From IMG/VR virus record IMGVR_UViG_3300017971_000275, positions 9,300-73,299 of that record: a DNA stretch of 64,000 nt, one strand, 5' to 3'. Below the pieces are notes generated by a model. That model saw only the letters and a program-made list of their open reading frames with translations. It did not search any database and had not been told where the DNA came from. The DNA comes from a virus. Both the position numbers and the translations under genes were made by a program. Of this stretch, positions 1 to 64,000 are shown one piece after another (the stretch's first letter is position 1; each line of letters opens with the position of its first letter).

Positions 1-1
1 G

Positions 2-334
2 GACAGACAAAAAGCCATAAAACGCTTAGCGCAGCTCAGAGAGCTCGTTGAACATCCAGCAACGGGCGAGGATGAGCGTGATACAGCACTCCGGCGAATT
101 CAAGAGCTGAAGAAACTACACAAGCTTGGTAGCTATGAGCTAGGAGAGGATTGCTCTTTCATCAGAAGGCGCAAGCCACGAGAGCTACGTAGAGATCGAA
201 CTGTTAAGTTTCGGCTGACTGTAGGCGAAAGCAAACGACTAGATGAATTGGCGTCTAGGCATAACATGAGTGTGTCAGAATACATACGCAGTAGGATTTT
301 CGGACCTACCAACACGGAACTGATGGAAGGATAG
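2..334 (+). CDS. Partial gene (5' end outside window); C-terminal ribbon-helix-helix DNA-binding domain (MobC/NikA-like)
   Basis: Frame 2 is open from the window edge to TAG at 332-334 (not in the ORF track); C-terminus RDRTVKFRLTVGESKRLDELASRHNMSVSEYIRSRIF fits the RHH pattern. Confidence 0.6.
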   Translation, partial: DRQKAIKRLAQLRELVEHPATGEDERDTALRRIQELKKLHKLGSYELGEDCSFIRRRKPRELRRDRTVKFRLTVGESKRLDELASRHNMSVSEYIRSRIFGPTNTELMEG

Positions 335-402
335 AAATGGGGCATCGCAGGGCCAGCCAATCCTCCCTCTTTACGCAGACAGGTGAACCACAGGAGATCA
401 AG

Positions 403-1569
403 ATGTCGAGTGACTTACCGCCGCCCCCTTCGCAGGTGTGGCTTGTTTCAAGGCTTGCGAAAGCAACGCTTGAGGGACGCATCCGTGTCATCGCCGCTTC
501 CAGCATCACACCAGATGAGCTGGAGGCTATAGATGGGATGGAGTATGCGCTGCGTGAGGTAGAGGGAACCCCTTCCACATCCTCCACACCGAAAGAGTCC
601 CAGCCGGCCTTTAGGGCGCCCACAGAGGAAGATCTTCTGCCACTCAAGGAGATCCTCTTCCGTATGCCTGAGGCGCAGGACGTACCTGGTGTAGGCATCG
701 TGAACCGTACGGTACAGCTCATCCGACGTCTGAAAGAACGGGCAGACCAGGACAGTGTAACGGAGAAGAACCTGCACGAAGCCATCGAGCGTAGCGAGCA
801 GGAGAACGTTAAGTTGCGCACAGAAAATGCTGACCTGCGGAAGAAGCTCGATGGGATTACTACCAACGAGGCGCCGCAAGACGGTGACGGCGGTGTCCTC
901 TCAAACGAGGAGGCACAGCATGTGTGCGCACTGTGCCGTTGTGAGGCACCTCCTTATAGAGTAGATCGTGTGCCTAACAATGCTGTGGCGTGTTCAAACC
1001 ACGATTGCTCTCTTAGCCACATCGCTATCTCCATGGATGGCTGGATCGAGCTTCAATCTACATTATCTGAAACTTTCAGTCGCTTCGAGAAGCTGTTGGA
1101 TGAGCGTTTCATGGGAGAAGACAGGAAACAGAAGGAGGTCATCGAGCTAAAAGGAGAGCTAACAGATACGCAGAAGAGGCTGACTATTTGGAAGGAAGCT
1201 GCTACTGGACAAGTAGCCAGCGATGATCTTGCTAAGGTGGTTAGCGAGCTCTCCAGGCTTAGCAACAAAGTCGACTCCTTCGGGGAGCAGCTGCAGGTGG
1301 TGGCGCACTTCTCCACACAAGCGTCAGAGGGGGCTCCAGAGCTCACCATTCGGGAGCGGCTCAACTTGCGCTTACGTGCGGTGAGCGAGATCGACTACAG
1401 CGAGCATTCCTCTGAGCACGCCGCTTTCCTCCAGACGCAGAATGCCATGCGGATGCAGGAGCTGGAGATGCTCGTTGAGCTTGCTGAGTATTTCGAGGGA
1501 GGTGGAGATTCGCCAGAGTTGCAGAATATCCGACACCAAATGGAAAAGCTCCTCTTGCAGCCTTTTTGA
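403..1569 (+). CDS. Hypothetical coiled-coil protein with a small Zn-binding (CxxC...CxxxxC) segment
   Basis: Long ORF (track 337..1569); AGGAG RBS before ATG 403. Confidence 0.7.
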   Translation: MSSDLPPPPSQVWLVSRLAKATLEGRIRVIAASSITPDELEAIDGMEYALREVEGTPSTSSTPKESQPAFRAPTEEDLLPLKEILFRMPEAQDVPGVGIVNRTVQLIRRLKERADQDSVTEKNLHEAIERSEQENVKLRTENADLRKKLDGITTNEAPQDGDGGVLSNEEAQHVCALCRCEAPPYRVDRVPNNAVACSNHDCSLSHIAISMDGWIELQSTLSETFSRFEKLLDERFMGEDRKQKEVIELKGELTDTQKRLTIWKEAATGQVASDDLAKVVSELSRLSNKVDSFGEQLQVVAHFSTQASEGAPELTIRERLNLRLRAVSEIDYSEHSSEHAAFLQTQNAMRMQELEMLVELAEYFEGGGDSPELQNIRHQMEKLLLQPF

Positions 1570-1578
1570 CTCCCATCT

Positions 1579-1587
1579 TGTAAAATA
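1579..1587 (+). promoter_or_regulatory. TGTAAAATA motif, candidate phage-specific promoter
   Basis: Same motif recurs upstream of genes or tRNAs at 46019, 54371, 56811 and 59763 (- strand). Confidence 0.45.
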
Positions 1588-1620
1588 ATGCAAAGGCCAA
1601 AACGTTGGTCATGGTGAAGT

Positions 1621-1950
1621 ATGTCCAGAAAAGCGAAGCCAAAGAAACCACTTAAGAAGAGTAAAACTTCGTCGGTGCAGATGGAGCGCACCAAGGCACA
1701 GCTGGCGGCTGTTTCCTCCGGCCTTGTGGACATGAATGTCGCATACCAAATCCTCGCTCGGGAGTTGGGCAACAACCTCGATCTGCTTCTAGGACATGCG
1801 GCCAATTTCGAAGAGTTCCGCACGCTGACCCTGGACTTCATGAACCTAATGAAGACACAAATAGCGGATATGCTCGATCGGGTAAATGCGTTGGAGGAGC
1901 GAGTAGGCGTAACGGAAAACACTGATCCATCAGTAGCATCGGATGAATGA
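1621..1950 (+). CDS. Hypothetical protein
   Basis: ORF in co-directional operon; stop overlaps next start (ATGA). Confidence 0.65.
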   Translation: MSRKAKPKKPLKKSKTSSVQMERTKAQLAAVSSGLVDMNVAYQILARELGNNLDLLLGHAANFEEFRTLTLDFMNLMKTQIADMLDRVNALEERVGVTENTDPSVASDE

Positions 1951-2186
1951 GGCTGATCTCCATCATTGTGATGTCGATCCTCGGAGGACTTGTCCTAGGA
2001 ATGTCCTTGTTCATCTATGCCGCGCACAGGCTTAGGATTAGTCCCTGGTTCTATCCCCCTCGATGGTTTTTCCTGGCGCTGGTCTTTCTTGTGGTGGGTG
2101 TGGCTTTGGAGATATGGCTAGCATGCCGGGCACGTCGAATCCGTAAAGATGAGGATACAGGAGATGACAGACGAGCAGCAACCTGA
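1947..2186 (+). CDS. Small membrane protein (2 TM helices)
   Basis: Two hydrophobic stretches; ATGA-coupled to upstream gene. Confidence 0.6.
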   Translation: MRLISIIVMSILGGLVLGMSLFIYAAHRLRISPWFYPPRWFFLALVFLVVGVALEIWLACRARRIRKDEDTGDDRRAAT

Positions 2187-2868
2187 CAGCGATCAACAAG
2201 AGGCTCTCTTGGGTGAGCTCTCTTTGGGCGCGCTAAGCTTTTATTTCCCCAACTGGAAAGAGGCCCCAGTAACCGCGCTCTATCTTCTTATGGAAGAATC
2301 TTTCGATGAGGCGTTGGCGTGGGCTTACAAGTGCTACAACGAGCGTGAAATCCATTTATGGGAACGGCAAGTAGAGCGCAATAAAAAGCTGATGGCTGCC
2401 ATGGCACGTGGTGCTCAGGAGCAAGAAGAGCAAACATCAACTATATATGAGGAGATGGGAAAATCCATTTATCTCCTGACTGGGATCGCTCTTGGTATAG
2501 GAGCACTTGTACGCGAAGTTCAGAAGCTACCTGATAAGGAAATCGTTAGTGCGGTGGAGAACTCCATTTCAGAGGCGGACCTAGCGGCCGAGATGGGCCC
2601 ACATGCACCAGATTGGGCCGACCTTTCGTTTACGTGGGGGCTTATTACTGTCCGCACATATATCCGTGGACTAGAGGAACTTCTTCTGACTTGGGAGGGT
2701 GGCTGTTGCTTTAGTGTGGACGATGAGCTCGTACACGAGATTGTGGTAAGGTGCATGTTGATCAGCAACTTACTGATGTATATTCAACTTAATGTAGTGT
2801 TGGCGGAAAACCCTGAAATGGAAAAAGAGTTGCAGCATTTAGTGGACTCTGCATCTGGAGAATCCTAG
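2149..2868 (+). CDS. Hypothetical acidic protein
   Basis: 239-aa ORF in operon. Confidence 0.65.
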   Translation: MRIQEMTDEQQPDSDQQEALLGELSLGALSFYFPNWKEAPVTALYLLMEESFDEALAWAYKCYNEREIHLWERQVERNKKLMAAMARGAQEQEEQTSTIYEEMGKSIYLLTGIALGIGALVREVQKLPDKEIVSAVENSISEADLAAEMGPHAPDWADLSFTWGLITVRTYIRGLEELLLTWEGGCCFSVDDELVHEIVVRCMLISNLLMYIQLNVVLAENPEMEKELQHLVDSASGES

Positions 2869-2887
2869 TTCTTCTATAGAAGAAACA

Positions 2888-3145
2888 ATGTCAAAAGAAC
2901 AGGAAAGTCAGATGGGCAAGAAAAATTTGTCTCAAGAAGCAGCGTCCTTACCTTCTACAGTTGGGCAGCTCGTCGAGCGGAACGTTGAGGAAGTGCTGGC
3001 CCAGTTTCAGAAAAACCCAAACACCATTTTGGTTTCGGTCCAAATCGAAGACGAACAAGAAGCACACCTGCGTAGCGGCCTAAATAAACGGTCGCGGCGA
3101 TTGATACCCATTACTGTGCTAGCTAAGATGTTGACGGACCTTTGA
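2888..3145 (+). CDS. Hypothetical protein
   Basis: ORF tiles the operon. Confidence 0.55.
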   Translation: MSKEQESQMGKKNLSQEAASLPSTVGQLVERNVEEVLAQFQKNPNTILVSVQIEDEQEAHLRSGLNKRSRRLIPITVLAKMLTDL

Positions 3146-3157
3146 ACAAGATAGCGA

Positions 3158-3451
3158 ATGCGCTTTCCCACTAAGATCCGTGCTGTCTACATACTGGCCG
3201 CGCTCACCTGTGGATCGGTTAACGGGATTATTGCGTACCAAGAAAGGCACCCTGCTGAAAGTGGGGAGCCTCTTCAAATGAGGCCGGAGGAGCCTCCTGT
3301 TTACACCGTAAAGGGGACCGAGAAGAAAACGGATTTTTTGACGTACCTACGCAAGAACTTTAAAAAGATAAGGCGTAAGTACAACACGTTCATCACGAAG
3401 CTTGAATTGTATCAGCAGCTGCGCAAGCTAGAGGAAACCCAAAATGAGTAA
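3158..3451 (+). CDS. Hypothetical protein with N-terminal signal/TM segment
   Basis: Hydrophobic N-terminus; tiles the operon. Confidence 0.55.
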   Translation: MRFPTKIRAVYILAALTCGSVNGIIAYQERHPAESGEPLQMRPEEPPVYTVKGTEKKTDFLTYLRKNFKKIRRKYNTFITKLELYQQLRKLEETQNE

Positions 3452-3803
3452 AATACCCCAAGCTGCCAATTCCCTTGGACAGGATTACATGCGCCGAGTT
3501 GCGGAAGACTGGCCAAAGCTTCCTCACGCCCAGGAAATTATCGAGCACTTGCCTGAGGAAGTGGACCTCATGCTGCGTAAACAATCAGATGAGTTTCTTC
3601 GTGGGTTTGCGAATGCTATTACCTTAACACACGACTTGGGCATCAAAGCTCTTCTCCACGAGATGATTGCTCGAACCGGGGGTGTCGCCGCAGACCCACG
3701 TGACGTGCTGCTTACTAAAGTAGGGAGCATTGTAGAAGGATGCTGCTACCTTGCCTGCAAAGAGTTTATGGGAAGGAAGGATCAAGAAAAGGGGCAGTCA
3801 TGA
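3444..3803 (+). CDS. Hypothetical protein (probable paralogue of the next gene)
   Basis: Overlapping start/stop with neighbours; shared motifs with 3800..4261. Confidence 0.65.
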   Translation: MSKIPQAANSLGQDYMRRVAEDWPKLPHAQEIIEHLPEEVDLMLRKQSDEFLRGFANAITLTHDLGIKALLHEMIARTGGVAADPRDVLLTKVGSIVEGCCYLACKEFMGRKDQEKGQS

Positions 3804-4261
3804 ACTACAGCCACATATTTGATAGGCATCCACTAGATTCAGCGGAAGAGGAGGAAGAGGATGCCTTACTGGAACCATTGGACATTACATACGCTCAAGC
3901 TATAGTGGCCAACGCGAAAGAGCTTGAGCGGGTGCAGCTAAGCTTGGAGCTTCTGCCCAAACCATTGCTCAATATGTTGGACGAGGAGACAGACGCAGTT
4001 CTTTATGGAGTTGCCACCGCGGTGGAAGCTCTTCACGAGCTGGCGGGTAATGCCGTTCGAATAGAAGCTAGCAACGTCATTGCCGACGAAGAACTGGCGA
4101 AGAATATGCCGGCGCAGATCATGGCTAGAGAAAGCGGCCAATTTGTGGCTTTGATGGAAGCACTTGGGTACTACGCCTGTAATATCCTCGTGGAGAGGCA
4201 CAAAGCAGATTTACTAGCTAAGGAGTTGGCATCAGATGACGAGTTCTCAGAAATCGTTTGA
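3800..4261 (+). CDS. Hypothetical protein
   Basis: ATGA overlap at 3800 (track ORF 3740..4261). Confidence 0.65.
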   Translation: MNYSHIFDRHPLDSAEEEEEDALLEPLDITYAQAIVANAKELERVQLSLELLPKPLLNMLDEETDAVLYGVATAVEALHELAGNAVRIEASNVIADEELAKNMPAQIMARESGQFVALMEALGYYACNILVERHKADLLAKELASDDEFSEIV

Positions 4262-4829
4262 TTTGGAAGCGCGCTTCATTAAAAGATACTCTCCGGCCAA
4301 ATTCACGGCACTCCTTAGTGTATCAGTTCCCCTCCAAAGAATGGTCACGGCTGCCCTACGTAAAAACGTTCAACAACTTCTCGAAGAGGTATCCGCAAAA
4401 GAGGGCTCGGTGGAGGCAACCATCTCACTCCACACAAAAGCTATTGAACGGTTTTTATTAACCGGTCCCACTGATAGAGCGTTGCATCGTGCTTTATATC
4501 AGCAAAGCCAGTTCTTTGGCCGAGAATGGTATGCCCTCACGTACAAGGAAGAAGATGGTAGGAGCCGCTTTAAACTTGCACAAGCAGAAGGAGCTGCTCG
4601 GGCCGTGCGTCTGGTGAGCAATAAAACTCTTACGCCTATCGACGAGTATGTACTATTGCATATGATGCCGTACATTCTCTTGCGCTGGCGTGAGGAATCT
4701 GCACAAAACGAGGTGTCTGGTATTATGGAGGCACTCGGCGCAATAGTGTCCAGCAAGGTGGCAGGGATCGAGAAAACTATGCAAACAGATGAGCTAGAGA
4801 AGCTACAGGAAACGGTCTTCGACTCATGA
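4236..4829 (+). CDS. Hypothetical protein
   Basis: 197-aa ORF overlapping its neighbours. Confidence 0.6.
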   Translation: MTSSQKSFDLEARFIKRYSPAKFTALLSVSVPLQRMVTAALRKNVQQLLEEVSAKEGSVEATISLHTKAIERFLLTGPTDRALHRALYQQSQFFGREWYALTYKEEDGRSRFKLAQAEGAARAVRLVSNKTLTPIDEYVLLHMMPYILLRWREESAQNEVSGIMEALGAIVSSKVAGIEKTMQTDELEKLQETVFDS

Positions 4830-5485
4830 CAAAATCAGATGATTCCGCCAGCAAGATTATTCGGCGTGACTGGGAGAACCGCCTGGCCTTCTTGAATGGT
4901 GAGCTTCCAGAAGAAGATTCAGAGGAATACGATGACCTCGAAGAAGCCGCCCAGGATGCGGTAACGAGACTGCGGATGGGTGGAGCTCGTATCCTCGATG
5001 CTGGCGGCCGTCCCGCGCGAAGGCAGCGTAAGAAAAAAGCCAAGAAACCCAAGAATGATTTAGACCCCAGCAACTCCTTCGCTAAACGATCAGCCACCGC
5101 ACGGGCAAATAGGTACCTGGAAAAAGAACTAAGTGCAGCTAAGAGGCGGATTGCTATTCGATTGAGCAATGACGCTAGTCGAGTGATGAGGAGGCGCAAA
5201 AGCGAAGTTGCACCTGATGACCTTGCGTTGGTAGAAGCGCTTCTGTGCAAAAGCACTCTGCTCATGCTGGAAGCTGGATTCAAAAAAGACGCAGCATCAC
5301 AGAGACTGCTCATTGCTAGCTGGTTGAATGATTACGCAGAACCAGGTCAACTGCCCCGGGCGCTCCGTTTAGTAGAAAGTGCACAGGAGATACTTGGTGC
5401 ACAAGAACGAATCAAAGATCTGAAGCGTGACATAAGGCTTCGCATTAGTGTGGAGCGTGAGAAGAGCTCAGAAAAGGACGTCTAG
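4826..5485 (+). CDS. Hypothetical basic protein
   Basis: 219-aa ORF, ATGA-coupled. Confidence 0.65.
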   Translation: MTKSDDSASKIIRRDWENRLAFLNGELPEEDSEEYDDLEEAAQDAVTRLRMGGARILDAGGRPARRQRKKKAKKPKNDLDPSNSFAKRSATARANRYLEKELSAAKRRIAIRLSNDASRVMRRRKSEVAPDDLALVEALLCKSTLLMLEAGFKKDAASQRLLIASWLNDYAEPGQLPRALRLVESAQEILGAQERIKDLKRDIRLRISVEREKSSEKDV

Positions 5486-5534
5486 TTTTACGCTGTCCCG
5501 GGAATTGTAAAAAATAGGTAGGAGGAAATCCTTT

Positions 5535-5975
5535 ATGCAAAGACACCGTGGAATTGATCATCGTACCATGTCTCCTAACTCCTCTCCTAAGAAAAGAGGA
5601 GCTGGATCCCCTATTAAACGGGGGGAGTCACGTCTACCAAAAATGGATTTGAGCGCACTCAACCTAAAAAAATGGAAAGCGATAATCACTGAATCCACTA
5701 AGGAATCGGTGTTGACCGCGACGCGTGAGCGTGTGCTGCCTGTGGTAGAGATATCCAATCAGCTGATGGCCCACACAAATGTACAGGTGGCAGCCATCAC
5801 TGCTATGATGCGCGCCGATAATCCACCAGACAGTGTTGGGGAGCTTACAAAAAGACTCGGACCTGTTATCGCGCTCAAGGAAGTCCTTGACATCCACATC
5901 TCTCAACAGTGTGAGAACATCCTGGACGAGCTGGAGCAGAGCATAGAACCCGGTCAAAAGGAAGAAGATGCTTGA
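5535..5975 (+). CDS. Hypothetical protein
   Basis: Strong GGAGG RBS. Confidence 0.65.
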   Translation: MQRHRGIDHRTMSPNSSPKKRGAGSPIKRGESRLPKMDLSALNLKKWKAIITESTKESVLTATRERVLPVVEISNQLMAHTNVQVAAITAMMRADNPPDSVGELTKRLGPVIALKEVLDIHISQQCENILDELEQSIEPGQKEEDA

Positions 5976-6603
5976 TAGGGGCTACTTAATAGCCTTGGAA
6001 GGCATCGACGGCTCTGGTACTACTACCCAAGTAAGTCGTGTAGGAAGGAGGCTATCTCAGGAAGGCTACCGCGTCCTTGCTACCGCAGAGCCATCTACTT
6101 ACCCAATAGGTAGGTTATTACGGGAGTACTTGGGGGAGGAGCATGCGCTCCCAGGATCGGAGCTAACTCCCATAATGATGTCTCTGCTTTTCACTGCGGA
6201 TCGAGTGGAACACTACGCACACGAGCTTCTGCCTGCCATGCGCGCGAACAAAATCGTTTTGTGTGACAGGTACATGTTATCCACATCCGCATACCAAACG
6301 AATAACCTGGACCGCTATCAATGGATTTGCGAGCTCAGCAGATATGTGCAGGAACCAGACCTCTCCATTTTGCTACAGATCGATCCGCGTGTGGCGGCTG
6401 AACGGCTGCAATACAGAAAAAGACAGAAGGAATTCTACGAAGAATTCCACATACAACAATCAGTGGCGATGAATTATGAACGTCTGCTGAATTTATTACC
6501 AGAGAAAAGCATGGTTGCGGTGAACGCGGATCGAGACGAAGCGCTTATTACCGACGACGTCTGTGCTATAATTAAGAAATTGGTGAATGGTCAACATGTT
6601 TAA
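5968..6603 (+). CDS. tmk: Thymidylate kinase (dTMP kinase)
   Basis: P-loop IALEGIDGSGTTTQ, EPS, LLFTADR, CDRY..S..AYQ and PDL motifs; the P-loop Lys is replaced by Thr. Confidence 0.93.
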   Translation: MLDRGYLIALEGIDGSGTTTQVSRVGRRLSQEGYRVLATAEPSTYPIGRLLREYLGEEHALPGSELTPIMMSLLFTADRVEHYAHELLPAMRANKIVLCDRYMLSTSAYQTNNLDRYQWICELSRYVQEPDLSILLQIDPRVAAERLQYRKRQKEFYEEFHIQQSVAMNYERLLNLLPEKSMVAVNADRDEALITDDVCAIIKKLVNGQHV

Positions 6604-7237
6604 GAAACTACTCAGATTACTGTCTGCGGCGGAGGAAATCCTCTTTGGAGAGGAAGAGGAGAACAACCGATCAGAAGGCAAGGAACCAGAAAGCGCAGGC
6701 GCCGCGCCTAAGCAAGACAATGTTTTAATGCATCCGCGGTATTGGGTTGTATCCAATTACGACAGAGTAGATTTTCAGAAAAACCCGACCATGAAAACCA
6801 TGGCGCAACGCGGTCTCAAAAATGGAGAGATCGCCAACATCGATGAAAAGATATATAAGCTATCAGTGAGCGCCCTTTTCGATACTTTGGTAAAGCACTT
6901 CAAACAGGAGCTGCCACGGGACCACGGAAAATGGACCATTCAAATAGAAGACAATCACATCCTCATTAATGTGCAGCTGGAGCGTATGGACGCTTGGACA
7001 GATATGACTAGAGCTTGGTCTACAGCCAAAGAAAACGTGGGGATTCAGGGTGTGATAATGCCAGATTCACAGGAGTCGTGGGATCGTGTTGAGCTGCAAG
7101 CCAACATAAAGATACCTATTGCAAACATTCAACTAAACGGAGAGTCCCCACTCATCTGGAATTTATTGCAAAGCAACAGAGAAAGACCTATAGTGTGGGA
7201 CGGGGCCTTGTGGATACCCAAACTGAAATCCGAGTAA
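6587..7237 (+). CDS. Hypothetical protein
   Basis: 216-aa ORF in operon. Confidence 0.65.
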   Translation: MVNMFKKLLRLLSAAEEILFGEEEENNRSEGKEPESAGAAPKQDNVLMHPRYWVVSNYDRVDFQKNPTMKTMAQRGLKNGEIANIDEKIYKLSVSALFDTLVKHFKQELPRDHGKWTIQIEDNHILINVQLERMDAWTDMTRAWSTAKENVGIQGVIMPDSQESWDRVELQANIKIPIANIQLNGESPLIWNLLQSNRERPIVWDGALWIPKLKSE

Positions 7238-7256
7238 TTTCTCGCGAGGAGTTACT

Positions 7257-8609
7257 TTGAGGAGCTGCAATTTGATTAAGGCATCTTTCGAACGCATTCG
7301 CGAAAACGCGGAGTGCGACCCCCAACGTGCGTTCTACGCAGAAATCGCCGTTCAGTGCATAGACGCTTTTGACGGTGCCTGCCAAGCGAGCAATTGGGAC
7401 GTAGGAGTAGAGAAGCTTCTAGCCATGGCGACCGATCCTCCCAGCGGACTACCAGAAGCCGAGGAGGAAGGCTACGCTATGTTTGTGCACCAAACCATGA
7501 AAATAGGCGACTGCCATGGGATGGCGCACGAAGATCCTATAGGAGCTAATGCGGTCATTGGGGGTGCCCTCGGGCTGTACAGAAAACTGATTGTGGAGCG
7601 CAGACGCCAGGAGCTCCTGCCACACGCGCTTGATCTTATGTTGCTGCAAGGCGTAGCGTATATGGTAGCGGGCGTCCGCGACATCGCACGCATGCAGTTT
7701 TTGTCCATCATCGACCTGACTGCCTCAGAAGCCAGCGCACAAGATAGGCCAACAGACATGAGCCTGCCTGCTGACGTGGTGAACTCTCTGCAAGATGAGG
7801 TTGTGCTACGCGCGGCCCCGTCCGCATTTATGCTGGCGGAGATCTTCAGGGAGGAGGACGATAATGAACGCGCTGAGTCTTCTATGGAGCTAGCGCACAT
7901 GTTCTTCGCCGCAGCTTTGGCAAAAGGAGATGAAGGCTTCATAGGCAGCAAGGTGGACTTGATTACCGCAAAGCTAGCCCAGTCGGAGCTGCTTACGCAA
8001 AAAGACGGCTACTGGACTGGGGCAGATGCTCTAGACGACGTCATAGCACTGGTCGAGGCAGACCTAGACGAGAACGATCCATACCCAGCCTACTGCTTTC
8101 TGATTTCTGTGGTGATGCAACGGAGAGCACAGCTATTCGCCATGGATGGAACGTGGGACCCAGCAACGTATTTCTACGAAAGGGCATGTCGTTACGCAGT
8201 TGACGCCATTAGGGACAATCCCACCAACACGCATTACCTGGATCACTATACGGATCTGCTGAACGAACTTGGGATTTTTTACGGCGTGCGCGAAAATCCC
8301 ATTAAAGCGCAAGGTGTATTTCTGACCGCGATAGAGAAGAAGCGCGAGCTCGTGGAGAGGTCCAAAAAGTATGAGATGGGCCTCGCAACCTGCATCAATA
8401 ATTTGAGCACACTGATGCGAACCTTTGGAAAACCAGAAGTCGCCCTTCCTTATCTGGAGGAAGCGGCTTCCATGCTGGATGCCTCAGAGGAAGTAGAAAC
8501 GGAGGGCATCAGAACGTTCAAAGCGGCGGTAACCAAAGACCTTGAGCACCTGCGTGCGCAAGTAGCGCGGAAGAACAAACGCGTTTCGAGAAGCAGCCAG
8601 TCAAATTAA
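7257..8609 (+). CDS. TPR-like alpha-helical repeat protein
   Basis: Repeats such as LLNELGIFYGVRENPIKAQGVFLTAI and LATCINNLSTLMRTFGKPEVALPYLEEA. Confidence 0.65.
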   Translation: MRSCNLIKASFERIRENAECDPQRAFYAEIAVQCIDAFDGACQASNWDVGVEKLLAMATDPPSGLPEAEEEGYAMFVHQTMKIGDCHGMAHEDPIGANAVIGGALGLYRKLIVERRRQELLPHALDLMLLQGVAYMVAGVRDIARMQFLSIIDLTASEASAQDRPTDMSLPADVVNSLQDEVVLRAAPSAFMLAEIFREEDDNERAESSMELAHMFFAAALAKGDEGFIGSKVDLITAKLAQSELLTQKDGYWTGADALDDVIALVEADLDENDPYPAYCFLISVVMQRRAQLFAMDGTWDPATYFYERACRYAVDAIRDNPTNTHYLDHYTDLLNELGIFYGVRENPIKAQGVFLTAIEKKRELVERSKKYEMGLATCINNLSTLMRTFGKPEVALPYLEEAASMLDASEEVETEGIRTFKAAVTKDLEHLRAQVARKNKRVSRSSQSN

Positions 8610-8624
8610 AAGTCAGTCTCGATA

Positions 8625-8653
8625 TTGACAACGCAGCTTGGCCTGCTTAACCT
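8625..8653 (+). promoter_or_regulatory. Sigma70-type promoter
   Basis: TTGACA-17 nt-TAACCT, followed by GGAGG RBS of 8672. Confidence 0.6.
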
Positions 8654-8671
8654 TGAAGCAGGAGGTTTGCT

Positions 8672-9193
8672 ATGTGCAAACAAGCCAAAAAAGTTGCGGT
8701 AGGTCGATGCCGAGTCTGCGGGCTCCGCAAAGAACTCAGCCCCTACAGCGAATCTATCTGCGCGGACTGCCAAAGATGCCCCGACTGTGGGTCAGGGGAG
8801 CTCAAAGCTTTCTCTTACATTTGTGTGGTGGAGAGCCGTCGCAAGTTTGGAGTGCGCTGCAGCGACTGCCGCTCCGAGTGGCTGTCAGCAGAAGATCTCG
8901 ACAAAAAGGTTGCTACACAAGCACGTAGGGGGCCGGCGACCATCTGCAAGATCTGTGGCGGGGATGCCACCAAAAGAGATGATGACGAGTGGCAAGCATT
9001 CAATCACGTGAACCCACACCTGTGCAAAAGCTGTACGATATGCCCTGTCTGCGGAGGGGCGTCCTTCGGCGAAAACTTCGACAACGGAAATATCGAGTGT
9101 GTGGTTTGCGGAGAGGAATTCGCAGACTCACAGAACCTTGAACGCAGGCTTCTGATCAAGAAACGTCGGCTGGATCGTTTTTCCCGGCAGTAG
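8672..9193 (+). CDS. Multi-CxxC zinc-finger protein
   Basis: Eight CxxC motifs; GGAGG RBS. Confidence 0.75.
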   Translation: MCKQAKKVAVGRCRVCGLRKELSPYSESICADCQRCPDCGSGELKAFSYICVVESRRKFGVRCSDCRSEWLSAEDLDKKVATQARRGPATICKICGGDATKRDDDEWQAFNHVNPHLCKSCTICPVCGGASFGENFDNGNIECVVCGEEFADSQNLERRLLIKKRRLDRFSRQ

Positions 9194-10217
9194 GTAAATC
9201 AGCTAGCTCTTGCATAGTCTCCACGATGTCTTCTGGTTTTGCCACCCCAGTGACCCCAGTCTCCGCATGCGCCACGGCATCCTGCTCAAAGTCAAATCCA
9301 AGCAACCGAAGCTTCTCGATGATCTCTCTGCGTTCACCAGGACTGACCGAGGCTAGCTCCGCTATAGAAAACGTTGGAGACTCGTGTGCCGTGCTGACGT
9401 TGCTGTGAGCGGCTAGCAGCTTTTGGATCACAACCCGGTCCTGCCGCGTGAGATGTAGCCCCTCCACTACATAATCGTTGAACGCTTCGTAGGTAACCGG
9501 ACACCAAGCCTTCACTATCTCTGCCATCACTTGTGCGTACTTCCTGATCTCCAGCTGCGCTCGCTCCGAATTCCTCAAGCTCAGAAAGTTGAGCAGGTTG
9601 CGTAGGTCTATCTTCCAGTACCACTGTGTGTAAGTGCTGAGTGGGAGATTAATGCGGCCCACCTCTCGCGCTAGACCTGCATTTATGTAGCTCTCGTAGC
9701 TCTGAAATACGTCGAGCGCTTCTGTCTTCATGGCTGCAAGCACACGCCCCATCTCCCCAGGAGACAGCGTCTCTGAGCTTCTACCCTGCTGGTTGGTTGT
9801 GCTCTGCAGATTCAAGTCCTGCTCCGCGGGTAGATAGAACTCATGCTCCATAATAGAATAGCGACCGCTCATTTCGTTGACAGATGCAGTACGGTGCCGG
9901 ATGAAATGCCGGGCTACGAAAATAGGTAGCTTGACATGAAATTTGATCTCGCACATCTCCAACGGAGACAGGTGTTGGTGCCTCACAAGGTAGCGAACCA
10001 AGTTTGCATCTGACTGCGCTTTTTTCGTCCCGGCTCCGTACGACACCCGAGCTGCTTGAACGATGGCTTCGTCTCCGCCCATGTAATCGACAACACGAAC
10101 GAAGCCGCGGTCGAGCACGGAAAACTGCAATCCCAGAACTTCATCGAGCTCGGCGCTTCGGAATTTATCTAGCCGCTGCCCCGTTGGGTTCAGTTTGTCC
10201 AAGGTACTAGGAGCCAT
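9156..10217 (-). CDS. thyX: Flavin-dependent thymidylate synthase
   Basis: AARVSY, H.SPLE, ThyX signature RHRTASVNEMSGRY, AQLEIR. Confidence 0.97.
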   Translation of the reverse strand: MAPSTLDKLNPTGQRLDKFRSAELDEVLGLQFSVLDRGFVRVVDYMGGDEAIVQAARVSYGAGTKKAQSDANLVRYLVRHQHLSPLEMCEIKFHVKLPIFVARHFIRHRTASVNEMSGRYSIMEHEFYLPAEQDLNLQSTTNQQGRSSETLSPGEMGRVLAAMKTEALDVFQSYESYINAGLAREVGRINLPLSTYTQWYWKIDLRNLLNFLSLRNSERAQLEIRKYAQVMAEIVKAWCPVTYEAFNDYVVEGLHLTRQDRVVIQKLLAAHSNVSTAHESPTFSIAELASVSPGERREIIEKLRLLGFDFEQDAVAHAETGVTGVAKPEDIVETMQELADLPTAGKNDPADVS

Positions 10218-10485
10218 CTACAACCTCCTGTTTTCTTCTTGGTAGCACCCACCTGCCCACGGAAGCAGTGCCATCCTCATGAAAACTGATTTTGCGTTTA
10301 CGCTCGCACCTGACGCATTGCATACGTGTACGGCTGTCAGTGAACTTGAATATGGAGTGGTCGCAGGCCGCTTTCCGCTGGCTGCGCTTCCTACGGGTCT
10401 TTGGCTTCGTGGGCGATTCGTTCTCCGTGCTGCGTGTAGCCGGGGCAGGCGTAGCTTTCTTACTTGGATTTCTTCTTGTCGGCAT
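10207..10485 (-). CDS. Small basic Zn-binding protein (CxH...CxxC)
   Basis: Tiles the operon; similar to 53717..54007. Confidence 0.6.
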   Translation of the reverse strand: MPTRRNPSKKATPAPATRSTENESPTKPKTRRKRSQRKAACDHSIFKFTDSRTRMQCVRCERKRKISFHEDGTASVGRWVLPRRKQEVVDGS

Positions 10486-11224
10486 CTTTACCTACCCGTT
10501 TCCGCACCTTGAGGTACGCTTTCACGTTTGATTTCTTAAGGTAATTCTTCGCCAACGCAGACCTATCAAAGTAAGCATGCAGGACTTTCTTAGCTACGAG
10601 CTCAAAGGCTTCTGGTTCCAGTCGGCCTTGAGAAAAAAGTAGTCGTATATAAATCGCCGCGATAATCATCACGTCGATTTCCAGGCGCTCCTTTATCAAC
10701 TTGATGTCGCCGGCCTCGAAAGCTTTGGGAACGTCAACCCATACACGCTTAGCGAAGCCTATGATACGGGCGTAGTCAGACAGCGTAGCATTCTGAGGAA
10801 CAGCACCGTACCCGGATAAGAAGTCTGCCAGGTCGATGTGATTGTGGGAGTAGCGGGCGGTGAACGCCCGCTCGTCTTTGAGATAATCAGACGCGTCTAC
10901 TCCATGCCGCAGGGCGGCGTAGACCATTACAGGAAGGGCAAAAGGACGCCCCATGTAGGAGACCACGAAGCCGGAACCACCAGGCATCTTCTGGAAGAAT
11001 TGTTCTACCAGCGTACCTTCATCTTTTTCGATATCGGTGATGCCCTTGGTCATCACTTGAACGATCGGGTCGAGAGAGTCTTTCTCGCGTGTGATACGCA
11101 GCAGACTAACCGCAACCGGACGGTGGTACAGTGGATGTGGAAACTCATCTTCATCGCGGTTGGGAGGATCAGGGACGTGGGTAGCGATGTGAAAAATGGT
11201 ATGGTTGAAAGGAACCAATGACAT
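10460..11224 (-). CDS. PolB-associated 3'-5' exonuclease family protein (DEDD), probably catalytically degenerate
   Basis: Family motifs VSY.GR.F.LP, RYS..HIDL.D.LS.YG, L...A...G; ExoI reads FHIAT and ExoII reads FAL. Confidence 0.75.
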   Translation of the reverse strand: MSLVPFNHTIFHIATHVPDPPNRDEDEFPHPLYHRPVAVSLLRITREKDSLDPIVQVMTKGITDIEKDEGTLVEQFFQKMPGGSGFVVSYMGRPFALPVMVYAALRHGVDASDYLKDERAFTARYSHNHIDLADFLSGYGAVPQNATLSDYARIIGFAKRVWVDVPKAFEAGDIKLIKERLEIDVMIIAAIYIRLLFSQGRLEPEAFELVAKKVLHAYFDRSALAKNYLKKSNVKAYLKVRKRVGKDADKKKSK

Positions 11225-11352
11225 GAGGGTATCCCCCTTATGTGCACCGAAAGGGACGAAGGTAAACTACACCTCCTCTCCCGCAGTCATGGCGCACACC
11301 TGCGTAATCTTGGTACTGCTCGTTGCAGAAGCTGCAATGGTGTGTGTAAATT

Positions 11353-12696
11353 CTATCGGTGGACACTGCTTATACCTCGCAAAATCCGCGCCCGCTGGCC
11401 AGCGTCCCACAGGGAAGCTGGGCTGCTTGCAAGGTCTACTTTAAGCTGTGCTTTAGAAATTTTCAAGTACTTGCAGGCCAAGCGACCAAGCTGGGCGTTG
11501 TTACACATGCCAGTATTATATCCGTGAGCCTCGCACCAGGCGTCAAACATCGTGTCTACTTCCGAGGAGAACACGAGCTCGGCGAACTCCCGGGACCTAC
11601 GCGGCAGGCCGTGTAGGATCTGCCGCATACGTTTGATGTCTTCGCCAATCTCCAGGCGATTCGCTGCCGGTAGATACTCGTGGAAGTTGGTCTCGCTGTC
11701 TCCGGAATCCATGGAGACAGCGCTGGGCTTGAAGTCTACCACTCCTTGTGGGGAGGGGTCGAGGTAGGAATCGCGCTTGCTGCGCTCCCCGCGTAAGCGT
11801 TTCTGGAGAGCTTCCTGAGCCTCCAGTTTAGTAGCGTACAGACGCTTATGGTGAACCGCGATCCATTCGTCATCCTCTACTTGCTGCACTATAATGCAAA
11901 CGTTTTTCCCGACCCTGCGGCGCAGGCTGGGCTCTGGGAAAGTGCGCATTCTACAAATTGTGTTGGATGAGATATCGAGGTACCACGCGAGGCGGTAGGG
12001 ATCGCGCTCCGTGACTTTCATCACAGGCTGGCGCTTGTCGCGGCCGTACATCTCCGCTAAATTTGTGGCTTTGTTCTGCACACCACGAATCACCCGGTTC
12101 AGCATGTGTTCGTAGGTAATGGGCTGGATCTCATACTCGCGTATGACCTTGACTGCGTTGATCCTCAACGGGCTGAGTAGATCTTCTGCGCTCTCCACCA
12201 TCGGATCATTAGCGAGTACAAACAACAAACGTCTATGCACCAAACTGCGCAGTAGGTACTCGATTTGTTTGAGGATCCGTAATACGTCGTCTTCCTCGTA
12301 CTCACGAGGAGATAGCGTATATTTGGCAATGCGGCGCAGGTCTGTAGCGGTTAATGCTTGGTACAAAAACGCGACGTCTTCATAATCAACACGAAACCCA
12401 CGGGCTGTTGAAATCACAAAGCTTCTTGTGATTCTGCGCTTCGTGATTAGCCTATGAATTGACCGAAGAAGTTTGTTTTTTACCGTCGAGTAATCGAGAT
12501 TATCTTTGAGACTGATAACCTCCGCGTAAGCTGTTGGGTAATTCTGCAGCTGGAGTTTCACACCCTTCCGAAACTCCCTAGACCCGATGAGGCGACAGAC
12601 ATATCTTGCGGTTAACTTGGCGATATTATTGAGTTTTGTGTCTGCCTCACCGCGCTCCAGTGCCGACGTCAAACGAACCTTCACGCTGTCCCGCAT
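11353..12696 (-). CDS. Possible divergent phage sigma factor / transcription factor
   Basis: Region-2-like (AEDLLSPLRINAVKVIREYE...VIRGVQNKATNL) and region-3/4-like (VSMDS...QILHGLPRRSREF) segments; GGAGG RBS before ATG 12696. Confidence 0.4.
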   Translation of the reverse strand: MRDSVKVRLTSALERGEADTKLNNIAKLTARYVCRLIGSREFRKGVKLQLQNYPTAYAEVISLKDNLDYSTVKNKLLRSIHRLITKRRITRSFVISTARGFRVDYEDVAFLYQALTATDLRRIAKYTLSPREYEEDDVLRILKQIEYLLRSLVHRRLLFVLANDPMVESAEDLLSPLRINAVKVIREYEIQPITYEHMLNRVIRGVQNKATNLAEMYGRDKRQPVMKVTERDPYRLAWYLDISSNTICRMRTFPEPSLRRRVGKNVCIIVQQVEDDEWIAVHHKRLYATKLEAQEALQKRLRGERSKRDSYLDPSPQGVVDFKPSAVSMDSGDSETNFHEYLPAANRLEIGEDIKRMRQILHGLPRRSREFAELVFSSEVDTMFDAWCEAHGYNTGMCNNAQLGRLACKYLKISKAQLKVDLASSPASLWDAGQRARILRGISSVHR

Positions 12697-12725
12697 GTAC
12701 TGAAAACCCTCCTGGATAAGAAGCC

Positions 12726-12753
12726 AGTATACCAGGCATCTAATGCGTGTCAA
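12726..12753 (-). promoter_or_regulatory. Sigma70-type promoter for the 11353..12696 gene
   Basis: TTGACA-16 nt-TATACT with extended -10 TG. Confidence 0.7.
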
Positions 12754-12891
12754 GAAAAATGCTGTCGGAAGGTTATGGGAGTATCACGAAGGATATCGAT
12801 GAGTTAGAAAACAGGTGAGATGGTAGGTAGGAAGAAAAATTTGTGGGGACGTAGTGAACGGATCTGCAGTGTCAAACTTGACGTTGTATTG

Positions 12892-14400
12892 CTACTTAGG
12901 AAAGACCTCTTCGTCTCCTACCGGCTTTTCCTTTGGAGGCTCTTCCGCACTTGGAGCTTCTTCCTGCTCCTTTTTTGCACGCTCCTTCTTTTGCTCCTTG
13001 AGAACTTTGCGAACAAGCGCCTGCTCTTCGCTTAGTTCTTCGCGTTCTTTACTAAGACCTTCATCAACACTATTTTGGGCTGCTTCGGTCAAATCAAGAA
13101 CAACAGTAAGAAGCTCCCGGACCTTGTCCACATCCTCACGCACAGTCCAGGTATAATTGCAGATCTGCGTAGAAGCTTCTTCGAATGTGGGCGTGCCGCC
13201 GGCTCTTTTGGAGAAAATATACACGATGGGATAGGGAGAGTCTATGCGAGCTATTATCTTACCAGTCTCGCTATCGGTACCAACATGCACCTTCCCTTTG
13301 TAACCCTCGTGTTTGGTGAACGTTAGCACCGCGTCCACGACGGCCTGCTTGTTGGCAGCTGGAGTATTTTTCTTTTCGGCGGAAGGATTAAAGGCTTCTT
13401 GTACGAGTTTTTGATAACCACTATCACCAAGCTTATCCACAAGGTCATGGATGGTATCCTGCTGCTGTTTGGTAAGCACGCGTTGGTTTGTCAGCGCATC
13501 TACCAGCTGCAGAAAGAGGGAGGAATCTTTCCACCCTTTCCACTCTCCTCCTTTTTCCTTGTGGACGCGCTCTTTAAGGAAGCGCATGTACTCGCCTTCG
13601 TTAAGACGATTAATAAATGCCTTCAGCCACTCTAGCTTGTCTTCTTCAGTAGCCTCTTCTTTCGGAACAGAGGCTAGCTCCCCAGGTCGAGCCTCAGTGT
13701 CGTTTTGAAGGAATGCTATCGATGCAAGGAGTTCTTCCGCATCGTCAGCGGGAGCCACAAACGGCCGGTTACAGAAGTAGAAAATAATTTCTTTGAGCTC
13801 TTGGGTTCCCTTGATTGCCTCGTTTATGTGGTATACCATTCTGCCGTACAGACGTTCAAAGAATCCACCCTCAAACTCCACCGTCTTTTCTACTTCTTCT
13901 CCTTCAGGTAACGGTAGGTTGATCTCGAAATCAAATTGAAGCTCTGTTCTAGGAAGCCCAGAGAAATTTCCGGTATCCAATGGAGCAAGCAGATCAAGTC
14001 CATCATACTCCATCGCAACCGGCCGTATCTCACCTGAGATTTGTATACCAACTGCCTGCAGGTAAGTCTGGATCTCCTTGGTTAAACTATCCATCAAGGG
14101 CTTCAAGTACTCTGCTATCTGCTCTTCACGAAGAGGTTCAATGGGGGCTTTTCTGCTTTCAAATCCTGCACCTGGATCTGCCTTCTCTTTTGTGGGCGCT
14201 TCTTCTCTTCCTAGTTCCTTAGCAATTTCTTCTGCAGCCTCCGGGTCTATCTCCACAGGAGGCAAGTCGAGCTTGGGTTCTTGGGGTTTGAGGGGATCCT
14301 GCGCAATCACGTAGGTAGTATCACCAACACGAATCCTAATAGGAACCGCATCATACACATCCCCCAGGTAGCGCAGGGTTTTGATTGTACGCGAGCTCAT
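12892..14400 (-). CDS. Probable virion head/internal protein
   Basis: Downstream of the capsid gene; carries the shared motif twice (LRYLGDVY, IRVGDTTYVIA). Confidence 0.6.
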   Translation of the reverse strand: MSSRTIKTLRYLGDVYDAVPIRIRVGDTTYVIAQDPLKPQEPKLDLPPVEIDPEAAEEIAKELGREEAPTKEKADPGAGFESRKAPIEPLREEQIAEYLKPLMDSLTKEIQTYLQAVGIQISGEIRPVAMEYDGLDLLAPLDTGNFSGLPRTELQFDFEINLPLPEGEEVEKTVEFEGGFFERLYGRMVYHINEAIKGTQELKEIIFYFCNRPFVAPADDAEELLASIAFLQNDTEARPGELASVPKEEATEEDKLEWLKAFINRLNEGEYMRFLKERVHKEKGGEWKGWKDSSLFLQLVDALTNQRVLTKQQQDTIHDLVDKLGDSGYQKLVQEAFNPSAEKKNTPAANKQAVVDAVLTFTKHEGYKGKVHVGTDSETGKIIARIDSPYPIVYIFSKRAGGTPTFEEASTQICNYTWTVREDVDKVRELLTVVLDLTEAAQNSVDEGLSKEREELSEEQALVRKVLKEQKKERAKKEQEEAPSAEEPPKEKPVGDEEVFPK

Positions 14401-14402
14401 GG

Positions 14403-15749
14403 CTAGTAATGCGTGCGGATGTTTTTCCAGGTATACTTGTCGTTCTGATGGTTGATGTAGATCTTCATCATCGACGGCTGGAACATGCCAATCTGCACCA
14501 TGTAATTGAACAGGTGTAGCATCTGCTCGTTGTCGAGCTCTTTGCGACCCTGGAAAATATCGGCGTAGTCTAGGATATCGAAGTCCAATGTAGATCCGTG
14601 ACCAGGCAGCTTCTGCTCACGCTGTTGTTGGTACCCAGTCCAGAATTCCATCGCGAGCGCTTCCATCTTTTCATCTTCCAGCGGGGGAACGTCTAGGGGC
14701 TGCTCAGCAGGATCGTACGCTTGCTGTCCACGTTTACGTGGTTTGGTCTCATCAGGTGGATTCACCGTGTCTGGCGTGGGATAGTTAACGTGGTTCACTG
14801 GCGGCCACGATCTATAATCTGGGCGCCGTTCGAAGCCACCGGCTTCCCGGGTCTTGTAGTAACGTATCGGCGTCTGCCGTACTGTCGGACGCCACACTGT
14901 ATCTGTGATCGAAGAGGGGTAGTTGGGATTCTTCGGCAAATACGAATCTGGGAGCACACGGATCGGATGGAGCTCGGGGCTGTCCAGTCTTACTGGATCG
15001 TAAACAGTTGGCGTAAAGCCTGTGGCTTCCCCACCATCGTGGCCCATGAATTTTGCGTCCTCGGGGATAGTGAGCCGGCGCATCAGATCCTTATCTGGAG
15101 AGTAAAGAACTAGGAACACTCGACCGTCCGCATCTTCTTGCCCCTCCAACTGAAGCGATTGCAGAACTACAGCGGCGCCATCGTTTAGGTCCGATCCCTC
15201 AAGCCCAGTTACCACAGTACCGGGGGATAGGTTGGAAGCTTCATCGATGACTGGTTCCGCTAAATGCAGCGCCAGGTCGACGTAGTCGGAGTATAGACGC
15301 CGCTGGCGTCGGTAACGAAGAGCAACAGAGGCTACGCGGTGTGCATTGCTGCTCAGCTTCTCGAAGCGAGACCGAACTTCCTCGGTTTCCTTCTTGTTCA
15401 GATCGACCAGCATATGCGTGTCCTCCGGAATTTCATCAGTGATAGGGGGCCACAGTCGGCCAAACTCCTTACGGAGAATGGCCTCATGCTTCGAGTCTTC
15501 CAGGCCCAGCTTGCACATACAGACAACCACTTCGTCTGGCTCGCCGGGATCAGGATCGTCAAGTTTGACGGTGATTGCTGGTGGCTCAAGTTCTATCTTG
15601 TCACCATACCGACTAGCTTGGACAGCGATGTCCGCAATAATGCCAGGACCCAGGGGGGTTTCCACCCTCTGGCCAATGCGCAGTACATCAAACGTTTCCT
15701 CTCCGGAGACGTCTACTGCGTGGTCCGCCTGTTTCTGATCGGTAGGCAT
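14403..15749 (-). CDS. Hypothetical protein (head module)
   Basis: 448-aa ORF tiling the operon. Confidence 0.65.
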   Translation of the reverse strand: MPTDQKQADHAVDVSGEETFDVLRIGQRVETPLGPGIIADIAVQASRYGDKIELEPPAITVKLDDPDPGEPDEVVVCMCKLGLEDSKHEAILRKEFGRLWPPITDEIPEDTHMLVDLNKKETEEVRSRFEKLSSNAHRVASVALRYRRQRRLYSDYVDLALHLAEPVIDEASNLSPGTVVTGLEGSDLNDGAAVVLQSLQLEGQEDADGRVFLVLYSPDKDLMRRLTIPEDAKFMGHDGGEATGFTPTVYDPVRLDSPELHPIRVLPDSYLPKNPNYPSSITDTVWRPTVRQTPIRYYKTREAGGFERRPDYRSWPPVNHVNYPTPDTVNPPDETKPRKRGQQAYDPAEQPLDVPPLEDEKMEALAMEFWTGYQQQREQKLPGHGSTLDFDILDYADIFQGRKELDNEQMLHLFNYMVQIGMFQPSMMKIYINHQNDKYTWKNIRTHY

Positions 15750-15760
15750 GGCAGAATGCT

Positions 15761-16093
15761 CTACTTGCGCTTTTTCTTCTGATGCTTCTTGGTGTACCGA
15801 GTGTACGTCGGTTGGACCTGTTCCATGAACTTCTGCATCACCTGGCAGTGGTTCTTCAAACGGCTTATCACTTTCTGTGTGCCGTTTTTGTTGTCCAGGT
15901 CGGTAAGCATTTGCTCGGCGATCTCCTGCACGTGCCCAGCATGTGCCTTGAGATTATCGGCGATGTTTACCAATGCAGCACGATCTGCTGCTCGGGCGAT
16001 GTTCTCTTTGACATCGTCCACAGAAATCTCTTTGGATGCCAATCGGTATACACGGCCCTTAACTTTGATAACTTTAGGAGGCTGCTTCGACAT
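15761..16093 (-). CDS. Small probable head protein
   Basis: Motif PKVIKVKGRVYRLA. Confidence 0.65.
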   Translation of the reverse strand: MSKQPPKVIKVKGRVYRLASKEISVDDVKENIARAADRAALVNIADNLKAHAGHVQEIAEQMLTDLDNKNGTQKVISRLKNHCQVMQKFMEQVQPTYTRYTKKHQKKKRK

Positions 16094-16102
16094 CGGTCAC
16101 TC

Positions 16103-16339
16103 CTATACCTTTTCCAGGTACCCTTTCGCAGCGTCGAGCATTTTCAATAGCTCTTCCTTCTTGGCTTCAGCGTCTTCATCGCGTTTCTTTTTCCGAAGCG
16201 CACGTAGCACAGGTACACCTTGAGCTAGCTCTTTGAGCATTGCTGCGGCCATGCCGCTGGCATCTGTCATTAGGAGCTTGCCTGGAGAATACGCGACGAC
16301 GTAGATTCTCCCTTTATATCGGATGCGTTTTGGTACCAT
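16103..16339 (-). CDS. Small probable head protein
   Basis: Motif PKRIRYKGRIYVVA. Confidence 0.65.
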   Translation of the reverse strand: MVPKRIRYKGRIYVVAYSPGKLLMTDASGMAAAMLKELAQGVPVLRALRKKKRDEDAEAKKEELLKMLDAAKGYLEKV

Positions 16340-16343
16340 CTAT

Positions 16344-16682
16344 CTACTCCTGCAAGAGAAGAGCGCTGATCTCAGTCGCCGCAGCGCCCAAGTATTTATC
16401 TGGGCCTACCCGAAGAAGGTGTCTACCTTCCTCAGAAATAGCTCTGTAGGCTTTGCGCGAAGCGGCCAATACTTGAGGAACGATGGCGCGCAGCAACCTG
16501 GAGTACGTAAGTTGCACGCCAGAGAGCGCCTGGAATTCCTCTTTGCGCAACTGCAAAGCTATAGCGCTCATGATAGCTTTACTCATGAGCACAGGAACAT
16601 CAGGATCTGATGCTACCCGCTTCTTCGCATCCTGCAAAAGAACGGTGAGTGGGGTAGCCGCTATCCTAGCGCGCAGCGGCAT
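16344..16682 (-). CDS. Hypothetical protein
   Basis: Tiles the operon. Confidence 0.55.
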   Translation of the reverse strand: MPLRARIAATPLTVLLQDAKKRVASDPDVPVLMSKAIMSAIALQLRKEEFQALSGVQLTYSRLLRAIVPQVLAASRKAYRAISEEGRHLLRVGPDKYLGAAATEISALLLQE

Positions 16683-16686
16683 ACGG

Positions 16687-17220
16687 TCACTCTGCCTCGT
16701 CTTCGGGAAGCTCCTCTTCGAGCGGCGCCTCGTCCTCGTTGGGCATGTCTTCGAGGATCTTGATCACGTCCTCGATGCCGTTGAGAGCCGCCTCGAAGTC
16801 CTCGTCCACTTCGAGATCTTCAGGAAGTTTGTCGAGGATGGTCTGCCAGTATTCCTTGAGAGCGTCGACGAGCTCGACTTCGTCTTGCTCTTCTTCGAGA
16901 TGCTCCTCATCCTCCATCTCGGGCTCGTCCGGAAGCTCGTCTTCATCAGCACGGATGTATAAATGTCCGGCGTAGCGGACCATCTCTGGAGTAGTTTCTT
17001 GGGAGCTCATTGATGTTGCCTTCTTGTTTTGTTTATCTAGAGCGCCGTGTTTGCGCCATTGTATTGCGCGTTCCTGCTTCTCAGCAGATTCCTTATTGGG
17101 ATGCCTACCGAGGAGCTCTTTGCCATCGTGTGTATATAAACACACTTCCTGCTCGGACTTTGGCCGCTTAGGATCGTAATCCTCTTTGCGACAATCTTTT
17201 ATGACCGCAGTGCGCCGCAT
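16687..17220 (-). CDS. Probable head protein (basic N-terminal domain, acidic C-terminus)
   Basis: Motif PEMVRYAGHLYIRA; N-terminal domain similar to the C-terminus of 22950..23999. Confidence 0.65.
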   Translation of the reverse strand: MRRTAVIKDCRKEDYDPKRPKSEQEVCLYTHDGKELLGRHPNKESAEKQERAIQWRKHGALDKQNKKATSMSSQETTPEMVRYAGHLYIRADEDELPDEPEMEDEEHLEEEQDEVELVDALKEYWQTILDKLPEDLEVDEDFEAALNGIEDVIKILEDMPNEDEAPLEEELPEDEAE

Positions 17221-17223
17221 GTG

Positions 17224-18270
17224 TTAGCCATCCCACTCCGTCTCGCGACCGCCTAGATGACGCTGCAGAAAAGATCGTAGGTCTTCTGCAGCTGTACGTT
17301 CTGCGTCTGAAGCAGAGCTTTCATCGATGAACCACGTAAGCACATCTACAGCAGCTTCCAGCTCTTCCCAAGAGGCCATCGTCTGCTGACCGCGTACCGT
17401 GCGACTCACCAGCGCGTAGAGTGGATCTCCCTGCCCACGATGCAAATCTGCTAGAAGCTGGTGGTCCGACCTTCCAAACTTAACCGGAATGTCATACACA
17501 GGCTTCTCTTCGTACGGATCTGGTTGGCGCTCTTCCGGCCATGGGTAATCGATGGCTGCCTTTTTCTTCTTGCCTTTGGACTTCTTTTTCTTCTTGCGTG
17601 GAGCTTTGCGCCAGTCTGGGCCCTCGATGCGATCGGCTAGTGAAGCGCAGAATGCACCAGGATCGTCGATCTCCTTGGCGCTCTTAAGCTCCTTGACGCA
17701 CTTGGTGACTTTATGTTTGGGCATAGATTCCTTACCATCATCGGTAAGGAGGGTTTTCCAAAACGCCTCTGCGGATTTTTTCGTCCAGCCCTTAGGTAGT
17801 TTTCCCCAGGGCTTGTCTTTCTTACCCTTCTTCTTGGCCGCGTGGACAACAACACCTTGATCCTCTTCAACCAAGCGGTACACGACACCCGCCACCCTGA
17901 TGGCTTTCGGTGGTTTGCGGTCGATGTGCTTATACACATGACCTCTTACACGGATGAATTCAGGTGCATCGGACATTGGATCCATCTCCCGCATTGGTTC
18001 CTCACGAGCATCCCCATGCTCCACGAGCTCCAACCTCTCGTAGTAGTCTGGGCGCTCCATGAGATGAGCCCACGCGATCTTTCCGGTTAACTGAGGATCA
18101 TCGTTGGTAACGTTCGCTTCCGGAAAACGCTTACCGTGCTCCAGCTCGACGTCCATTCCTTTACGCAGCTGCTCCACGGTAAACAGAACATCGTTCCAAT
18201 CGATACCAATATCGGTGGCGGTTCTAGCAGCTTCCTCTAGAGTGAAGCCTTTTTTAGCTGCGGTGCGCAT
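17224..18270 (-). CDS. DUF5661-like domain protein, probable head protein
   Basis: LRKGMDVELEHG...TNDD...TGKIAWAHLME.PDYY.RL; two copies of the shared motif. Confidence 0.7.
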   Translation of the reverse strand: MRTAAKKGFTLEEAARTATDIGIDWNDVLFTVEQLRKGMDVELEHGKRFPEANVTNDDPQLTGKIAWAHLMERPDYYERLELVEHGDAREEPMREMDPMSDAPEFIRVRGHVYKHIDRKPPKAIRVAGVVYRLVEEDQGVVVHAAKKKGKKDKPWGKLPKGWTKKSAEAFWKTLLTDDGKESMPKHKVTKCVKELKSAKEIDDPGAFCASLADRIEGPDWRKAPRKKKKKSKGKKKKAAIDYPWPEERQPDPYEEKPVYDIPVKFGRSDHQLLADLHRGQGDPLYALVSRTVRGQQTMASWEELEAAVDVLTWFIDESSASDAERTAAEDLRSFLQRHLGGRETEWDG

Positions 18271-18279
18271 AGGTGGTTC

Positions 18280-18696
18280 CTACACAGCGTCGGTAGAGTC
18301 TTCGAGGACAACAGTTTTGCCGTCCAGCACGTCTTGGAGAATTGCCCCAGCATCGTTGAAATTCTCGTGAAGATACTTCCGCGCTTCCTCTAGGGGAAGA
18401 CGGTCCAGCCTTTTATCGATGTTCACGTTCCATTGATACCTGAAGGTACCACGCATACGTGAAGTGATTTCGCCTGCAACCGCCTCGCGGTTCAGCCCCA
18501 TAACTTCAAGCAGAAGCGCTTCAGGTCCCTCTTCTTCCACCACATCACCGTAATCAGGGCTATGGTGAGAATGGGTTTCGCTCACGTACACACGACCGGC
18601 CCACACATCCTGTGGAGCTCCTTCAGCGGTTACAGGCTCGCGGCGTTCGTAGCGTTGCCCGTTGACACGAATATATCTGGGAGGAATACTGGACAT
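18280..18696 (-). CDS. Probable head protein
   Basis: Start MSSIPP (track ORF to 18786); motif PRYIRVNGQRYERR. Confidence 0.6.
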   Translation of the reverse strand: MSSIPPRYIRVNGQRYERREPVTAEGAPQDVWAGRVYVSETHSHHSPDYGDVVEEEGPEALLLEVMGLNREAVAGEITSRMRGTFRYQWNVNIDKRLDRLPLEEARKYLHENFNDAGAILQDVLDGKTVVLEDSTDAV

Positions 18697-18706
18697 CGTT
18701 GATTCC

Positions 18707-20245
18707 TTACGCGCGCTTTTGTACTTTGCCAAGAGCTGGCCTGCGGCTTCTTTTCTTGGGACGCTTACCGCGAGCTGGGGTACCACTTGGTGGCTTTGCT
18801 GAGGGCTTGTCGATCTTTGGACGCTGCTTGGGATCGTACTGAGCGATCTCGTTCTTGACTTTTTTCAGCATCCCCTTGAACTCTTTGAATTGACGTTCAG
18901 TAAGGATCCCACGCCCTGTAACCTGGTTGGTTAAAGATCTACCAACCTCCAACGCGTTTTCTAACGCCCCTACCAATTCCGGTGTTCCGACGATCAGCGT
19001 GGCCAACGCTCGGTATACCTTGGCCGCTGTTTGTGGATCTTGAAGGTTAGCGTACACCTCTTCCATGGAAGGATTGAGGTATTGATCTTTTAGTTTTATG
19101 GTGAGATCTCGCGAAATGTTATTGATGTACCCCACCATATTATTGAGTGTATCGAGGGTAGCAGATAGTGTTGGAGCGTTGTGGTACGCGTCGTGGAGCG
19201 CGTTTACTGTTACGGCACCGTCCGGAATATCGTTGATGAGCTTTTCATAAGCTTCTGGATCGCTATCACGCAGCCCCTCAAACCACTTTCCGAGCTCCCT
19301 GGTAACTTTTTTCTGCTCTGGTACGTCTTCGGTACGCGGGAGATCATGGCTCGGTCCTGGACGAGAAAGCGGGCCCATCTCTGATTCTTGGTGAATGTCC
19401 TTGCGTGGCATTCTGAGCTCACGCGGGAGATCGTCTGCCACGATCTCGTACGTTGCCCCCTTGTAATTGAACGTGAGCATCTTTGGGCGCGGCGGCGCTT
19501 CGTACGAAGGCATTTCGCGTTTCGGTCGACGCCTGGATTTTGCTGGGTAGTCGCGCTCGTACCTCGAAAGTAGATCAGAGGCATGCGCAGCATCAGCATC
19601 AGAAGGATCGCTGTAGTCCAGGTAATTGCTCAACGCTTCCTTAAGCGCGGCTATCTCCTCATCCGACACCCAAATCTCGCTGCGGCTCTCCAGCTTCTTA
19701 CCGCGGGCTTGATTCAGCATTTCACGGAGGAGGCCGTACTTTGCATCAGGTAGCTTAGAGAGGAGGGAGTAGTCCTCCTTGGACAACCGAAAAGCAATGT
19801 CCTGCTCGTCGGAAAATCCCATCTCACGTTCTTGCTGCGAAAGCGGAACTTCTTCCTCGCCGAAATTGATTTCTTCGATGTCTTCTTGCCGCACTTCTTT
19901 GACAAGCTGCTCTTGGGTTTTACGGGGCTTCTTTGCTTCAAGCTCCGTCATACGACGCTGTACTTCCTCGTAGGCTTGCTGCTCTTCGTCGGAACGCATG
20001 CGCTGTTTGGTGGGATCATAACGTTTGCTGCGATGAGGAGTAACGTGCTCGATATCTCCGAGCATTTCTTCCAAAGCTTTTTCACGCAACAGTTTTACAA
20101 GATGGCTTGGGTCACGCTCAGCCACGATCTCGTAGACAGCTCCCTTAAAGGAAATGCGTTTGGGGGCAGCAGGAGCAGCCACAAGCTGATACAAAACTCC
20201 CTTGTGCCGCACAAAGGTTGCTTTCTTTTTAGAAGCCATGATCAA
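18707..20245 (-). CDS. Probable head/internal protein
   Basis: Three copies of the shared motif (VRHKGVLY, SFKGAVYEIVA, NYKGATYEIVA). Confidence 0.65.
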   Translation of the reverse strand: MIMASKKKATFVRHKGVLYQLVAAPAAPKRISFKGAVYEIVAERDPSHLVKLLREKALEEMLGDIEHVTPHRSKRYDPTKQRMRSDEEQQAYEEVQRRMTELEAKKPRKTQEQLVKEVRQEDIEEINFGEEEVPLSQQEREMGFSDEQDIAFRLSKEDYSLLSKLPDAKYGLLREMLNQARGKKLESRSEIWVSDEEIAALKEALSNYLDYSDPSDADAAHASDLLSRYERDYPAKSRRRPKREMPSYEAPPRPKMLTFNYKGATYEIVADDLPRELRMPRKDIHQESEMGPLSRPGPSHDLPRTEDVPEQKKVTRELGKWFEGLRDSDPEAYEKLINDIPDGAVTVNALHDAYHNAPTLSATLDTLNNMVGYINNISRDLTIKLKDQYLNPSMEEVYANLQDPQTAAKVYRALATLIVGTPELVGALENALEVGRSLTNQVTGRGILTERQFKEFKGMLKKVKNEIAQYDPKQRPKIDKPSAKPPSGTPARGKRPKKRSRRPALGKVQKRA

Positions 20246-20276
20246 TCCACCACTTGTAGCAAAGAAAGAGAATTAT

Positions 20277-20531
20277 CTAGGAAACAGCGTCAAGCAGATT
20301 TTTTGCGGCTTCCGCGAGCTCTGCCTTAGCTTGCGCCACCTCTTCTGCTTCGCTGGCACTGTCGAATTTGTTTTTCGCTGCGGACAGTAGAGAAAGCGCG
20401 CTAGACACACCTGGGTCCTTCATGGCCGTTTTGGTATCGGCTGCGTTATCTTTCCGTCTGTACAGGACTCCGCCGACGCGGATAAAGGGAGGATGCTTTA
20501 CAGTTTTCTTAGCCATTTTCCTGAGCTCCAC
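20277..20531 (-). CDS. Small probable head protein
   Basis: Motif PPFIRVGGVLYRRK. Confidence 0.55.
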   Translation of the reverse strand: MELRKMAKKTVKHPPFIRVGGVLYRRKDNAADTKTAMKDPGVSSALSLLSAAKNKFDSASEAEEVAQAKAELAEAAKNLLDAVS

Positions 20532-20595
20532 GTTTTGGATGGTCGGATCAACTACCTATTAGAACAACAGGTAGTTGGTCGAACAACCCAAAGGC

Positions 20596-20627
20596 AAGAA
20601 AAACCCGGGGGGCCGAAACCCCCCGGG
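20596..20627 (-). terminator. Rho-independent terminator after the major capsid gene
   Basis: CCCGGGGGG-TTTCGG-CCCCCCGGG followed by TTTTTCTT on the - strand. Confidence 0.9.
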
Positions 20628-20644
20628 AGGTGTCTCATGCTACA

Positions 20645-21796
20645 CTAGCCGAGACGGACGCCCTTGGACACGCCACGGGAGTTCGCAATCACCGTCGCTT
20701 GACGGAGGAAAATGAACCAACCGCGAGCCGCACGACCCAGCATACGCTGGTCGACGACCGAGCTGTTGAGCGCGATCATGTTGGCTTTGACGCCTAGGGT
20801 TGTCGGCGAGCTCAGGAAGTACACCTCGCCTGGTTGCAGAACCTGCAAGGTGTCGTAGCGGAATCCGTCGGTGATGAGCTCAACATCACCCAGACGGCCG
20901 AGGCGGCCTTCGACAGCCAGCTCGTGCTTCTCGATCGGGGAGTACCACCTGGCCCAGTCCGCGTCTGCGAAGAGGTCGTCCCACAGGTCGACCGCCATCA
21001 GCATGTGCGGAACGGCGAGGCTCCACTGCCAGATCTGGTTGCGCAGCGTAACGAAGACTTGCGGCGTGAACGCGTTGAACGCGATGACGTCGTTGTCCGC
21101 CGGAGCTGCTTGATCCAGGAGGAACTTCGTGATGTTGTCATCACGGACCATCGTGGCTTCCAGAGCATCGTTGTACTTCTCTTCGATGATCTGTGCACCG
21201 GCCTCGTGGATCTCGGCCTCTTCCATCATCACGAGGGTCTCGATGTTGTAGCCCCTCGGATAGATGTACTTCTGCCGGATCAGAGACTCGATGGTATGGC
21301 CATCGGACAGCATCAGCCAGGAGGTAACGTCCTTCTGACGGATGCGTACGCGGGCCGTTCCACCCTCAGCGACATCCTGCTGAGCCAGGATCTTGTTCGA
21401 GAAGCCCATGCGGCCCATCGTCTCGGAGATGCTGTCGGTGAAGACTTCGCCGAGAACTTGGAATGGACCGTCGTCACGCGGAGCGCTCTCATTGAGCGCC
21501 GCAGTGACCAGGCTGGAGTCGGCCTCGGCACCCGGATCCATGAAGGAAGCCTGGGTCTCGATGCCTGGATCCTGGTGGATTTCGCCAGCGCGTGCCTGCT
21601 GCACTAGAGCATTGATCTGCTCAAGCAGCCCGGCTGCGCTGTCTTGGTTGTACTCGCCATTGGCGCCCACCATCCGTGTGGATGCAGATGCCATGACGCT
21701 GCCTGTGCGCGGATGGACCTTGAATGCTGGTCCTTGCGCGATGTCAGCTCCCCGCTTATCCCGAAGAGCCGCTTTTCCTGAAAACACTTTAGACAT
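20645..21796 (-). CDS. Major capsid protein (HK97 fold, inferred)
   Basis: 383 aa with strong codon bias; follows protease, scaffold and decoration-like genes; strong terminator; C-terminal GWF..RQA..IAN.RGV pattern. Confidence 0.75.
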   Translation of the reverse strand: MSKVFSGKAALRDKRGADIAQGPAFKVHPRTGSVMASASTRMVGANGEYNQDSAAGLLEQINALVQQARAGEIHQDPGIETQASFMDPGAEADSSLVTAALNESAPRDDGPFQVLGEVFTDSISETMGRMGFSNKILAQQDVAEGGTARVRIRQKDVTSWLMLSDGHTIESLIRQKYIYPRGYNIETLVMMEEAEIHEAGAQIIEEKYNDALEATMVRDDNITKFLLDQAAPADNDVIAFNAFTPQVFVTLRNQIWQWSLAVPHMLMAVDLWDDLFADADWARWYSPIEKHELAVEGRLGRLGDVELITDGFRYDTLQVLQPGEVYFLSSPTTLGVKANMIALNSSVVDQRMLGRAARGWFIFLRQATVIANSRGVSKGVRLG

Positions 21797-21820
21797 GGTT
21801 TTCTCCTCTTCAGGTTCGGG

Positions 21821-22621
21821 TTAGGCCGGGGTGATGTACTCGAATCCGAGATAGGGATCGCCCGGTGCAGGCACCGAAACCACCGTCCCGAACGCGAGAC
21901 TTGTTCCACCAGCGTTTGTGACCGACATCAGACCATTGTCGTTCAGGTAGAGCTGAGCGCCAACGGTGTAGGCGTCGCTTGCCAGGTACATGGTGGTGTA
22001 AACCAGGCAATCGCCAGAGCCCACAGTCATCAGACCAAATTGGTCCTCTGCACCGCGGTTGACGTGCGACTGACGCAGGATCAGGTCACGCTCCACAGCG
22101 GAGAGATTCCAGCGATAGGTCACCAGAAGGTCGTGCTCTGCTTCGGCGTTGTTGAAGGTCATCAGACCCGTGACGGGATCGATGTCTACCTGCGTTGCGG
22201 CAGGTGCTGGCGGTGCGACGTGAGCGACGACCGTCAGCGCTGCGGCTGCGGTGACATCGTACACGTAAGCTTCGGCGGTGGCCGGAGCAGTGATCGCCAG
22301 GTTTCCGTGCGGGAGCTGGATCTGCAATGGTACGGGCGGTACCGAAATTGCAGGAACCGTGACTGCGCGCACGTCGGTGAAGGTGTAGGCGGAGATGCGC
22401 GAAATGAGCGCAACGCCTGCGGGACGCTCACCCGCTGCCATGGCGCCGGAATGGCCCAGTTGGACCACTTCGTTTCCGGCGGGCCCCGGCAGACGCGTCA
22501 GCATCGAAGCCTCCTCCACGATGTTCGTGGTCGGAGATACCTCGAATTGACGCTTCCACTCGAAGCGGCATCGGGTCATGTCCCATTTGCTTTTGACTGA
22601 TGCATCTGGGAGAAGCGGCAT
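21821..22621 (-). CDS. Capsid-associated (decoration/cement-like) protein
   Basis: Beta-rich, high codon bias, immediately upstream of MCP; GGAGG RBS before ATG 22621. Confidence 0.55.
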   Translation of the reverse strand: MPLLPDASVKSKWDMTRCRFEWKRQFEVSPTTNIVEEASMLTRLPGPAGNEVVQLGHSGAMAAGERPAGVALISRISAYTFTDVRAVTVPAISVPPVPLQIQLPHGNLAITAPATAEAYVYDVTAAAALTVVAHVAPPAPAATQVDIDPVTGLMTFNNAEAEHDLLVTYRWNLSAVERDLILRQSHVNRGAEDQFGLMTVGSGDCLVYTTMYLASDAYTVGAQLYLNDNGLMSVTNAGGTSLAFGTVVSVPAPGDPYLGFEYITPA

Positions 22622-22639
22622 TGTTTCTGTCCTCCATAA

Positions 22640-22915
22640 AAAGGGTTTACCGCTGGTTACTGTTTGCAGCGTTCGCTTTACCGCGCTGCGGGCCGCGAGC
22701 CCGAGCACTGGGGAAAAGGTTCACGGGACTAGTAATGTTGCCGCTTCGTCCGTTGAGATCCGAGAGTTAATGTTGCTTGCGGTAATCTTGGAGGAATCTC
22801 TGACAAAAGCACCCGAGCCCGCGTTTGCGATGCGAAACGCTGCGACTACAATAATGTTGCTGAAAACGTGACGAGAGTATTCGTCAAGGTAATGTTGCTA
22901 TCACACTATAAACTA
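22640..22915 (-). promoter_or_regulatory. Long structured leader of the capsid operon with four GCAACATTA repeats
   Basis: TAATGTTGC (+) at 22733, 22768, 22852 and 22890, with hairpins between them. Confidence 0.55.
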
Positions 22916-22949
22916 AGTTGGTTTCCCGTATTCATGCGGGTATGTCAAC

Positions 22950-23999
22950 CTACTTTTTCGAGGTCTTTTCTTTCTTGTTTCTCGACGACTTGGGGTTACG
23001 TCGAATCATCATGACTTTGTACTGACGAGCTTTTTTGTTGCTCTTGTAACGAGCACGCAAATTGCCTTTGTAATCAAAGACACACCATACTTGCTCTTCT
23101 TTCGGCTTCTCGTCAGTCTGGTCTTGTGGGCGACAAGGCTTTACACCCTTCATCTTCTTCGGCAGGTTGTATGCCGTTCTAGTAGAAGACGCTTCATCCA
23201 CACGCACGTAGGTGGCACCCCTAAACTTAATGAACTGAGGTTTATCTGACATCGTGGTTCCCGTCCTAGAGGCGTACACAGGCGACTGAACAAGATGAAT
23301 TAAATCATTCAGCACACCCTCGTTGGTGCCGTGTTTAGATGGCCCATGTATTAGATCGCGAGCATCCTCTCGTCTGGTCATAAAACGTCGAATGGCCAGC
23401 TTGAGCTCGTTATTAGATACCCCACAGGATTCGAGCAGGTCGTCTGCCTGCTCCAAGAATAAAATGCCGGCGTCCCCTGTGTACCCGAAGTCTGTATCTT
23501 TAATCAACTGGATGGCCCGATGCAGACACCATGTACCACCCTGCGCGGTTTTTACCATGGCCTCATGAGAGCCACGAGGGAACTTTTTGCGTAAGGCTTC
23601 CAGGTCATCGGTGGACGCATGAAACGTTAGCCCAAACCGAAGTCCGTCCCTACCGGCTGCGTACTCTGGACCACCAGATTTCGCGACTTTGCTTTTATCG
23701 TTGAGGGACTGGATTACCGTACTATTGAGCACGTCCTCGATATCATAAAAAGCGTCGTCGACGTGCTCGTAACGTTCCGATAACGTTTCTGGGTCTCCTA
23801 GCTCCTCCAAGTCAAAATCCTCTACGAGCTTCTGCGCATCCTCCATAGTAAGACCGTCTGCCCACTCGTCTAAAAAAACGAGCATCCCATCATAATCATC
23901 CATATCCCAATCATCATGGATGCGAGCTATGACAGCGGAGTCTAGAGCGTCCACCGCGAAGTCGCGGGTTGCCCCGGTATATGACTGTGGGGAATGCAT
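22950..23999 (-). CDS. Probable head protein
   Basis: Motif PQFIKFRGATYVRV. Confidence 0.65.
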   Translation of the reverse strand: MHSPQSYTGATRDFAVDALDSAVIARIHDDWDMDDYDGMLVFLDEWADGLTMEDAQKLVEDFDLEELGDPETLSERYEHVDDAFYDIEDVLNSTVIQSLNDKSKVAKSGGPEYAAGRDGLRFGLTFHASTDDLEALRKKFPRGSHEAMVKTAQGGTWCLHRAIQLIKDTDFGYTGDAGILFLEQADDLLESCGVSNNELKLAIRRFMTRREDARDLIHGPSKHGTNEGVLNDLIHLVQSPVYASRTGTTMSDKPQFIKFRGATYVRVDEASSTRTAYNLPKKMKGVKPCRPQDQTDEKPKEEQVWCVFDYKGNLRARYKSNKKARQYKVMMIRRNPKSSRNKKEKTSKK

Positions 24000-24004
24000 T
24001 ATAA

Positions 24005-24583
24005 TTAAATCAGGCCGCCGCTGCCGCCGTTGCGGAGCAATCGATTGTTGCAGTAGGAGTAGATAATCGATTTGCGCCCACGCAAATATTCCAGAAGCTT
24101 CTGGATTTCTTCTACGTCGCGATGGCCGTTTTTTCTATCCCAGTACCAACCCCCTAATGCGGAAGCGTAATAGAGGGGAGGATTTGGGCGAATGGTCAAT
24201 AGTTTCTCTATACGTGCTATAGTAGCATCTCCGCCTTCGTGGCTCTCAATTTCCTTGAGCACTTCGGCAGGGATTTGCGTGATTTTTTTGATGCGCCTTA
24301 CTTTGAAGGACCGGCGCCGCACATTCTGACCAGCATCCTGAAGCAGTGGTACACCAGCGCCGTCGTAGCTATGAATAAGAATTTGAATCTCAAACTCCAT
24401 CCCTGTACCCTTGCATTCATCAACCCGAACGCGAGCAGATGCAGTGCTTGGTTTTTTCTTGGGCTTTTCTTCCTGCTCCTCCTCTGGCGCTCCTTCATCA
24501 GCAGCCAGAACGTAGCGGTATCCCTGGTAGCGCACCGACGCGGGCTGGTTTGTGTAAATGGATTTCGCTTTGCGTGTCATCAT
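24005..24583 (-). CDS. Probable head protein
   Basis: Motif PASVRYQGYRYVLA. Confidence 0.65.
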   Translation of the reverse strand: MMTRKAKSIYTNQPASVRYQGYRYVLAADEGAPEEEQEEKPKKKPSTASARVRVDECKGTGMEFEIQILIHSYDGAGVPLLQDAGQNVRRRSFKVRRIKKITQIPAEVLKEIESHEGGDATIARIEKLLTIRPNPPLYYASALGGWYWDRKNGHRDVEEIQKLLEYLRGRKSIIYSYCNNRLLRNGGSGGLI

Positions 24584-24594
24584 CTACCTCGAAC

Positions 24595-25131
24595 CTAACA
24601 AGGTGGAAGCGGTGCACCGCAGGATCGGCAACTGGTTTCATCGCCCACAGGCGTTGTGCCACAAAACTCACAGGTGCATAGCGTCTCGCGCTCCAGGATG
24701 ATAGGAATATACTTGGTATCGATGGTCATGTCCGCACGGATGAAATGCGGTTTACCACCAATTTTCAGGCGCCGTACTGTGTTCACCGTGGCAGTAGTAT
24801 CTGCTCCGTTCAGCGCAATAGGAATCTTCGCGTGCGGGCGCAGTTTCAGTGCTTTGCGTGGGCTTGGTCTACCCTTCTCAAAGAACTTCTGATATTTCCA
24901 CGGTACAGAATACTGCACGGCATAGCGCTCACCTACTGTTCGCAGCTGTTCAAAATCGATGCAGGTGTCTACTTTTACAAGCGGCTCCTCGGCGGACGAT
25001 GCCTCCCGTCGACCAGTAAGGCTGGCAGCCCGGCGCAGACGCTCCTTGGACCATTTACCCTTTTTAGGCCAAAGCTCCAGAAGGTGCGGGAGTGCTTTGG
25101 CGAACTGCTTTTTGGTGAAGGCTAAGAGCAT
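24595..25131 (-). CDS. Hypothetical protein with C-terminal double Zn ribbon
   Basis: CEFCG...CRSCGAPL; start uncertain (track ORF to 25212). Confidence 0.6.
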   Translation of the reverse strand: MLLAFTKKQFAKALPHLLELWPKKGKWSKERLRRAASLTGRREASSAEEPLVKVDTCIDFEQLRTVGERYAVQYSVPWKYQKFFEKGRPSPRKALKLRPHAKIPIALNGADTTATVNTVRRLKIGGKPHFIRADMTIDTKYIPIILERETLCTCEFCGTTPVGDETSCRSCGAPLPPC

Positions 25132-25138
25132 CGAGCTG

Positions 25139-25819
25139 CTATTTAAGGCCGAGAAGTTTGAGTGACTTCTGTGCTTCTTGTAGGAGAGCATCCTTAGGGG
25201 ATGGATCGGCAACTACGCGACGGCTTTTCTGTTCACGCCGGAACCTGCGCTTAAAGTCGCCCACGGTCTTGGCAGCTGCAGCCGGCTTTTCTTCCTCTTC
25301 GGGTGCACCGGGGAGACCCTCCCCAGCCAAAAGAGCTTCCACGTCTTCCTCAGATACTTCTGGCACTTCTTCTGCTTCTGGTGTAGCTGGTACTGCTTCT
25401 GGAGGCTCTTCTCCCTCAGGGGCGTCTACCTCTAGAAGATCATCACCACCCTCAGAGTACTGCACAGAAAACTCGCTGGCGATGCCATCTAGAGACCGAA
25501 TCACTTCCTGCATTCCGCTGGTGCGCAGGTCGCTAACGATCCCCTCAAGCCACGGGCGAAAATGCTTGACGGATTCATCGTACCCTAGCTCGCCAAGCTT
25601 CTTTTTGATCTGGCCTCCCAGCCTGGAAACGCCCTCGCGGAAGATGCGCTCTACATCTTCATTGATCGCAGCTACCGCTTCATCGTAGAGCTGCTCTCCA
25701 ACTTTGGAGAACTCATCTGCTAGGAGATCAGACATGCGGCGACGCAGCGCTTCATTGGTTGAACCTGGGCGTCGATCTGTGTTTCTGCGAGCTGCAGTGC
25801 GAATCTTAACTTTGGGCAT
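25139..25819 (-). CDS. Hypothetical head-module protein
   Basis: AGGAG RBS before MPKVK. Confidence 0.65.
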   Translation of the reverse strand: MPKVKIRTAARRNTDRRPGSTNEALRRRMSDLLADEFSKVGEQLYDEAVAAINEDVERIFREGVSRLGGQIKKKLGELGYDESVKHFRPWLEGIVSDLRTSGMQEVIRSLDGIASEFSVQYSEGGDDLLEVDAPEGEEPPEAVPATPEAEEVPEVSEEDVEALLAGEGLPGAPEEEEKPAAAAKTVGDFKRRFRREQKSRRVVADPSPKDALLQEAQKSLKLLGLK

Positions 25820-25832
25820 GAACTGAATCTCC

Positions 25833-26612
25833 TTACCGCTGGTGGTAAATACCACGCCACAGCTGGAACGCCAACTGCGTGAGCTCTTTCATGTGTGTCC
25901 GGATTTCTGTGCCCTGTGCATTGCGCACGATAGGATAGCCGCAGTGGGCATCATCGGTAATCGAAGTGTCGATCCTGGCAGCTGGGAATTTTCGTGTGAG
26001 CTCGATGTGCAGTGCGTGTGACAGCTCCTCCACCTCTTGGGGAGTAGCGTCGGAAATGTCGTAGCCGCCCAACGAGAATCCCGATCCAGCTGGGCACACG
26101 TTAAAGGTAACGGTGGCCACTTCCTCATCTGGTGGCACTCGTAGCATTTGTTCGCCCTCCCAACTACGGAGGAGAGCAACAACCTTTTTAGGGTAGGCAG
26201 CACTGCCTGTTGCTTGCTGTGGCTCAGGAAGGGCACGAGGTTCACCGGTATCAACCATTTCCAAGAAACGGGGAGGCAGTGCGCCAGCTTTCCAAGCTCC
26301 TGGAAACTCGCGACCAACTTTACCGCCGTCATCGACCATGGCCCTGAAAAGGGCTGCTGCTTCCTCTTCGTCAATGAATAAGGTAACAGGGTACTGATAA
26401 GGTCCCTTACTCGGGAACTTCAACCCTACCGTAAAAACAAATTGCCCGTCTTCAAACCGGAGCTCCCGAACATCGCTTGGGTAGTCTTTTTCGATGAGCG
26501 TGAAGTTACGATGCTCTCTAGTAGTTCCCAGACCGCCAGCTTCGTGTAACTGATAGAGCACACCTTGATAGCGGATGTAGGTAGCAGCTTTTGCGGTTTT
26601 ATTGGTCGTCAT
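25833..26612 (-). CDS. Probable head protein
   Basis: Motif YIRYQGVLYQLH. Confidence 0.6.
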   Translation of the reverse strand: MTTNKTAKAATYIRYQGVLYQLHEAGGLGTTREHRNFTLIEKDYPSDVRELRFEDGQFVFTVGLKFPSKGPYQYPVTLFIDEEEAAALFRAMVDDGGKVGREFPGAWKAGALPPRFLEMVDTGEPRALPEPQQATGSAAYPKKVVALLRSWEGEQMLRVPPDEEVATVTFNVCPAGSGFSLGGYDISDATPQEVEELSHALHIELTRKFPAARIDTSITDDAHCGYPIVRNAQGTEIRTHMKELTQLAFQLWRGIYHQR

Positions 26613-26617
26613 GGAAT

Positions 26618-27430
26618 CTATCCCCAAATCTTGTCAGAAAGCGCCACAACGTAAGCTGGATCTTCAACGCTGCTGCTTTCCACGAAGTAGAAGTCCTTCA
26701 TGTTCTCGTAGACCAAGTGATTCCTGATCACATCATTTTTGCCTGCTCCATTGCGAATGTGGTCGCAGGTAATACGACCGTCACTATGGAACTTGCACCA
26801 AGGCAGTGAACATTCGGTGCGCTCCACTAAAGCGCCCATGCTGTGCCCGATGCGGTTGGCTTGTTGGACCAAACCAGCAAGACGGCGGTCCTTACTGCGG
26901 TCAAACGCTTTCAAGATCTTGGTGTGCCACACCCCACGGAAGCGTACCAAACTGGCGTCGAGGATCACCCCTTTTGCCTTGGTATCGTCCATGTTATCGT
27001 GATCTTGGTGGACCGGTTTCCCAATGAACGTCTGGTACGCCACCCGACCGATCGGGGTGCGCCAATCAGTCAACTCTTTATAAGAAAAACTGTCCATATT
27101 GCGGTTGGGGTAATCAGCCACAACAATAGGAACGTCGACGATCACGTAGTCTTGGATCTTTGGGCTGATGTGATATTTGGCTGCTACAAAAGGAAGCCAG
27201 CTAATATCAAGGAAGCCGCAAGCACAGTTGCCAGTAGCTGTTAGCTCGGCTCCTGCGATACGGATTTGAGACCCAGATCGGTGCTCTTCGAGCTTGCGCC
27301 CCTCAAATACGCAGGGCTCATCGATGAACTTTTCTCCATCGAAGCGGCGAGATAAAAAGGATTCGCCAACGTGAAGCCCTGGACCGAAAGGCACTGCCGG
27401 AGATGTAATAGGTGGTGGAGCAAAATCCAT
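26618..27430 (-). CDS. Prohead (capsid maturation) protease with Zn-binding insert
   Basis: NRNMD.F, FIGKPVHQDH...KG.ILDA, SMGA...C..C...CDHI, F.E.S.VEDPA motifs typical of assemblin-like phage proteases. Confidence 0.8.
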   Translation of the reverse strand: MDFAPPPITSPAVPFGPGLHVGESFLSRRFDGEKFIDEPCVFEGRKLEEHRSGSQIRIAGAELTATGNCACGFLDISWLPFVAAKYHISPKIQDYVIVDVPIVVADYPNRNMDSFSYKELTDWRTPIGRVAYQTFIGKPVHQDHDNMDDTKAKGVILDASLVRFRGVWHTKILKAFDRSKDRRLAGLVQQANRIGHSMGALVERTECSLPWCKFHSDGRITCDHIRNGAGKNDVIRNHLVYENMKDFYFVESSSVEDPAYVVALSDKIWG

Positions 27431-27522
27431 GGTTTCTCTGCGGCGTTAAGGCGTCGCATCCTCCAAAAGCTACGCGAGCTGGTAAAGGCTCACGTAGCTG
27501 CGTGCAGAACACGACTACAGGG

Positions 27523-29400
27523 TTACCACTTCTTGGGGGTGCGGAAATTGGACATAGCAGCCTCAGCCATACGACCGCCGAGATTCAGCTGTCTCTGCCA
27601 CACTGCCTTCTGAGCGCGCCAGTTGGTGGTATCCCCCTGCGTTGCCGCCTGGCGAGTTGCCGCCTCTTGTGCTTTCGAAGTAGGAGAGGATACAGTGCGC
27701 AGCGGTACGTTGGCGGGGATTTCGACAGGCTCGCTCGGAGGAGCTGTTTGGGCCACAGCGATCTCGTCATCGTGGCGGACATACCCTGGATGCCGATAAG
27801 GCATCGCAGTGATTTCCTTGATGTGGTGGTCCAGAACACCTTCGGGAGCTCCCAACCATTCCTCAGCTTTCGCGAGGACGTTGGCGAAGTACTGCTGACC
27901 TACCTCACGGAAGGCCTCCTCGATGATGTCGATGGCATAGTTCTCGTCCACACCCGCCGAACGGAACCCACTTACGAGAGCATCACGAAGAGGATTGTCG
28001 AGGATGTAGTTTTTGAGCGACCCTTGTAGAACGATGTTGGCTGTATTCAGCAGCGCATCCTTGGTGTCGGCCATGCGCTTGCGGTAGTCGGCTTCCATCT
28101 CTACTGTGGCAGCCTGCTTCATTTGAGCGGCCACTTCACCGCTGGATGCCTTTGCGCTGTATGGACGTGCGTTGAGCGTGTTCAGCATGTCGTCCAGGCC
28201 GAACTGACCGATCCCCTTGATGACGTAGTTGGGATACTCGTCCATCATGAACAGATCGCGGATCTGCGGGTTGTCTGGCTGGTCGGCAAACGCAACCTTC
28301 GCAACCGGATCGCCGTCAATCATGACGACGTAATGCGGATTGTCTGTCTCCTCATTGGTGAGGAATAGGTCCACCCGCTCCGGGTTCACATTGGCGTAGC
28401 TCTCGATGTCGCCAATCGTCTCGTAAACGACGTCGGTAGACTCAGGTGCGGCATCTGCCTCGACAGCGGCCTCCTTCTTGTCTTTGTCCTCTTCCTCTTC
28501 CTCTTCCGCGCTCACGACCGCTTCTTTTTTGTCTTCCTCATCATCGACGATTTCTACATCACCTTCATCGACTTCGAGGATACCTTCCTCAGGCTCCTCT
28601 TCCTCCGTCAAAGGTTCACAACCTGGAGGGCACGGACCTGCGGGCTGATCTGGCGCTTCCATCATCTCTTCGCCGAGATCCATGGTCAGCTCCTCCTCAG
28701 GCTCCATGGCCTTGCGCAGGAGGTCCGCAAAAGTCATTTTCGCGGCGGTCTTGGTAGCGGCCTCTTTGTCCTCGCCTTTTTTGAGGGTCATGCAGGCTTC
28801 TTTCTCGTCATCAGCAGCGGCCTCTTCTGGCGCTTCCGCCTCGTCAAGCACTTCCACTTCGTCCATGGCTACCTCGGGGGCATCCATGTACTCGCGCATT
28901 GCTTTCTCATCCATGGCCACTTCCGGCTCTTTGTTCTCCTTGGGCATCGCTTCTTCCTCCATTGTGGCCACTTCGGGCTCCTCTTCTGCAGTTTTTTCTG
29001 GTTCGCCTTCCTTGTCACGAACGTTTCCAGCTTCGACTTCTTCAGCAGAGGCACCGTTGCCTCCACCGTCTCCACCACCATCACCGTCGCCTGCCATTTC
29101 CGGGAAATCAGCGAGCATCTCTTCCTCGCTGGTGTACTCCACCACGTCTGGTTCATCGTGGTAGATGTCACGCGGCCCCGGTTTGTGGGGAGGTTTTGGA
29201 GCCAACTGCTCCACGACGTCTACCTCTTCCACTGGAACGTCGACGATCTCTTCTTCTGACGGCACATCGAATTCGTCTAGAGCTTTCTCAGGATCAAACT
29301 GATCCCCTGGAATTCGATCGGAACGACGCTGTCGGTACTTACGCGTGGTCCGACCTTTCAGATCGCGATACGCTCGCTTTCCTCTCTCTTCTGTTGGCAT
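27523..29400 (-). CDS. Acidic scaffold-like protein
   Basis: Very Glu-rich low-complexity N-terminal half (PEVAMDE-type repeats); lies between the portal and protease genes. Confidence 0.55.
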   Translation of the reverse strand: MPTEERGKRAYRDLKGRTTRKYRQRRSDRIPGDQFDPEKALDEFDVPSEEEIVDVPVEEVDVVEQLAPKPPHKPGPRDIYHDEPDVVEYTSEEEMLADFPEMAGDGDGGGDGGGNGASAEEVEAGNVRDKEGEPEKTAEEEPEVATMEEEAMPKENKEPEVAMDEKAMREYMDAPEVAMDEVEVLDEAEAPEEAAADDEKEACMTLKKGEDKEAATKTAAKMTFADLLRKAMEPEEELTMDLGEEMMEAPDQPAGPCPPGCEPLTEEEEPEEGILEVDEGDVEIVDDEEDKKEAVVSAEEEEEEDKDKKEAAVEADAAPESTDVVYETIGDIESYANVNPERVDLFLTNEETDNPHYVVMIDGDPVAKVAFADQPDNPQIRDLFMMDEYPNYVIKGIGQFGLDDMLNTLNARPYSAKASSGEVAAQMKQAATVEMEADYRKRMADTKDALLNTANIVLQGSLKNYILDNPLRDALVSGFRSAGVDENYAIDIIEEAFREVGQQYFANVLAKAEEWLGAPEGVLDHHIKEITAMPYRHPGYVRHDDEIAVAQTAPPSEPVEIPANVPLRTVSSPTSKAQEAATRQAATQGDTTNWRAQKAVWQRQLNLGGRMAEAAMSNFRTPKKW

Positions 29401-29480
29401 GACAACAGTCTCCTTGATGTTGCTGGCAAATACCTGCCGTGGTTGGAAAGGGTAATGTTGACAGGCGTAATAAAAAACTG

Positions 29481-29702
29481 CTAGAGCCCTAACAGTTTGA
29501 GATACTCACGAAGTTCCTGCAAATCTCTTGCAGCCCGCGCTTTCTTTTCCTCTGCAGCTAATTTATCGTCTATGGCTGACTCGTGAAGTCTTTTAAGCAA
29601 CGGTGCTGCTTTACCCCAGAGTCGATCTGCTTCGGTTTTTGCACGAACGTAAGTTGATCCTTTATACAGTAACTTCTTTGGAGGAGTCTTTGCATGAACC
29701 AT
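29481..29702 (-). CDS. Small probable head protein
   Basis: Motif PKKLLYKGSTYVRA. Confidence 0.6.
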   Translation of the reverse strand: MVHAKTPPKKLLYKGSTYVRAKTEADRLWGKAAPLLKRLHESAIDDKLAAEEKKARAARDLQELREYLKLLGL

Positions 29703-29704
29703 AT

Positions 29705-29968
29705 CTATTTTCTCACGATTTTGGAGTGCAGCTCCTCAGGCAACACGCGCTTAAGCATGTCCACATCTTCTTCACTTTCAGCCAAAAAGTGAAAACTCCC
29801 CACTACCACGTCCTTAAGCACTGAGTGGTCGCCTTGCAGCAAGTACTGTTTGGCTGTGTTTGTGTCGGTATCGAGGTAAACCAACCTATCGATCGAAACG
29901 CCTCGCGGGTCGGAAGCACGCAGACAAAGAATTACTTCCACGGGGACATTTCGGGCTTCTATGCGCAT
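29705..29968 (-). CDS. Hypothetical protein
   Basis: Tiles the operon. Confidence 0.55.
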   Translation of the reverse strand: MRIEARNVPVEVILCLRASDPRGVSIDRLVYLDTDTNTAKQYLLQGDHSVLKDVVVGSFHFLAESEEDVDMLKRVLPEELHSKIVRK

Positions 29969-29984
29969 AGCAATGCTACCAGAC

Positions 29985-30395
29985 TTACCTAAGCACGGCG
30001 GCCAGGTAATCGACCACTTGACCTAACTCATCGAATTGAGCCGACCCACTCTTCTTCTGATACGTGTACGAACACGTTACAGGAAAGTCGCAGTTCGTGT
30101 TGGCCAGTTTTAAGGTTACAACAGCGTGGTCGGAGCCACGCACACCAAGTTTGATGTTGAAGGTGTAGACGGTCGTGCTGGTAGCAGATACTATTACATT
30201 CTGCGCGCAAAGGCGATCCTTGATAGCTTGGCCCAATTCTCCCATGGCTTCCCCACAAGTCTGCACAGTAAGGGGAAACCCATCTAGGACGTTTCCGTTC
30301 CTAGAGTCACCACAACCAATTGTGAAATTGTAGCAAGATGGGGGGCAACACTGCTCGGAAGACCTCCCCCATACTTTGCTCCATCGTACCGCCAT
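29985..30395 (-). CDS. Hypothetical protein
   Basis: 136-aa ORF. Confidence 0.6.
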   Translation of the reverse strand: MAVRWSKVWGRSSEQCCPPSCYNFTIGCGDSRNGNVLDGFPLTVQTCGEAMGELGQAIKDRLCAQNVIVSATSTTVYTFNIKLGVRGSDHAVVTLKLANTNCDFPVTCSYTYQKKSGSAQFDELGQVVDYLAAVLR

Positions 30396-30445
30396 GATAG
30401 ACCTGTAATGGTGGTTATTTACGGGCTTTCAATTATATACTAACT

Positions 30446-30955
30446 TCAGATTGAATACTGGTTGGGATTACTACGGAAGGTGGGTTCTTGGGGCATCTCG
30501 TAGGGATCGTCGGTGTGGTACAGCAAATCTATCTGATCGGCCAGGGCACCGTCCGGAGAGATATATGCCTTATACCTCAAGGGACGGCCGGCTAGCACTT
30601 CTTCTAGGGAAGGTGGGATTTCTTCCGTAAATTGCACCACACCAGTAATATGGAACCCCAAGGATGGGTCGCCCTGCTCAGATATCGTAAAGCTGTTGCG
30701 TAGCTCTACAGGCACACGCAGCATCAACTTGATTTCTCGTATAATCGGCTGCAAGTATTTTTGCCACTCTGCAGCTGGGCTATCCTCCACCGCCTCTACC
30801 ATCTCTTTTTCAGTTGGCCCTTCAACTCCCTCGGGAGCGTCAGGAGCAGGATCTTGTGCTTCTCTGCGAAAGTTACACGGCAGCCGAAGCGAGTCCGCAG
30901 ACCGACGTAGCGGAATACCATCCGCGGGAAGAGGGCTTTTCTCATCAGTTGTCAT
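30446..30955 (-). CDS. Hypothetical protein
   Basis: 169-aa ORF directly after the portal gene. Confidence 0.6.
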   Translation of the reverse strand: MTTDEKSPLPADGIPLRRSADSLRLPCNFRREAQDPAPDAPEGVEGPTEKEMVEAVEDSPAAEWQKYLQPIIREIKLMLRVPVELRNSFTISEQGDPSLGFHITGVVQFTEEIPPSLEEVLAGRPLRYKAYISPDGALADQIDLLYHTDDPYEMPQEPTFRSNPNQYSI

Positions 30956-30967
30956 AGAAGATATTCC

Positions 30968-33286
30968 TTACCCTTTGGTGAATGGATTATTCATCACACC
31001 GGCGAGGATTTGCGACTGCTTCAGACTGTTCTCGGCTCGTGGCATTACGCCGTCAAGGTTGACGACCTCAGATATGTTAGCGTTCACCCTGCGACCGCTA
31101 CACTTCGCGATCTCAGACAGCATCACAATTTCGTTTGTGATTGCTTTTGTAAGCCCATTACCGTTCATTCTGCCGACGATATACTTACGTAGAAAATCGA
31201 AGGCTTCTTCAGAGAACGGAACAGGAGGAACGTAACCAAGGCGCATAGCTATATAGTGCACTACATTCGCTTGCATACGATCGAGCCCCTCACGGCGGCG
31301 CAGCTTACGCTGCAGCTTAGAGGACAAGTCTAATCGCTTCCGCGGGCTTGGATCTGTTCTATCAAGACGGTCGAGTATTTTCGCTACCTGCCTCCGAGAC
31401 ATTCCGAAAAGAGATCCATCCCCATCCCAAAGAGGGATCCGCTCTAAGTCTCTTACTATATTGCTTGCGCTAACATTCCGGGCTTGGACCAAGCGGGAAT
31501 TGGTAGGCTGTACTGGGAAACGCGGATCCTCTGTAGAAGCACCTGCACCTCCTGGGCCAGCCTCTTCAGCCGGCGCAGCTTCGGGGGGAGGAGCGGCTTC
31601 TTCGCCGCCACCAATAGGCGTCTCTTCTCCAAGCCCCAACCCTTCGAGCTCTCCCCCTGGCGCCTCTGTTTCCAGCCCCTCGAACTCTCCGAAGCCTTCT
31701 CCTTCGAGTCCAGGAATGCCTCCCTCTGCTCCGCCCACGGCCCCTTCAGGACCTATACCGTAAGAAGCCGCCAGTTTTGATGACGCAAGCTTGTGCTGAT
31801 ATATCTGTTTTTGCGTTTCAAGATCTGAGGGGAAAGACTCCAGCGCTTTGTCTAGATCGAACCCAGCCACCTGTGCGCGCATGCGAATAGGGATAGGAAT
31901 CCCTTTTTCCTCCAACCCATCTAATATGTCCATGTACTCACGGTCTGCTACCGGGCTGAGCGGCTTATCCCACTCAACTGTTGGGATCTGATATTCAGGC
32001 TCAGAGCCTCCCCTACTCCGTGGGCCACCTGTGCGTACTCGGTGGGAGAGCTCGGCCTCAGATCGCTTCTTGAAACCATGGATCTGTGCGAGCTGCAGGA
32101 ACATCTTCTCTAACAGAATCTTCTGGGTGAAGTAAGTACGTACCGCACGGACCTTCTCCAGGAAAGTACTAAGAATCATCTCCATGGAGTTCCAGTTCGC
32201 CTCGCCAGACATAAAGGTATCTGATATGCCTAGGGCGCGCATTTTAGCTTCGGTCAAAAAAGTCCACTCGTCAGAGAGTTTCCAGAAATCAGCAGATCCT
32301 CCTCCAACAGGATTAACAGTGACACCTTCACGTGTGATGACTTTTCCGCCAATCGGATCTTCCTCCGCAGCGAAAAACAGATCAAGCACTTCTGCCATCT
32401 CAGAGTCTTCGGCGTCGGGCCAAACAGTGATGTGCCATAGCGGACCAGCGCGCCGTCGTGCCCCTGCAATGGATGCATCCAAGAGAGCTTTCTCGTAAAT
32501 CTTGAATGGCATGATGCGCGTCAAGTATGACGTGCCGTAATGATCCGTCGAGAAAACGCGCCGCGGCAGGAACATGGTATTCTCAGGCGCTAGCGGGATC
32601 GGCGATCCTGCCGCCATCAAACTAACAAGCACTGGGTCGATTTGTTGCCGCTGCATCACTGCGCGTGGATCTGAAGATACAGCCCACTCACGCATCTCTT
32701 GGTTAGGCTGAACATCAATAAGCGGGTCTAACCGAGGTACAGGCGGAACCTTGATGGAGACGTAGTCTAGGTCATGCGGAATAGTGTCTGTCCAGTATCC
32801 CAGGCGGTCGTCGAACAGCATATGGAAAACAAATTTGCCGAAGGTCAGGTAATCTGACAGAAGCATCGGCATGATAGGAATAATGCCGCTAGCATCCACT
32901 GCATCCCGGAAAAACTTTTCTAGCTTAGGGTCGTTCAAACCTCCCAAGACTATGTTGGAGGAAAAGGCCAGATCGCGCCAGTATTCTGTCGCAGGCCCTG
33001 CAATCGGATCGAACATTATGAGGTTTCTGAAGATCTTGTTTTGCGTTTGGGGATCCGCTGGCATGAAGTCTTCAGCCAGTGTTGGATCCTCAGCGCGCTC
33101 AAATACAGGAGAGTATCGTTGGTGCATTCCCCCGCCAGGCATCATTGGCGAGGTGATGTTGGTGGCTGCGGTTCCGTAGCGACGCTGGGCGAGCGGAGAC
33201 GAGCTATGTCTGCGCATCAACGCAGCCGTACGGGTGTTGACTCGCCGCAGTCTCCCCTCCGTCATGTCGAATTTGACTTTAAACAT
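30968..33286 (-). CDS. Portal protein
   Basis: Two genes downstream of terminase; portal-like DY..FG, YGTSYL and stem/clip helices; Gly/Glu-rich C-terminal linker. Confidence 0.75.
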   Translation of the reverse strand: MFKVKFDMTEGRLRRVNTRTAALMRRHSSSPLAQRRYGTAATNITSPMMPGGGMHQRYSPVFERAEDPTLAEDFMPADPQTQNKIFRNLIMFDPIAGPATEYWRDLAFSSNIVLGGLNDPKLEKFFRDAVDASGIIPIMPMLLSDYLTFGKFVFHMLFDDRLGYWTDTIPHDLDYVSIKVPPVPRLDPLIDVQPNQEMREWAVSSDPRAVMQRQQIDPVLVSLMAAGSPIPLAPENTMFLPRRVFSTDHYGTSYLTRIMPFKIYEKALLDASIAGARRRAGPLWHITVWPDAEDSEMAEVLDLFFAAEEDPIGGKVITREGVTVNPVGGGSADFWKLSDEWTFLTEAKMRALGISDTFMSGEANWNSMEMILSTFLEKVRAVRTYFTQKILLEKMFLQLAQIHGFKKRSEAELSHRVRTGGPRSRGGSEPEYQIPTVEWDKPLSPVADREYMDILDGLEEKGIPIPIRMRAQVAGFDLDKALESFPSDLETQKQIYQHKLASSKLAASYGIGPEGAVGGAEGGIPGLEGEGFGEFEGLETEAPGGELEGLGLGEETPIGGGEEAAPPPEAAPAEEAGPGGAGASTEDPRFPVQPTNSRLVQARNVSASNIVRDLERIPLWDGDGSLFGMSRRQVAKILDRLDRTDPSPRKRLDLSSKLQRKLRRREGLDRMQANVVHYIAMRLGYVPPVPFSEEAFDFLRKYIVGRMNGNGLTKAITNEIVMLSEIAKCSGRRVNANISEVVNLDGVMPRAENSLKQSQILAGVMNNPFTKG

Positions 33287-33325
33287 CCCAACCTCTATAA
33301 CTACGGATGTTTGCGCGCCCTGCTA

Positions 33326-33700
33326 CTAGTCTTTCCAAAGGGCCACCTTACAGCTCTTACAATGCTTAGCTTTCCGGTAGTCGGAAAGCTTCACGTCACT
33401 CATCTCTCTTTTACAGCGTGGACAGAGATTTTTGCCGCGGAGCGATTCGATTTCATCGAATTTGGCAGTTGGGCTGAGAGGCTCGTCTGGCTCTACCTCC
33501 CCTACTTCGGTGCCTGCTGTCACGATCCTGCTGGGAGCGATCCGCTCCAAGACGATCTGTGTAGCGGTCGCGATGTGTGCTCCAGCTATTTCATTTGGAA
33601 AACCGGCGCTACGCAACGTCCCTACTAAACGATGCACCGTTTGTGTATCTTCGATCTGTGCTTTTGCGCAGGCTTCGGCAACCAGTTGGTAGATGTTCAT
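33326..33700 (-). CDS. Small Zn-finger protein
   Basis: CPRC...CKSC. Confidence 0.65.
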   Translation of the reverse strand: MNIYQLVAEACAKAQIEDTQTVHRLVGTLRSAGFPNEIAGAHIATATQIVLERIAPSRIVTAGTEVGEVEPDEPLSPTAKFDEIESLRGKNLCPRCKREMSDVKLSDYRKAKHCKSCKVALWKD

Positions 33701-33724
33701 GGGCTTCCTCTTAGTACGTCGACT

Positions 33725-36001
33725 TTATTGGTTGTAGTACAAACCACTAGATCGGCCTGCACCCAAGCCGCGCGGTCCTGCGGAACTGCCGCGACCTAAA
33801 CCACCCCGCTCACTGGCACCTCGGAATATTCCGACAGACTGAGAACCAGGAGCTCTTCGGCGACGTCCAGCTACATGCTTAAGATAGTCGTCTCGGTGTA
33901 GACGGACGTAAGCGTGCATCAGGGCCGCTGTACGGAAAAGGTCATCGGTGCCCTTATTTGGCTTCACCGGAGGCTTATTCCCAAACTGCTCCACAGTAGT
34001 AAGCTGTAAGATGAAATGTGCCCTCGGATGTCTGGAACGCATCTCCTGCACACGTTCCATGAAAAGATCGTCAATGTCTACTTCTGGGACAGGGAAACGC
34101 GCGTTGGCAGCAAGTAGATCATTCTTGAACTCGCGATAGTCTGACGGCTTTAGAGTATACCTATCAGCGTTCACATCATGGTTCGTGCGCAAGTCAATTA
34201 CTTGATGAGCAGAATTCCAGCGGTCGAAAACCACATGCAGGGGACGGAACGCTTCCACCAAGGGCAAGATGACTTCATCGTAGCACCAGGCAAGGTCTAC
34301 ATGAAACCCGCGATAGGGAGCTACCTCCAAGAATTCCTCGTATGCCACTCCAGGTATATCGGGATCAAAGCGTCCCAGCCCTAAAGCGAAGCTGTTGCTC
34401 ACCTCTCCATTGTCCACCGCCATGATGCGCGCACCGTAAATATCATGGCGGATGTCACTGATAATTGGGCGCAGCAAAGGCATCTGCATGGCACCGCCCA
34501 TCACCTCAGTAACCTTATAGGTGAAGAGAGGCTCGCGAGCCTCTTGCTCCACGAGCTCTATGGCCACGTTTTGATCGGGGAAATAGGGGCTGAGCGCTCG
34601 GGATGGAATGGCACAGAAGTCACGCTTGTATGACTCCGGATCTCCAGCTTTTTGCTCGCGGATCGTGTCCTCGTCTTCATCTGGATTCACGTCCCAAGTA
34701 GCGAAATGTGTAGCGTACATCCGCGGGTTTTCGGTTGCTACTGCATGCCGCTGCATGATTGGATCGTGCGCCGTACATGGACTGGAAATATTAAACATGT
34801 ACGCATCGAGAGCATTGTAGTCTTGTAGACGCTTGCGGCGCTTGTTGGCCTGCGTCCTAATAGTCACCAGGCTGTTGCTCAAGCTGTTGAATACCTCGGT
34901 GCCATCCTTCACATTAGACCGGCGTTTTCCATCCTCAGTGTGGTTAAACCAACCAAGCTCATCCAGTGTAGCGAAGATGCGCGTGGCGCCGCGAAGGTTG
35001 GTAGTATTGGCAGCCAAAGGTCGTAGAGAAATACGCTTCCCAGGAAAAAGGATGAACGTCTGGGCAGCGTGGTATAGAGGAACGCCTACACGCTTCCCTT
35101 CCTCAATGATATGCCTCTTCACCTCCCTGAACCAGGGAGCGGATTCATACGCTTCTCTAAACGGCATCCAGATGTTATCGTTAATCTGTCTCACCGTCGG
35201 TGCCACAAAGGCCGCCTCCAGGATGATATTCTTTGGGCGATTGAAATACCTCGGAGGGTTTGGAAGCGCAAGATACCGATGCAGGATGTAAGGGAAAGCA
35301 AAAGTAGCTATCGTAAAAGACTTTCCTGCACGCTGCCCCCACACACCAGTGAATTCATTGGGCGCCACAGGGCGCATCCGGACCGATCCCTCAAAATCAT
35401 TGTACTGCGCAAAACGTGGATCCTTGATCCAGTCATCCAGCATTTCGGTACGGTTGCGTTTACATTTCGGGCAAATCCCGTGCTGCAAAAGCACGAAGCG
35501 GTCGAGCACATGGTTGATGTGATCCTCAACCGGGACGTCATGCACGTACTCAGCGTCGGAACAAAAGTAGCATACGTCCGCGAAAAACCGGGCTAGTATC
35601 TGCACCTGGCGCGGCCAGAGCTCTCCACTAAAGCCTAGGTACTCTGTCCCCCTACAAAACTCAATAACGTTGGGAGCAACTGGAAAGCTTTCTTCTGTAA
35701 AGACAGACGGATCCAGGTCGGCGCTGATCGCCAGGTCCATCAAGGCTGTTGGATCTTCGATGCCGTCGGCTGAGGTAGACTCAGCCATTGCTGACAAGGC
35801 AGCATAAATATCCCGAGGAGGCTTACGGGGCTCGGGAGACCCCGCTACCGCTTCGATGGTCGGTGAAGGAGGCGGTTCAGGTGCAGGCTTCTTTTTGGAT
35901 TTGGCAGCTTTCTTTTTCTTAGGCCTACCAGGCTTGCGCTTCTCAAAGCCGAACGCGTCCGCGCTTACCTTCTTGGGTTTGAATGTCTTGGCCAGTTTCA
36001 T
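33725..36001 (-). CDS. terL: Terminase large subunit
   Basis: Walker A VWGQRAGKS, Walker B ATLDELGWF, ISSP motif III, RNase H-like AVDNG / FDRWNS / DDL; Zn-finger insert. Confidence 0.9.
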   Translation of the reverse strand: MKLAKTFKPKKVSADAFGFEKRKPGRPKKKKAAKSKKKPAPEPPPSPTIEAVAGSPEPRKPPRDIYAALSAMAESTSADGIEDPTALMDLAISADLDPSVFTEESFPVAPNVIEFCRGTEYLGFSGELWPRQVQILARFFADVCYFCSDAEYVHDVPVEDHINHVLDRFVLLQHGICPKCKRNRTEMLDDWIKDPRFAQYNDFEGSVRMRPVAPNEFTGVWGQRAGKSFTIATFAFPYILHRYLALPNPPRYFNRPKNIILEAAFVAPTVRQINDNIWMPFREAYESAPWFREVKRHIIEEGKRVGVPLYHAAQTFILFPGKRISLRPLAANTTNLRGATRIFATLDELGWFNHTEDGKRRSNVKDGTEVFNSLSNSLVTIRTQANKRRKRLQDYNALDAYMFNISSPCTAHDPIMQRHAVATENPRMYATHFATWDVNPDEDEDTIREQKAGDPESYKRDFCAIPSRALSPYFPDQNVAIELVEQEAREPLFTYKVTEVMGGAMQMPLLRPIISDIRHDIYGARIMAVDNGEVSNSFALGLGRFDPDIPGVAYEEFLEVAPYRGFHVDLAWCYDEVILPLVEAFRPLHVVFDRWNSAHQVIDLRTNHDVNADRYTLKPSDYREFKNDLLAANARFPVPEVDIDDLFMERVQEMRSRHPRAHFILQLTTVEQFGNKPPVKPNKGTDDLFRTAALMHAYVRLHRDDYLKHVAGRRRRAPGSQSVGIFRGASERGGLGRGSSAGPRGLGAGRSSGLYYNQ

Positions 36002-36058
36002 GCTGCCTGATGTTTCCGTAATAGCGTATATGAACTACAAGAGCCCACATCAACGTAG

Positions 36059-36406
36059 CTACCTGCTTTGTTTGTTGGAGGCTTTCTTCACTTGCGGATA
36101 ATGACCGGTGCGGTGCTTGTGCAAACGCTGCAAACTTTGAATTAACCGCTCGGCCTCCTTTTTTGTGTCCTTAAGTTCCTCCATGAACTCTGCTGCTCGA
36201 TCTCTCCCATTTGACCGCATGATCCGTATCACTCCGGTAATAGTTCGTGGATAGTTTTCAGGATCTTTCGCATTGTCCGCAACAGGCTTCTGCTCATCTT
36301 CCGATTCAGGTGCGGCAGTCTTTTTTGCAGTCTCGGAGTCCTCTATAGTGGCTACTTCTGCCTCAAGCATTTCCCCACTTCCTCCATTCTCCGTGTCCTT
36401 TCCCAT
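36059..36406 (-). CDS. Hypothetical protein
   Basis: 115-aa ORF with RBS. Confidence 0.55.
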   Translation of the reverse strand: MGKDTENGGSGEMLEAEVATIEDSETAKKTAAPESEDEQKPVADNAKDPENYPRTITGVIRIMRSNGRDRAAEFMEELKDTKKEAERLIQSLQRLHKHRTGHYPQVKKASNKQSR

Positions 36407-36431
36407 TGAAGCCCTTCCTTCTTAGGGACTT

Positions 36432-36893
36432 CTAAAACAATTTCACTAGCCGATCAACCGCTTCTGCCTGTTGTTTAATGAGATCCTTAAGAGTAGCCAG
36501 GTGATCTTTCTGCGCTTGGAGGTCATTGTTGTAAGTGTTGCGGTCGACGTATTTTCCTGCGCACGCTGTTTGGTGCGTTAGTACTTCCCTCTGTGCCTCT
36601 GCGAGTCCCTTTTGCGCTTCATCTAGTTCTTTCTGCAGTCGAGTCAGGATCTCTTTTTGCTGCTGGTGCTCACGAGAAAATTGCTGCTTAAGATCATCCA
36701 GCTTACTATCCTGTAGCTCTTTTTCCGCCTGTATCCTTTTACGGATCAGATAGATGATGATCGCAAAGATTATAGGGGCCACGATGCCTGCTACTGCTAG
36801 CACATCGCGCCAAGTAATTCCCTTCTCTGCCTCCGCCGCCGTGAACACCAACCCTAGAATAGGCATCAGGGCAATCAGACGGTATCTCTTCAT
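36432..36893 (-). CDS. Membrane-anchored coiled-coil protein (possible lysis accessory)
   Basis: Signal-like N-terminus, TM helix, long coiled coil. Confidence 0.55.
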   Translation of the reverse strand: MKRYRLIALMPILGLVFTAAEAEKGITWRDVLAVAGIVAPIIFAIIIYLIRKRIQAEKELQDSKLDDLKQQFSREHQQQKEILTRLQKELDEAQKGLAEAQREVLTHQTACAGKYVDRNTYNNDLQAQKDHLATLKDLIKQQAEAVDRLVKLF

Positions 36894-36918
36894 TGGAAAG
36901 TGACCTGACCAACATAGC

Positions 36919-37584
36919 TTATGAGCGGAAGTCCCTGTTGGTGGAGACTTCCACTACCTCTACGAGCTTGGCTCGCATAGCATCGTCCGGAATAATGGAG
37001 CTCTCGGAAATGAATTTGGCAACCGAAAATAGAAAATCTCGGTCCACAGATTGATCTGGATCAGGAGTCCCCTTAGACGCCTCCATTTCTGATAGCGCAA
37101 GCAATACTGATTTCATGGCACCTCCCAGCGCCGCGGCAGCACTGGGGTAGGAACCATCAAGCTCCTCACCGTTTCTTAGAACAGTGAAGTCCACGCCGTC
37201 ATAATTGACGATGCTGTACTCATCCTCCCCCACAGAAATAGAAATAGGCATGTTGGGATCGGGAGGAACAGGCTCACTCTCGTGCGAAGGATTGGCTACC
37301 GCGGTAATAATGCTAGAGCGTGCGCCATTGCCCCCTTTACTAGATTGTAGAGTGAACGTAAAGCGGGGATGAGTAGTCTCGAAATCTTCCAGGATGTCCG
37401 CAGCAACAGCGTTTACAGAAGCTTCGGAGTTAGCAGTCCATTCCAACTGTAGCTGTGCTCTTTCTGCGTCTACTGCTTTCGCAACAACATGCCGTTCGGA
37501 CAAGTAGCGAACAGGCACGCGTAATAGAATAGCGTCGTACAACTCTGAAAGCAGTTGAATAGGTGTCGGACTTTTGTTTTCCAT
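36919..37584 (-). CDS. Hypothetical protein
   Basis: ORF (track to 37617); TAGTTAT motif upstream. Confidence 0.6.
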   Translation of the reverse strand: MENKSPTPIQLLSELYDAILLRVPVRYLSERHVVAKAVDAERAQLQLEWTANSEASVNAVAADILEDFETTHPRFTFTLQSSKGGNGARSSIITAVANPSHESEPVPPDPNMPISISVGEDEYSIVNYDGVDFTVLRNGEELDGSYPSAAAALGGAMKSVLLALSEMEASKGTPDPDQSVDRDFLFSVAKFISESSIIPDDAMRAKLVEVVEVSTNRDFRS

Positions 37585-37685
37585 TGGGGTATCCTGGACT
37601 ACGTGGCACAATCCCACCCTAGGGGATCCACTGCCCTTATAAGAGAATAACTAAATTTGGGGGATATGCGTCGGAAAGGCTAGGA

Positions 37686-38630
37686 TTACGGCCGAGTGGG
37701 CTTCAAGCGCGGGGTAGGCTTGACCGCTACAACAGCTCTACGTGGAGGGGGTGTCGTGGGGAGTGGTGGATAAAAGCGTGTTTTGATTTGCGTCAGATAC
37801 CGACACTGCCGACAACGCCGCTTGGATTTGATCTGGTTCCGCGCCCCATACTCGAAGCAGGACAAGATCTTCCAGTACGCCGCGTGCCCGTAGCACTTGT
37901 ACAAACTACGGCGGCAGCTCATGTACCTACGGTGGTACTCATCCTTCGTCTCCCTCGCAAGATCACGGCGCATGAGGTGGCACTTATAACGCTTCTTACA
38001 CTTGTAAGCTGTCTTATAGTATGGACCCTGGTTATAGCGGTTGAGCACGCAGCGACGCAGTGGCTTGCTGAAGCTCTTGTACTTCTGGCACCATTTGACG
38101 TGGTGAGCTATTTCCTCGGCACTTTTGTAGAATGAGTACTTCAGATTACGCCGCAGCTTGTAGCACTGAGTTTTCACGTAGGCGCGAGATCCGCGTACGT
38201 GATGCTGCGTCATGCCGCAGTCGGCAAAGCATCCGGTAGTACGTAGATTGAGCTTGCAGGGAGCGTTGATGAGGATCAAGCTCCGGAAGTCGGATTCCAT
38301 GCGAGCCAGTGCGATCATGAAGGTTGCATTCACACCGGTCTTCTCTTGCGCATGGAGAGCTGCCTCAGCGATCTTCTGTACTTTTTGTGGAGGCATAGGC
38401 ACGCCGGGATCCTTGATCGCCATGATAGACTTTTTGAGGCTCTCAAGCTTCTTTACTCTAGCTGGTCCTGGCGCTGGCACCGTCGTGTTCAACGTGAACA
38501 GTGGATCGGTAGCGAAGACCAGGAAGGAGGGCAGCTTGTTTCCAGATCCTCCTCTTGCGCTAAGGCCCGCATCGGTGGCAGGTAGTATCATGACTATCAG
38601 TCCCACCATGATCAAAATAATACGTCTCAT
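37686..38630 (-). CDS. Secreted/anchored lytic transglycosylase (SLT-like), Cys-rich; candidate endolysin
   Basis: N-terminal hydrophobic segment; IALARMESDF (catalytic Glu), GMTQ, RYNQG motifs. Confidence 0.7.
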   Translation of the reverse strand: MRRIILIMVGLIVMILPATDAGLSARGGSGNKLPSFLVFATDPLFTLNTTVPAPGPARVKKLESLKKSIMAIKDPGVPMPPQKVQKIAEAALHAQEKTGVNATFMIALARMESDFRSLILINAPCKLNLRTTGCFADCGMTQHHVRGSRAYVKTQCYKLRRNLKYSFYKSAEEIAHHVKWCQKYKSFSKPLRRCVLNRYNQGPYYKTAYKCKKRYKCHLMRRDLARETKDEYHRRYMSCRRSLYKCYGHAAYWKILSCFEYGARNQIKSKRRCRQCRYLTQIKTRFYPPLPTTPPPRRAVVAVKPTPRLKPTRP

Positions 38631-38791
38631 ACCTTCTCTCCTTTGTTTAGAGCTGCGACGTCCCCTGCGACCAGAGGCAAATCAGCCGTGGTCTAACTTA
38701 CGCGCTGGACGTGAGTGGCGAAGGGAGGTCGCGCCCAATTACATGCTACCAAGCAAGCTGCTTAGCGGCTAGTATTCAGACTATTACATAG

Positions 38792-39445
38792 CTAGTGGAT
38801 AGGTTCCGATGAATCGGAAGAGGATTCCAAGGAGGGGGGTAGGGATTTGTTTTTGGACTTTTTATTACCGCCAGAAGCTAATATCTCTGGTAGCTTCTCG
38901 ATGACCTCTTCTGCTTCTCCTTTCAAGCGAGACGCAAACCGGCGTAAGTTCCGCTTAACGGCTTCGTCAATCGACTCGAAGTTTTCTTGACCCAAAGAGG
39001 CAATGAGCTCGTCGCGTAAACGGTTGCCTTCTTCTACACTAGCGACCACGCATAGACGGATTATGGGGTTGACCACTTTCCGTACTATTTCTTGGGCGAG
39101 CTCGTCTGAAGGACGAATGCGGTCCATGGCCATGATAATCTCACGCGCCTCGCGCACGAGATTAACGTAGTGGCTCATGGCATGCTGGTTGGCTTCCGGA
39201 TCGTCATCGTAATCTTTCTTCCGATCGTCCGCGGCCTCTCTTATATCGCGCAGCAGCGTATTGAGTAGCTCATGACCAGTAGTTGGAAATGCGGCACCGC
39301 ACCTCTTTATGTGCTCCTCTAGCAGCGCAGAGCTGATGAAATGCTTGGACGCTATCTCCTCAACAGACAAAGACCCCTCGGCGATCTCCTCGTCGATTTC
39401 CCGCATAGTGCGGATCGGAAACTCTCTACACAGATCACATGACAT
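38792..39445 (-). CDS. Zn/HTH protein (possible terminase small subunit-like)
   Basis: CxxC...HTH-like...H at N-terminus; helical body; near terL. Confidence 0.35.
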   Translation of the reverse strand: MSCDLCREFPIRTMREIDEEIAEGSLSVEEIASKHFISSALLEEHIKRCGAAFPTTGHELLNTLLRDIREAADDRKKDYDDDPEANQHAMSHYVNLVREAREIIMAMDRIRPSDELAQEIVRKVVNPIIRLCVVASVEEGNRLRDELIASLGQENFESIDEAVKRNLRRFASRLKGEAEEVIEKLPEILASGGNKKSKNKSLPPSLESSSDSSEPIH

Positions 39446-39457
39446 GGGAATAGTATA

Positions 39458-40111
39458 CTACGAACGGTGCATCATTTCCATAGAACTTGGTTGCACGTGA
39501 ACAGGGGGCGTTTCTACGGGGAGGCCGTGTGCATCCGGAATACCATGCCCACCGGGTTGCACAGGAAGCACGAGCTCCTCGGTAGTAGGCGTAATCATGT
39601 CAACCTGCTCGAAGTCCTCTTCTGTAGCGGGACGCAAACCATACTTGGCGGCCTCTCGTGACGAGACGGTCTGCCTGATGGGCATGACATGATTAGGGCC
39701 GTAGAACTCCAGATCAAGTACTTGATCCTCATCCCCATTGTTCCCTGTCTTCTCGATGCTCACGTCGCGTACCAGGACGAACGGAAAGCTCTCTTCGATG
39801 TTATCTGCGAAATACCATCGGCCGGCGCGTAGGTTGAGCTTGAATGCTTTACGTACACGCTTCTTCTCGGGCTTGACGAACCGCATGTCGCCGCTAGCGT
39901 TCGCCACCCGAAGCCCGTATTTATCAAGCACGACCGCTAAGTTTCGCAGCTGCGTCTGCGGTACGTGGCGCAGCAGAATGGAATTCTTCCCAACAGCCTC
40001 CACCAGGAAGCCAGCTACCTGCAGGGTTCCTTGTGCTTCTTGTAGGGTGTCGGATGGACCTTCCAGACTGATGGCGTCGTATCCGGGGATCTCTTGCTGT
40101 TGTTGAGTCAT
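39458..40111 (-). CDS. Hypothetical protein
   Basis: 217-aa ORF with RBS. Confidence 0.6.
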   Translation of the reverse strand: MTQQQQEIPGYDAISLEGPSDTLQEAQGTLQVAGFLVEAVGKNSILLRHVPQTQLRNLAVVLDKYGLRVANASGDMRFVKPEKKRVRKAFKLNLRAGRWYFADNIEESFPFVLVRDVSIEKTGNNGDEDQVLDLEFYGPNHVMPIRQTVSSREAAKYGLRPATEEDFEQVDMITPTTEELVLPVQPGGHGIPDAHGLPVETPPVHVQPSSMEMMHRS

Positions 40112-40134
40112 GGAATTTAGTCTCCTAACCGACG

Positions 40135-41205
40135 CTAGTCAACGTCCATGTGGCGGTAGTATTTTTTGTACAACTTCAAGACCACTTTTCTGCGCCGCGG
40201 CCCAGTGTTCATATAACGGCTACCTGATAGAATTTTATCGAAGAGCTTGTAGATCACGTCGACAGCATTACCGTAGCCACCATTGTTGACCACAACCAAG
40301 TTGACCAAGGCATTGACGCGGTCCCACAAGAAGGTGGATTTCCCTTTGGCACTCGTGATCATTTGAATCTGAGGACCGGTATCCTCTTCCTGCTGAGCCT
40401 TTTCTTGTCGAAGCCTCTCATCATCCTCCGCCAGGATTTCCATGATGTCTTGGTAGCGGTATTTATTATAGAGGGCGGTCAGAACAGGAGGAGGAACTTT
40501 TTGTTGCTCTACATAATCAAGGATATCGTCTTCGTCAACATCTTCGGTGAGCATAGTATTTAGCTCGGAAGCAGCAGTCCAAACGTCCGCACGGTTGTAT
40601 GTTTTTACAACGTTCGTGATGTTGCCATGCAACCGAGAAACGATCCGACGCAGATCATCTACTATATGAGTACGCGGATCCTCATCAAGCCGCGCAAACG
40701 CCTCGCGCACGACATCCCAACGATATGGGTAGGGTTCATCCGAACCCTTGGTCTTGTACAAATTCCACCGAATACGCTGCATGACAGCTTCTGGCCTAGC
40801 GAGCTCGGAAAGGTCTGCTACCTTTTTTCCTACCCAATGCCCTGCGCCCACGTCGTACACGGTGCCAAAACGATCGGCCAGAATCTCTGGTTTGATGGAA
40901 TCATCAAAGAAGTAAAAGTTGACGGGGTGGTCACTCCCTCGAAGCTTGTACCCTGAAACGAATTGTGCTTCTTTTTTGTACTGAGGCAAAAGCTGCTTAG
41001 GGACAAGCAGCACAACATCCAAGGAGGACTCGGGATCGTAATAGTGTCCCACGAGCTCGCCCACAAAAAGCACCTTGGATGCGTCTGGGAACCGGCGATC
41101 TACTTGATCGTGTAGCTGGGCCTTAACACGGTTTGTCAGAGACATTTCGTCCGTGCGCCAGATATCTGGGCTCAACGTACGACGATGGTAGTCAAAAAGG
41201 CTCAT
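40135..41205 (-). CDS. Pol-beta-superfamily nucleotidyltransferase-like protein, degenerate active site
   Basis: LSPDIW...VLFVGELVGHYYDPESSLDVVLLV...HPVNFYF...VYD resembles phage NTases, but GS is GE and DxD is SLD. Confidence 0.5.
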   Translation of the reverse strand: MSLFDYHRRTLSPDIWRTDEMSLTNRVKAQLHDQVDRRFPDASKVLFVGELVGHYYDPESSLDVVLLVPKQLLPQYKKEAQFVSGYKLRGSDHPVNFYFFDDSIKPEILADRFGTVYDVGAGHWVGKKVADLSELARPEAVMQRIRWNLYKTKGSDEPYPYRWDVVREAFARLDEDPRTHIVDDLRRIVSRLHGNITNVVKTYNRADVWTAASELNTMLTEDVDEDDILDYVEQQKVPPPVLTALYNKYRYQDIMEILAEDDERLRQEKAQQEEDTGPQIQMITSAKGKSTFLWDRVNALVNLVVVNNGGYGNAVDVIYKLFDKILSGSRYMNTGPRRRKVVLKLYKKYYRHMDVD

Positions 41206-41219
41206 GGGTCGTCCCTACT

Positions 41220-42320
41220 CTAGTACAGCCAAGGGGACGTCTCTTCTACCCACTCACCAGGCTGCCGCTTTTTAGGGGGCGCTTTCTTTGGAGCGGGCTT
41301 TTGTCCCCTCGATGGCTGCTCCATGACCTCTGTAGGCACCTCGACCTTGGTGGGCATTTCTGTAGTAGTTGGTTCCTTTGCTGGTGGGGAAACTTTCCTT
41401 CCTGGTTTAGTGGGAGCATCCTCTCTTCCACCAAGCCCTACAACCTTCTCGCTCCAATCTATATCTTTGCCTACGCGTTTCCACCAATCAAGGGCATTCT
41501 CCGCAATAGCGCTGTCGATGATCGCGTTGACCAACATCAACACATTGTGATTGGGAGATAAGTGCTGTAGAAAAGGATCCACCACTACATCTGGAAGTCG
41601 ATGTGACTTTGCGAGAATCTTGACAACGGCTTCCTTACCCAGTGCACCAGACTTCGGTGGGTTATCTTTTACAAACTGCGGGAAGGCACTCTTGTCGATA
41701 TTGGTTTGCTCGGCCCAAGCCTCCAGCGCGGCTTCAAGGTACTGAAAGGTGTACGGACTCAGTTCTGGTAGCGGAAGCGGTTTGGCGCCAAACTCTACTG
41801 GTGATAGAATTTGATCCGCGTAGCCAGCCGGACCCAACCATGGATCCTCTGGCACAGCAGCGGCCTTTTGCTGCTCCCGTTTTTTCAGCTCTTCTACTGA
41901 CAAGCCCTTGATGGAGTCCACCAACACATTCTTGCCAATCGACTGCACAACGTACACTAGAAATTGGTACAGAGGCGTACGCGGACGAACATCCTTGGAG
42001 ATGGATTTTAATGGAAGGGTTAGAATGAATGGATTTTCGGCGACGAATGCCATGATCCCTTCTGGCCATGCGGCATCTCCTACCATTAAATCCTGCTCAG
42101 AATCGATCATGTCCTCAAGATCATTGAGAGAGGCAGCCTTCAGAGCCTCTGCCCCGTTAACCCTTAATACACGGTCCATCAACTTATTTACGTACTTCTC
42201 CAATCCAGGGTTGCGGGTGGCCGCCTCCCTGTAAAAAGCACGCTGAGCCAACACATTTGGTTGGCTATATTGCCGGACCGGGGACAAGTCGATAAGCTTT
42301 CTACGTCTGCGCGGATTCAT
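41220..42320 (-). CDS. Hypothetical protein
   Basis: ATGA-coupled start at 42320 (track ORF to 42374). Confidence 0.6.
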   Translation of the reverse strand: MNPRRRRKLIDLSPVRQYSQPNVLAQRAFYREAATRNPGLEKYVNKLMDRVLRVNGAEALKAASLNDLEDMIDSEQDLMVGDAAWPEGIMAFVAENPFILTLPLKSISKDVRPRTPLYQFLVYVVQSIGKNVLVDSIKGLSVEELKKREQQKAAAVPEDPWLGPAGYADQILSPVEFGAKPLPLPELSPYTFQYLEAALEAWAEQTNIDKSAFPQFVKDNPPKSGALGKEAVVKILAKSHRLPDVVVDPFLQHLSPNHNVLMLVNAIIDSAIAENALDWWKRVGKDIDWSEKVVGLGGREDAPTKPGRKVSPPAKEPTTTEMPTKVEVPTEVMEQPSRGQKPAPKKAPPKKRQPGEWVEETSPWLY

Positions 42321-42760
42321 GCTTCGTAAGCTCCACGGATATCTCTGGACCATTCCCACCGAGTGCCATCCCACTCGCCTCGAATTACGTCGTCATAGCT
42401 CAAAACACGAGCTTGGTCATCAAACTCCAGGCCGTCGAGAGCCAACGTGCCCAGCGCGGTAATTTTGAGCACATCGCTTTCGTTTTGAGCGGTGACATCC
42501 CCTACCCATTCGATGGTAGCGTAAGGAAATGCTTCAGACATGTCGGTAGCTGGTGTGAGTTTCGCAACAACTACTGACACCCCTACCTTCCAAGGACGCT
42601 CTGCTTCCGCCAAGTCCTCGGCATTCCCATCCGCTGTACCAGTGCGCTTTCCGCCTACAGCCGTGATAGCACGGTCCATTTCGGCCTGGGCGTCCTCAGA
42701 GGTCAAGGCCTGGCGGTATACTGCGCCCCGATAGCGGATAATTGTAGGTAATCTCGGCAT
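42317..42760 (-). CDS. Probable head protein
   Basis: Motif PTIIRYRGAVYRQA. Confidence 0.65.
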   Translation of the reverse strand: MPRLPTIIRYRGAVYRQALTSEDAQAEMDRAITAVGGKRTGTADGNAEDLAEAERPWKVGVSVVVAKLTPATDMSEAFPYATIEWVGDVTAQNESDVLKITALGTLALDGLEFDDQARVLSYDDVIRGEWDGTRWEWSRDIRGAYEA

Positions 42761-42786
42761 TGTTCTGCTGGAAGGTTAGCTAGCTG

Positions 42787-43170
42787 CTAAACCCAAGCAG
42801 AACCATCGTTGGTGACCAGCGCGCCCAACGTGGTGTCGAAGACCACGTGGCCAATCGGCACCGAGGTGGGTGCCGGCAGCGAAGCAGTTGGCATGGATGG
42901 AGCGAGCACCACTGGGGTAGCGATGGCCGATTCCAGACCACGCACGGCGTTGGCTGTGATGGGGTAACCATTCAAGGTCACGGCTGCACGGCCAGCGGCG
43001 ATCAGGTTGGCGAGCTCCTCACTGCGGAACTTGTCTTGCGAGAAGATCCACGCTGGAACGTCTTTGGCTTTGCCGGGAGCAATGCTGGCACCAGACAGGC
43101 TGAGTGCATATCCGCTGGTGTTCTTGACGTTCAGCATCTTTGTGGCCGACAGAATAGTTCGGTAACCCAT
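42787..43170 (-). CDS. Probable virion decoration-like protein
   Basis: High codon bias, AGGAG RBS, C-terminal VFDTTLG...DGSAW. Confidence 0.5.
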   Translation of the reverse strand: MGYRTILSATKMLNVKNTSGYALSLSGASIAPGKAKDVPAWIFSQDKFRSEELANLIAAGRAAVTLNGYPITANAVRGLESAIATPVVLAPSMPTASLPAPTSVPIGHVVFDTTLGALVTNDGSAWV

Positions 43171-43271
43171 TTCAGTCACTCCTGAAGTGATGTGGTGAGA
43201 ATAGATACACAAGTGCACGACTAGTCGTACACAACCAATATAGAATAACCTAAATTGATTTGTCGCGGAGG

Positions 43272-43625
43272 TTACTCATGCTTGCGTAAAGAATTGAGGA
43301 CCCAGGATTCACCGGCTCGCTCCCAGTAAATGGCAGCGCAAGCCTTGCAGGCTTTGAACAAAGCCTTACCGGTGATCTCTATATCCAAGTCCTTTGCCAT
43401 CCCCCAAGTATTATCGGGATCGCCACAAAGTGGGGCACCTTTTCCACCACTGAACTGTGGTCCGTCTGGACCAACCTCCCGCAGATGAAATGGTTCCAAA
43501 GGCGATGCATCGATCTTCATGCAGAAAGCGTACTTGGAGTCTTTTGCAAGAGGAGACATTTGTGCACTCCACAATAAGTGCCCATCAAAATAATTATGGG
43601 TCGAGGGTGTAGTAAAGGTGCTCAT
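43272..43625 (-). CDS. Hypothetical protein with Zn-binding motif
   Basis: H...LCG...CxxC. Confidence 0.55.
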   Translation of the reverse strand: MSTFTTPSTHNYFDGHLLWSAQMSPLAKDSKYAFCMKIDASPLEPFHLREVGPDGPQFSGGKGAPLCGDPDNTWGMAKDLDIEITGKALFKACKACAAIYWERAGESWVLNSLRKHE

Positions 43626-43662
43626 GGCCTCAAAGAATAACTAGGTTGGAGGAAGAGGGAGA

Positions 43663-44229
43663 TTAGGCTGCGCGGGACTGAGGCCACAGCCAGCTGATGT
43701 AGTCGGTCCACTGCTGAGGAATAGACTTCTCCGACAAACTCTTCACCAGAATGGCTGGTAGCCATCTAGGCGCCTTGGGTTGACGGAGTAGCTTCATGTC
43801 CGCTTCCTGGGGAGTACGATCCCCTTTACCCTGGTTGCAGGGACCGCAAGCTGTCACGATGTTGGTCCAGATCGTGCGGCCTCCACGTGAACGTGGCACC
43901 ACGTGGTCAAACGTCAAATCCGACGCCTTGAACCGATCACCGCAGTACTGGCAAGTCCAGCCATCTCGCGCGTACAAGTAGAACCGCGTGAACTTCACAT
44001 CGGGCGGTGGACGCTTCGAGCGCTTCCCGAGCCACATCACGTTCCGACGAAGCCAGATCACCGCAGGCACGTCAAAGGTCTCGCGCGCCGAATGCACCTG
44101 ATCGGGGTAGGTGTTTAGTACAGCGGCTTTTTCTAGGTACACCATGGTTATGGCGCGCTGCCAGTTAACCACCCTGACTGGTTCATATCCTTGGTTTAGT
44201 ACGAGAGTTCTGAGGCTGGGCGTAGTCAT
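43663..44229 (-). CDS. HNH endonuclease
   Basis: LVLNQGYEP, RDGWTCQYCG, TFDHVVPRSRGG, W.NIVTAC..CN..K. Confidence 0.95.
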   Translation of the reverse strand: MTTPSLRTLVLNQGYEPVRVVNWQRAITMVYLEKAAVLNTYPDQVHSARETFDVPAVIWLRRNVMWLGKRSKRPPPDVKFTRFYLYARDGWTCQYCGDRFKASDLTFDHVVPRSRGGRTIWTNIVTACGPCNQGKGDRTPQEADMKLLRQPKAPRWLPAILVKSLSEKSIPQQWTDYISWLWPQSRAA

Positions 44230-44251
44230 GATGAGCTCCTTGCAGAATGAG

Positions 44252-44305
44252 TTACCGTAAGAAGAACTGCCGGATCAAAAAGCGTTCAAACGTGCGTAAA
44301 GACAT
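44252..44305 (-). other. Putative leader peptide (uORF) MSLRTFERFLIRQFFLR
   Basis: AGGAG RBS; lies between the promoter and the HNH gene. Confidence 0.45.
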
Positions 44306-44324
44306 GTTGATCTCCTGTGCCTAT

Positions 44325-44353
44325 GTTATAAGCGGTGGGGCGGTCAGTGTCAA
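44325..44353 (-). promoter_or_regulatory. Sigma70-type promoter
   Basis: TTGACA-17 nt-TATAAC. Confidence 0.75.
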
Positions 44354-44360
44354 GTCTGAT

Positions 44361-44446
44361 TGCTCGCACCGGGAGTCGAACCCGGATAGGGACTAAGCCC
44401 CGGGGGATTTTAAGTCCCCTGTGTCTACCTACTTCACCATGCGAGC
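44361..44446 (-). tRNA. tRNA-Leu(TAA), long variable arm, no encoded CCA
   Basis: Cloverleaf: acceptor GCTCGCA/TGCGAGC, anticodon arm GGGGA-CTTAAAA-TCCCC, T loop TTCGACT. Confidence 0.93.
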
Positions 44447-44453
44447 ATAGTAG

Positions 44454-44651
44454 CTACTCATCAAGTATATGACGGTCCAAACGTTCTTTGGCAACCTCTT
44501 CTACCGATTCTCTGGTGACGTTGGGGTTCTCTATGTTGGCGTTGCCGAACGCGAAGCTGATCCTCTGCTCCTGCCGCTCCTCGTTGGTCATCGGCCGTTT
44601 GGAGAGCTCCTCAGCTTTTTTATACAGCTCCTCTTCAGAACGACGTGTCAT
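44454..44651 (-). CDS. Small hypothetical protein
   Basis: MT.EER.EQRISFAFGNANIENP.VTR motif; RBS. Confidence 0.6.
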   Translation of the reverse strand: MTRRSEEELYKKAEELSKRPMTNEERQEQRISFAFGNANIENPNVTRESVEEVAKERLDRHILDE

Positions 44652-44802
44652 TCCTCTTCCTCCCAGGTGCCTTCGTCAACCTGCTTGACTACAAAATCCA
44701 CAAACCAATTGGGGACCTCGCAGGCGCCCGAGCTTGTGGTGTAAGGTATGAGCTCATTGGACATGACTCCGTAAAGCTCCAGAATAGAATCAGCTGCGCT
44801 GC

Positions 44803-45051
44803 TCAAGCTTCGCTCCTAGTATTATGCGTCTCCTGCTTCCACGACCACTCTCCGGTGCGAGGGTCCCATTCACTTTTGCATTTTCGGCAACGCAAAAATC
44901 CACTGAGCACCTGCAGCTTCTCATGACATCTATTGCACACTGTTGGCGCATCACCATCCAGGAATCTGTTTATCACCTCAGTAAGGAGTTCTACCTCTAA
45001 ATGAAGATGTATCACAACGGTTTCGTTGTCGTGCCTACCGACCAAGCTCAT
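44803..45051 (-). CDS. Small Zn-ribbon protein
   Basis: CxxC...CxxC. Confidence 0.5.
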   Translation of the reverse strand: MSLVGRHDNETVVIHLHLEVELLTEVINRFLDGDAPTVCNRCHEKLQVLSGFLRCRKCKSEWDPRTGEWSWKQETHNTRSEA

Positions 45052-45194
45052 TATACACCCCTTCTACCCCAATCCAGGTCTGAAGTATCGGTTGCCGTCG
45101 TGGTCCACGGATACCGTGGCGACGCCTATGACCTTGTTTTCTTCGTTGATACTTTGCAGCGTTACCGCCTGCCCGTAATGGAGATCTGTGTGGC

Positions 45195-45608
45195 CTATGC
45201 TCTTTTCAACAAGCTCGGGGTCAAACACGTACTCGCCCCACTTGGATTTTTCTCTTCATCCACAAAAACCACAGGCCGGTACTTTGGGTTGAAGCGACCC
45301 GCTACCTCACGAAGCAAAACCTGCACGACCCCGTCAAGCCGTTGTATTTCCTCTGCCATGGCAGTAAGAGTTTCAGATACCTTTGTTGGGAAGTCTTGCA
45401 TGGGGACGTAATCGAGGTCCGCCCTGTAGTTGGCTATATGCGGTCCGACACCATCCCAGCTGTAACTCCTACCACCATCACTATCGTCCAGGTACGAGCC
45501 ACAGCCCAAGCAAACGTAACCATGCCTCAGGCGAAACCACTCCGCATCCCGCGTATTGTTGGAACAGTGCCAACAAGGCTCAGGCTCTTTTTTGTTCTGT
45601 TCGCTCAT
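45195..45608 (-). CDS. Zn-ribbon hypothetical protein
   Basis: CWHC...CLGC. Confidence 0.55.
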   Translation of the reverse strand: MSEQNKKEPEPCWHCSNNTRDAEWFRLRHGYVCLGCGSYLDDSDGGRSYSWDGVGPHIANYRADLDYVPMQDFPTKVSETLTAMAEEIQRLDGVVQVLLREVAGRFNPKYRPVVFVDEEKNPSGASTCLTPSLLKRA

Positions 45609-45832
45609 GGGTTTTTCCTGGGAAATTTTCTTATGAGATCAAACCAGCTGTGCGTAAGGACAGGAGAGCCACAAACTGGGCAGAGTGGCCTGGACTCACC
45701 AGCTTCGTAGTCCTCGTCTGAGGCGAGAGTATGGTCGTAGCAGACACAGCAGAAATACACACTGACATCAGTCGCGTTTGCTGTGTTCGTGACGTCAACG
45801 TCGTCTGAGCATAGCATTTTAGGTTCACTCAT
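45605..45832 (-). CDS. Small Zn-ribbon protein
   Basis: CCVC...CPVCG; AGGAG RBS. Confidence 0.55.
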   Translation of the reverse strand: MSEPKMLCSDDVDVTNTANATDVSVYFCCVCYDHTLASDEDYEAGESRPLCPVCGSPVLTHSWFDLIRKFPRKNP

Positions 45833-45847
45833 GCAGAAACTCCTTTA

Positions 45848-45921
45848 TGCTGCTGGTGAGAGTCGAACTCACAACATCTCGATTTTGAGTCGAGCGCCTC
45901 TGCCGATTGGGCCACAGCAGC
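45848..45921 (-). tRNA. tRNA-Leu(CAA), short variable loop
   Basis: GCTGCTG/CAGCAGC acceptor; CTCGA-CTCAAAA-TCGAG; T loop TTCGACT. Confidence 0.88.
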
Positions 45922-45925
45922 TTAT

Positions 45926-46009
45926 TGCTGGCGGAGGGACTCGAACCCCCACGGGATTTCTCCCACTGGATCCTAAATCCAGGGTGGCTACCAATTACAC
46001 CACGCCAGC
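45926..46009 (-). tRNA. tRNA-Leu(TAG), long variable arm
   Basis: GCTGGCG/CGCCAGC acceptor; CTGGA-TTTAGGA-TCCAG; T loop TTCGAGT. Confidence 0.93.
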
Positions 46010-46055
46010 TCATAAGTGTATTTTACAAGACCGCCTTCCACTGCCAACAACTGCC

Positions 46056-46095
46056 AAAACAAAAAGGGGGAGGAGCCCCGAAGAACTCCTCCCCC
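46056..46095 (-). terminator. Rho-independent terminator of the vWA/ARPP operon
   Basis: GGGGGAGGAG...CTCCTCCCCC stem followed by TTTTTGTTTT. Confidence 0.88.
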
Positions 46096-46124
46096 GAAAG
46101 GGCTTGGGTGGGACTATTCCCAAG

Positions 46125-47156
46125 CTAAATCTGGAACGCTCTGGTGAGCTTCCAGCCTTTGCGAGGATCCCATCCCTCAGACATTACCATCGACGCGTAC
46201 AGGATGCTATCCGTGTTCGTGTCCGAGGCGATCTGCCCGAAGAACTGGTCGTTGCGGATCGTGGTCAGTCTGGCGACAGTGCTCCGTCCCTGCTCTGTCT
46301 CCTTGTGGAAAGGAGTATCCAACAGATCGCGCACCTGCTTCCTGACTAGCTCATCCTGCTGCTGGTCGGCGCTCTCCAACGCGTCACACAAGGCGTCCAT
46401 GTTGGTGAGGTCATCTACCTGCAGAGGCGTTCTGGTCTTGAGAACCTTGTCCGCATCCTGCTTCTGGCGCGAAGCCATGATGGCAGCAGAACCGTAGCAA
46501 ACACGGACCAGTGGTTCCCATACAGATTTCCAGTACGCAGCTGAAGGAGCTCGCTCGACGCCAACCACGTTACCGCTGATCAGGATGATGGCACCAACCT
46601 GGTTGTCTACGATCTCGAACTCTGCGATGAACTGATCCAGCTCCTCGGCGAACTGCTGCATGTACTGCACCAGGTTCTGTGTGGAGCTCATACCAGATTG
46701 CGCAGAAAAGGAGCCGATGGACTGCCATAGCTTGTTGTACCGTCGATCCTTTCTCTTCTCCAACGCTGGACGACGCAAAGCCAGCGGCAGAATCAGCATC
46801 TTGTGCTGGTCCTCGCGAATGTAGCCACCCTGCGTAGCCTGGATGCACATGGCGTTGTCCCAGACCTCCCGTCCCTTCGGAGGAACGATACCAGCGGTTG
46901 CCATCGCATGGTCCTGCGCTGCCTGCTTGACAACGTAACCAACATGTGTTGGCAGCAGAACTGGCTTGCCCGAAGGGTTCGAGAAGACCATTTCTCCGTA
47001 GTTGCGCGTCCCGACGCGGACCACGTCTGGATTCTCGAAGCGGTCATCCTGTAGATCTTCATCGAGGATCAACGGAATCACCTGCATCACACCGACCGTC
47101 TGGATGCGCCCGACTTCGCAACCGCGAAGGATTTCTTTGATCGTTAGAGGCTGCAT
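46125..47156 (-). CDS. ARPP-like (DUF6569/ARPP family) domain protein
   Basis: Q.VG.M.VIPL, NYG...F.N, Q.H........V...C(I)Q..QGG, LW..I, FE....QVGAI..I.G...G.E pattern recognised from memory of the family. Confidence 0.65.
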   Translation of the reverse strand: MQPLTIKEILRGCEVGRIQTVGVMQVIPLILDEDLQDDRFENPDVVRVGTRNYGEMVFSNPSGKPVLLPTHVGYVVKQAAQDHAMATAGIVPPKGREVWDNAMCIQATQGGYIREDQHKMLILPLALRRPALEKRKDRRYNKLWQSIGSFSAQSGMSSTQNLVQYMQQFAEELDQFIAEFEIVDNQVGAIILISGNVVGVERAPSAAYWKSVWEPLVRVCYGSAAIMASRQKQDADKVLKTRTPLQVDDLTNMDALCDALESADQQQDELVRKQVRDLLDTPFHKETEQGRSTVARLTTIRNDQFFGQIASDTNTDSILYASMVMSEGWDPRKGWKLTRAFQI

Positions 47157-47157
47157 A

Positions 47158-49278
47158 TTACACCTCCTGCTGCAGCTCGTCCATCGGACGTTGTAGTACA
47201 GCCGCAGCCTGCTGACCGAGTTTCGTGTACAGGACGTAGTCTGTGCTTCGACCTGCTTTCTTGACTAGCCTACGGCGCCTTAGCGCTTCGACTGTCTGTG
47301 GCCTCACGCCAGCACCGCGGTAGTTGATTTTCCCGTCGACCTGGACTCTGTCCATATCAACGAGAGCATCGCGCATCGTCGGAGAGAGCTCACCGACAAC
47401 GTCAAGTAGACGCTGCGTTACTGCCACCGAACGTCGCCGTCGTGGCTTGGGCAGCTCCACCTTAGGCGCCTGGAGCGCCTTCTGGCCCTGCCGCAGCAGC
47501 GCACGCAGACCGTTGAGCGGATCCTGCTCCAACGCTTCACGTAGAAGCGCAGTCCCGAAAGACTTGGGATCCTGCACAGGCATCGTCGGGATCACCCCTG
47601 AAGCCAATGAGCGCACCGAAGCAGTCTCCGCAGCAGACACAGGGTTCAGGTGGTAGATGGGCGTCGAAACCCCCATCTGCCTGATGGCCCGGACAGTCTC
47701 AGCGAAACGTCCAGCTGGGGTGTTGTCGTAACCATCGCTGATCACGTACACCGCAGACGGACGGTGATCGCGCATCGCTTTGGCCAGCGGCAACGCCAAC
47801 GAGGTGTCCCCCGATGGACGTACCAGCCTACCACTGCGCTTACCACCAACCAGAACCCGACGGGCTCCTGCAGCTTGTAGCATGTCGCTCAGCGCCAAAG
47901 CAGATGCCATTGGACGAAGCTTCTGCGTCTCATCTCCAGACATCGAGCCTGAGGCGTCGACGATGACCACTGCATCAGAGCAGTCGAACGGCAGCAACGT
48001 GGCTGCCTGCTCAGCTTTCTCATCCAGCACATCGCGAATCTCCGCCGTCATCCCACGCTCGTAAGCGTAGACGTACAGCTTGATCGCGTCGTAGCGCTTC
48101 GGATCAAAGTCAGCCTTCGCCCCAGCTCGCTGCAGGCGCCGCTGGTGCTTGATCTTCTGCCCGTCAGTGAGCGCCTTCGTCTTCGACGTCAGACGCAATA
48201 CGTCGTCATGTGAGCGATCCTTGTGGAACACAGACCGGATACCTTCCAGAACTTCTGGGGGCAGGTTGCGTCCATCACGCAGGTCGTCACGCGCGTTGAC
48301 GTAAGCCTTCAGGAGCGGAACCGTCCACGACTCTTCTGTGCTACCCAGCACAAACGCGACACACTGGCTGACGTGCCCTCGGTCGTTGTCGGTGTAGGCC
48401 CACACGTGATCGTTGAGGATCCCGCGCTCTTTTTGCGTCCAGTGACGCTTACGGCAAATGCTGGCCACCATTGAAGCGGCGCGCTTACCCCACGCGTGCT
48501 GGAGCGCCCGACGCATCTTCCGGCGGTACTTGACAGCCCACCAGTCGAGCTTATCGGACCCCAAGATTGAGGTCAGGATCACCCGGCGCGTACGCTTATT
48601 GTTGCAGCCCGACTGATGCAGCATCTCGAAGAGCTGGAACATACGCGGAGCGGTAACCGCATTGACCAGGGCGGTGATGAGCTCGCGCTCACGCTGCAGG
48701 TCATACTGCGTAGGACGTCCCACTCCTGGCCACTCCAACAGCATCCACGCGGCCAGCTTACGTGCGTTGTCCGTCAAACCTGACAGGCACGACAGCAATC
48801 CGTAGGCGCCGCGGTCGATACTGAACATCGCGGCGTGCGCCAGCTTCTCGGCGCGCTGCTGGTCTTCCTTGGTGTTGTAGTGCGTTGCCCGGTTCATACC
48901 AGTCGTCGCCTGATCCAAGTAAGACGCCACTACGCGTCCAACGATCCGCTGCTCGCGCGGGTTGAGGTTTACTCTATCACCGCGCAATAGTTTCTTGGCG
49001 AGGCCAGGAACCTCTGGGATCGCGTAGCGCTCGCAGAAAATGCGGTTGCTGGTGCACTTATTGTACACCTTGTCCGCATCGGCTTGGTCTGGAACGATGT
49101 AACCGTCCAGTAGCCTACCGTTGGGACCAGGAACTGCTTTGAGTCCCGGCTCCACGGACAAGCCGAGCTTGAGCCCGAACTTGCGCCCGCGCTCGCTGCC
49201 GTCGATGAACAACACGTGAGAGGTGGACTTCGCCCCCAGCTCACGGCGCAACTTGGTCGTTTGTAGTCCCTTACGCAT
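47158..49278 (-). CDS. Divergent TROVE/Ro60-like protein with vWA domain
   Basis: vWA MIDAS DASGSMS, G.TSLA, ISDGYDN; large basic helical region upstream; adjacent Y-RNA-like array; start MRKGL (track ORF to 49299). Confidence 0.6.
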   Translation of the reverse strand: MRKGLQTTKLRRELGAKSTSHVLFIDGSERGRKFGLKLGLSVEPGLKAVPGPNGRLLDGYIVPDQADADKVYNKCTSNRIFCERYAIPEVPGLAKKLLRGDRVNLNPREQRIVGRVVASYLDQATTGMNRATHYNTKEDQQRAEKLAHAAMFSIDRGAYGLLSCLSGLTDNARKLAAWMLLEWPGVGRPTQYDLQRERELITALVNAVTAPRMFQLFEMLHQSGCNNKRTRRVILTSILGSDKLDWWAVKYRRKMRRALQHAWGKRAASMVASICRKRHWTQKERGILNDHVWAYTDNDRGHVSQCVAFVLGSTEESWTVPLLKAYVNARDDLRDGRNLPPEVLEGIRSVFHKDRSHDDVLRLTSKTKALTDGQKIKHQRRLQRAGAKADFDPKRYDAIKLYVYAYERGMTAEIRDVLDEKAEQAATLLPFDCSDAVVIVDASGSMSGDETQKLRPMASALALSDMLQAAGARRVLVGGKRSGRLVRPSGDTSLALPLAKAMRDHRPSAVYVISDGYDNTPAGRFAETVRAIRQMGVSTPIYHLNPVSAAETASVRSLASGVIPTMPVQDPKSFGTALLREALEQDPLNGLRALLRQGQKALQAPKVELPKPRRRRSVAVTQRLLDVVGELSPTMRDALVDMDRVQVDGKINYRGAGVRPQTVEALRRRRLVKKAGRSTDYVLYTKLGQQAAAVLQRPMDELQQEV

Positions 49279-49353
49279 GGCGGGTGTCCCTTTCTGCACT
49301 GGTGAGAGTGCAAGTAATAATGTGTGGCCTTAATAAAAGCGGCCAGCAGATAC

Positions 49354-49382
49354 TTTATAAACAGTCGGTATGTCGTTGTCAA
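49354..49382 (-). promoter_or_regulatory. Sigma70-type promoter of the vWA/ARPP operon
   Basis: TTGACA-17 nt-TATAAA. Confidence 0.8.
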
Positions 49383-49390
49383 GTGTCAAG

Positions 49391-49783
49391 CGTACCACTA
49401 ACACGTGCGTGTGGAGCGCTTGCCGTGCCAGCAGGAGGCAGACAACACCGATTCGTACCACCCACACGTACGTTGGAAGCATATAGCATGGCAGCGACGT
49501 CCTTGCTGGACATGAACGTACCATCCACACATAGGTGGGAAGCACGAAGAGCTGGGCCGGCAGGTCTTCCAGAGGCAGCGTACCATCCACACATACGTGG
49601 GAAGCATCTATAGCCAGGAGGGCCAGTCCGTCGATCGCGGCGTACCACCCACACGTGCGTAGGGAGCACGTACTGTCTGCTTACCCCTAGGCAATGCCTG
49701 CAAGTACCACCCACACGTACATGGGAAGCGCTCAGCGCGTGGGCAGGGCCACAAGCCGGGGCTACGTACCACCCACATGCGTG
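49391..49783 (-). CRISPR. Degenerate CRISPR array: 6 full and 1 partial 29-nt repeats (consensus GTGCTTCCCACGTACGTGTGGGTGGTACG, type I-E-like) and 6 spacers of 33-34 nt
   Basis: Repeats start (+ coordinates) at 49391, 49454, 49517, 49579, 49641, 49703 and 49765; period 62-63 nt; spacers are unique. Confidence 0.88.
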
Positions 49784-51138
49784 TTGCCGAGCTTCGCAAC
49801 TCGGCTTTCCTGCTTCTTAGGCTCCGCTACCGGAGGTCCTCCACAGGCTGCTTTACCGCATGATCTGCGGCTGTTGAAATTTTTGATGTTCTTCGCAGCG
49901 TTGATGTCAGCGTTTTCTGTGTGGCCGCACTCAACGCACAAGAACACGTCTCTGGTTTTTCGGTTTTCCTTGGAAACATGCCCACACACGGAACACGCCT
50001 GCGACGTGTAGTGCGGTGGAACAAGGATCAGCTTGCCTCCTCGTTCTTTGAGCTTGTACTCCAGCATGGTCTCGAACATGCCCCAGCCTCTTTCCAAAAT
50101 GGAGCGGTTCAGACCGGACTTTTGTTTGACGTTTTTGCCGGGCTCTTCTTTCGTGCCCTTAGCGCTTTTCGTCATGTTTGCTATCTGTAGATCTTCCAGC
50201 ACCACCACACCGTAACGCTCCGCGTAGTAGTTCGATTCTTTGTGGAGGAGATCTCGCAGCATCCGACTTTTACGCTTCCTGAGGCGAGACAAGTTGGCTA
50301 CAGCTTTACGATGGTTAGCCGAGTGTCTTGTCTTCAAACACTTCTTCTTGCGCTTCTTCTTAACCTTTTTTGTGTCGGTATCTATTTGGCGCACTGCCCG
50401 CTTGATGCGCTTTTCAATGGCAAAGTAGGCTTGCGGGAGCTCAACCAAACGACCGTCGCTGTCTGCGATCAAGTATTTGACGCCGCGGTCGATTCCCACG
50501 ATGGGAATATCTTTTTCCGCTGGTGTTGGAATCTCCAGTACGTAAGAGCACGACGCGTACCACTTACCAGCCTCAAGACAGATCGTACATCGACGCAAGG
50601 ATTTAAATTCCGGCATACGATGAGTTTTTGTGCGGATGTACCCTAAGCTTCTCCCGTAAACATAGATCATGCCATCAAGGAGCTTCCACGCAGAAGCTCC
50701 GAAAATGCCGATACCGACCGGTCTATTACGCCCTCGGAATTTTGGCTTACCTCCTCTACCTTCGTACCACGCGGTGAAAGCGCGGTTTACTGCTTCGACG
50801 ATCAAGATCATCGCGGCGCGCGGAACTCCTTTAAAGAAGTCCATTTTGCGGATCTCGGTGAGCTGCGCTGACATGCCCCGGCTAGCGTGCTGGAAGAATT
50901 CCTTCCAGCCCCGCTTCTTGGGATCCATCTCGATGCCCACCTGACGGTAAGCGTTGGTTAGCAGTCCTTCGTCATCGTAGCGCGTAGCCCGACGATGCGC
51001 ATACATAAACCGGTGCTCCAGCACTACGTTGTAAAGTACGCGTAGGCGCCATTCCCAGTCGCGCAGGATTTCTTCCTGTTGGGGTGTTGGATAAATGCGG
51101 TAACGAGTAGCGCGTTCCAGTTTGAGCTTCTCGCTCAT
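49762..51138 (-). CDS. tnpB: TnpB / Cas12f-like RNA-guided nuclease
   Basis: N-terminal YRIYPT..Q; RuvC-I GIDRG, RuvC-II VLEDL, Zn finger CSVC...CVEC, RuvC-III NADINAAKNI; all three catalytic residues intact; no tnpA nearby. Confidence 0.93.
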   Translation of the reverse strand: MSEKLKLERATRYRIYPTPQQEEILRDWEWRLRVLYNVVLEHRFMYAHRRATRYDDEGLLTNAYRQVGIEMDPKKRGWKEFFQHASRGMSAQLTEIRKMDFFKGVPRAAMILIVEAVNRAFTAWYEGRGGKPKFRGRNRPVGIGIFGASAWKLLDGMIYVYGRSLGYIRTKTHRMPEFKSLRRCTICLEAGKWYASCSYVLEIPTPAEKDIPIVGIDRGVKYLIADSDGRLVELPQAYFAIEKRIKRAVRQIDTDTKKVKKKRKKKCLKTRHSANHRKAVANLSRLRKRKSRMLRDLLHKESNYYAERYGVVVLEDLQIANMTKSAKGTKEEPGKNVKQKSGLNRSILERGWGMFETMLEYKLKERGGKLILVPPHYTSQACSVCGHVSKENRKTRDVFLCVECGHTENADINAAKNIKNFNSRRSCGKAACGGPPVAEPKKQESRVAKLGNTHVGGT

Positions 51139-51186
51139 GCGTAATGGTCCCCGGTAATGTGGTCCGCTTTTAGCGGACGGTAATAA

Positions 51187-51267
51187 ATCGAGGAAGTTTG
51201 AAGGTCGCGTGGTGAATGGTTTTCAAATGAGCGAAAAACTTCTGTAGCAACCTAAGCAGTCCTCGAT
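51187..51267 (-). ncRNA. Y-RNA-like unit A (conserved stem, no tRNA module)
   Basis: AUCGAGGA-CUGC-stem-UACAGAA...stem-CAAACU-UCCUCGAU. Confidence 0.6.
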
Positions 51268-51280
51268 ACTCGTAAATAGC

Positions 51281-51400
51281 TGGTGGAAATGTGAACGTCA
51301 AGTTTTGGTGAATTGCAGGACTCGAACCTGCGACCCTCTCGTTGATAGCGAGATGCTCATCCAACTGAGCTAAATTCTGTATTGACGTTGCCGTCCACCA
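51281..51400 (-). ncRNA. Y-RNA-like unit B with linear tRNA mimic (anticodon AUC, 5-bp acceptor + ACCA)
   Basis: UGGUGGA-CGGC-AACGUCAA-UACAGAA[D, anticodon and T arms]UUGACGUU-CACAUU-UCCACCA. Confidence 0.7.
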
Positions 51401-51403
51401 AAA

Positions 51404-51448
51404 TGGAGCGCTTGGGAATCGAACCCTATCGAGCCACCAGGGTGCTCC
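51404..51448 (-). ncRNA. tRNA minihelix-like element (acceptor + T arm only)
   Basis: GGAGCAC...GGG-UUCGAUU-CCC..GCGCUCC-A; no anticodon arm. Confidence 0.45.
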
Positions 51449-51451
51449 AGA

Positions 51452-51588
51452 AGAGGAAATGTGAAAGCAAAGAGAATGAGTTTTGAACTTCTCGGGCATA
51501 GAGAGCCCGAGCCTGGATTCGAACCAGGAACCTTTCGTTTTACGGACGAATGTTCTTCCAATTTTCTGTACTTGCTTTGCAGTCCTCT
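51452..51588 (-). ncRNA. Y-RNA-like unit C with tRNA mimic circularly permuted in the D loop (anticodon-position GUA)
   Basis: Order: GAAC, anticodon arm UUCGU-CCGUAAA-ACGAA, T arm CCUGG-UUCGAAU-CCAGG, closed acceptor CUCGGGC-loop-GCCCGAG, AA, GUUC. Confidence 0.75.
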
Positions 51589-51631
51589 ACATCGAATATC
51601 TGTTCACCGCATGAGCAGTGGTTGTTTTAGA

Positions 51632-51756
51632 TAGAGGAAATGTGACAGCAGCAATTCCCAATGAACTTCTCCCCGTTAAAAGCCGGGGAGCTTGGATTCG
51701 AACCAAGACCTATCACTTTGGAGGTGATTGTTCTGTACTTGCTGTGCAGTCCTCTA
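51632..51756 (-). ncRNA. Y-RNA-like unit D with tRNA-Trp(CCA) mimic circularly permuted in the D loop
   Basis: GAAC, AUCAC-CUCCAAA-GUGAU, CUUGG-UUCGAAU-CCAAG, CUCCCCG-loop-CGGGGAG, AA, GUUC-AUUGG. Confidence 0.78.
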
Positions 51757-51798
51757 CACCGTTTATCTGTTCGCCGCTTGCGCGACGGGTATTTTAAA

Positions 51799-51944
51799 TC
51801 GAGGAAGGGTATCGGTAGAAGATGGATTGTTTATCCACCGCATCAATAAGCGGTTGCCTTTACCAATTTGGCCACATCCCCCTAGTTGGGGATGCCAGGA
51901 CTTGAACCTGGAAAATTTTCCTGTACCTACCGATTAGTCCTCGA
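51799..51944 (-). ncRNA. Y-RNA-like unit E with class II tRNA mimic permuted between the variable arm and T arm
   Basis: T arm CCAGG-UUCAAGU-CCUGG, CAUCCCC-loop-GGGGAUG, D arm GCCAAAUUGGUAAAGGC, ACCGC-8 nt-GCGGU, variable hairpin GGAU/AUCC. Confidence 0.72.
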
Positions 51945-52106
51945 AAAATGATTTCTCCTCACGTTATCGTAGGCTTTAGCAGCCTGCGCTCTTGTTGTCT
52001 TGATGCCCTCTCGGGCTTGCGTCGCGATGATCGTCCGGATCATCAGCTCTCTACGTTGCGCCTCATTACTGAGGATCGAGCGGATGTCAAGGCGTCTTCG
52101 CGGCAT
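51927..52106 (-). CDS. Small 59-aa hypothetical protein (MPRRRLDIRSILSNEAQRRELMIRTIIATQAREGI...)
   Basis: Open frame translated by hand, shorter than any ORF in the track; AGGT RBS; lies between RNA units F and E. Confidence 0.5.
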   Translation of the reverse strand: MPRRRLDIRSILSNEAQRRELMIRTIIATQAREGIKTTRAQAAKAYDNVRRNHFSRTNR

Positions 52107-52121
52107 CTACCTAAAAATTAG

Positions 52122-52253
52122 TCGAGGAAATTCGAGAGTAAGAGGCGAAAGTAACAAGGAGCGGGATTTGAACCCGCGACCTTCGGTTTATAAGACCGAC
52201 GCTCAACCAACTGAGCTATCATTGTTGTTCTGTACTTACTCTGCCGTCCTCGA
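52122..52253 (-). ncRNA. Y-RNA-like unit F with linear tRNA-Ile(UAU)-like module
   Basis: UCGAGGA-CGGC-AGAGUAAG-UACAGAA[cloverleaf, UCGGU-CUUAUAA-ACCGA]CUUACUCU-CGAAUU-UCCUCGA. Confidence 0.72.
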
Positions 52254-52544
52254 AATCGTAAAGCTTGCTCCGTGGAGTTTTCCACCCACCCAGCCTAGCT
52301 CACCTTTTAAAGAGAGGGTGACCTTTGCTGTGTCTTCCTTGAGTGGCGGTAGCTCCTCAAGTGTTTCCATGATTATAGGCAGCAGGATTTCCCTGTCAAG
52401 CTTTTTGTCAACCACGGAGGCAAATTCTTCGAGAAAAATCTGCTCCGCTTGAGCAGCGAGCTTTTGCTGCTTACTTGACATTGTCACACTCATTTCTCCT
52501 ATGCTGCCAGTAGAACACAAATAAGTCCTTGACACCAACAGCAA
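52236..52544 (-). CDS. Hypothetical protein (start probably further downstream, near MSSKQ)
   Basis: Tiles the operon. Confidence 0.5.
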   Translation of the reverse strand: MLLVSRTYLCSTGSIGEMSVTMSSKQQKLAAQAEQIFLEEFASVVDKKLDREILLPIIMETLEELPPLKEDTAKVTLSLKGELGWVGGKLHGASFTISRTAE

Positions 52545-52710
52545 TACCTGCAGCTATGGCCGCCCACAGACCTGTGGAAGTATCCTCTCCCGGCCATAAC
52601 GTTGGGCGGAGCAGCAGGAAAAAGACGAAGCCACTGCAGACCCCGAGGAGCGCGGTGAACACGATCGTCAGTAAGCGCAGCTGCCATTTATACTGAGCTG
52701 TTGTTCCCAT
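52471..52710 (-). CDS. Small 2-TM membrane protein
   Basis: Two hydrophobic helices; paralogue of the next gene (SGF..FLL.RP..WP). Confidence 0.6.
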   Translation of the reverse strand: MGTTAQYKWQLRLLTIVFTALLGVCSGFVFFLLLRPTLWPGEDTSTGLWAAIAAGIAVGVKDLFVFYWQHRRNECDNVK

Positions 52711-52915
52711 TTTTCCGCTGCTCCCAGTAGTCCCACCAAGTCGTCACAGAAAAGAAGAGCACTCCAAGACCTACCCAAAGCCAGAAAATCAAGAATGTAG
52801 AACGAGTAGGCCAAACAAAAGGGCGCACCAATAAAAAGATGAGGAAGCCGCTTACGGAGGCGACGGTAGCTCGAATGAGGTTGCAGAACACCGCTTTCCG
52901 GAAGCTATCCGACAT
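52688..52915 (-). CDS. Small 2-TM membrane protein
   Basis: Two hydrophobic helices. Confidence 0.6.
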   Translation of the reverse strand: MSDSFRKAVFCNLIRATVASVSGFLIFLLVRPFVWPTRSTFLIFWLWVGLGVLFFSVTTWWDYWEQRKNGNNSSV

Positions 52916-52921
52916 GGTTGC

Positions 52922-53188
52922 TTACTCCAGTGAAGGAGGAGTAGCGAGCCTCTGCAATCGCTCGTCACCTTCATTACCTTGCAGCCACTCTTGGTAGTAG
53001 ATGTGTTGAGGTATCTCCTCCCAATTGACTGCGCTGTCCTCATCGGTGCCCACTGGCTGGAAGTTGACGTTGCTTGGAGACTCACCCACCAAGCACGGGT
53101 TGAAGAACCCGGTGGTCTCTACCTGCGCCAAGATGTGCATAACCTGCCCACCACTATGGCGATAGAACTTGCCGACCTCGAATTGCAT
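52922..53188 (-). CDS. Hypothetical protein (SH3-like, EVGKFYRH)
   Basis: GGAGG RBS. Confidence 0.6.
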   Translation of the reverse strand: MQFEVGKFYRHSGGQVMHILAQVETTGFFNPCLVGESPSNVNFQPVGTDEDSAVNWEEIPQHIYYQEWLQGNEGDERLQRLATPPSLE

Positions 53189-53241
53189 GGACGCCTCCGT
53201 GTATGCATGGTAGTTATCTTTCCCTAGGAGGATTTCTATCC

Positions 53242-53769
53242 ATGCGAAAAATTATCAAGTTCCGCGGCAAAAAGTACCACGCGGCTACGCTTGCCGATAT
53301 TCAGGATCGCGACGATTTCATCGGTTTACATTGTCAAGCTCGACCACGCGCTAGCATTGACCAAGAGGATACCATCGGTAGCGGGCAAGGCCAAGGAAAA
53401 TACGGCTACGGTAGCTACGTACCTGAAATCCTCGACTCGCTTTCCTTTGATCTCCGCGACATCGCCCTCGAAAAAGGTTGGATGGAAAATCCTCCCGGTG
53501 AGTACGACGACGGCTACGAGGACTGGCTCGACGAAGTCTACGATTTCCTCGATGACCATGGCATCAAGTGGATCTTCGTCAGCGAGAACAAACCTCTCAC
53601 CGATTACGGAGATTACTGCTACGGCATCCTCCTTCCCGATAAAGCGGTGCTCACGGTCATCCCCGACATCGGAGTGGACGACGCAGCCAATGCGTACGTG
53701 TACAACGCCAACGTCGCTATTCCTTCAGTGGTGGAGATTGATGAGGAGGAGCTGGAGCAGTACTACTAG
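53242..53769 (+). CDS. Acidic protein with the shared head motif; possible ADP-ribosyltransferase fold
   Basis: AGGAGG RBS; IKFRGKKYHAA; GLH...IFVS...YG pattern. Confidence 0.5.
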   Translation: MRKIIKFRGKKYHAATLADIQDRDDFIGLHCQARPRASIDQEDTIGSGQGQGKYGYGSYVPEILDSLSFDLRDIALEKGWMENPPGEYDDGYEDWLDEVYDFLDDHGIKWIFVSENKPLTDYGDYCYGILLPDKAVLTVIPDIGVDDAANAYVYNANVAIPSVVEIDEEELEQYY

Positions 53770-54007
53770 CTTCTTCCTCGTCGAGCTCTAGCCTCCAGCC
53801 CCCAAGCGCGATCACCTCTCCGTACTCATTGGTAGCCAGCTTCTGCACCGACCCGCAGTTTAAGCAGACAGCTTCCAATCCGCGCTTGCGGTACCGGAAT
53901 CGTAGATGTTTGCAGTCTGCAGCTCTAGCACGCTTCTCCAATGAAGTAAGGCGACGCCCTTTCATCGAGCGCGTCTTTCTCCGCGTACCACGAAACGACT
54001 GCCCCAT
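53717..54007 (-). CDS. Small basic Zn-binding protein
   Basis: CKH...CLNC...GGWRL; similar to 10207..10485. Confidence 0.5.
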   Translation of the reverse strand: MGQSFRGTRRKTRSMKGRRLTSLEKRARAADCKHLRFRYRKRGLEAVCLNCGSVQKLATNEYGEVIALGGWRLELDEEEASSTAPAPPHQSPPLKE

Positions 54008-54345
54008 TACTCTACCATCCGATCGTACGCCAGCATAGCTCCGCTACGCTCCGTATCGAACACTACGAAGTCTAGCCCCTCGCAGTTGGCAGCGGCGCTC
54101 TTATGGTGATCCAATACCACAAGCTTGTTGGCGAGTTCGTTGATCTTCAACAGCTCTTCACGCGGATAGCTAAAATCCACGATCCACACATCACGGTCTT
54201 TTACGAGCTCAGGAGCTGGCGGATCATCGCCATACTGAGCATCTAGGAGCTCTCCACCACTCAACCCGGTGTGTAGAATAAGAGCTCCGCAAATCCCGTC
54301 GCTACAGCCTTGATGATGAATGATTAATGGCTCTCTTGTATCCAT
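54007..54345 (-). CDS. DHH-family phosphoesterase, N-terminal domain only (truncated)
   Basis: HH.GC.DG, VDFSY, LDHHK, FD..RSGA motifs; stops before a DHHA1 domain. Confidence 0.75.
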   Translation of the reverse strand: MDTREPLIIHHQGCSDGICGALILHTGLSGGELLDAQYGDDPPAPELVKDRDVWIVDFSYPREELLKINELANKLVVLDHHKSAAANCEGLDFVVFDTERSGAMLAYDRMVE

Positions 54346-54387
54346 AAGTGTACACCTCCATCTGTACACCTATTTTACAAGATGGTT

Positions 54388-54460
54388 TGGGCACGCCGGG
54401 ATTCGAACCCGGAAATCTGCGGACTGAGCGCAGCGCCTTTGCCTGTTAGGCCACGTGCCC
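54388..54460 (-). tRNA. tRNA-Leu(CAG), short variable loop, atypical U37
   Basis: GGGCACG/CGTGCCC; CTGCG-CTCAGTC-CGCAG; CCGGG-TTCGAAT-CCCGG. Confidence 0.78.
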
Positions 54461-55183
54461 GTCTCCTCCTACATAAGAACGGTCAACAAAACTTGAGGAC
54501 TTCCCTAGCTTCTCCACAAGCACCTCATACATAGCCCGGTAGGGCATCGACCGCAATACACTTATCCTTATTATCCCGTATACGAGTATATTCCTTCTAT
54601 TAGAGGTTTTCTTCGGCGCGGCAATGGTGGGTTTCGTGAATTGTGTCCTTGGAATACCAGTCACTTCGGACCAGTAGTACTCTACCTCCGAGTAGCTTTT
54701 TCCATTGTTGAGATGCACTTTACTCACACAGCAAGATAAGTCTTCCTCAACCACCCCAAGAATATCCCGCACCCAAATTAAGAATAATCGAATCATGTCT
54801 GAATCCGAATTGGTAAAGCGTAATTCAGTGCCTCTTTTGCACCCCTCGGCCCAGTACAAAGCGGCCCCCACTAAAGCCAGGGATCTCTTATTTAAAGACA
54901 AACCCCTAAACTTGCGCTGAGCAGCCTCGAACCTACGTTGCCGTCGTTTCCTATAAAAGTTGGAATTTCCTATTGCCGCTGGTTTGTTCTCTGCAATCCC
55001 CCCTTCATTGGACATCTGATGCTTTAACCTCAACCGTTTCTGCTGTGATTTAGTCAAGGGAACATCCCTGAGCCACAAGGACAACGTGGATTTAGCTACA
55101 GGCACTTTTTCCAGTATTTCATTGTAGCTCAAGCCCGAACGCCGCAGCCTCACCGCTTCTGCCTTTGTCTCTTTTGTATGCAT
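54446..55183 (-). CDS. HTH + LAGLIDADG-like putative endonuclease
   Basis: LR..G.SY.EI...V.KSTLS.WL HTH; LYWAEG, FTNSD..MI..F..W, YWS...GIP motifs. Confidence 0.7.
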   Translation of the reverse strand: MHTKETKAEAVRLRRSGLSYNEILEKVPVAKSTLSLWLRDVPLTKSQQKRLRLKHQMSNEGGIAENKPAAIGNSNFYRKRRQRRFEAAQRKFRGLSLNKRSLALVGAALYWAEGCKRGTELRFTNSDSDMIRLFLIWVRDILGVVEEDLSCCVSKVHLNNGKSYSEVEYYWSEVTGIPRTQFTKPTIAAPKKTSNRRNILVYGIIRISVLRSMPYRAMYEVLVEKLGKSSSFVDRSYVGGDGHVA

Positions 55184-55233
55184 TTTATACCTCCAAGTAT
55201 ATCAGTAAGATAACTATACTTGAAGGTTCGATA

Positions 55234-55306
55234 TGCCCTCGCTCGGATTTGAACCGAGAAACCCGGATTCTTAGTCCGGTACCTTTGCCAGTTAGGTCAC
55301 GAGGAC
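55234..55306 (-). tRNA. tRNA-Leu(AAG), short variable loop
   Basis: GTCCTCG/CGAGGGC; CCGGA-CTAAGAA-TCCGG; CTCGG-TTCAAAT-CCGAG. Confidence 0.8.
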
Positions 55307-55411
55307 TCCTCTAGCCTAGTTGGGACACGTGGGCAGCCTACTTTCCCTAATTCAATTGTGTGGATGCGTGAAGGTATGTGACAGAAAAGGAGGGACTGTC
55401 AAGAACAAAAG

Positions 55412-55813
55412 CTACCGGAAATAAGGCGAGTCGAGCAACTCATCTTTCCCTTCCTGGCTGAGCTCGTTGTAGCGCTTTTGCGCGGCAAGAGAAACGAGCT
55501 CATTGACCAACGCTTCCCTATCGACCACCCGTTGGATCTGAAGGAAATCACTGAGAACTGCTCGCATCTCATCGTCGGAAGCTTGGTTCACTAGATGCGT
55601 AGCTGCAACCTCCAGATTCTGAAGCCAGCCTTTTACATCCAGCCTCTCATCGTTGAAGTTGTCCCTGCGGATCATCTCGTCTAGCCAGCTTTCCATAGAT
55701 GCCACCCGCAGGTAGGTGGCCCCACGAAACTTCACTGCAGGTGGAGGTGGATCTGGGGGTGGCCCTAAAGGGGGTTTGATAGGCCCACTCCACCATTTCT
55801 TTTTGTCGCCCAT
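55412..55813 (-). CDS. Probable head protein
   Basis: Motif PAVKFRGATYLRVA. Confidence 0.6.
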   Translation of the reverse strand: MGDKKKWWSGPIKPPLGPPPDPPPPAVKFRGATYLRVASMESWLDEMIRRDNFNDERLDVKGWLQNLEVAATHLVNQASDDEMRAVLSDFLQIQRVVDREALVNELVSLAAQKRYNELSQEGKDELLDSPYFR

Positions 55814-55818
55814 GCTAT

Positions 55819-56355
55819 TTATCTCCTCGGCAGGAAAAACTCGGCGTCAAGATAGACGAGTTCTTCGTCATCCTCATAGTCCTTATCGGCTTCCTCGTAG
55901 GCTTCCTCAACCATCAATCCAGGGTCAGCCAGCGTCACAGATTCCCAATCACTACCATCCCAGAATTCCAGTTCGTCCGGGTTGATGGAATCCTCAACGT
56001 AGTACGCTACCTCTCGCGCGTCACGGGAACCCACTTCATCCTCATGAAGATCTTCTAGGTTTTCGGTGCGTACACGCAGCACCACAGGATTCCACCCATC
56101 TTGCACTGGACGATCGGACTCGTTCTCGGCGATGTTCCCTAGGCGATCCATCCAAAAGGAAATCCCATTGTCGACCGTGAGGAAGATCTTGCGTTGAGAA
56201 TGTCCTTCGTAACCTCCACCAAAATTAGCTACGGAACCAGGAACCAAGCCGGATACGCTGATATTAGGAAGGCGGTTTAGGTAGGTAACGTGGTAGAGGT
56301 ATTCATCTGCCTCTGCCCGTACGTACACTTTACCTTTGTAGCGGATGCGCTGCAT
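55819..56355 (-). CDS. ADP-ribosyltransferase-fold (KptA/Tpt1-like) protein with the shared head motif
   Basis: YLYHVT....L..I...GL.P, IFLT, VVLRV, I.P..L; N-terminal IRYKGKVYVRA. Confidence 0.65.
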   Translation of the reverse strand: MQRIRYKGKVYVRAEADEYLYHVTYLNRLPNISVSGLVPGSVANFGGGYEGHSQRKIFLTVDNGISFWMDRLGNIAENESDRPVQDGWNPVVLRVRTENLEDLHEDEVGSRDAREVAYYVEDSINPDELEFWDGSDWESVTLADPGLMVEEAYEEADKDYEDDEELVYLDAEFFLPRR

Positions 56356-56399
56356 TTTAGTAGGATCTCCTAGCTAGAAGATAACCTACTTGAGCAGGA

Positions 56400-56774
56400 C
56401 TAAGTGGGTGGCTTGAACTTCGGAAGCAACGCGGATGCTTCTTCAAATGTGAGGCCGATCAAATTAATGATTTCCTTCCCAGCTGCTGCACCCAACTTGA
56501 ATTCTTTGCGCATACCATTGCTCATAGTATGCCCAGTGAAGATAAGTCCGTCACAACGTTCCAGCACCGCTTGGTCCACTCTCATCCCAAGCTCTCTGTC
56601 CGACGGGTCTGAGTCGTCCAAAACGCTGCACAAACCAAACCATGGGGCACACACGCTCACGTTTTTACGCAGCAGCCAGGTCCACCATTCTTGGGCGTCT
56701 CCCATGTTCTCTGCGTAGGTATGTGCGTCATCTGGAGCAATAGGGTGCGCCAAATAGTAAAGCGGCTTCGGCAT
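56400..56774 (-). CDS. Nucleoside 2-deoxyribosyltransferase-like (DUF4406-type) protein
   Basis: YYLAHP, APW, L.RCD, S.GM..E...A. Confidence 0.7.
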   Translation of the reverse strand: MPKPLYYLAHPIAPDDAHTYAENMGDAQEWWTWLLRKNVSVCAPWFGLCSVLDDSDPSDRELGMRVDQAVLERCDGLIFTGHTMSNGMRKEFKLGAAAGKEIINLIGLTFEEASALLPKFKPPT

Positions 56775-56853
56775 GACGAAATCCTTTTGATGGATTGAGT
56801 TGTGTCTACGTATTTTACAGTGCCGGAGGGGGAAGGAAAAGAGTAGCTGAAAA

Positions 56854-57204
56854 CTACTCAGTAGGAATGGAAGACGCGCAGGCAGTGGTCATTGCGGAAG
56901 TGAGACCATCCAGGCAGCCTGCCTCATCGGCCATGCAGGCATCGGCTGCAGTGGCGTCACAAGTAGCTGTGTTTTCCACGCACTCGTAAGAGAGCTCGGT
57001 GCCATCTCCTGTGGTGGCCATCATGAGTCCCTGTGATGCGCAGTCACAGAACACGCAAGTAGCGTCCGCGGTGCACACAGACTCCAGGGCTTGGGACTCC
57101 AGGTCGGCTACTGACTCGCACGGAGTTGGATCTTTTGGGTCATCCTTATCGCAGGAAATAGCGAGGATGCAGAAGGCCGCGAGAAAAATTCCTAGGTAAC
57201 GCAT
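56854..57204 (-). CDS. Cys-rich lipoprotein
   Basis: Lipobox LAISC after a hydrophobic signal; multiple Cys. Confidence 0.7.
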   Translation of the reverse strand: MRYLGIFLAAFCILAISCDKDDPKDPTPCESVADLESQALESVCTADATCVFCDCASQGLMMATTGDGTELSYECVENTATCDATAADACMADEAGCLDGLTSAMTTACASSIPTE

Positions 57205-57256
57205 AGCTTTGTACTCCTTTTTGGTTTAATCTACGCTACGGTTAGAAGTAACTTTA

Positions 57257-57330
57257 TGGGCCCGCAGGGATTCGAACCCTGGATCTACCGGTTATGAGCC
57301 GGTGGCCTTCAACCACTAGGCTACGGGCCC
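57257..57330 (-). tRNA. tRNA with CAT anticodon (probably Ile2, otherwise Met)
   Basis: GGGCCCG/CGGGCCC; ACCGG-CTCATAA-CCGGT; CAGGG-TTCGAAT-CCCTG. Confidence 0.9.
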
Positions 57331-57557
57331 TCAATAAATCTGATCCCATGGCGCTCCAAGCAACCTTTGCACACCATTAAATCGCCAGTCGGAAACGGCA
57401 GCGTTTGGTTGGCTAACCAGCTGGCTATGTCACCACCACTCTTCTCCCGCATCATGTTGAGATTCTCGATCACTGGTTCAGGCACCTCCACAAACTCCGT
57501 GTGCTTTTTACAGTTCGGGCAAAGCACGCTCATCTGTACAGGCATCTCACCCTCCAA
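57321..57557 (-). CDS. Small Zn-binding protein
   Basis: CPNC...CKGC. Confidence 0.5.
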   Translation of the reverse strand: MEGEMPVQMSVLCPNCKKHTEFVEVPEPVIENLNMMREKSGGDIASWLANQTLPFPTGDLMVCKGCLERHGIRFIEGP

Positions 57558-57560
57558 GAG

Positions 57561-57600
57561 AAAAGCGGTCCCGGGCTGTCCTGGCTTGCAACCCGGGACC
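57561..57600 (-). terminator. GC-rich hairpin, possible terminator
   Basis: GGTCCCGGG...CCCGGGACC followed by GCTTTT. Confidence 0.5.
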
Positions 57601-57632
57601 TAACACACTATAGCAACATTAGCCAGGAGTTG

Positions 57633-57947
57633 CTAGCCCTTGTTCTTCTCGACGACTTCCTGCCACTTAACAGAAATCCTCTCGAAGTAGTGCTGCTTCA
57701 AAACCTCCAGCATCGCTGGCGTGATAGCAACCCAGGCGTCCGGCAAGACAGAGTCAATCCCGCAAATGGGACATAAGGCCGTGCGGCCTTTATCTACCCA
57801 ATCAGTCACCTGATCTGCTGAGTACACTTCCTCGCAAGCAAAGCAGCCAACGTCCTCGCTCTTGTCTACACCACCCTTGTTGATGAAGGATAAATGATGT
57901 AGCGCCTCAAGGGTAACTGGAAATTTGAATTGCACTTCGTCGGGCAT
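57633..57947 (-). CDS. Conserved small Zn-binding protein
   Basis: GCFAC...W.D...TALCP.CGIDSV motif. Confidence 0.7.
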   Translation of the reverse strand: MPDEVQFKFPVTLEALHHLSFINKGGVDKSEDVGCFACEEVYSADQVTDWVDKGRTALCPICGIDSVLPDAWVAITPAMLEVLKQHYFERISVKWQEVVEKNKG

Positions 57948-58769
57948 CTAGCCTCTCCATCCTGCTGGCGGCTCGCAGCCTTTTTGCTCATCCTTCGGAA
58001 AGGGATTGGCCACGCGCACCTTGCGGTCCAAATCGATGCCGCGAGCCTTCAAGCCGGCACGATCGTCATAATGCACAACGAAGGTCTCAGCGGGCGAGCT
58101 CTTGCGGTCGAAGGTCACTTCTGTGGATGCGCAACGAGCACGTTCTCCAAATTCCGTTCCCAGGTTTTGCACAGGCTGTACCTCCCCAGCTGTTTTTTCC
58201 TCTACCTTCGACTGCGATGGGATTGTGCAGCTTGATGTGGTCACATTATTGATGGTGGCGCAGTCACATGTCACGTCGCTAGTCGTAGAAGTGTAGTACA
58301 CATGACTAGCTGGAGGAGATCCGGTTCCTCTTACATTTACATCATAGCTGCAAGGCACGACAGTTACCCCAGGCCAGGATGTAATCGAGATCGTTGGACC
58401 CTCTTCCTCGAAGATGGCACACCCGATCACACCCACGTCGGCGGGAGTGCCCTTCTTGGACGCGTAAGACTTCCCTTTCTTCCCGAAAATGAATTTTGCG
58501 ACGTCATCATTGTTGAGGCGCCAGCCTGGAATCTTGAGGGTCTCAAAGGGATCTAGCACGTAGCCTGTTCCTTCGATGCTCCCCGGCTTACCATCCATGA
58601 TGGAGAGACCGTCGACGGTGATCACCGCCAAGACGCGACTGCCTGTGCGGTTGCGGACCAGGATCGTGAACTCTGAGCCTTTGCGACCCTCGATGTACAC
58701 GTGGCCCTCGTGGACGTATTTGGTGACGGATTTTCCATGCACCAGTACATCAAAATCATAATTCGGCAT
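57948..58769 (-). CDS. Conserved hypothetical beta-sandwich protein
   Basis: YIEG..G.EF.I.V.N, VDGL, GYV, I.GWR, VA.F.F, VGVIG.A.F.E; AGGAGG RBS before 58769. Confidence 0.7.
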   Translation of the reverse strand: MPNYDFDVLVHGKSVTKYVHEGHVYIEGRKGSEFTILVRNRTGSRVLAVITVDGLSIMDGKPGSIEGTGYVLDPFETLKIPGWRLNNDDVAKFIFGKKGKSYASKKGTPADVGVIGCAIFEEEGPTISITSWPGVTVVPCSYDVNVRGTGSPPASHVYYTSTTSDVTCDCATINNVTTSSCTIPSQSKVEEKTAGEVQPVQNLGTEFGERARCASTEVTFDRKSSPAETFVVHYDDRAGLKARGIDLDRKVRVANPFPKDEQKGCEPPAGWRG

Positions 58770-58854
58770 CTGCTTTCCTCCTGCCAGCTCTCCGCTGGCC
58801 TTCTTGGGGTTACACCTGCGCTCCGCAGGTTTTCGATTCAATGCCTATATGTAT

Positions 58855-59745
58855 TTAACAAGATTGCTCTACAGATTCGCGATTTTCTCCTGCGTATCCG
58901 AAACAATTTATCCCCGCTGCCTTCAAAGCTTGAACAACAATAGCCTTCGGATCACGAGGCATCACGGAGTCTTCAAGCCAAGCGTACGACGGGATTTCCG
59001 AGTAGCCGGCGGCCTCGGCAATCCTCGGGAGAAGCTGTTCCCGAAGAATGTAGTTCGTGATGCGACTGCGTAGCTCGGCAGCATAGTTCAAGAACTGCTC
59101 TTGAAATAACCTCTCGTTTGTCACGCAGTAAGGAAGCATTAAGCCAACCGCAGTAAACGTTTCATCTGGAGACATGTCAGGTTTGACACCTGCCAAGTAG
59201 GATGTACCAAAATAATCATGCGCGTGCGCCATACGCGGCAAGAAAAGCGGATTCTTTAAAGTAATTGGCTTCCCTGCACGTAAGAGCTCCACTATTTTCG
59301 GATCGATGTTTTTTCTCTGCTCCGCCACACGCGGATCGAGCGAAGACGCCCACTTTTGCTGCTCTTCGCTACAGCACAATTCCACCTTCGGTTCGAAGGT
59401 ATTTAAAGGGCTGATGGTTATGTGGCAGTAATCCAGGTCTTCAACGATGAGATCTTCATAGTTGTACGTCGTGACATCTAAAATAGCGTGCGCCACGAAG
59501 CGGCCGAAGACCAGGTATTCAGTCAGGAGTATGTATAGATCAGACCCGATCATTCCAGGGAGAGCCTCCGCGAACCTAGCCGCCTCCCGTTCTCCCTGCG
59601 GATGATGAAAGACAAGACGCTTCCCCTCAAACGCCAGCTCCACCCACATGTCAATAAGAGCACCCGCCGCTGAGTTGTGTGTCACTAGGTCCCGGTAGTA
59701 TTTGTTCACGTCTCTGGTTGTGTAACGCGTCATCGGGTTCCTCAA
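58855..59745 (-). CDS. Portal protein paralogue with internal deletion
   Basis: Collinear similarity with 30968..33286 (EYLVFGRF/DYLTFGKF, DLDY, DPR..QR..IDP, FLPR....D.(F/Y)GTSYL). Confidence 0.8.
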   Translation of the reverse strand: MRNPMTRYTTRDVNKYYRDLVTHNSAAGALIDMWVELAFEGKRLVFHHPQGEREAARFAEALPGMIGSDLYILLTEYLVFGRFVAHAILDVTTYNYEDLIVEDLDYCHITISPLNTFEPKVELCCSEEQQKWASSLDPRVAEQRKNIDPKIVELLRAGKPITLKNPLFLPRMAHAHDYFGTSYLAGVKPDMSPDETFTAVGLMLPYCVTNERLFQEQFLNYAAELRSRITNYILREQLLPRIAEAAGYSEIPSYAWLEDSVMPRDPKAIVVQALKAAGINCFGYAGENRESVEQSC

Positions 59746-60386
59746 CGGTTGTGCTCTTCTCGTATTTTACAGCGCTCGTAGTGTTTTTGGATAGCTTCCG
59801 AGCTGTAGCCCAGTAAAACTCCTTCGAGGATATCTGTGAGGCATTCAGGCATCGTGTTGGTGTACGCATGCTTAAGCAAGTCGACGGCCCACTGATGCTG
59901 GGCGTAACCAAACGTTACCACCTTATCCCCATCCATAGTATGGTGCAGGACGAAGGCACGGATGGTCGCATCCTCAAAGCTACAGGACTCAAGCAGAGCT
60001 CGCCAGACTTCACGCTCCTCTTCCTCAGAAGCGTCTATGCAACCCAGTAAAGCGATGGGGCGAGCTCCCCGACCTACAATGTAGGCTGCTTCAGAAAGCA
60101 GCTTGCGATCCAATAGATGGGTAAGTATTCGTTTGTCTACAGGAAGAAGGTGCGCCTGCAGTTTCTTAGGTAAAAAATCGCGCAGTATTTCCTCTTCCTC
60201 TTCGTTCGCTGGCACGAAACGAAAAGAGGCAACCTTCACCTCAGAGCCATCTGCGCGCTTACCCATCATTGTAGACGTGTCGAAAGACACTATACACGGC
60301 AGCGGGGTTCCTGCAATGTCCAGCAGGTCAAGGCGGCTGGTTGCGAGCTCCTTGGCCTTTCTATTCGACTGGATTGAGAATTTCAT
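59742..60386 (-). CDS. Hypothetical protein
   Basis: 214-aa ORF; G.LLGY motif. Confidence 0.6.
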   Translation of the reverse strand: MKFSIQSNRKAKELATSRLDLLDIAGTPLPCIVSFDTSTMMGKRADGSEVKVASFRFVPANEEEEEILRDFLPKKLQAHLLPVDKRILTHLLDRKLLSEAAYIVGRGARPIALLGCIDASEEEEREVWRALLESCSFEDATIRAFVLHHTMDGDKVVTFGYAQHQWAVDLLKHAYTNTMPECLTDILEGVLLGYSSEAIQKHYERCKIREEHNR

Positions 60387-60389
60387 ATT

Positions 60390-60461
60390 TGCCCCTACCA
60401 GGGATCGAACCTGGATTTACGCCTTAGGAGGGCGCCGCTCTTTCCGTTGAACTATAGGGGC
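60390..60461 (-). tRNA. tRNA-Arg(CCT)
   Basis: GCCCCTA/TAGGGGC; GCGCC-CTCCTAA-GGCGT; CCAGG-TTCGATC-CCTGG. Confidence 0.92.
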
Positions 60462-60719
60462 GCCACAGCATTTACAGCACTGTGATTTCTCTTGCTCTAT
60501 TTTCTTAGCATACCGCGTGCACGTGCTGCAAGGCCAATCGTGCGCCCTTCGGGTTGGCTTTACTTCTTCTGGATAGCAGCGGTCTATCGGCATACAACCA
60601 CAGACACTGATTTTCGCTTTCTCTGTGCGAAAGTAGTGCCGACGTCCGTTGGTGGCTAGCAGCCAGCGACCCTTCATGGCATCAACTATTGATGATCCTG
60701 CGCCCGAGCTCTTCTCCAT
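60417..60719 (-). CDS. Small Cys-rich protein (3' end overlaps the tRNA)
   Basis: HYF...CG...CxxC. Confidence 0.45.
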   Translation of the reverse strand: MEKSSGAGSSIVDAMKGRWLLATNGRRHYFRTEKAKISVCGCMPIDRCYPEEVKPTRRAHDWPCSTCTRYAKKIEQEKSQCCKCCGAPIVQRKERRPPKA

Positions 60720-61293
60720 GCCGAGCGAGGACCGCGTCTTTCCAGGCTTGTGTCTTATACTTATAGCGGATTATTTTCTTGCCCTTCGTGCCTTTTCCCA
60801 CGACGCCTTCAAAACCCGCGTCTTCTATCTCCCCGTCTTGCAGTTGCTGGAGAAACCCAGGAGACCACGTAAAGTAGCCCAGATAGTTCGGTCCATACCT
60901 GCCAAAGAGCTTCAAGAACTCAGTGGGCAGCAGAAAACCTTTCTTGTAGGTATTGACGTCGATTACAGTAAGATGCTTTGGATCACCTTCCACATGCCAG
61001 CCACCCAGGGTCTCAGCTCCCCAGAACTCGCAGAAGACGATGACACTCTGCCATTTTTTGTCGGTGGCAATGCGCCCGATGGGATCTGCTAGCGTTCCCA
61101 TAAAAAGAGGAATGGCTTCCCCGAATAGCTCAGTGCTGGCATCGATGAGCCGCTTGCGCGTACCAAAACGATGCCAACCCCGCTTCTTGCTCCACTCGAA
61201 ACGGAGGTTGGACCCATCCAGCTTGGCAAAGGTATGCAGGCGTTCACCGACACCTTTACGTCCTGGATAAGGAATGCTTGGGTACGTCTTCAT
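60682..61293 (-). CDS. RNA ligase-like covalent nucleotidyltransferase
   Basis: Motif I KLDGSN, EFWG (III), EGVV (IV), KYK (V). Confidence 0.75.
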   Translation of the reverse strand: MKTYPSIPYPGRKGVGERLHTFAKLDGSNLRFEWSKKRGWHRFGTRKRLIDASTELFGEAIPLFMGTLADPIGRIATDKKWQSVIVFCEFWGAETLGGWHVEGDPKHLTVIDVNTYKKGFLLPTEFLKLFGRYGPNYLGYFTWSPGFLQQLQDGEIEDAGFEGVVGKGTKGKKIIRYKYKTQAWKDAVLARHGEELGRRIINS

Positions 61294-61514
61294 GTGGATT
61301 CTTTTTTGACGCCTTTTCCGCGACATCCGTGGCAAGTCATGTACGCCAGGTGACGCTTAGGCTTGCTCACGATTATTTGACCGCGTCCGTCGCAGACAGC
61401 GCATTGATCAGCAAGAGGAGCAGCGTTGGCGTAGGCCGTCTTTTCCGACTCCAACGCGGGGAAGATGCACACGCCGTCGCCTAGAAACTTGGGTATTTTT
61501 CTGATGGTGCCCAT
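61290..61514 (-). CDS. Small DnaJ-type Zn-finger protein
   Basis: CAVCDGRG...CHGCRGKG. Confidence 0.6.
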   Translation of the reverse strand: MGTIRKIPKFLGDGVCIFPALESEKTAYANAAPLADQCAVCDGRGQIIVSKPKRHLAYMTCHGCRGKGVKKEST

Positions 61515-61519
61515 AACAA

Positions 61520-61774
61520 TCAGCTGATGTAATTACAGTTCCAGTTGGTGTAAGCTGCCACGTCGTCCCAGCTCTTAGCACAGGATCCGCATAAGAATCG
61601 TCCGTGTCCTCGACCATTGTAGTACGGGCCAGTCACGAAGTACCAACCCCACTCACGACGGAACTCCTGCTTGCATTTGTCACACCGGCGCCAGAAAAAT
61701 AGCGGGAACGTGCGACTGATGCTGGTCCCCACATAGGGGTCCACGATCGATTCGTTACTTGATCGTCTAGCCAT
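61520..61774 (-). CDS. Small Zn-binding protein
   Basis: PLFFW..C.KC..EF.RE.GW...C..C. Confidence 0.6.
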   Translation of the reverse strand: MARRSSNESIVDPYVGTSISRTFPLFFWRRCDKCKQEFRREWGWYFVTGPYYNGRGHGRFLCGSCAKSWDDVAAYTNWNCNYIS

Positions 61775-61776
61775 GG

Positions 61777-62091
61777 TTACTCCTCCACGACGAATTTTTC
61801 CGCATCCTCAAAGTCAACGGCGCTGCTCACGTCTGCATCTGGCGGGATGGTACGCAGGCCCTTAATCGGACGCGACAAAAACATAAACCCTTTCGCGGCA
61901 GGAACTATTACCATCCAGGCGTCTTTTCCTGTATCATCGTCTTCCACCAGGATCTGAAAAGAATCTGCCTCGGCTTCGGCTTCTTCGGCCATGTCCAAAA
62001 CGTGTGCCTCGTACACAGCGGAAAGCGGTGCTTCTTTGTCTGTCACCCATCGCCTCCAAACATCCACACCCCAAATTGGTTCGGGTTCCAC
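61777..62091 (-). CDS. Hypothetical protein
   Basis: Tiles the operon. Confidence 0.45.
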   Translation of the reverse strand: MEPEPIWGVDVWRRWVTDKEAPLSAVYEAHVLDMAEEAEAEADSFQILVEDDDTGKDAWMVIVPAAKGFMFLSRPIKGLRTIPPDADVSSAVDFEDAEKFVVEE

Positions 62092-62468
62092 AAACCTATC
62101 TCCGTAAGGATAGGCTGTATGGTTTGCTCGACGTCCTCGATCAAGCTGCCGTAGATAAGCGTTGGAACCTGAAATTCCGACCCAGCGCTAGGAAGGAATG
62201 TACGTAAGTAGCAAGTCACGTAGGACCAACCATCACCATGGGGATCGCGCACTACAGCACAATTACCGAGAGCTGGGCAACGGTCTATCTCGTCTGTTGT
62301 TTCGAGATCAACACCAGCGGCCACCAAAGCTTTATCGCTCACTTGGGAGCCGACTAACACCTTCATGTAAACAGCCATCACTATTTTTCCTGTACGTAAA
62401 GACTGATATGGTCGGGGTGCACCTGCCCCTGGAGTGCCCAAACATGGCTGTTCACTTTCTTCGCCCAC
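62043..62468 (-). CDS. Hypothetical protein
   Basis: Tiles the operon; start uncertain. Confidence 0.45.
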   Translation of the reverse strand: MGEESEQPCLGTPGAGAPRPYQSLRTGKIVMAVYMKVLVGSQVSDKALVAAGVDLETTDEIDRCPALGNCAVVRDPHGDGWSYVTCYLRTFLPSAGSEFQVPTLIYGSLIEDVEQTIQPILTEIGLWNPNQFGVWMFGGDG

Positions 62469-62641
62469 GCGTGGGATTGGTCCAAGCGGATCACAGCGCC
62501 CACTTTATGCAAAGGCCAGCGCTTTGGAGGGGTCTTATGGCACATAACTCCGGTACCCAAACCGTGCTTTTGTACTTGGATCGCCTCGCTTTCATCGAGG
62601 ACTACAAAAAGCATGGAAGGTTGTGGTTGATTGTTAGCCAT
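62381..62641 (-). CDS. Hypothetical protein
   Basis: AAGGAG RBS. Confidence 0.5.
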   Translation of the reverse strand: MANNQPQPSMLFVVLDESEAIQVQKHGLGTGVMCHKTPPKRWPLHKVGAVIRLDQSHAWAKKVNSHVWALQGQVHPDHISLYVQEK

Positions 62642-62672
62642 GATCTATTACTCCTTACCACAAAAAGAAAAA

Positions 62673-62956
62673 TGTGCACGGCGTGCTATTACGCCAAAGA
62701 GGGATCAGGCCTTACCGTCTCCGGGGTGCCTTCACACTTAACCGAGAATACTCCTGCCTCGGCGGTCTAGGGGGAGCTACCCCCGAACCTCTTCGTGCGA
62801 GTAGCGAGCTCGCACTTTCGGCTCGACCGGACGATAGCGTTTGGGCTACTTGTAATTCACCGCAGTAACCGTATTCAAGTCCGCTATCCAGAATCCTGGC
62901 AGCAGGTCTTCGCCTCACTCTTAAGATGGCTGCCTTTAAGCCAACTACCGTGCACA
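62673..62956 (-). ncRNA. ~284-nt structured RNA containing a 23S rRNA L11-binding (H43/H44) motif split by a large insertion
   Basis: 9-bp terminal stem UGUGCACGG/CCGUGCACA; 5' GUUGGCUUAAAGGCAGCCAUCUUAAGAGU; 3' GCGUAAUAGCAC; U-rich tail. Confidence 0.7.
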
Positions 62957-62960
62957 AAAA

Positions 62961-63167
62961 TTATTTGCAACGCGAGCAATGCTGGTACTCACGCTTCGTT
63001 TGAAAATCGTAAATGCCTCCGTGCCAATCTGAGTGGTGCTCACCACATTGGCAAAAGCACAGCCTGTCCCAGAACCAGTGGTTGTTGCCGCCTGGGCACT
63101 TCTTGAAAAGGAAAGGAGTATACTGGATCAAAAACCGTTTCCACTTTGGGAGGTAGCTACTGGCCAT
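62961..63167 (-). CDS. Small Cys/His-rich protein
   Basis: AGGAG RBS. Confidence 0.5.
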   Translation of the reverse strand: MASSYLPKWKRFLIQYTPFLFKKCPGGNNHWFWDRLCFCQCGEHHSDWHGGIYDFQTKREYQHCSRCK

Positions 63168-63175
63168 GGATTCTC

Positions 63176-63424
63176 CTAGACGTCGGACATTTTCCTTTGA
63201 TGCTTGTGATCCATTCGGTGTTCCACCACCCAGCTTTCGGGGCGCCGGTCGAACACGTGCGTTACTTCCCAGATCTCCTCAGGGTTTGGACGCTTCTCAC
63301 CGATGTAGATCTTCTTACCCACCTGCGCGAACTTCTCGGGAATCCACGCGGTGTCTACTTTTACAGGTGAGCCGGTAATGGTCTGGAATCGACATTGACG
63401 GTAGAATGGATCTTTTTTGCTCAT
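63176..63424 (-). CDS. Hypothetical protein
   Basis: YRQC...TAWIPEKFA.VG motif; tiles the operon. Confidence 0.6.
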   Translation of the reverse strand: MSKKDPFYRQCRFQTITGSPVKVDTAWIPEKFAQVGKKIYIGEKRPNPEEIWEVTHVFDRRPESWVVEHRMDHKHQRKMSDV

Positions 63425-63426
63425 GG

Positions 63427-63699
63427 CTAAGACTCGGTCAAAAAGATCTTCTTGAACACACGCACAGCGATAGGTCTTTCACTAGGAGGACCGAAGGAGA
63501 AAACCCCACCAGTGACGTTCCCTTCCTCATCGCACTTGACTCGTCTCAAAGCGACCAGACCGTCTCCCAAAAACTTGTTGAACTCCTTGACGAGCTCTTT
63601 TTCGGTGAGCATGTCCGTGCCGCTTAGGTACTTTTCGCGCATGCGCTCCACGAAAGCCTTCTCTTCAGTCTCGCTGCACCGGAACATAACACTCTTCAC
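63427..63699 (-). CDS. Hypothetical protein
   Basis: GTGA overlap with the upstream gene. Confidence 0.55.
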   Translation of the reverse strand: MKSVMFRCSETEEKAFVERMREKYLSGTDMLTEKELVKEFNKFLGDGLVALRRVKCDEEGNVTGGVFSFGPPSERPIAVRVFKKIFLTES

Positions 63700-64000
63700 C
63701 CTACTTCCACAAAGATACTATCGTCTGCCCCTAGCTTGCTTAACAAGGCAAAATACCGTGCCCTATATTTCTGCGGACACAAAATCGATAATGTAATAGT
63801 GCCGTAAAGAAGCTTGCGCGTCCTTTTATTTTTCTTTGATTTAGGAGCCTTATTTAACTGAGGAGCGTAAAAATACACTCTTGGGATGCCCAACGCTTTA
63901 GACCACCAAGACTCGATTTCATCATACGTCAAACCATTGTTCAAATACACATGCACAGCGCAGCGCAAGTCAGATGGAGGAACGTTCAGTATCTCTACGA
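63696..64000 (-). CDS. Partial (C-terminal) paralogue of the 54446..55183 LAGLIDADG-like protein
   Basis: LNNG.(T/S)Y.E.E..WS...GIP...F..P...L.YG shared with 54446..55183. Confidence 0.7.
   Translation of the reverse strand, partial: VEILNVPPSDLRCAVHVYLNNGLTYDEIESWWSKALGIPRVYFYAPQLNKAPKSKKNKRTRKLLYGTITLSILCPQKYRARYFALLSKLGADDSIFVEVG

What the first reader, a model, noticed from the sequence alone, without database searches (positions are those of the whole stretch)
49391..51138. TnpB whose omega-RNA-like 3' end is fused directly to a CRISPR array: possible TnpB-to-Cas12 intermediate on a phage
Seen in sequence: a TnpB with an intact RuvC D-E-D triad and no tnpA. Its 3' coding end carries omega-RNA-like elements (hairpin CCGC-AGAUCAU-GCGG, GCCUGUGGAG...GAAGCAGGAA, hairpin GCCGAGUU-GCGA-AGCUCGGC). 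Where an IS200/605 right end would normally lie, there is instead the 3' part of a CRISPR repeat (CACGCAUGUGGGUGGUACG), which encodes the last residues of the protein; the stop codon is the first triplet of spacer 1. Six more repeats follow on the same strand. The loop AUCAU (49860-49864) could pair with the conserved repeat segment (A/G)UGGU as a pseudoknot (only 5 bp, so weak evidence). Established: type V Cas12 nucleases arose repeatedly from TnpB associating with arrays. Inference: a minimal multi-guide system in which the scaffold acts like a tracrRNA.
Basis: partly seen in the sequence, partly recalled or inferred. Interest (0 to 1): 0.86.

Follow-up and report, generated by a model that had tools for sequence, protein, structure and literature searches.

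The report
Phage TnpB nuclease joined to CRISPR array
A small transposon-type RNA-guided nuclease gene on a large-phage fragment runs straight into a short CRISPR-like array, and its relatives do the same, so it is probably one more case of a transposon nuclease turned into a mini CRISPR system.

Summary
A 458-aa TnpB gene (49762-51138, minus strand) has an intact RuvC triad. Its 3' end carries a conserved omega-RNA scaffold. That scaffold passes without a gap into a partial repeat, a stop codon that begins spacer 1, and six more degenerate repeats.

This is not a one-off. The protein sits in a well-supported TnpB clade. In that clade, 6 of 14 assessable loci carry 27-29-nt repeat arrays just downstream on the same strand. 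Outside the clade, 0 of 198 loci do. At least two of the six are phage-borne.

- The repeats resemble type I-E CRISPR repeats more than they resemble omega-RNA terminal modules. That favours capture of an I-E-type array over duplication of omega-RNA.
- No anti-repeat stands out from shuffled controls, so a classical tracrRNA is not supported. The 5-bp pseudoknot does not discriminate cognate from non-cognate pairs.

No spacer target was found, and no RNA data exist.

The closest known systems are TranC, Cas12n and the phage Cas12r system. I file this as a new member of a known kind, of moderate interest. Its relatives form a useful natural series for asking how type V arrays arise.

The parts
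49762..51138 (-). tnpB-like gene, 458 aa; RuvC residues D217 (50488-50490), E315 (50194-50196), D411 (49906-49908); zinc-finger cysteines within 49927-49995
   Evidence: ORF. Pfam. NCBIfam guided_TnpB scores 227 bits against a cut-off of 100. Invariant residues. The AlphaFold2 model is nearest to ISDra2 TnpB chain 8h1j, target TM-score 0.72.
49786..49876 (-). omega-RNA-type scaffold inside the 3' end of the ORF: hairpin 1 (49856-49870), core helix (49807-49848), hairpin 3 (49786-49805)
   Evidence: Sequence. RNAalifold gives 17 pairs, 12 of them with compensatory change. The covariance model R1 hits this one place in the window at 82 bits, but the window sequence was a training member. The fold has z = -4.0, with 0 of 200 shuffles as stable. 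The protein tail it encodes, residues 423-458, has pLDDT of about 30.
49765..49785 (-). partial repeat copy fused to the scaffold (3' part of the repeat); encodes the last seven residues
   Evidence: In the column-by-column comparison of the fused copy with the six full repeats, the invariant positions lie almost wholly in the last 13 bases before the spacer.
49730..49764 (-). spacer 1 (35 nt); begins with the TAG stop codon of tnpB
49391..49729 (-). six full repeats of 27 nt (29 nt if two semi-conserved bases are added) at 49703-49729, 49641-49667, 49579-49605, 49517-49543, 49454-49480 and 49391-49417, with spacers 2-6 (35-36 nt) between them
   Evidence: Pairwise identity among the repeats is 20-27 of 29. 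Repeats 1-4 fold into a small hairpin with a 3-nt free 3' tail.
49355..49390 (-). sequence after the last repeat (possible seventh guide, or simply the trailer and upstream region of the next gene)
   Evidence: By eye it holds promoter-like hexamers, but the consensus scan reported 0 promoter-like sites in 49150-51450.

Best explanation
This is a domesticated, phage-borne TnpB that works as the effector of a miniature type V-like CRISPR locus. It is of the same kind as the TranC, type V-U, Cas12n and Cas12r systems.

Proposed mechanism:
1. The gene and the array are read as one transcript from the minus strand.
2. The RNA scaffold encoded in the last ~90 nt of the ORF is bound by the protein, as an omega-RNA is.
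3. In place of the canonical terminal stem-loop of the omega-RNA, the scaffold is followed by a repeat-derived handle and by spacer 1. This gives a ready-made guide in cis.
4. The six further units (repeat hairpin, then a conserved 3' handle, then a spacer) supply more guides. Probably the first ~16-20 nt of each spacer are used. These guides act either alone, as shown for Cas12r, or together with the scaffold in trans.
5. The target would be competing phages or other mobile elements, cut by the intact RuvC site.

On the origin and state of the array: the repeats are of the type I-E family. The array was therefore more likely captured, or built by a host I-E adaptation module, than made by duplication of omega-RNA. 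In this phage the repeats have drifted, so there has been no recent spacer uptake.

Shown: the anatomy, the conservation of the scaffold, the clade-wide linkage to arrays, and the I-E likeness of the repeats.
Inferred: transcription as one unit, loading of the guides, target cleavage, and the role in phage competition.
For: - Linkage. All loci with short-repeat arrays just downstream of tnpB fall in one clade: 24 rows with support 100, and 23 rows with support 100. That is 6 of 14 assessable distinct loci inside the clade (the window, L002, L004, L009, L027, L162). Outside it, 0 of 198 carry such repeats. The 2 of 198 that have any array have 36-37-nt repeats.
- Placement. The arrays are on the coding strand and start within about 300 nt of the stop codon.
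- Missing right end. Clade members without arrays end in a terminal hairpin plus a short conserved tail. The window lacks that module and has the repeat handle there instead.
- Shared handle. In the window, L002 and L027, the handle at the scaffold end is the same as the 3' end of that locus's own repeats.
- Scaffold kept. It is conserved with compensatory changes (12 of 17 pairs) and is well folded.
- Protein length. Up to the last RuvC residue, the protein is 408-418 residues in 4 of the 6 array-bearing loci (367 and 375 in L162 and L009), against 348-376 in 7 members without I-E-like arrays.
- Phage context. L004 lies between a phage holin gene and an amidase gene. The window is a virus record.
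- No other cas genes. No Cas1 or CasE was found in the record. In the MAG holding L162, the repeat occurs only beside tnpB (5 of 5 matches) and no Cas1 was found.
- Precedent. The Cas12r preprint reports a working phage system of a TnpB-like nuclease with degenerate 29-bp repeats resembling type I-E repeats. Its crRNA is 26 nt of repeat plus 18 nt of spacer (passages and section 25 read).
Against: - The six repeats all differ from each other (20-27 of 29 identical), as in a decaying or inactive array.
- No protospacer was found in 50,697 phage records or 72,556 plasmid records (only E = 5 matches), nor in the phage's own 73 kb (best non-self match 21-24 of 35-36).
- No anti-repeat was found. 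The best duplex in the locus is -29.6 kcal/mol, against shuffled repeats at -25.6 +/- 2.7 with a minimum of -32.9. The hairpin-1 region pairs with the seven copies no better than with 6-31% of shuffles (17 to 92 of 300).
- The pseudoknot does not discriminate cognate from non-cognate partners.
- No sigma-70-like promoter was scored in 49150-51450.
- The record is only about 21% complete, so absence of cas genes or a transposase is weak evidence.
- The trees are FastTree with local support only.
- Eight rows of the clade are proteins without DNA context. These include the three nearest relatives.
Confidence: 0.5

Rival explanations
1. The array is an orphan type I-E-type mini-array that the phage carries for use with the host's Cascade and Cas3. 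Virus-borne mini-arrays of this sort are known. The tnpB element merely sits next to it, by chance or because this IS lineage tends to land in or beside I-E repeats. The nuclease would use at most the first guide.
For: - The repeats resemble the E. coli K-12 type I-E repeat: 15 of 29 in register for the window consensus, reached by 8 of 1000 shuffles; 16 of 29 for L162, reached by 1 of 1000.
- They resemble that repeat more than the omega-RNA terminal modules of clade relatives: z = 1.7 to 5.6 against z = -1.3 to 2.2.
- L004, L009, L027 and L162 have the 61-nt period typical of type I-E arrays.
- L004 has arrays on both sides of tnpB.
- L139, outside the clade, has I-E-like repeats just upstream of a tnpB, so chance adjacency does occur.
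Against: - It does not explain why 6 of 14 loci of one clade, in at least three or four separate lineages, have the array on the coding strand right after the scaffold, while 0 of 198 other loci do.
- It does not explain why the canonical right-end module is missing, as it would not be after a simple insertion.
- It does not explain why L004 has scaffold-like modules in front of each of its three arrays.
- The exact repeat pattern was found in none of 185,579 species genomes.
- No CasE or Cas1 was found in the record, though a host would supply them in trans.
Confidence: 0.15
2. The locus is a relic. The array is a decaying remnant that no longer supplies guides. The TnpB is either an immobilised, still open gene with one fixed guide (spacer 1) or has another role, such as regulation or homing within phage genomes.
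For: - The repeats are degenerate: 69-93% pairwise identity.
- The last repeat is the most divergent.
- No targets were found.
- No partner transposase was found.
- The sequence is identical in two runs, so no spacer turnover is visible.
Against: - The ORF is open, with every catalytic and zinc-binding residue kept.
- The invariant positions of the repeat lie almost wholly in its last 13 bases before each spacer, and most of the 5' part varies. That is the pattern expected if the handle is under selection.
- Repeats 1-4 keep their hairpin through different sequences.
- The Cas12r arrays are also described as degenerate, yet they work.
Confidence: 0.2
3. Same function as the best explanation, but the opposite history. 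The fused scaffold-plus-half-repeat is secondary. On this reading a CRISPR-associated ancestor with a separate scaffold and array lost the spacer between them. That re-created an omega-RNA-like single guide in front of the array. It would not be a stage on the way from TnpB to Cas12.
For: - Altae-Tran et al. 2023 describe such a path for RpoE-linked TnpBs. There a half repeat fused with a tracrRNA, giving an omega-RNA with the same 3' end as the repeats (passage read).
- In L162 and L009 the first full repeat stands about 50-60 nt after the scaffold. The fused state of the window is therefore not the general state of the clade.
Against: In L002, the closest relative with DNA, a 5'-divergent first copy stands 16 nt after hairpin 3. 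The near-fused arrangement may therefore be old in this sub-clade. No rooted analysis was done.
Confidence: 0.1

Closest known systems
TranC (transposon-CRISPR intermediates; Jin et al., Cell 2025)
   Same: - A TnpB-sized nuclease with a TnpB-like fold.
- A CRISPR array downstream of the gene.
- A guide RNA derived from the transposon right-end RNA.
- No adaptation genes.
- Members occur in phages: CauTranC9 in bioRxiv 10.64898/2026.03.27.714800 (passages read).
   Different: - The Cell paper is not in the library. I know it only from citing passages and from recall.
- TranC repeats reported in the preprint are 32-38 bp. Here they are 27-29 nt and resemble type I-E repeats.
- A tracrRNA with an anti-repeat was identified for two TranC clades. 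None was found here.
- LaTranC is only a distant sequence match (E = 6e-9).
- I could not test whether this clade is one of the numbered TranC clades, because supplements are closed.
Cas12n (type V-U4 / V-N)
   Same: - It is the best solved-structure sequence match: RdCas12n chain 9j09, E = 9e-32.
- Cas12n has a disordered C-terminal tail, and its tracrRNA region overlaps the ORF (passage of PMC12216341). The same layout is seen here: the scaffold is in the ORF and the tail has pLDDT of about 30.
   Different: - The match covers only residues 180-420.
- Cas12n has expanded REC and WED domains and is about 500 aa or more. This protein is 458 aa, and its fold is nearest to TnpB.
- Cas12n uses an anti-repeat tracrRNA.
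Cas12r-CRISPR of Thermus Lalka phages (bioRxiv 10.64898/2026.04.20.719267)
   Same: [quoted passage not shown]
- The repeats share elements with the host type I-E repeat.
- Spacers are 32-33 bp.
- There are no adaptation genes, and host I-E adaptation is proposed.
   Different: - Cas12r is 564 aa and is reported to come from a thermophile-only TnpB branch.
- It needs no tracrRNA, and no scaffold in the ORF is described.
- I could not compare sequences: no Lalka record appeared among the 40 listed of 110 phage records matched.
Canonical IS200/IS605 TnpB with omega-RNA (ISDra2)
   Same: - Domain set, catalytic residues and fold.
- An omega-RNA scaffold overlaps the 3' end of the gene. The same scaffold model hits the 3' end of tnpB 60 times in 81 sources and 47 times in 80 sources.
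   Different: - No TnpA was found.
- The canonical terminal stem-loop and right end are absent.
- Seven guide units are present instead of one.

Membership tests
TnpB (RNA-guided nuclease of IS200/IS605-type elements) | Matches the family profiles above their cut-offs | tested here: met
   Pfam OrfB_IS605 scores 44.9 bits (cut-off 30.5), the TNB domain 86.9 (26.3) and the HTH domain 29.7 (21). NCBIfam guided_TnpB scores 227 bits against a cut-off of 100.
TnpB (RNA-guided nuclease of IS200/IS605-type elements) | RuvC D-E-D triad and zinc finger; compact TnpB fold | tested here: met
   D217, E315, D411 and four cysteines are invariant. Foldseek's best matches are 8h1j and 8iaz, with target TM-scores of 0.72 and 0.70. 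The model's mean pLDDT is 72.
TnpB (RNA-guided nuclease of IS200/IS605-type elements) | Omega-RNA scaffold overlapping the 3' end of the gene | tested here: met
TnpB (RNA-guided nuclease of IS200/IS605-type elements) | Transposon context: partner TnpA and a complete right end | tested here: not met
   No Y1 transposase or serine recombinase was found in the 73-kb record, which is a fragment. The terminal hairpin and tail seen in clade members L008, L022, L023, L053, L107 and L110 are absent.
CRISPR-associated TnpB (type V-U / TranC) | CRISPR array next to the gene, downstream, on the same strand | tested here: met
CRISPR-associated TnpB (type V-U / TranC) | Association with arrays is conserved among relatives | tested here: met
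   6 of 14 assessable loci in the clade, against 0 of 198 outside it with such repeats.
CRISPR-associated TnpB (type V-U / TranC) | tracrRNA with an anti-repeat that pairs with the repeat | tested here: inconclusive
   No duplex exceeds the shuffled controls. The hairpin-1 region pairs marginally, with 17-92 of 300 shuffles as good.
CRISPR-associated TnpB (type V-U / TranC) | Array-derived guides are loaded and direct cleavage | not testable with these tools
   No RNA run holds the locus.
CRISPR-associated TnpB (type V-U / TranC) | Falls in a published V-U branch or TranC clade | not testable with these tools
   The reference sets are in supplements, which are closed, and in a paper that is not held.
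Cas12n | Full-length homology with expanded REC and WED domains | tested here: not met
   The match to 9j09 covers only residues 180-420. The length is 458 aa. The fold is nearest to TnpB.
Type I-E CRISPR array | 29-nt repeat with an internal hairpin and a short 3' handle; likeness to a reference I-E repeat | tested here: met
   The hairpin is shown. The window consensus shares 15 of 29 bases with the E. coli K-12 repeat, reached by 8 of 1000 shuffles.
Type I-E CRISPR array | 61-nt period, near-identical repeats, adjacent cas genes | tested here: not met
   The period is 62-63 nt. Repeats share 20-27 of 29 bases. No Cas1 or CasE was found in the record.

The most novel reading that the evidence does not exclude
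In this TnpB clade, the terminal stem-loop and handle of the omega-RNA can be swapped for a type I-E CRISPR repeat. Phage-borne TnpBs have therefore repeatedly attached themselves to I-E-type arrays and let the host's class 1 adaptation machinery load guides for a class 2-like nuclease.

On this reading the loci are natural snapshots of how a type V array is acquired:
- the window: scaffold fused to a half repeat;
- L002: two repeats;
- L023: two terminal modules in tandem;
- L027: three tandem omega-RNA halves followed by nine repeats;
- L004: three arrays, each with its own mini-scaffold.

The route would be capture, not duplication of omega-RNA.
Probability: 0.25. Interest if true: 0.8.

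Novelty: new member of a known kind. Interest (0 to 1): 0.55.

Why it matters
How type V CRISPR arrays arose from transposon guide RNAs is still argued. Altae-Tran et al. 2023 leave two routes open: serial duplication of omega-RNA segments, or insertion beside an existing array (passages read).

This locus and its relatives bear on that question directly:
- The nuclease is still an ordinary TnpB by sequence and fold.
- The omega-RNA scaffold is still in place.
- The guide-proximal module has been replaced by a repeat that resembles type I-E repeats.
- Sister loci show several different ways in which scaffold and array are joined.

If the system works, it is also a very small multi-guide nuclease (458 aa) carried by a phage. 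It would be a second example, after Cas12r, of a phage nuclease that may depend on host type I-E adaptation.

Tried and rejected
- Spacer 1 as a relic of the lost terminal hairpin. The MAFFT alignment suggested this. On testing, only one of seven terminal modules (L110) scored high (11; 7 of 500 shuffles), and spacer 4 scored the same against L107. Rejected as chance.
- Pseudoknot covariation. Loop and tail pairs of 4-5 bp exist in each locus, but the cross-table of non-cognate pairs gives similar lengths. Not usable as evidence.
- Anti-repeat search over 49786-51400 and the trailer, and for the hairpin-1 region alone. Nothing exceeded the shuffles.
- Rfam scan of 44000-62000. It found only tRNAs and chance-level hits, with no CRISPR repeat family and no omega-RNA family.
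- Tandem Repeats Finder does not report the array, as expected when spacers differ.
- Protospacers. None in the phage or plasmid collections. None in the record itself.
- Repeat pattern in 185,579 species genomes: 0 hits.
- Close relatives in IMG/VR using the single protein: 99 pattern matches, none confirmed.
- Isolate phage records. 110 records matched. The best is at most 30% identical over 87% or more of the query, and 37.5% over 63%.
- Sequencing runs. No RNA holder is listed. Two DNA holders, which may be the source, show no difference and no joints in the array.
- Promoter and terminator scan: 0 promoter-like sites and 3 terminator-like sites, against 2.4 expected.
- The covariance model R1 was run on the window and on L002-L161 only, not on L162-L247. 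It gave no hit at E <= 0.01 in L004, L009 or L027, whose scaffolds are divergent.
So the contigs of the nearest homologues, P0002 to P0005, could not be read.
- Supplements of the TnpB/Cas12, TranC and Cas12r papers could not be seen. They may already list this clade.
Full report
**What is there**

The window is bases 9300-73299 of a 73,299-bp IMG/VR virus record that CheckV rates about 21% complete. It is probably a piece of a large phage.

On the minus strand, an ORF at 49762-51138 encodes 458 aa. It has the Pfam domains HTH_OrfB_IS605, OrfB_IS605 and Cas12f1-like TNB. NCBIfam places it in guided_TnpB (227 bits, cut-off 100). It stays far below the cut-offs of the CRISPR-specific models C2c8 (141 against 350) and Cas12f2 (82 against 450).

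D217, E315, D411 and four zinc-finger cysteines are invariant in the alignment with the six nearest homologues.

An AlphaFold2 model built on a ten-row alignment has a mean pLDDT of 72. Residues 423-458 score about 30. Foldseek puts the model nearest to ISDra2 TnpB (8h1j, target TM-score 0.72) and ISFba1 TnpB, followed by Cas12f chains.

By sequence, the best solved relative is RdCas12n (9j09, E = 9e-32). That match covers only residues 180-420. ISDra2 TnpB scores 4e-14 and LaTranC 6e-9.

No Y1 transposase, serine recombinase, Cas1 or CasE was found in the record. Because the record is a fragment, these absences are weak evidence.

**The RNA part**

Nine full elements from the clade were aligned. 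RNAalifold predicts 17 pairs, and 12 of them keep pairing through changes on both sides in at least one sequence.

A covariance model of the scaffold (A4, R1) matches the 3' end of tnpB 60 times in 81 sources and 47 times in 80 sources. It matches once in the window. The window sequence was a training member, so its 82 bits are partly by construction.

The 118-nt unit 49765-49882 folds at -46.9 kcal/mol, against -34.4 +/- 3.1 for shuffles. That gives z = -4.0, with 0 of 200 shuffles as stable.

The disordered protein tail and the conserved RNA helices together indicate that this stretch is kept for its RNA. The same is described for TnpB and for Cas12n (passage of PMC12216341).

**The array**

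- Hairpin 3 ends at 49786.
- A 21-nt copy of the 3' part of the repeat follows directly (49765-49785).
- The TAG stop codon comes next and opens spacer 1 (49730-49764).
- Six full repeats follow, separated by five further spacers of 35-36 nt, down to 49391.

Read as 29 nt, the six repeats share 20-27 of 29 bases pairwise. In a column comparison that includes the fused copy, the invariant positions lie almost wholly in the last 13 bases before the spacer.

Repeats 1-4 fold into a small hairpin with three free 3' bases.

Two public runs hold the stretch without any difference. Either may be the source, and only contigs were available.

**Relatives**

The nearest proteins in the large protein collection are 56%, 48% and 53% identical (P0002, P0003, P0004). 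They sit on contigs I could not read.

Scans with alignments returned the best 80 loci from each collection:
- metagenome contigs: 509 relatives found;
- IMG/VR: 229 relatives found;
- species genomes: 582 relatives found.

In a FastTree of 169 rows, the window falls in a 24-row clade with support 100. In a second tree of 119 rows, a 23-row clade with support 100 holds every locus with a short-repeat array right after tnpB.

The array-bearing loci are:
- the window;
- L002, the closest relative with DNA at 42% identity: two repeats 60 nt apart, the first starting 16 nt after hairpin 3;
- L004: 23 repeats in three arrays with period 61;
- L009: three repeats;
- L027: nine repeats, preceded by three tandem copies of the 3' half of the omega-RNA;
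- L162, a gammaproteobacterial MAG: five repeats with period 61.

Counting distinct loci with at least 300 nt downstream, that is 6 of 14 in the clade. Outside the clade, 198 loci were assessable and 26 were too short. Two of the 198 have arrays, both with 36-37-nt repeats and period 66. None has the short repeats.

By my own hypergeometric arithmetic, 6 of 14 against 0 of 198 has a probability near 3e-8. This ignores relatedness. The six loci sit in at least three or four separate lineages of the clade.

Clade members without arrays (L008, L022, L023, L053, L107, and L110 before its separate 36-nt repeats) end in a terminal hairpin and a short conserved tail, as an IS right end does.

L004 is phage DNA too. 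A holin gene lies between its first two arrays, and an amidase gene follows the third. In front of each of its arrays stands a promoter-like stretch and a small scaffold-like module.

In the MAG holding L162, the repeat occurs only beside tnpB (5 of 5 matches) and no Cas1 was found. That MAG is 1.3 Mb and incomplete.

**What kind of repeat**

I fetched the E. coli K-12 array between iap and cas2 and compared it in register.
- The window consensus shares 15 of 29 bases with that type I-E repeat (8 of 1000 shuffles reach this).
- L162 shares 16 of 29 (1 of 1000).
- L004 scores 19 with gaps (2 of 1000).
- L027 shares 14 of 29 (27 of 1000).

I then set the repeats of the six array-bearing loci against the last 30 nt of six canonical omega-RNAs of the clade. 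They score z = -1.3 to 2.2 there, and z = 1.7 to 5.6 against the E. coli repeat.

So the repeats are better described as type I-E-family repeats than as copies of the omega-RNA end. L004, L009, L027 and L162 also have the 61-nt period of type I-E arrays. The window has 62-63 nt.

Of the two routes left open in print, this favours capture of an existing array over serial duplication of omega-RNA (Altae-Tran et al. 2023, passages read).

**How scaffold and guides might meet**

Comparable 4-5-bp pairings exist in other loci. But loops and tails from different loci pair about as well, so I give it no weight.

A scan of the locus for an anti-repeat gave a best duplex of -29.6 kcal/mol. Shuffled repeats gave -25.6 +/- 2.7, with a minimum of -32.9.

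The minimum-energy fold pairs the hairpin-1 region with the fused half repeat. Tested alone against all seven copies, that region does better than the shuffled mean each time, yet 17 to 92 of 300 shuffles do as well.

A classical tracrRNA is therefore not supported. The Cas12r preprint shows that a phage TnpB-like nuclease can work with crRNAs alone, made of 26 nt of a 29-bp I-E-like repeat plus 18 nt of spacer (section 25 read). In the window, however, the scaffold is clearly kept. A role for it in cis for spacer 1, and perhaps in trans for the rest, remains the most economical reading.

**Targets and activity**

I found no protospacer in the phage or plasmid collections or in the record itself. 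No RNA run holds the locus. Function is therefore inferred, not shown.

**Comparison with what is known**

- About 50 independent links of TnpB with arrays have been inferred (PMC12669027, passage). These include 40 V-U branches (PMC10691335).
- TranC systems are described as TnpB-derived intermediates with a right-end RNA split into tracrRNA and crRNA. I know this from citing passages, because the Cell paper itself is not held.
- A phage TranC is reported.
- Cas12n keeps its tracrRNA inside the ORF.
- Cas12r pairs a phage TnpB-like nuclease with degenerate I-E-like repeats.
- A myxophage Cas12m array whose repeat is 58% identical to the host I-E repeat is also reported.

The present locus combines features of these systems:
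- a protein that is still TnpB by every test made here;
- an intact omega-RNA scaffold in the ORF;
- I-E-like repeats;
- direct fusion of scaffold and first unit.

I could not check whether its clade is already numbered in the published sets.

**Verdict**

- It is most likely a functional or recently functional mini type V-like system on a phage (confidence 0.5).
- The rivals are an unrelated I-E mini-array (0.15), a relic (0.2), and the same system with the opposite evolutionary direction (0.1).
- It is a new member of a known kind. Its main interest lies in the series of related loci that show different joins between omega-RNA and array.

Noticed in passing
window 51170-52300 (minus strand): The region next to tRNA-Asp (51307-51379; ARAGORN gives the unusual anticodon atc) and tRNA-Ile (52151-52226) holds tRNA-like pieces that score just under Rfam's tRNA cut-off: 51512-51572 at 26.6 bits and 51691-51739 at 26.0 bits. 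It also holds five copies of a 38-nt module, of which two extend to 76 nt. These could be degenerate or split tRNA genes with a shared flank.
   Followed up: no
window 44360-60461: Nine tRNA genes all lie on the minus strand. Five of them are tRNA-Leu with different anticodons. A set this large fits a large phage.
   Followed up: no
window 46125-49299 (minus strand): Directly after the array lie two genes. One is a 713-aa protein with a weak VWA/CoxE match (E = 5e-4, below the cut-off). The other is a 343-aa ARPP-1/ARPP-2 protein (E = 1e-35). I recall this as a pair typical of conflict systems. Its relation to the array is unknown.
   Followed up: no
L004:1000-5100: A phage lysis region has three arrays of I-E-like repeats (6, 8 and 9 copies; period 61) around a holin gene, a tnpB gene and an amidase gene. 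Each array is preceded by a promoter-like stretch and a small scaffold-like module. One spacer is duplicated, at 2611-2732.
   Followed up: partly
L027:4400-5220: Three tandem copies of about 55 nt of the omega-RNA 3' half (spacing 88 and 73 nt) follow the gene. The first two end in the same handle as the nine 29-nt repeats that come after them.
   Followed up: partly
L023:3012-3230 (same as L102): A canonical omega-RNA end is followed, about 45 nt later, by a second terminal hairpin with the same tail. This is either a two-unit proto-array or the remnant of a second element.
   Followed up: no
L110:4285-4484: In a 297-kb IMG/VR contig, a clade member with a complete canonical right end is followed by three 36-nt repeats of another kind, with a hairpin near the 3' end and spacing of 72-76 nt.
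   Followed up: no
L139:2497-2654: Outside the clade, three I-E-like repeats lie just upstream of a tnpB gene. This shows that tnpB next to such arrays can also arise in other ways.
   Followed up: no
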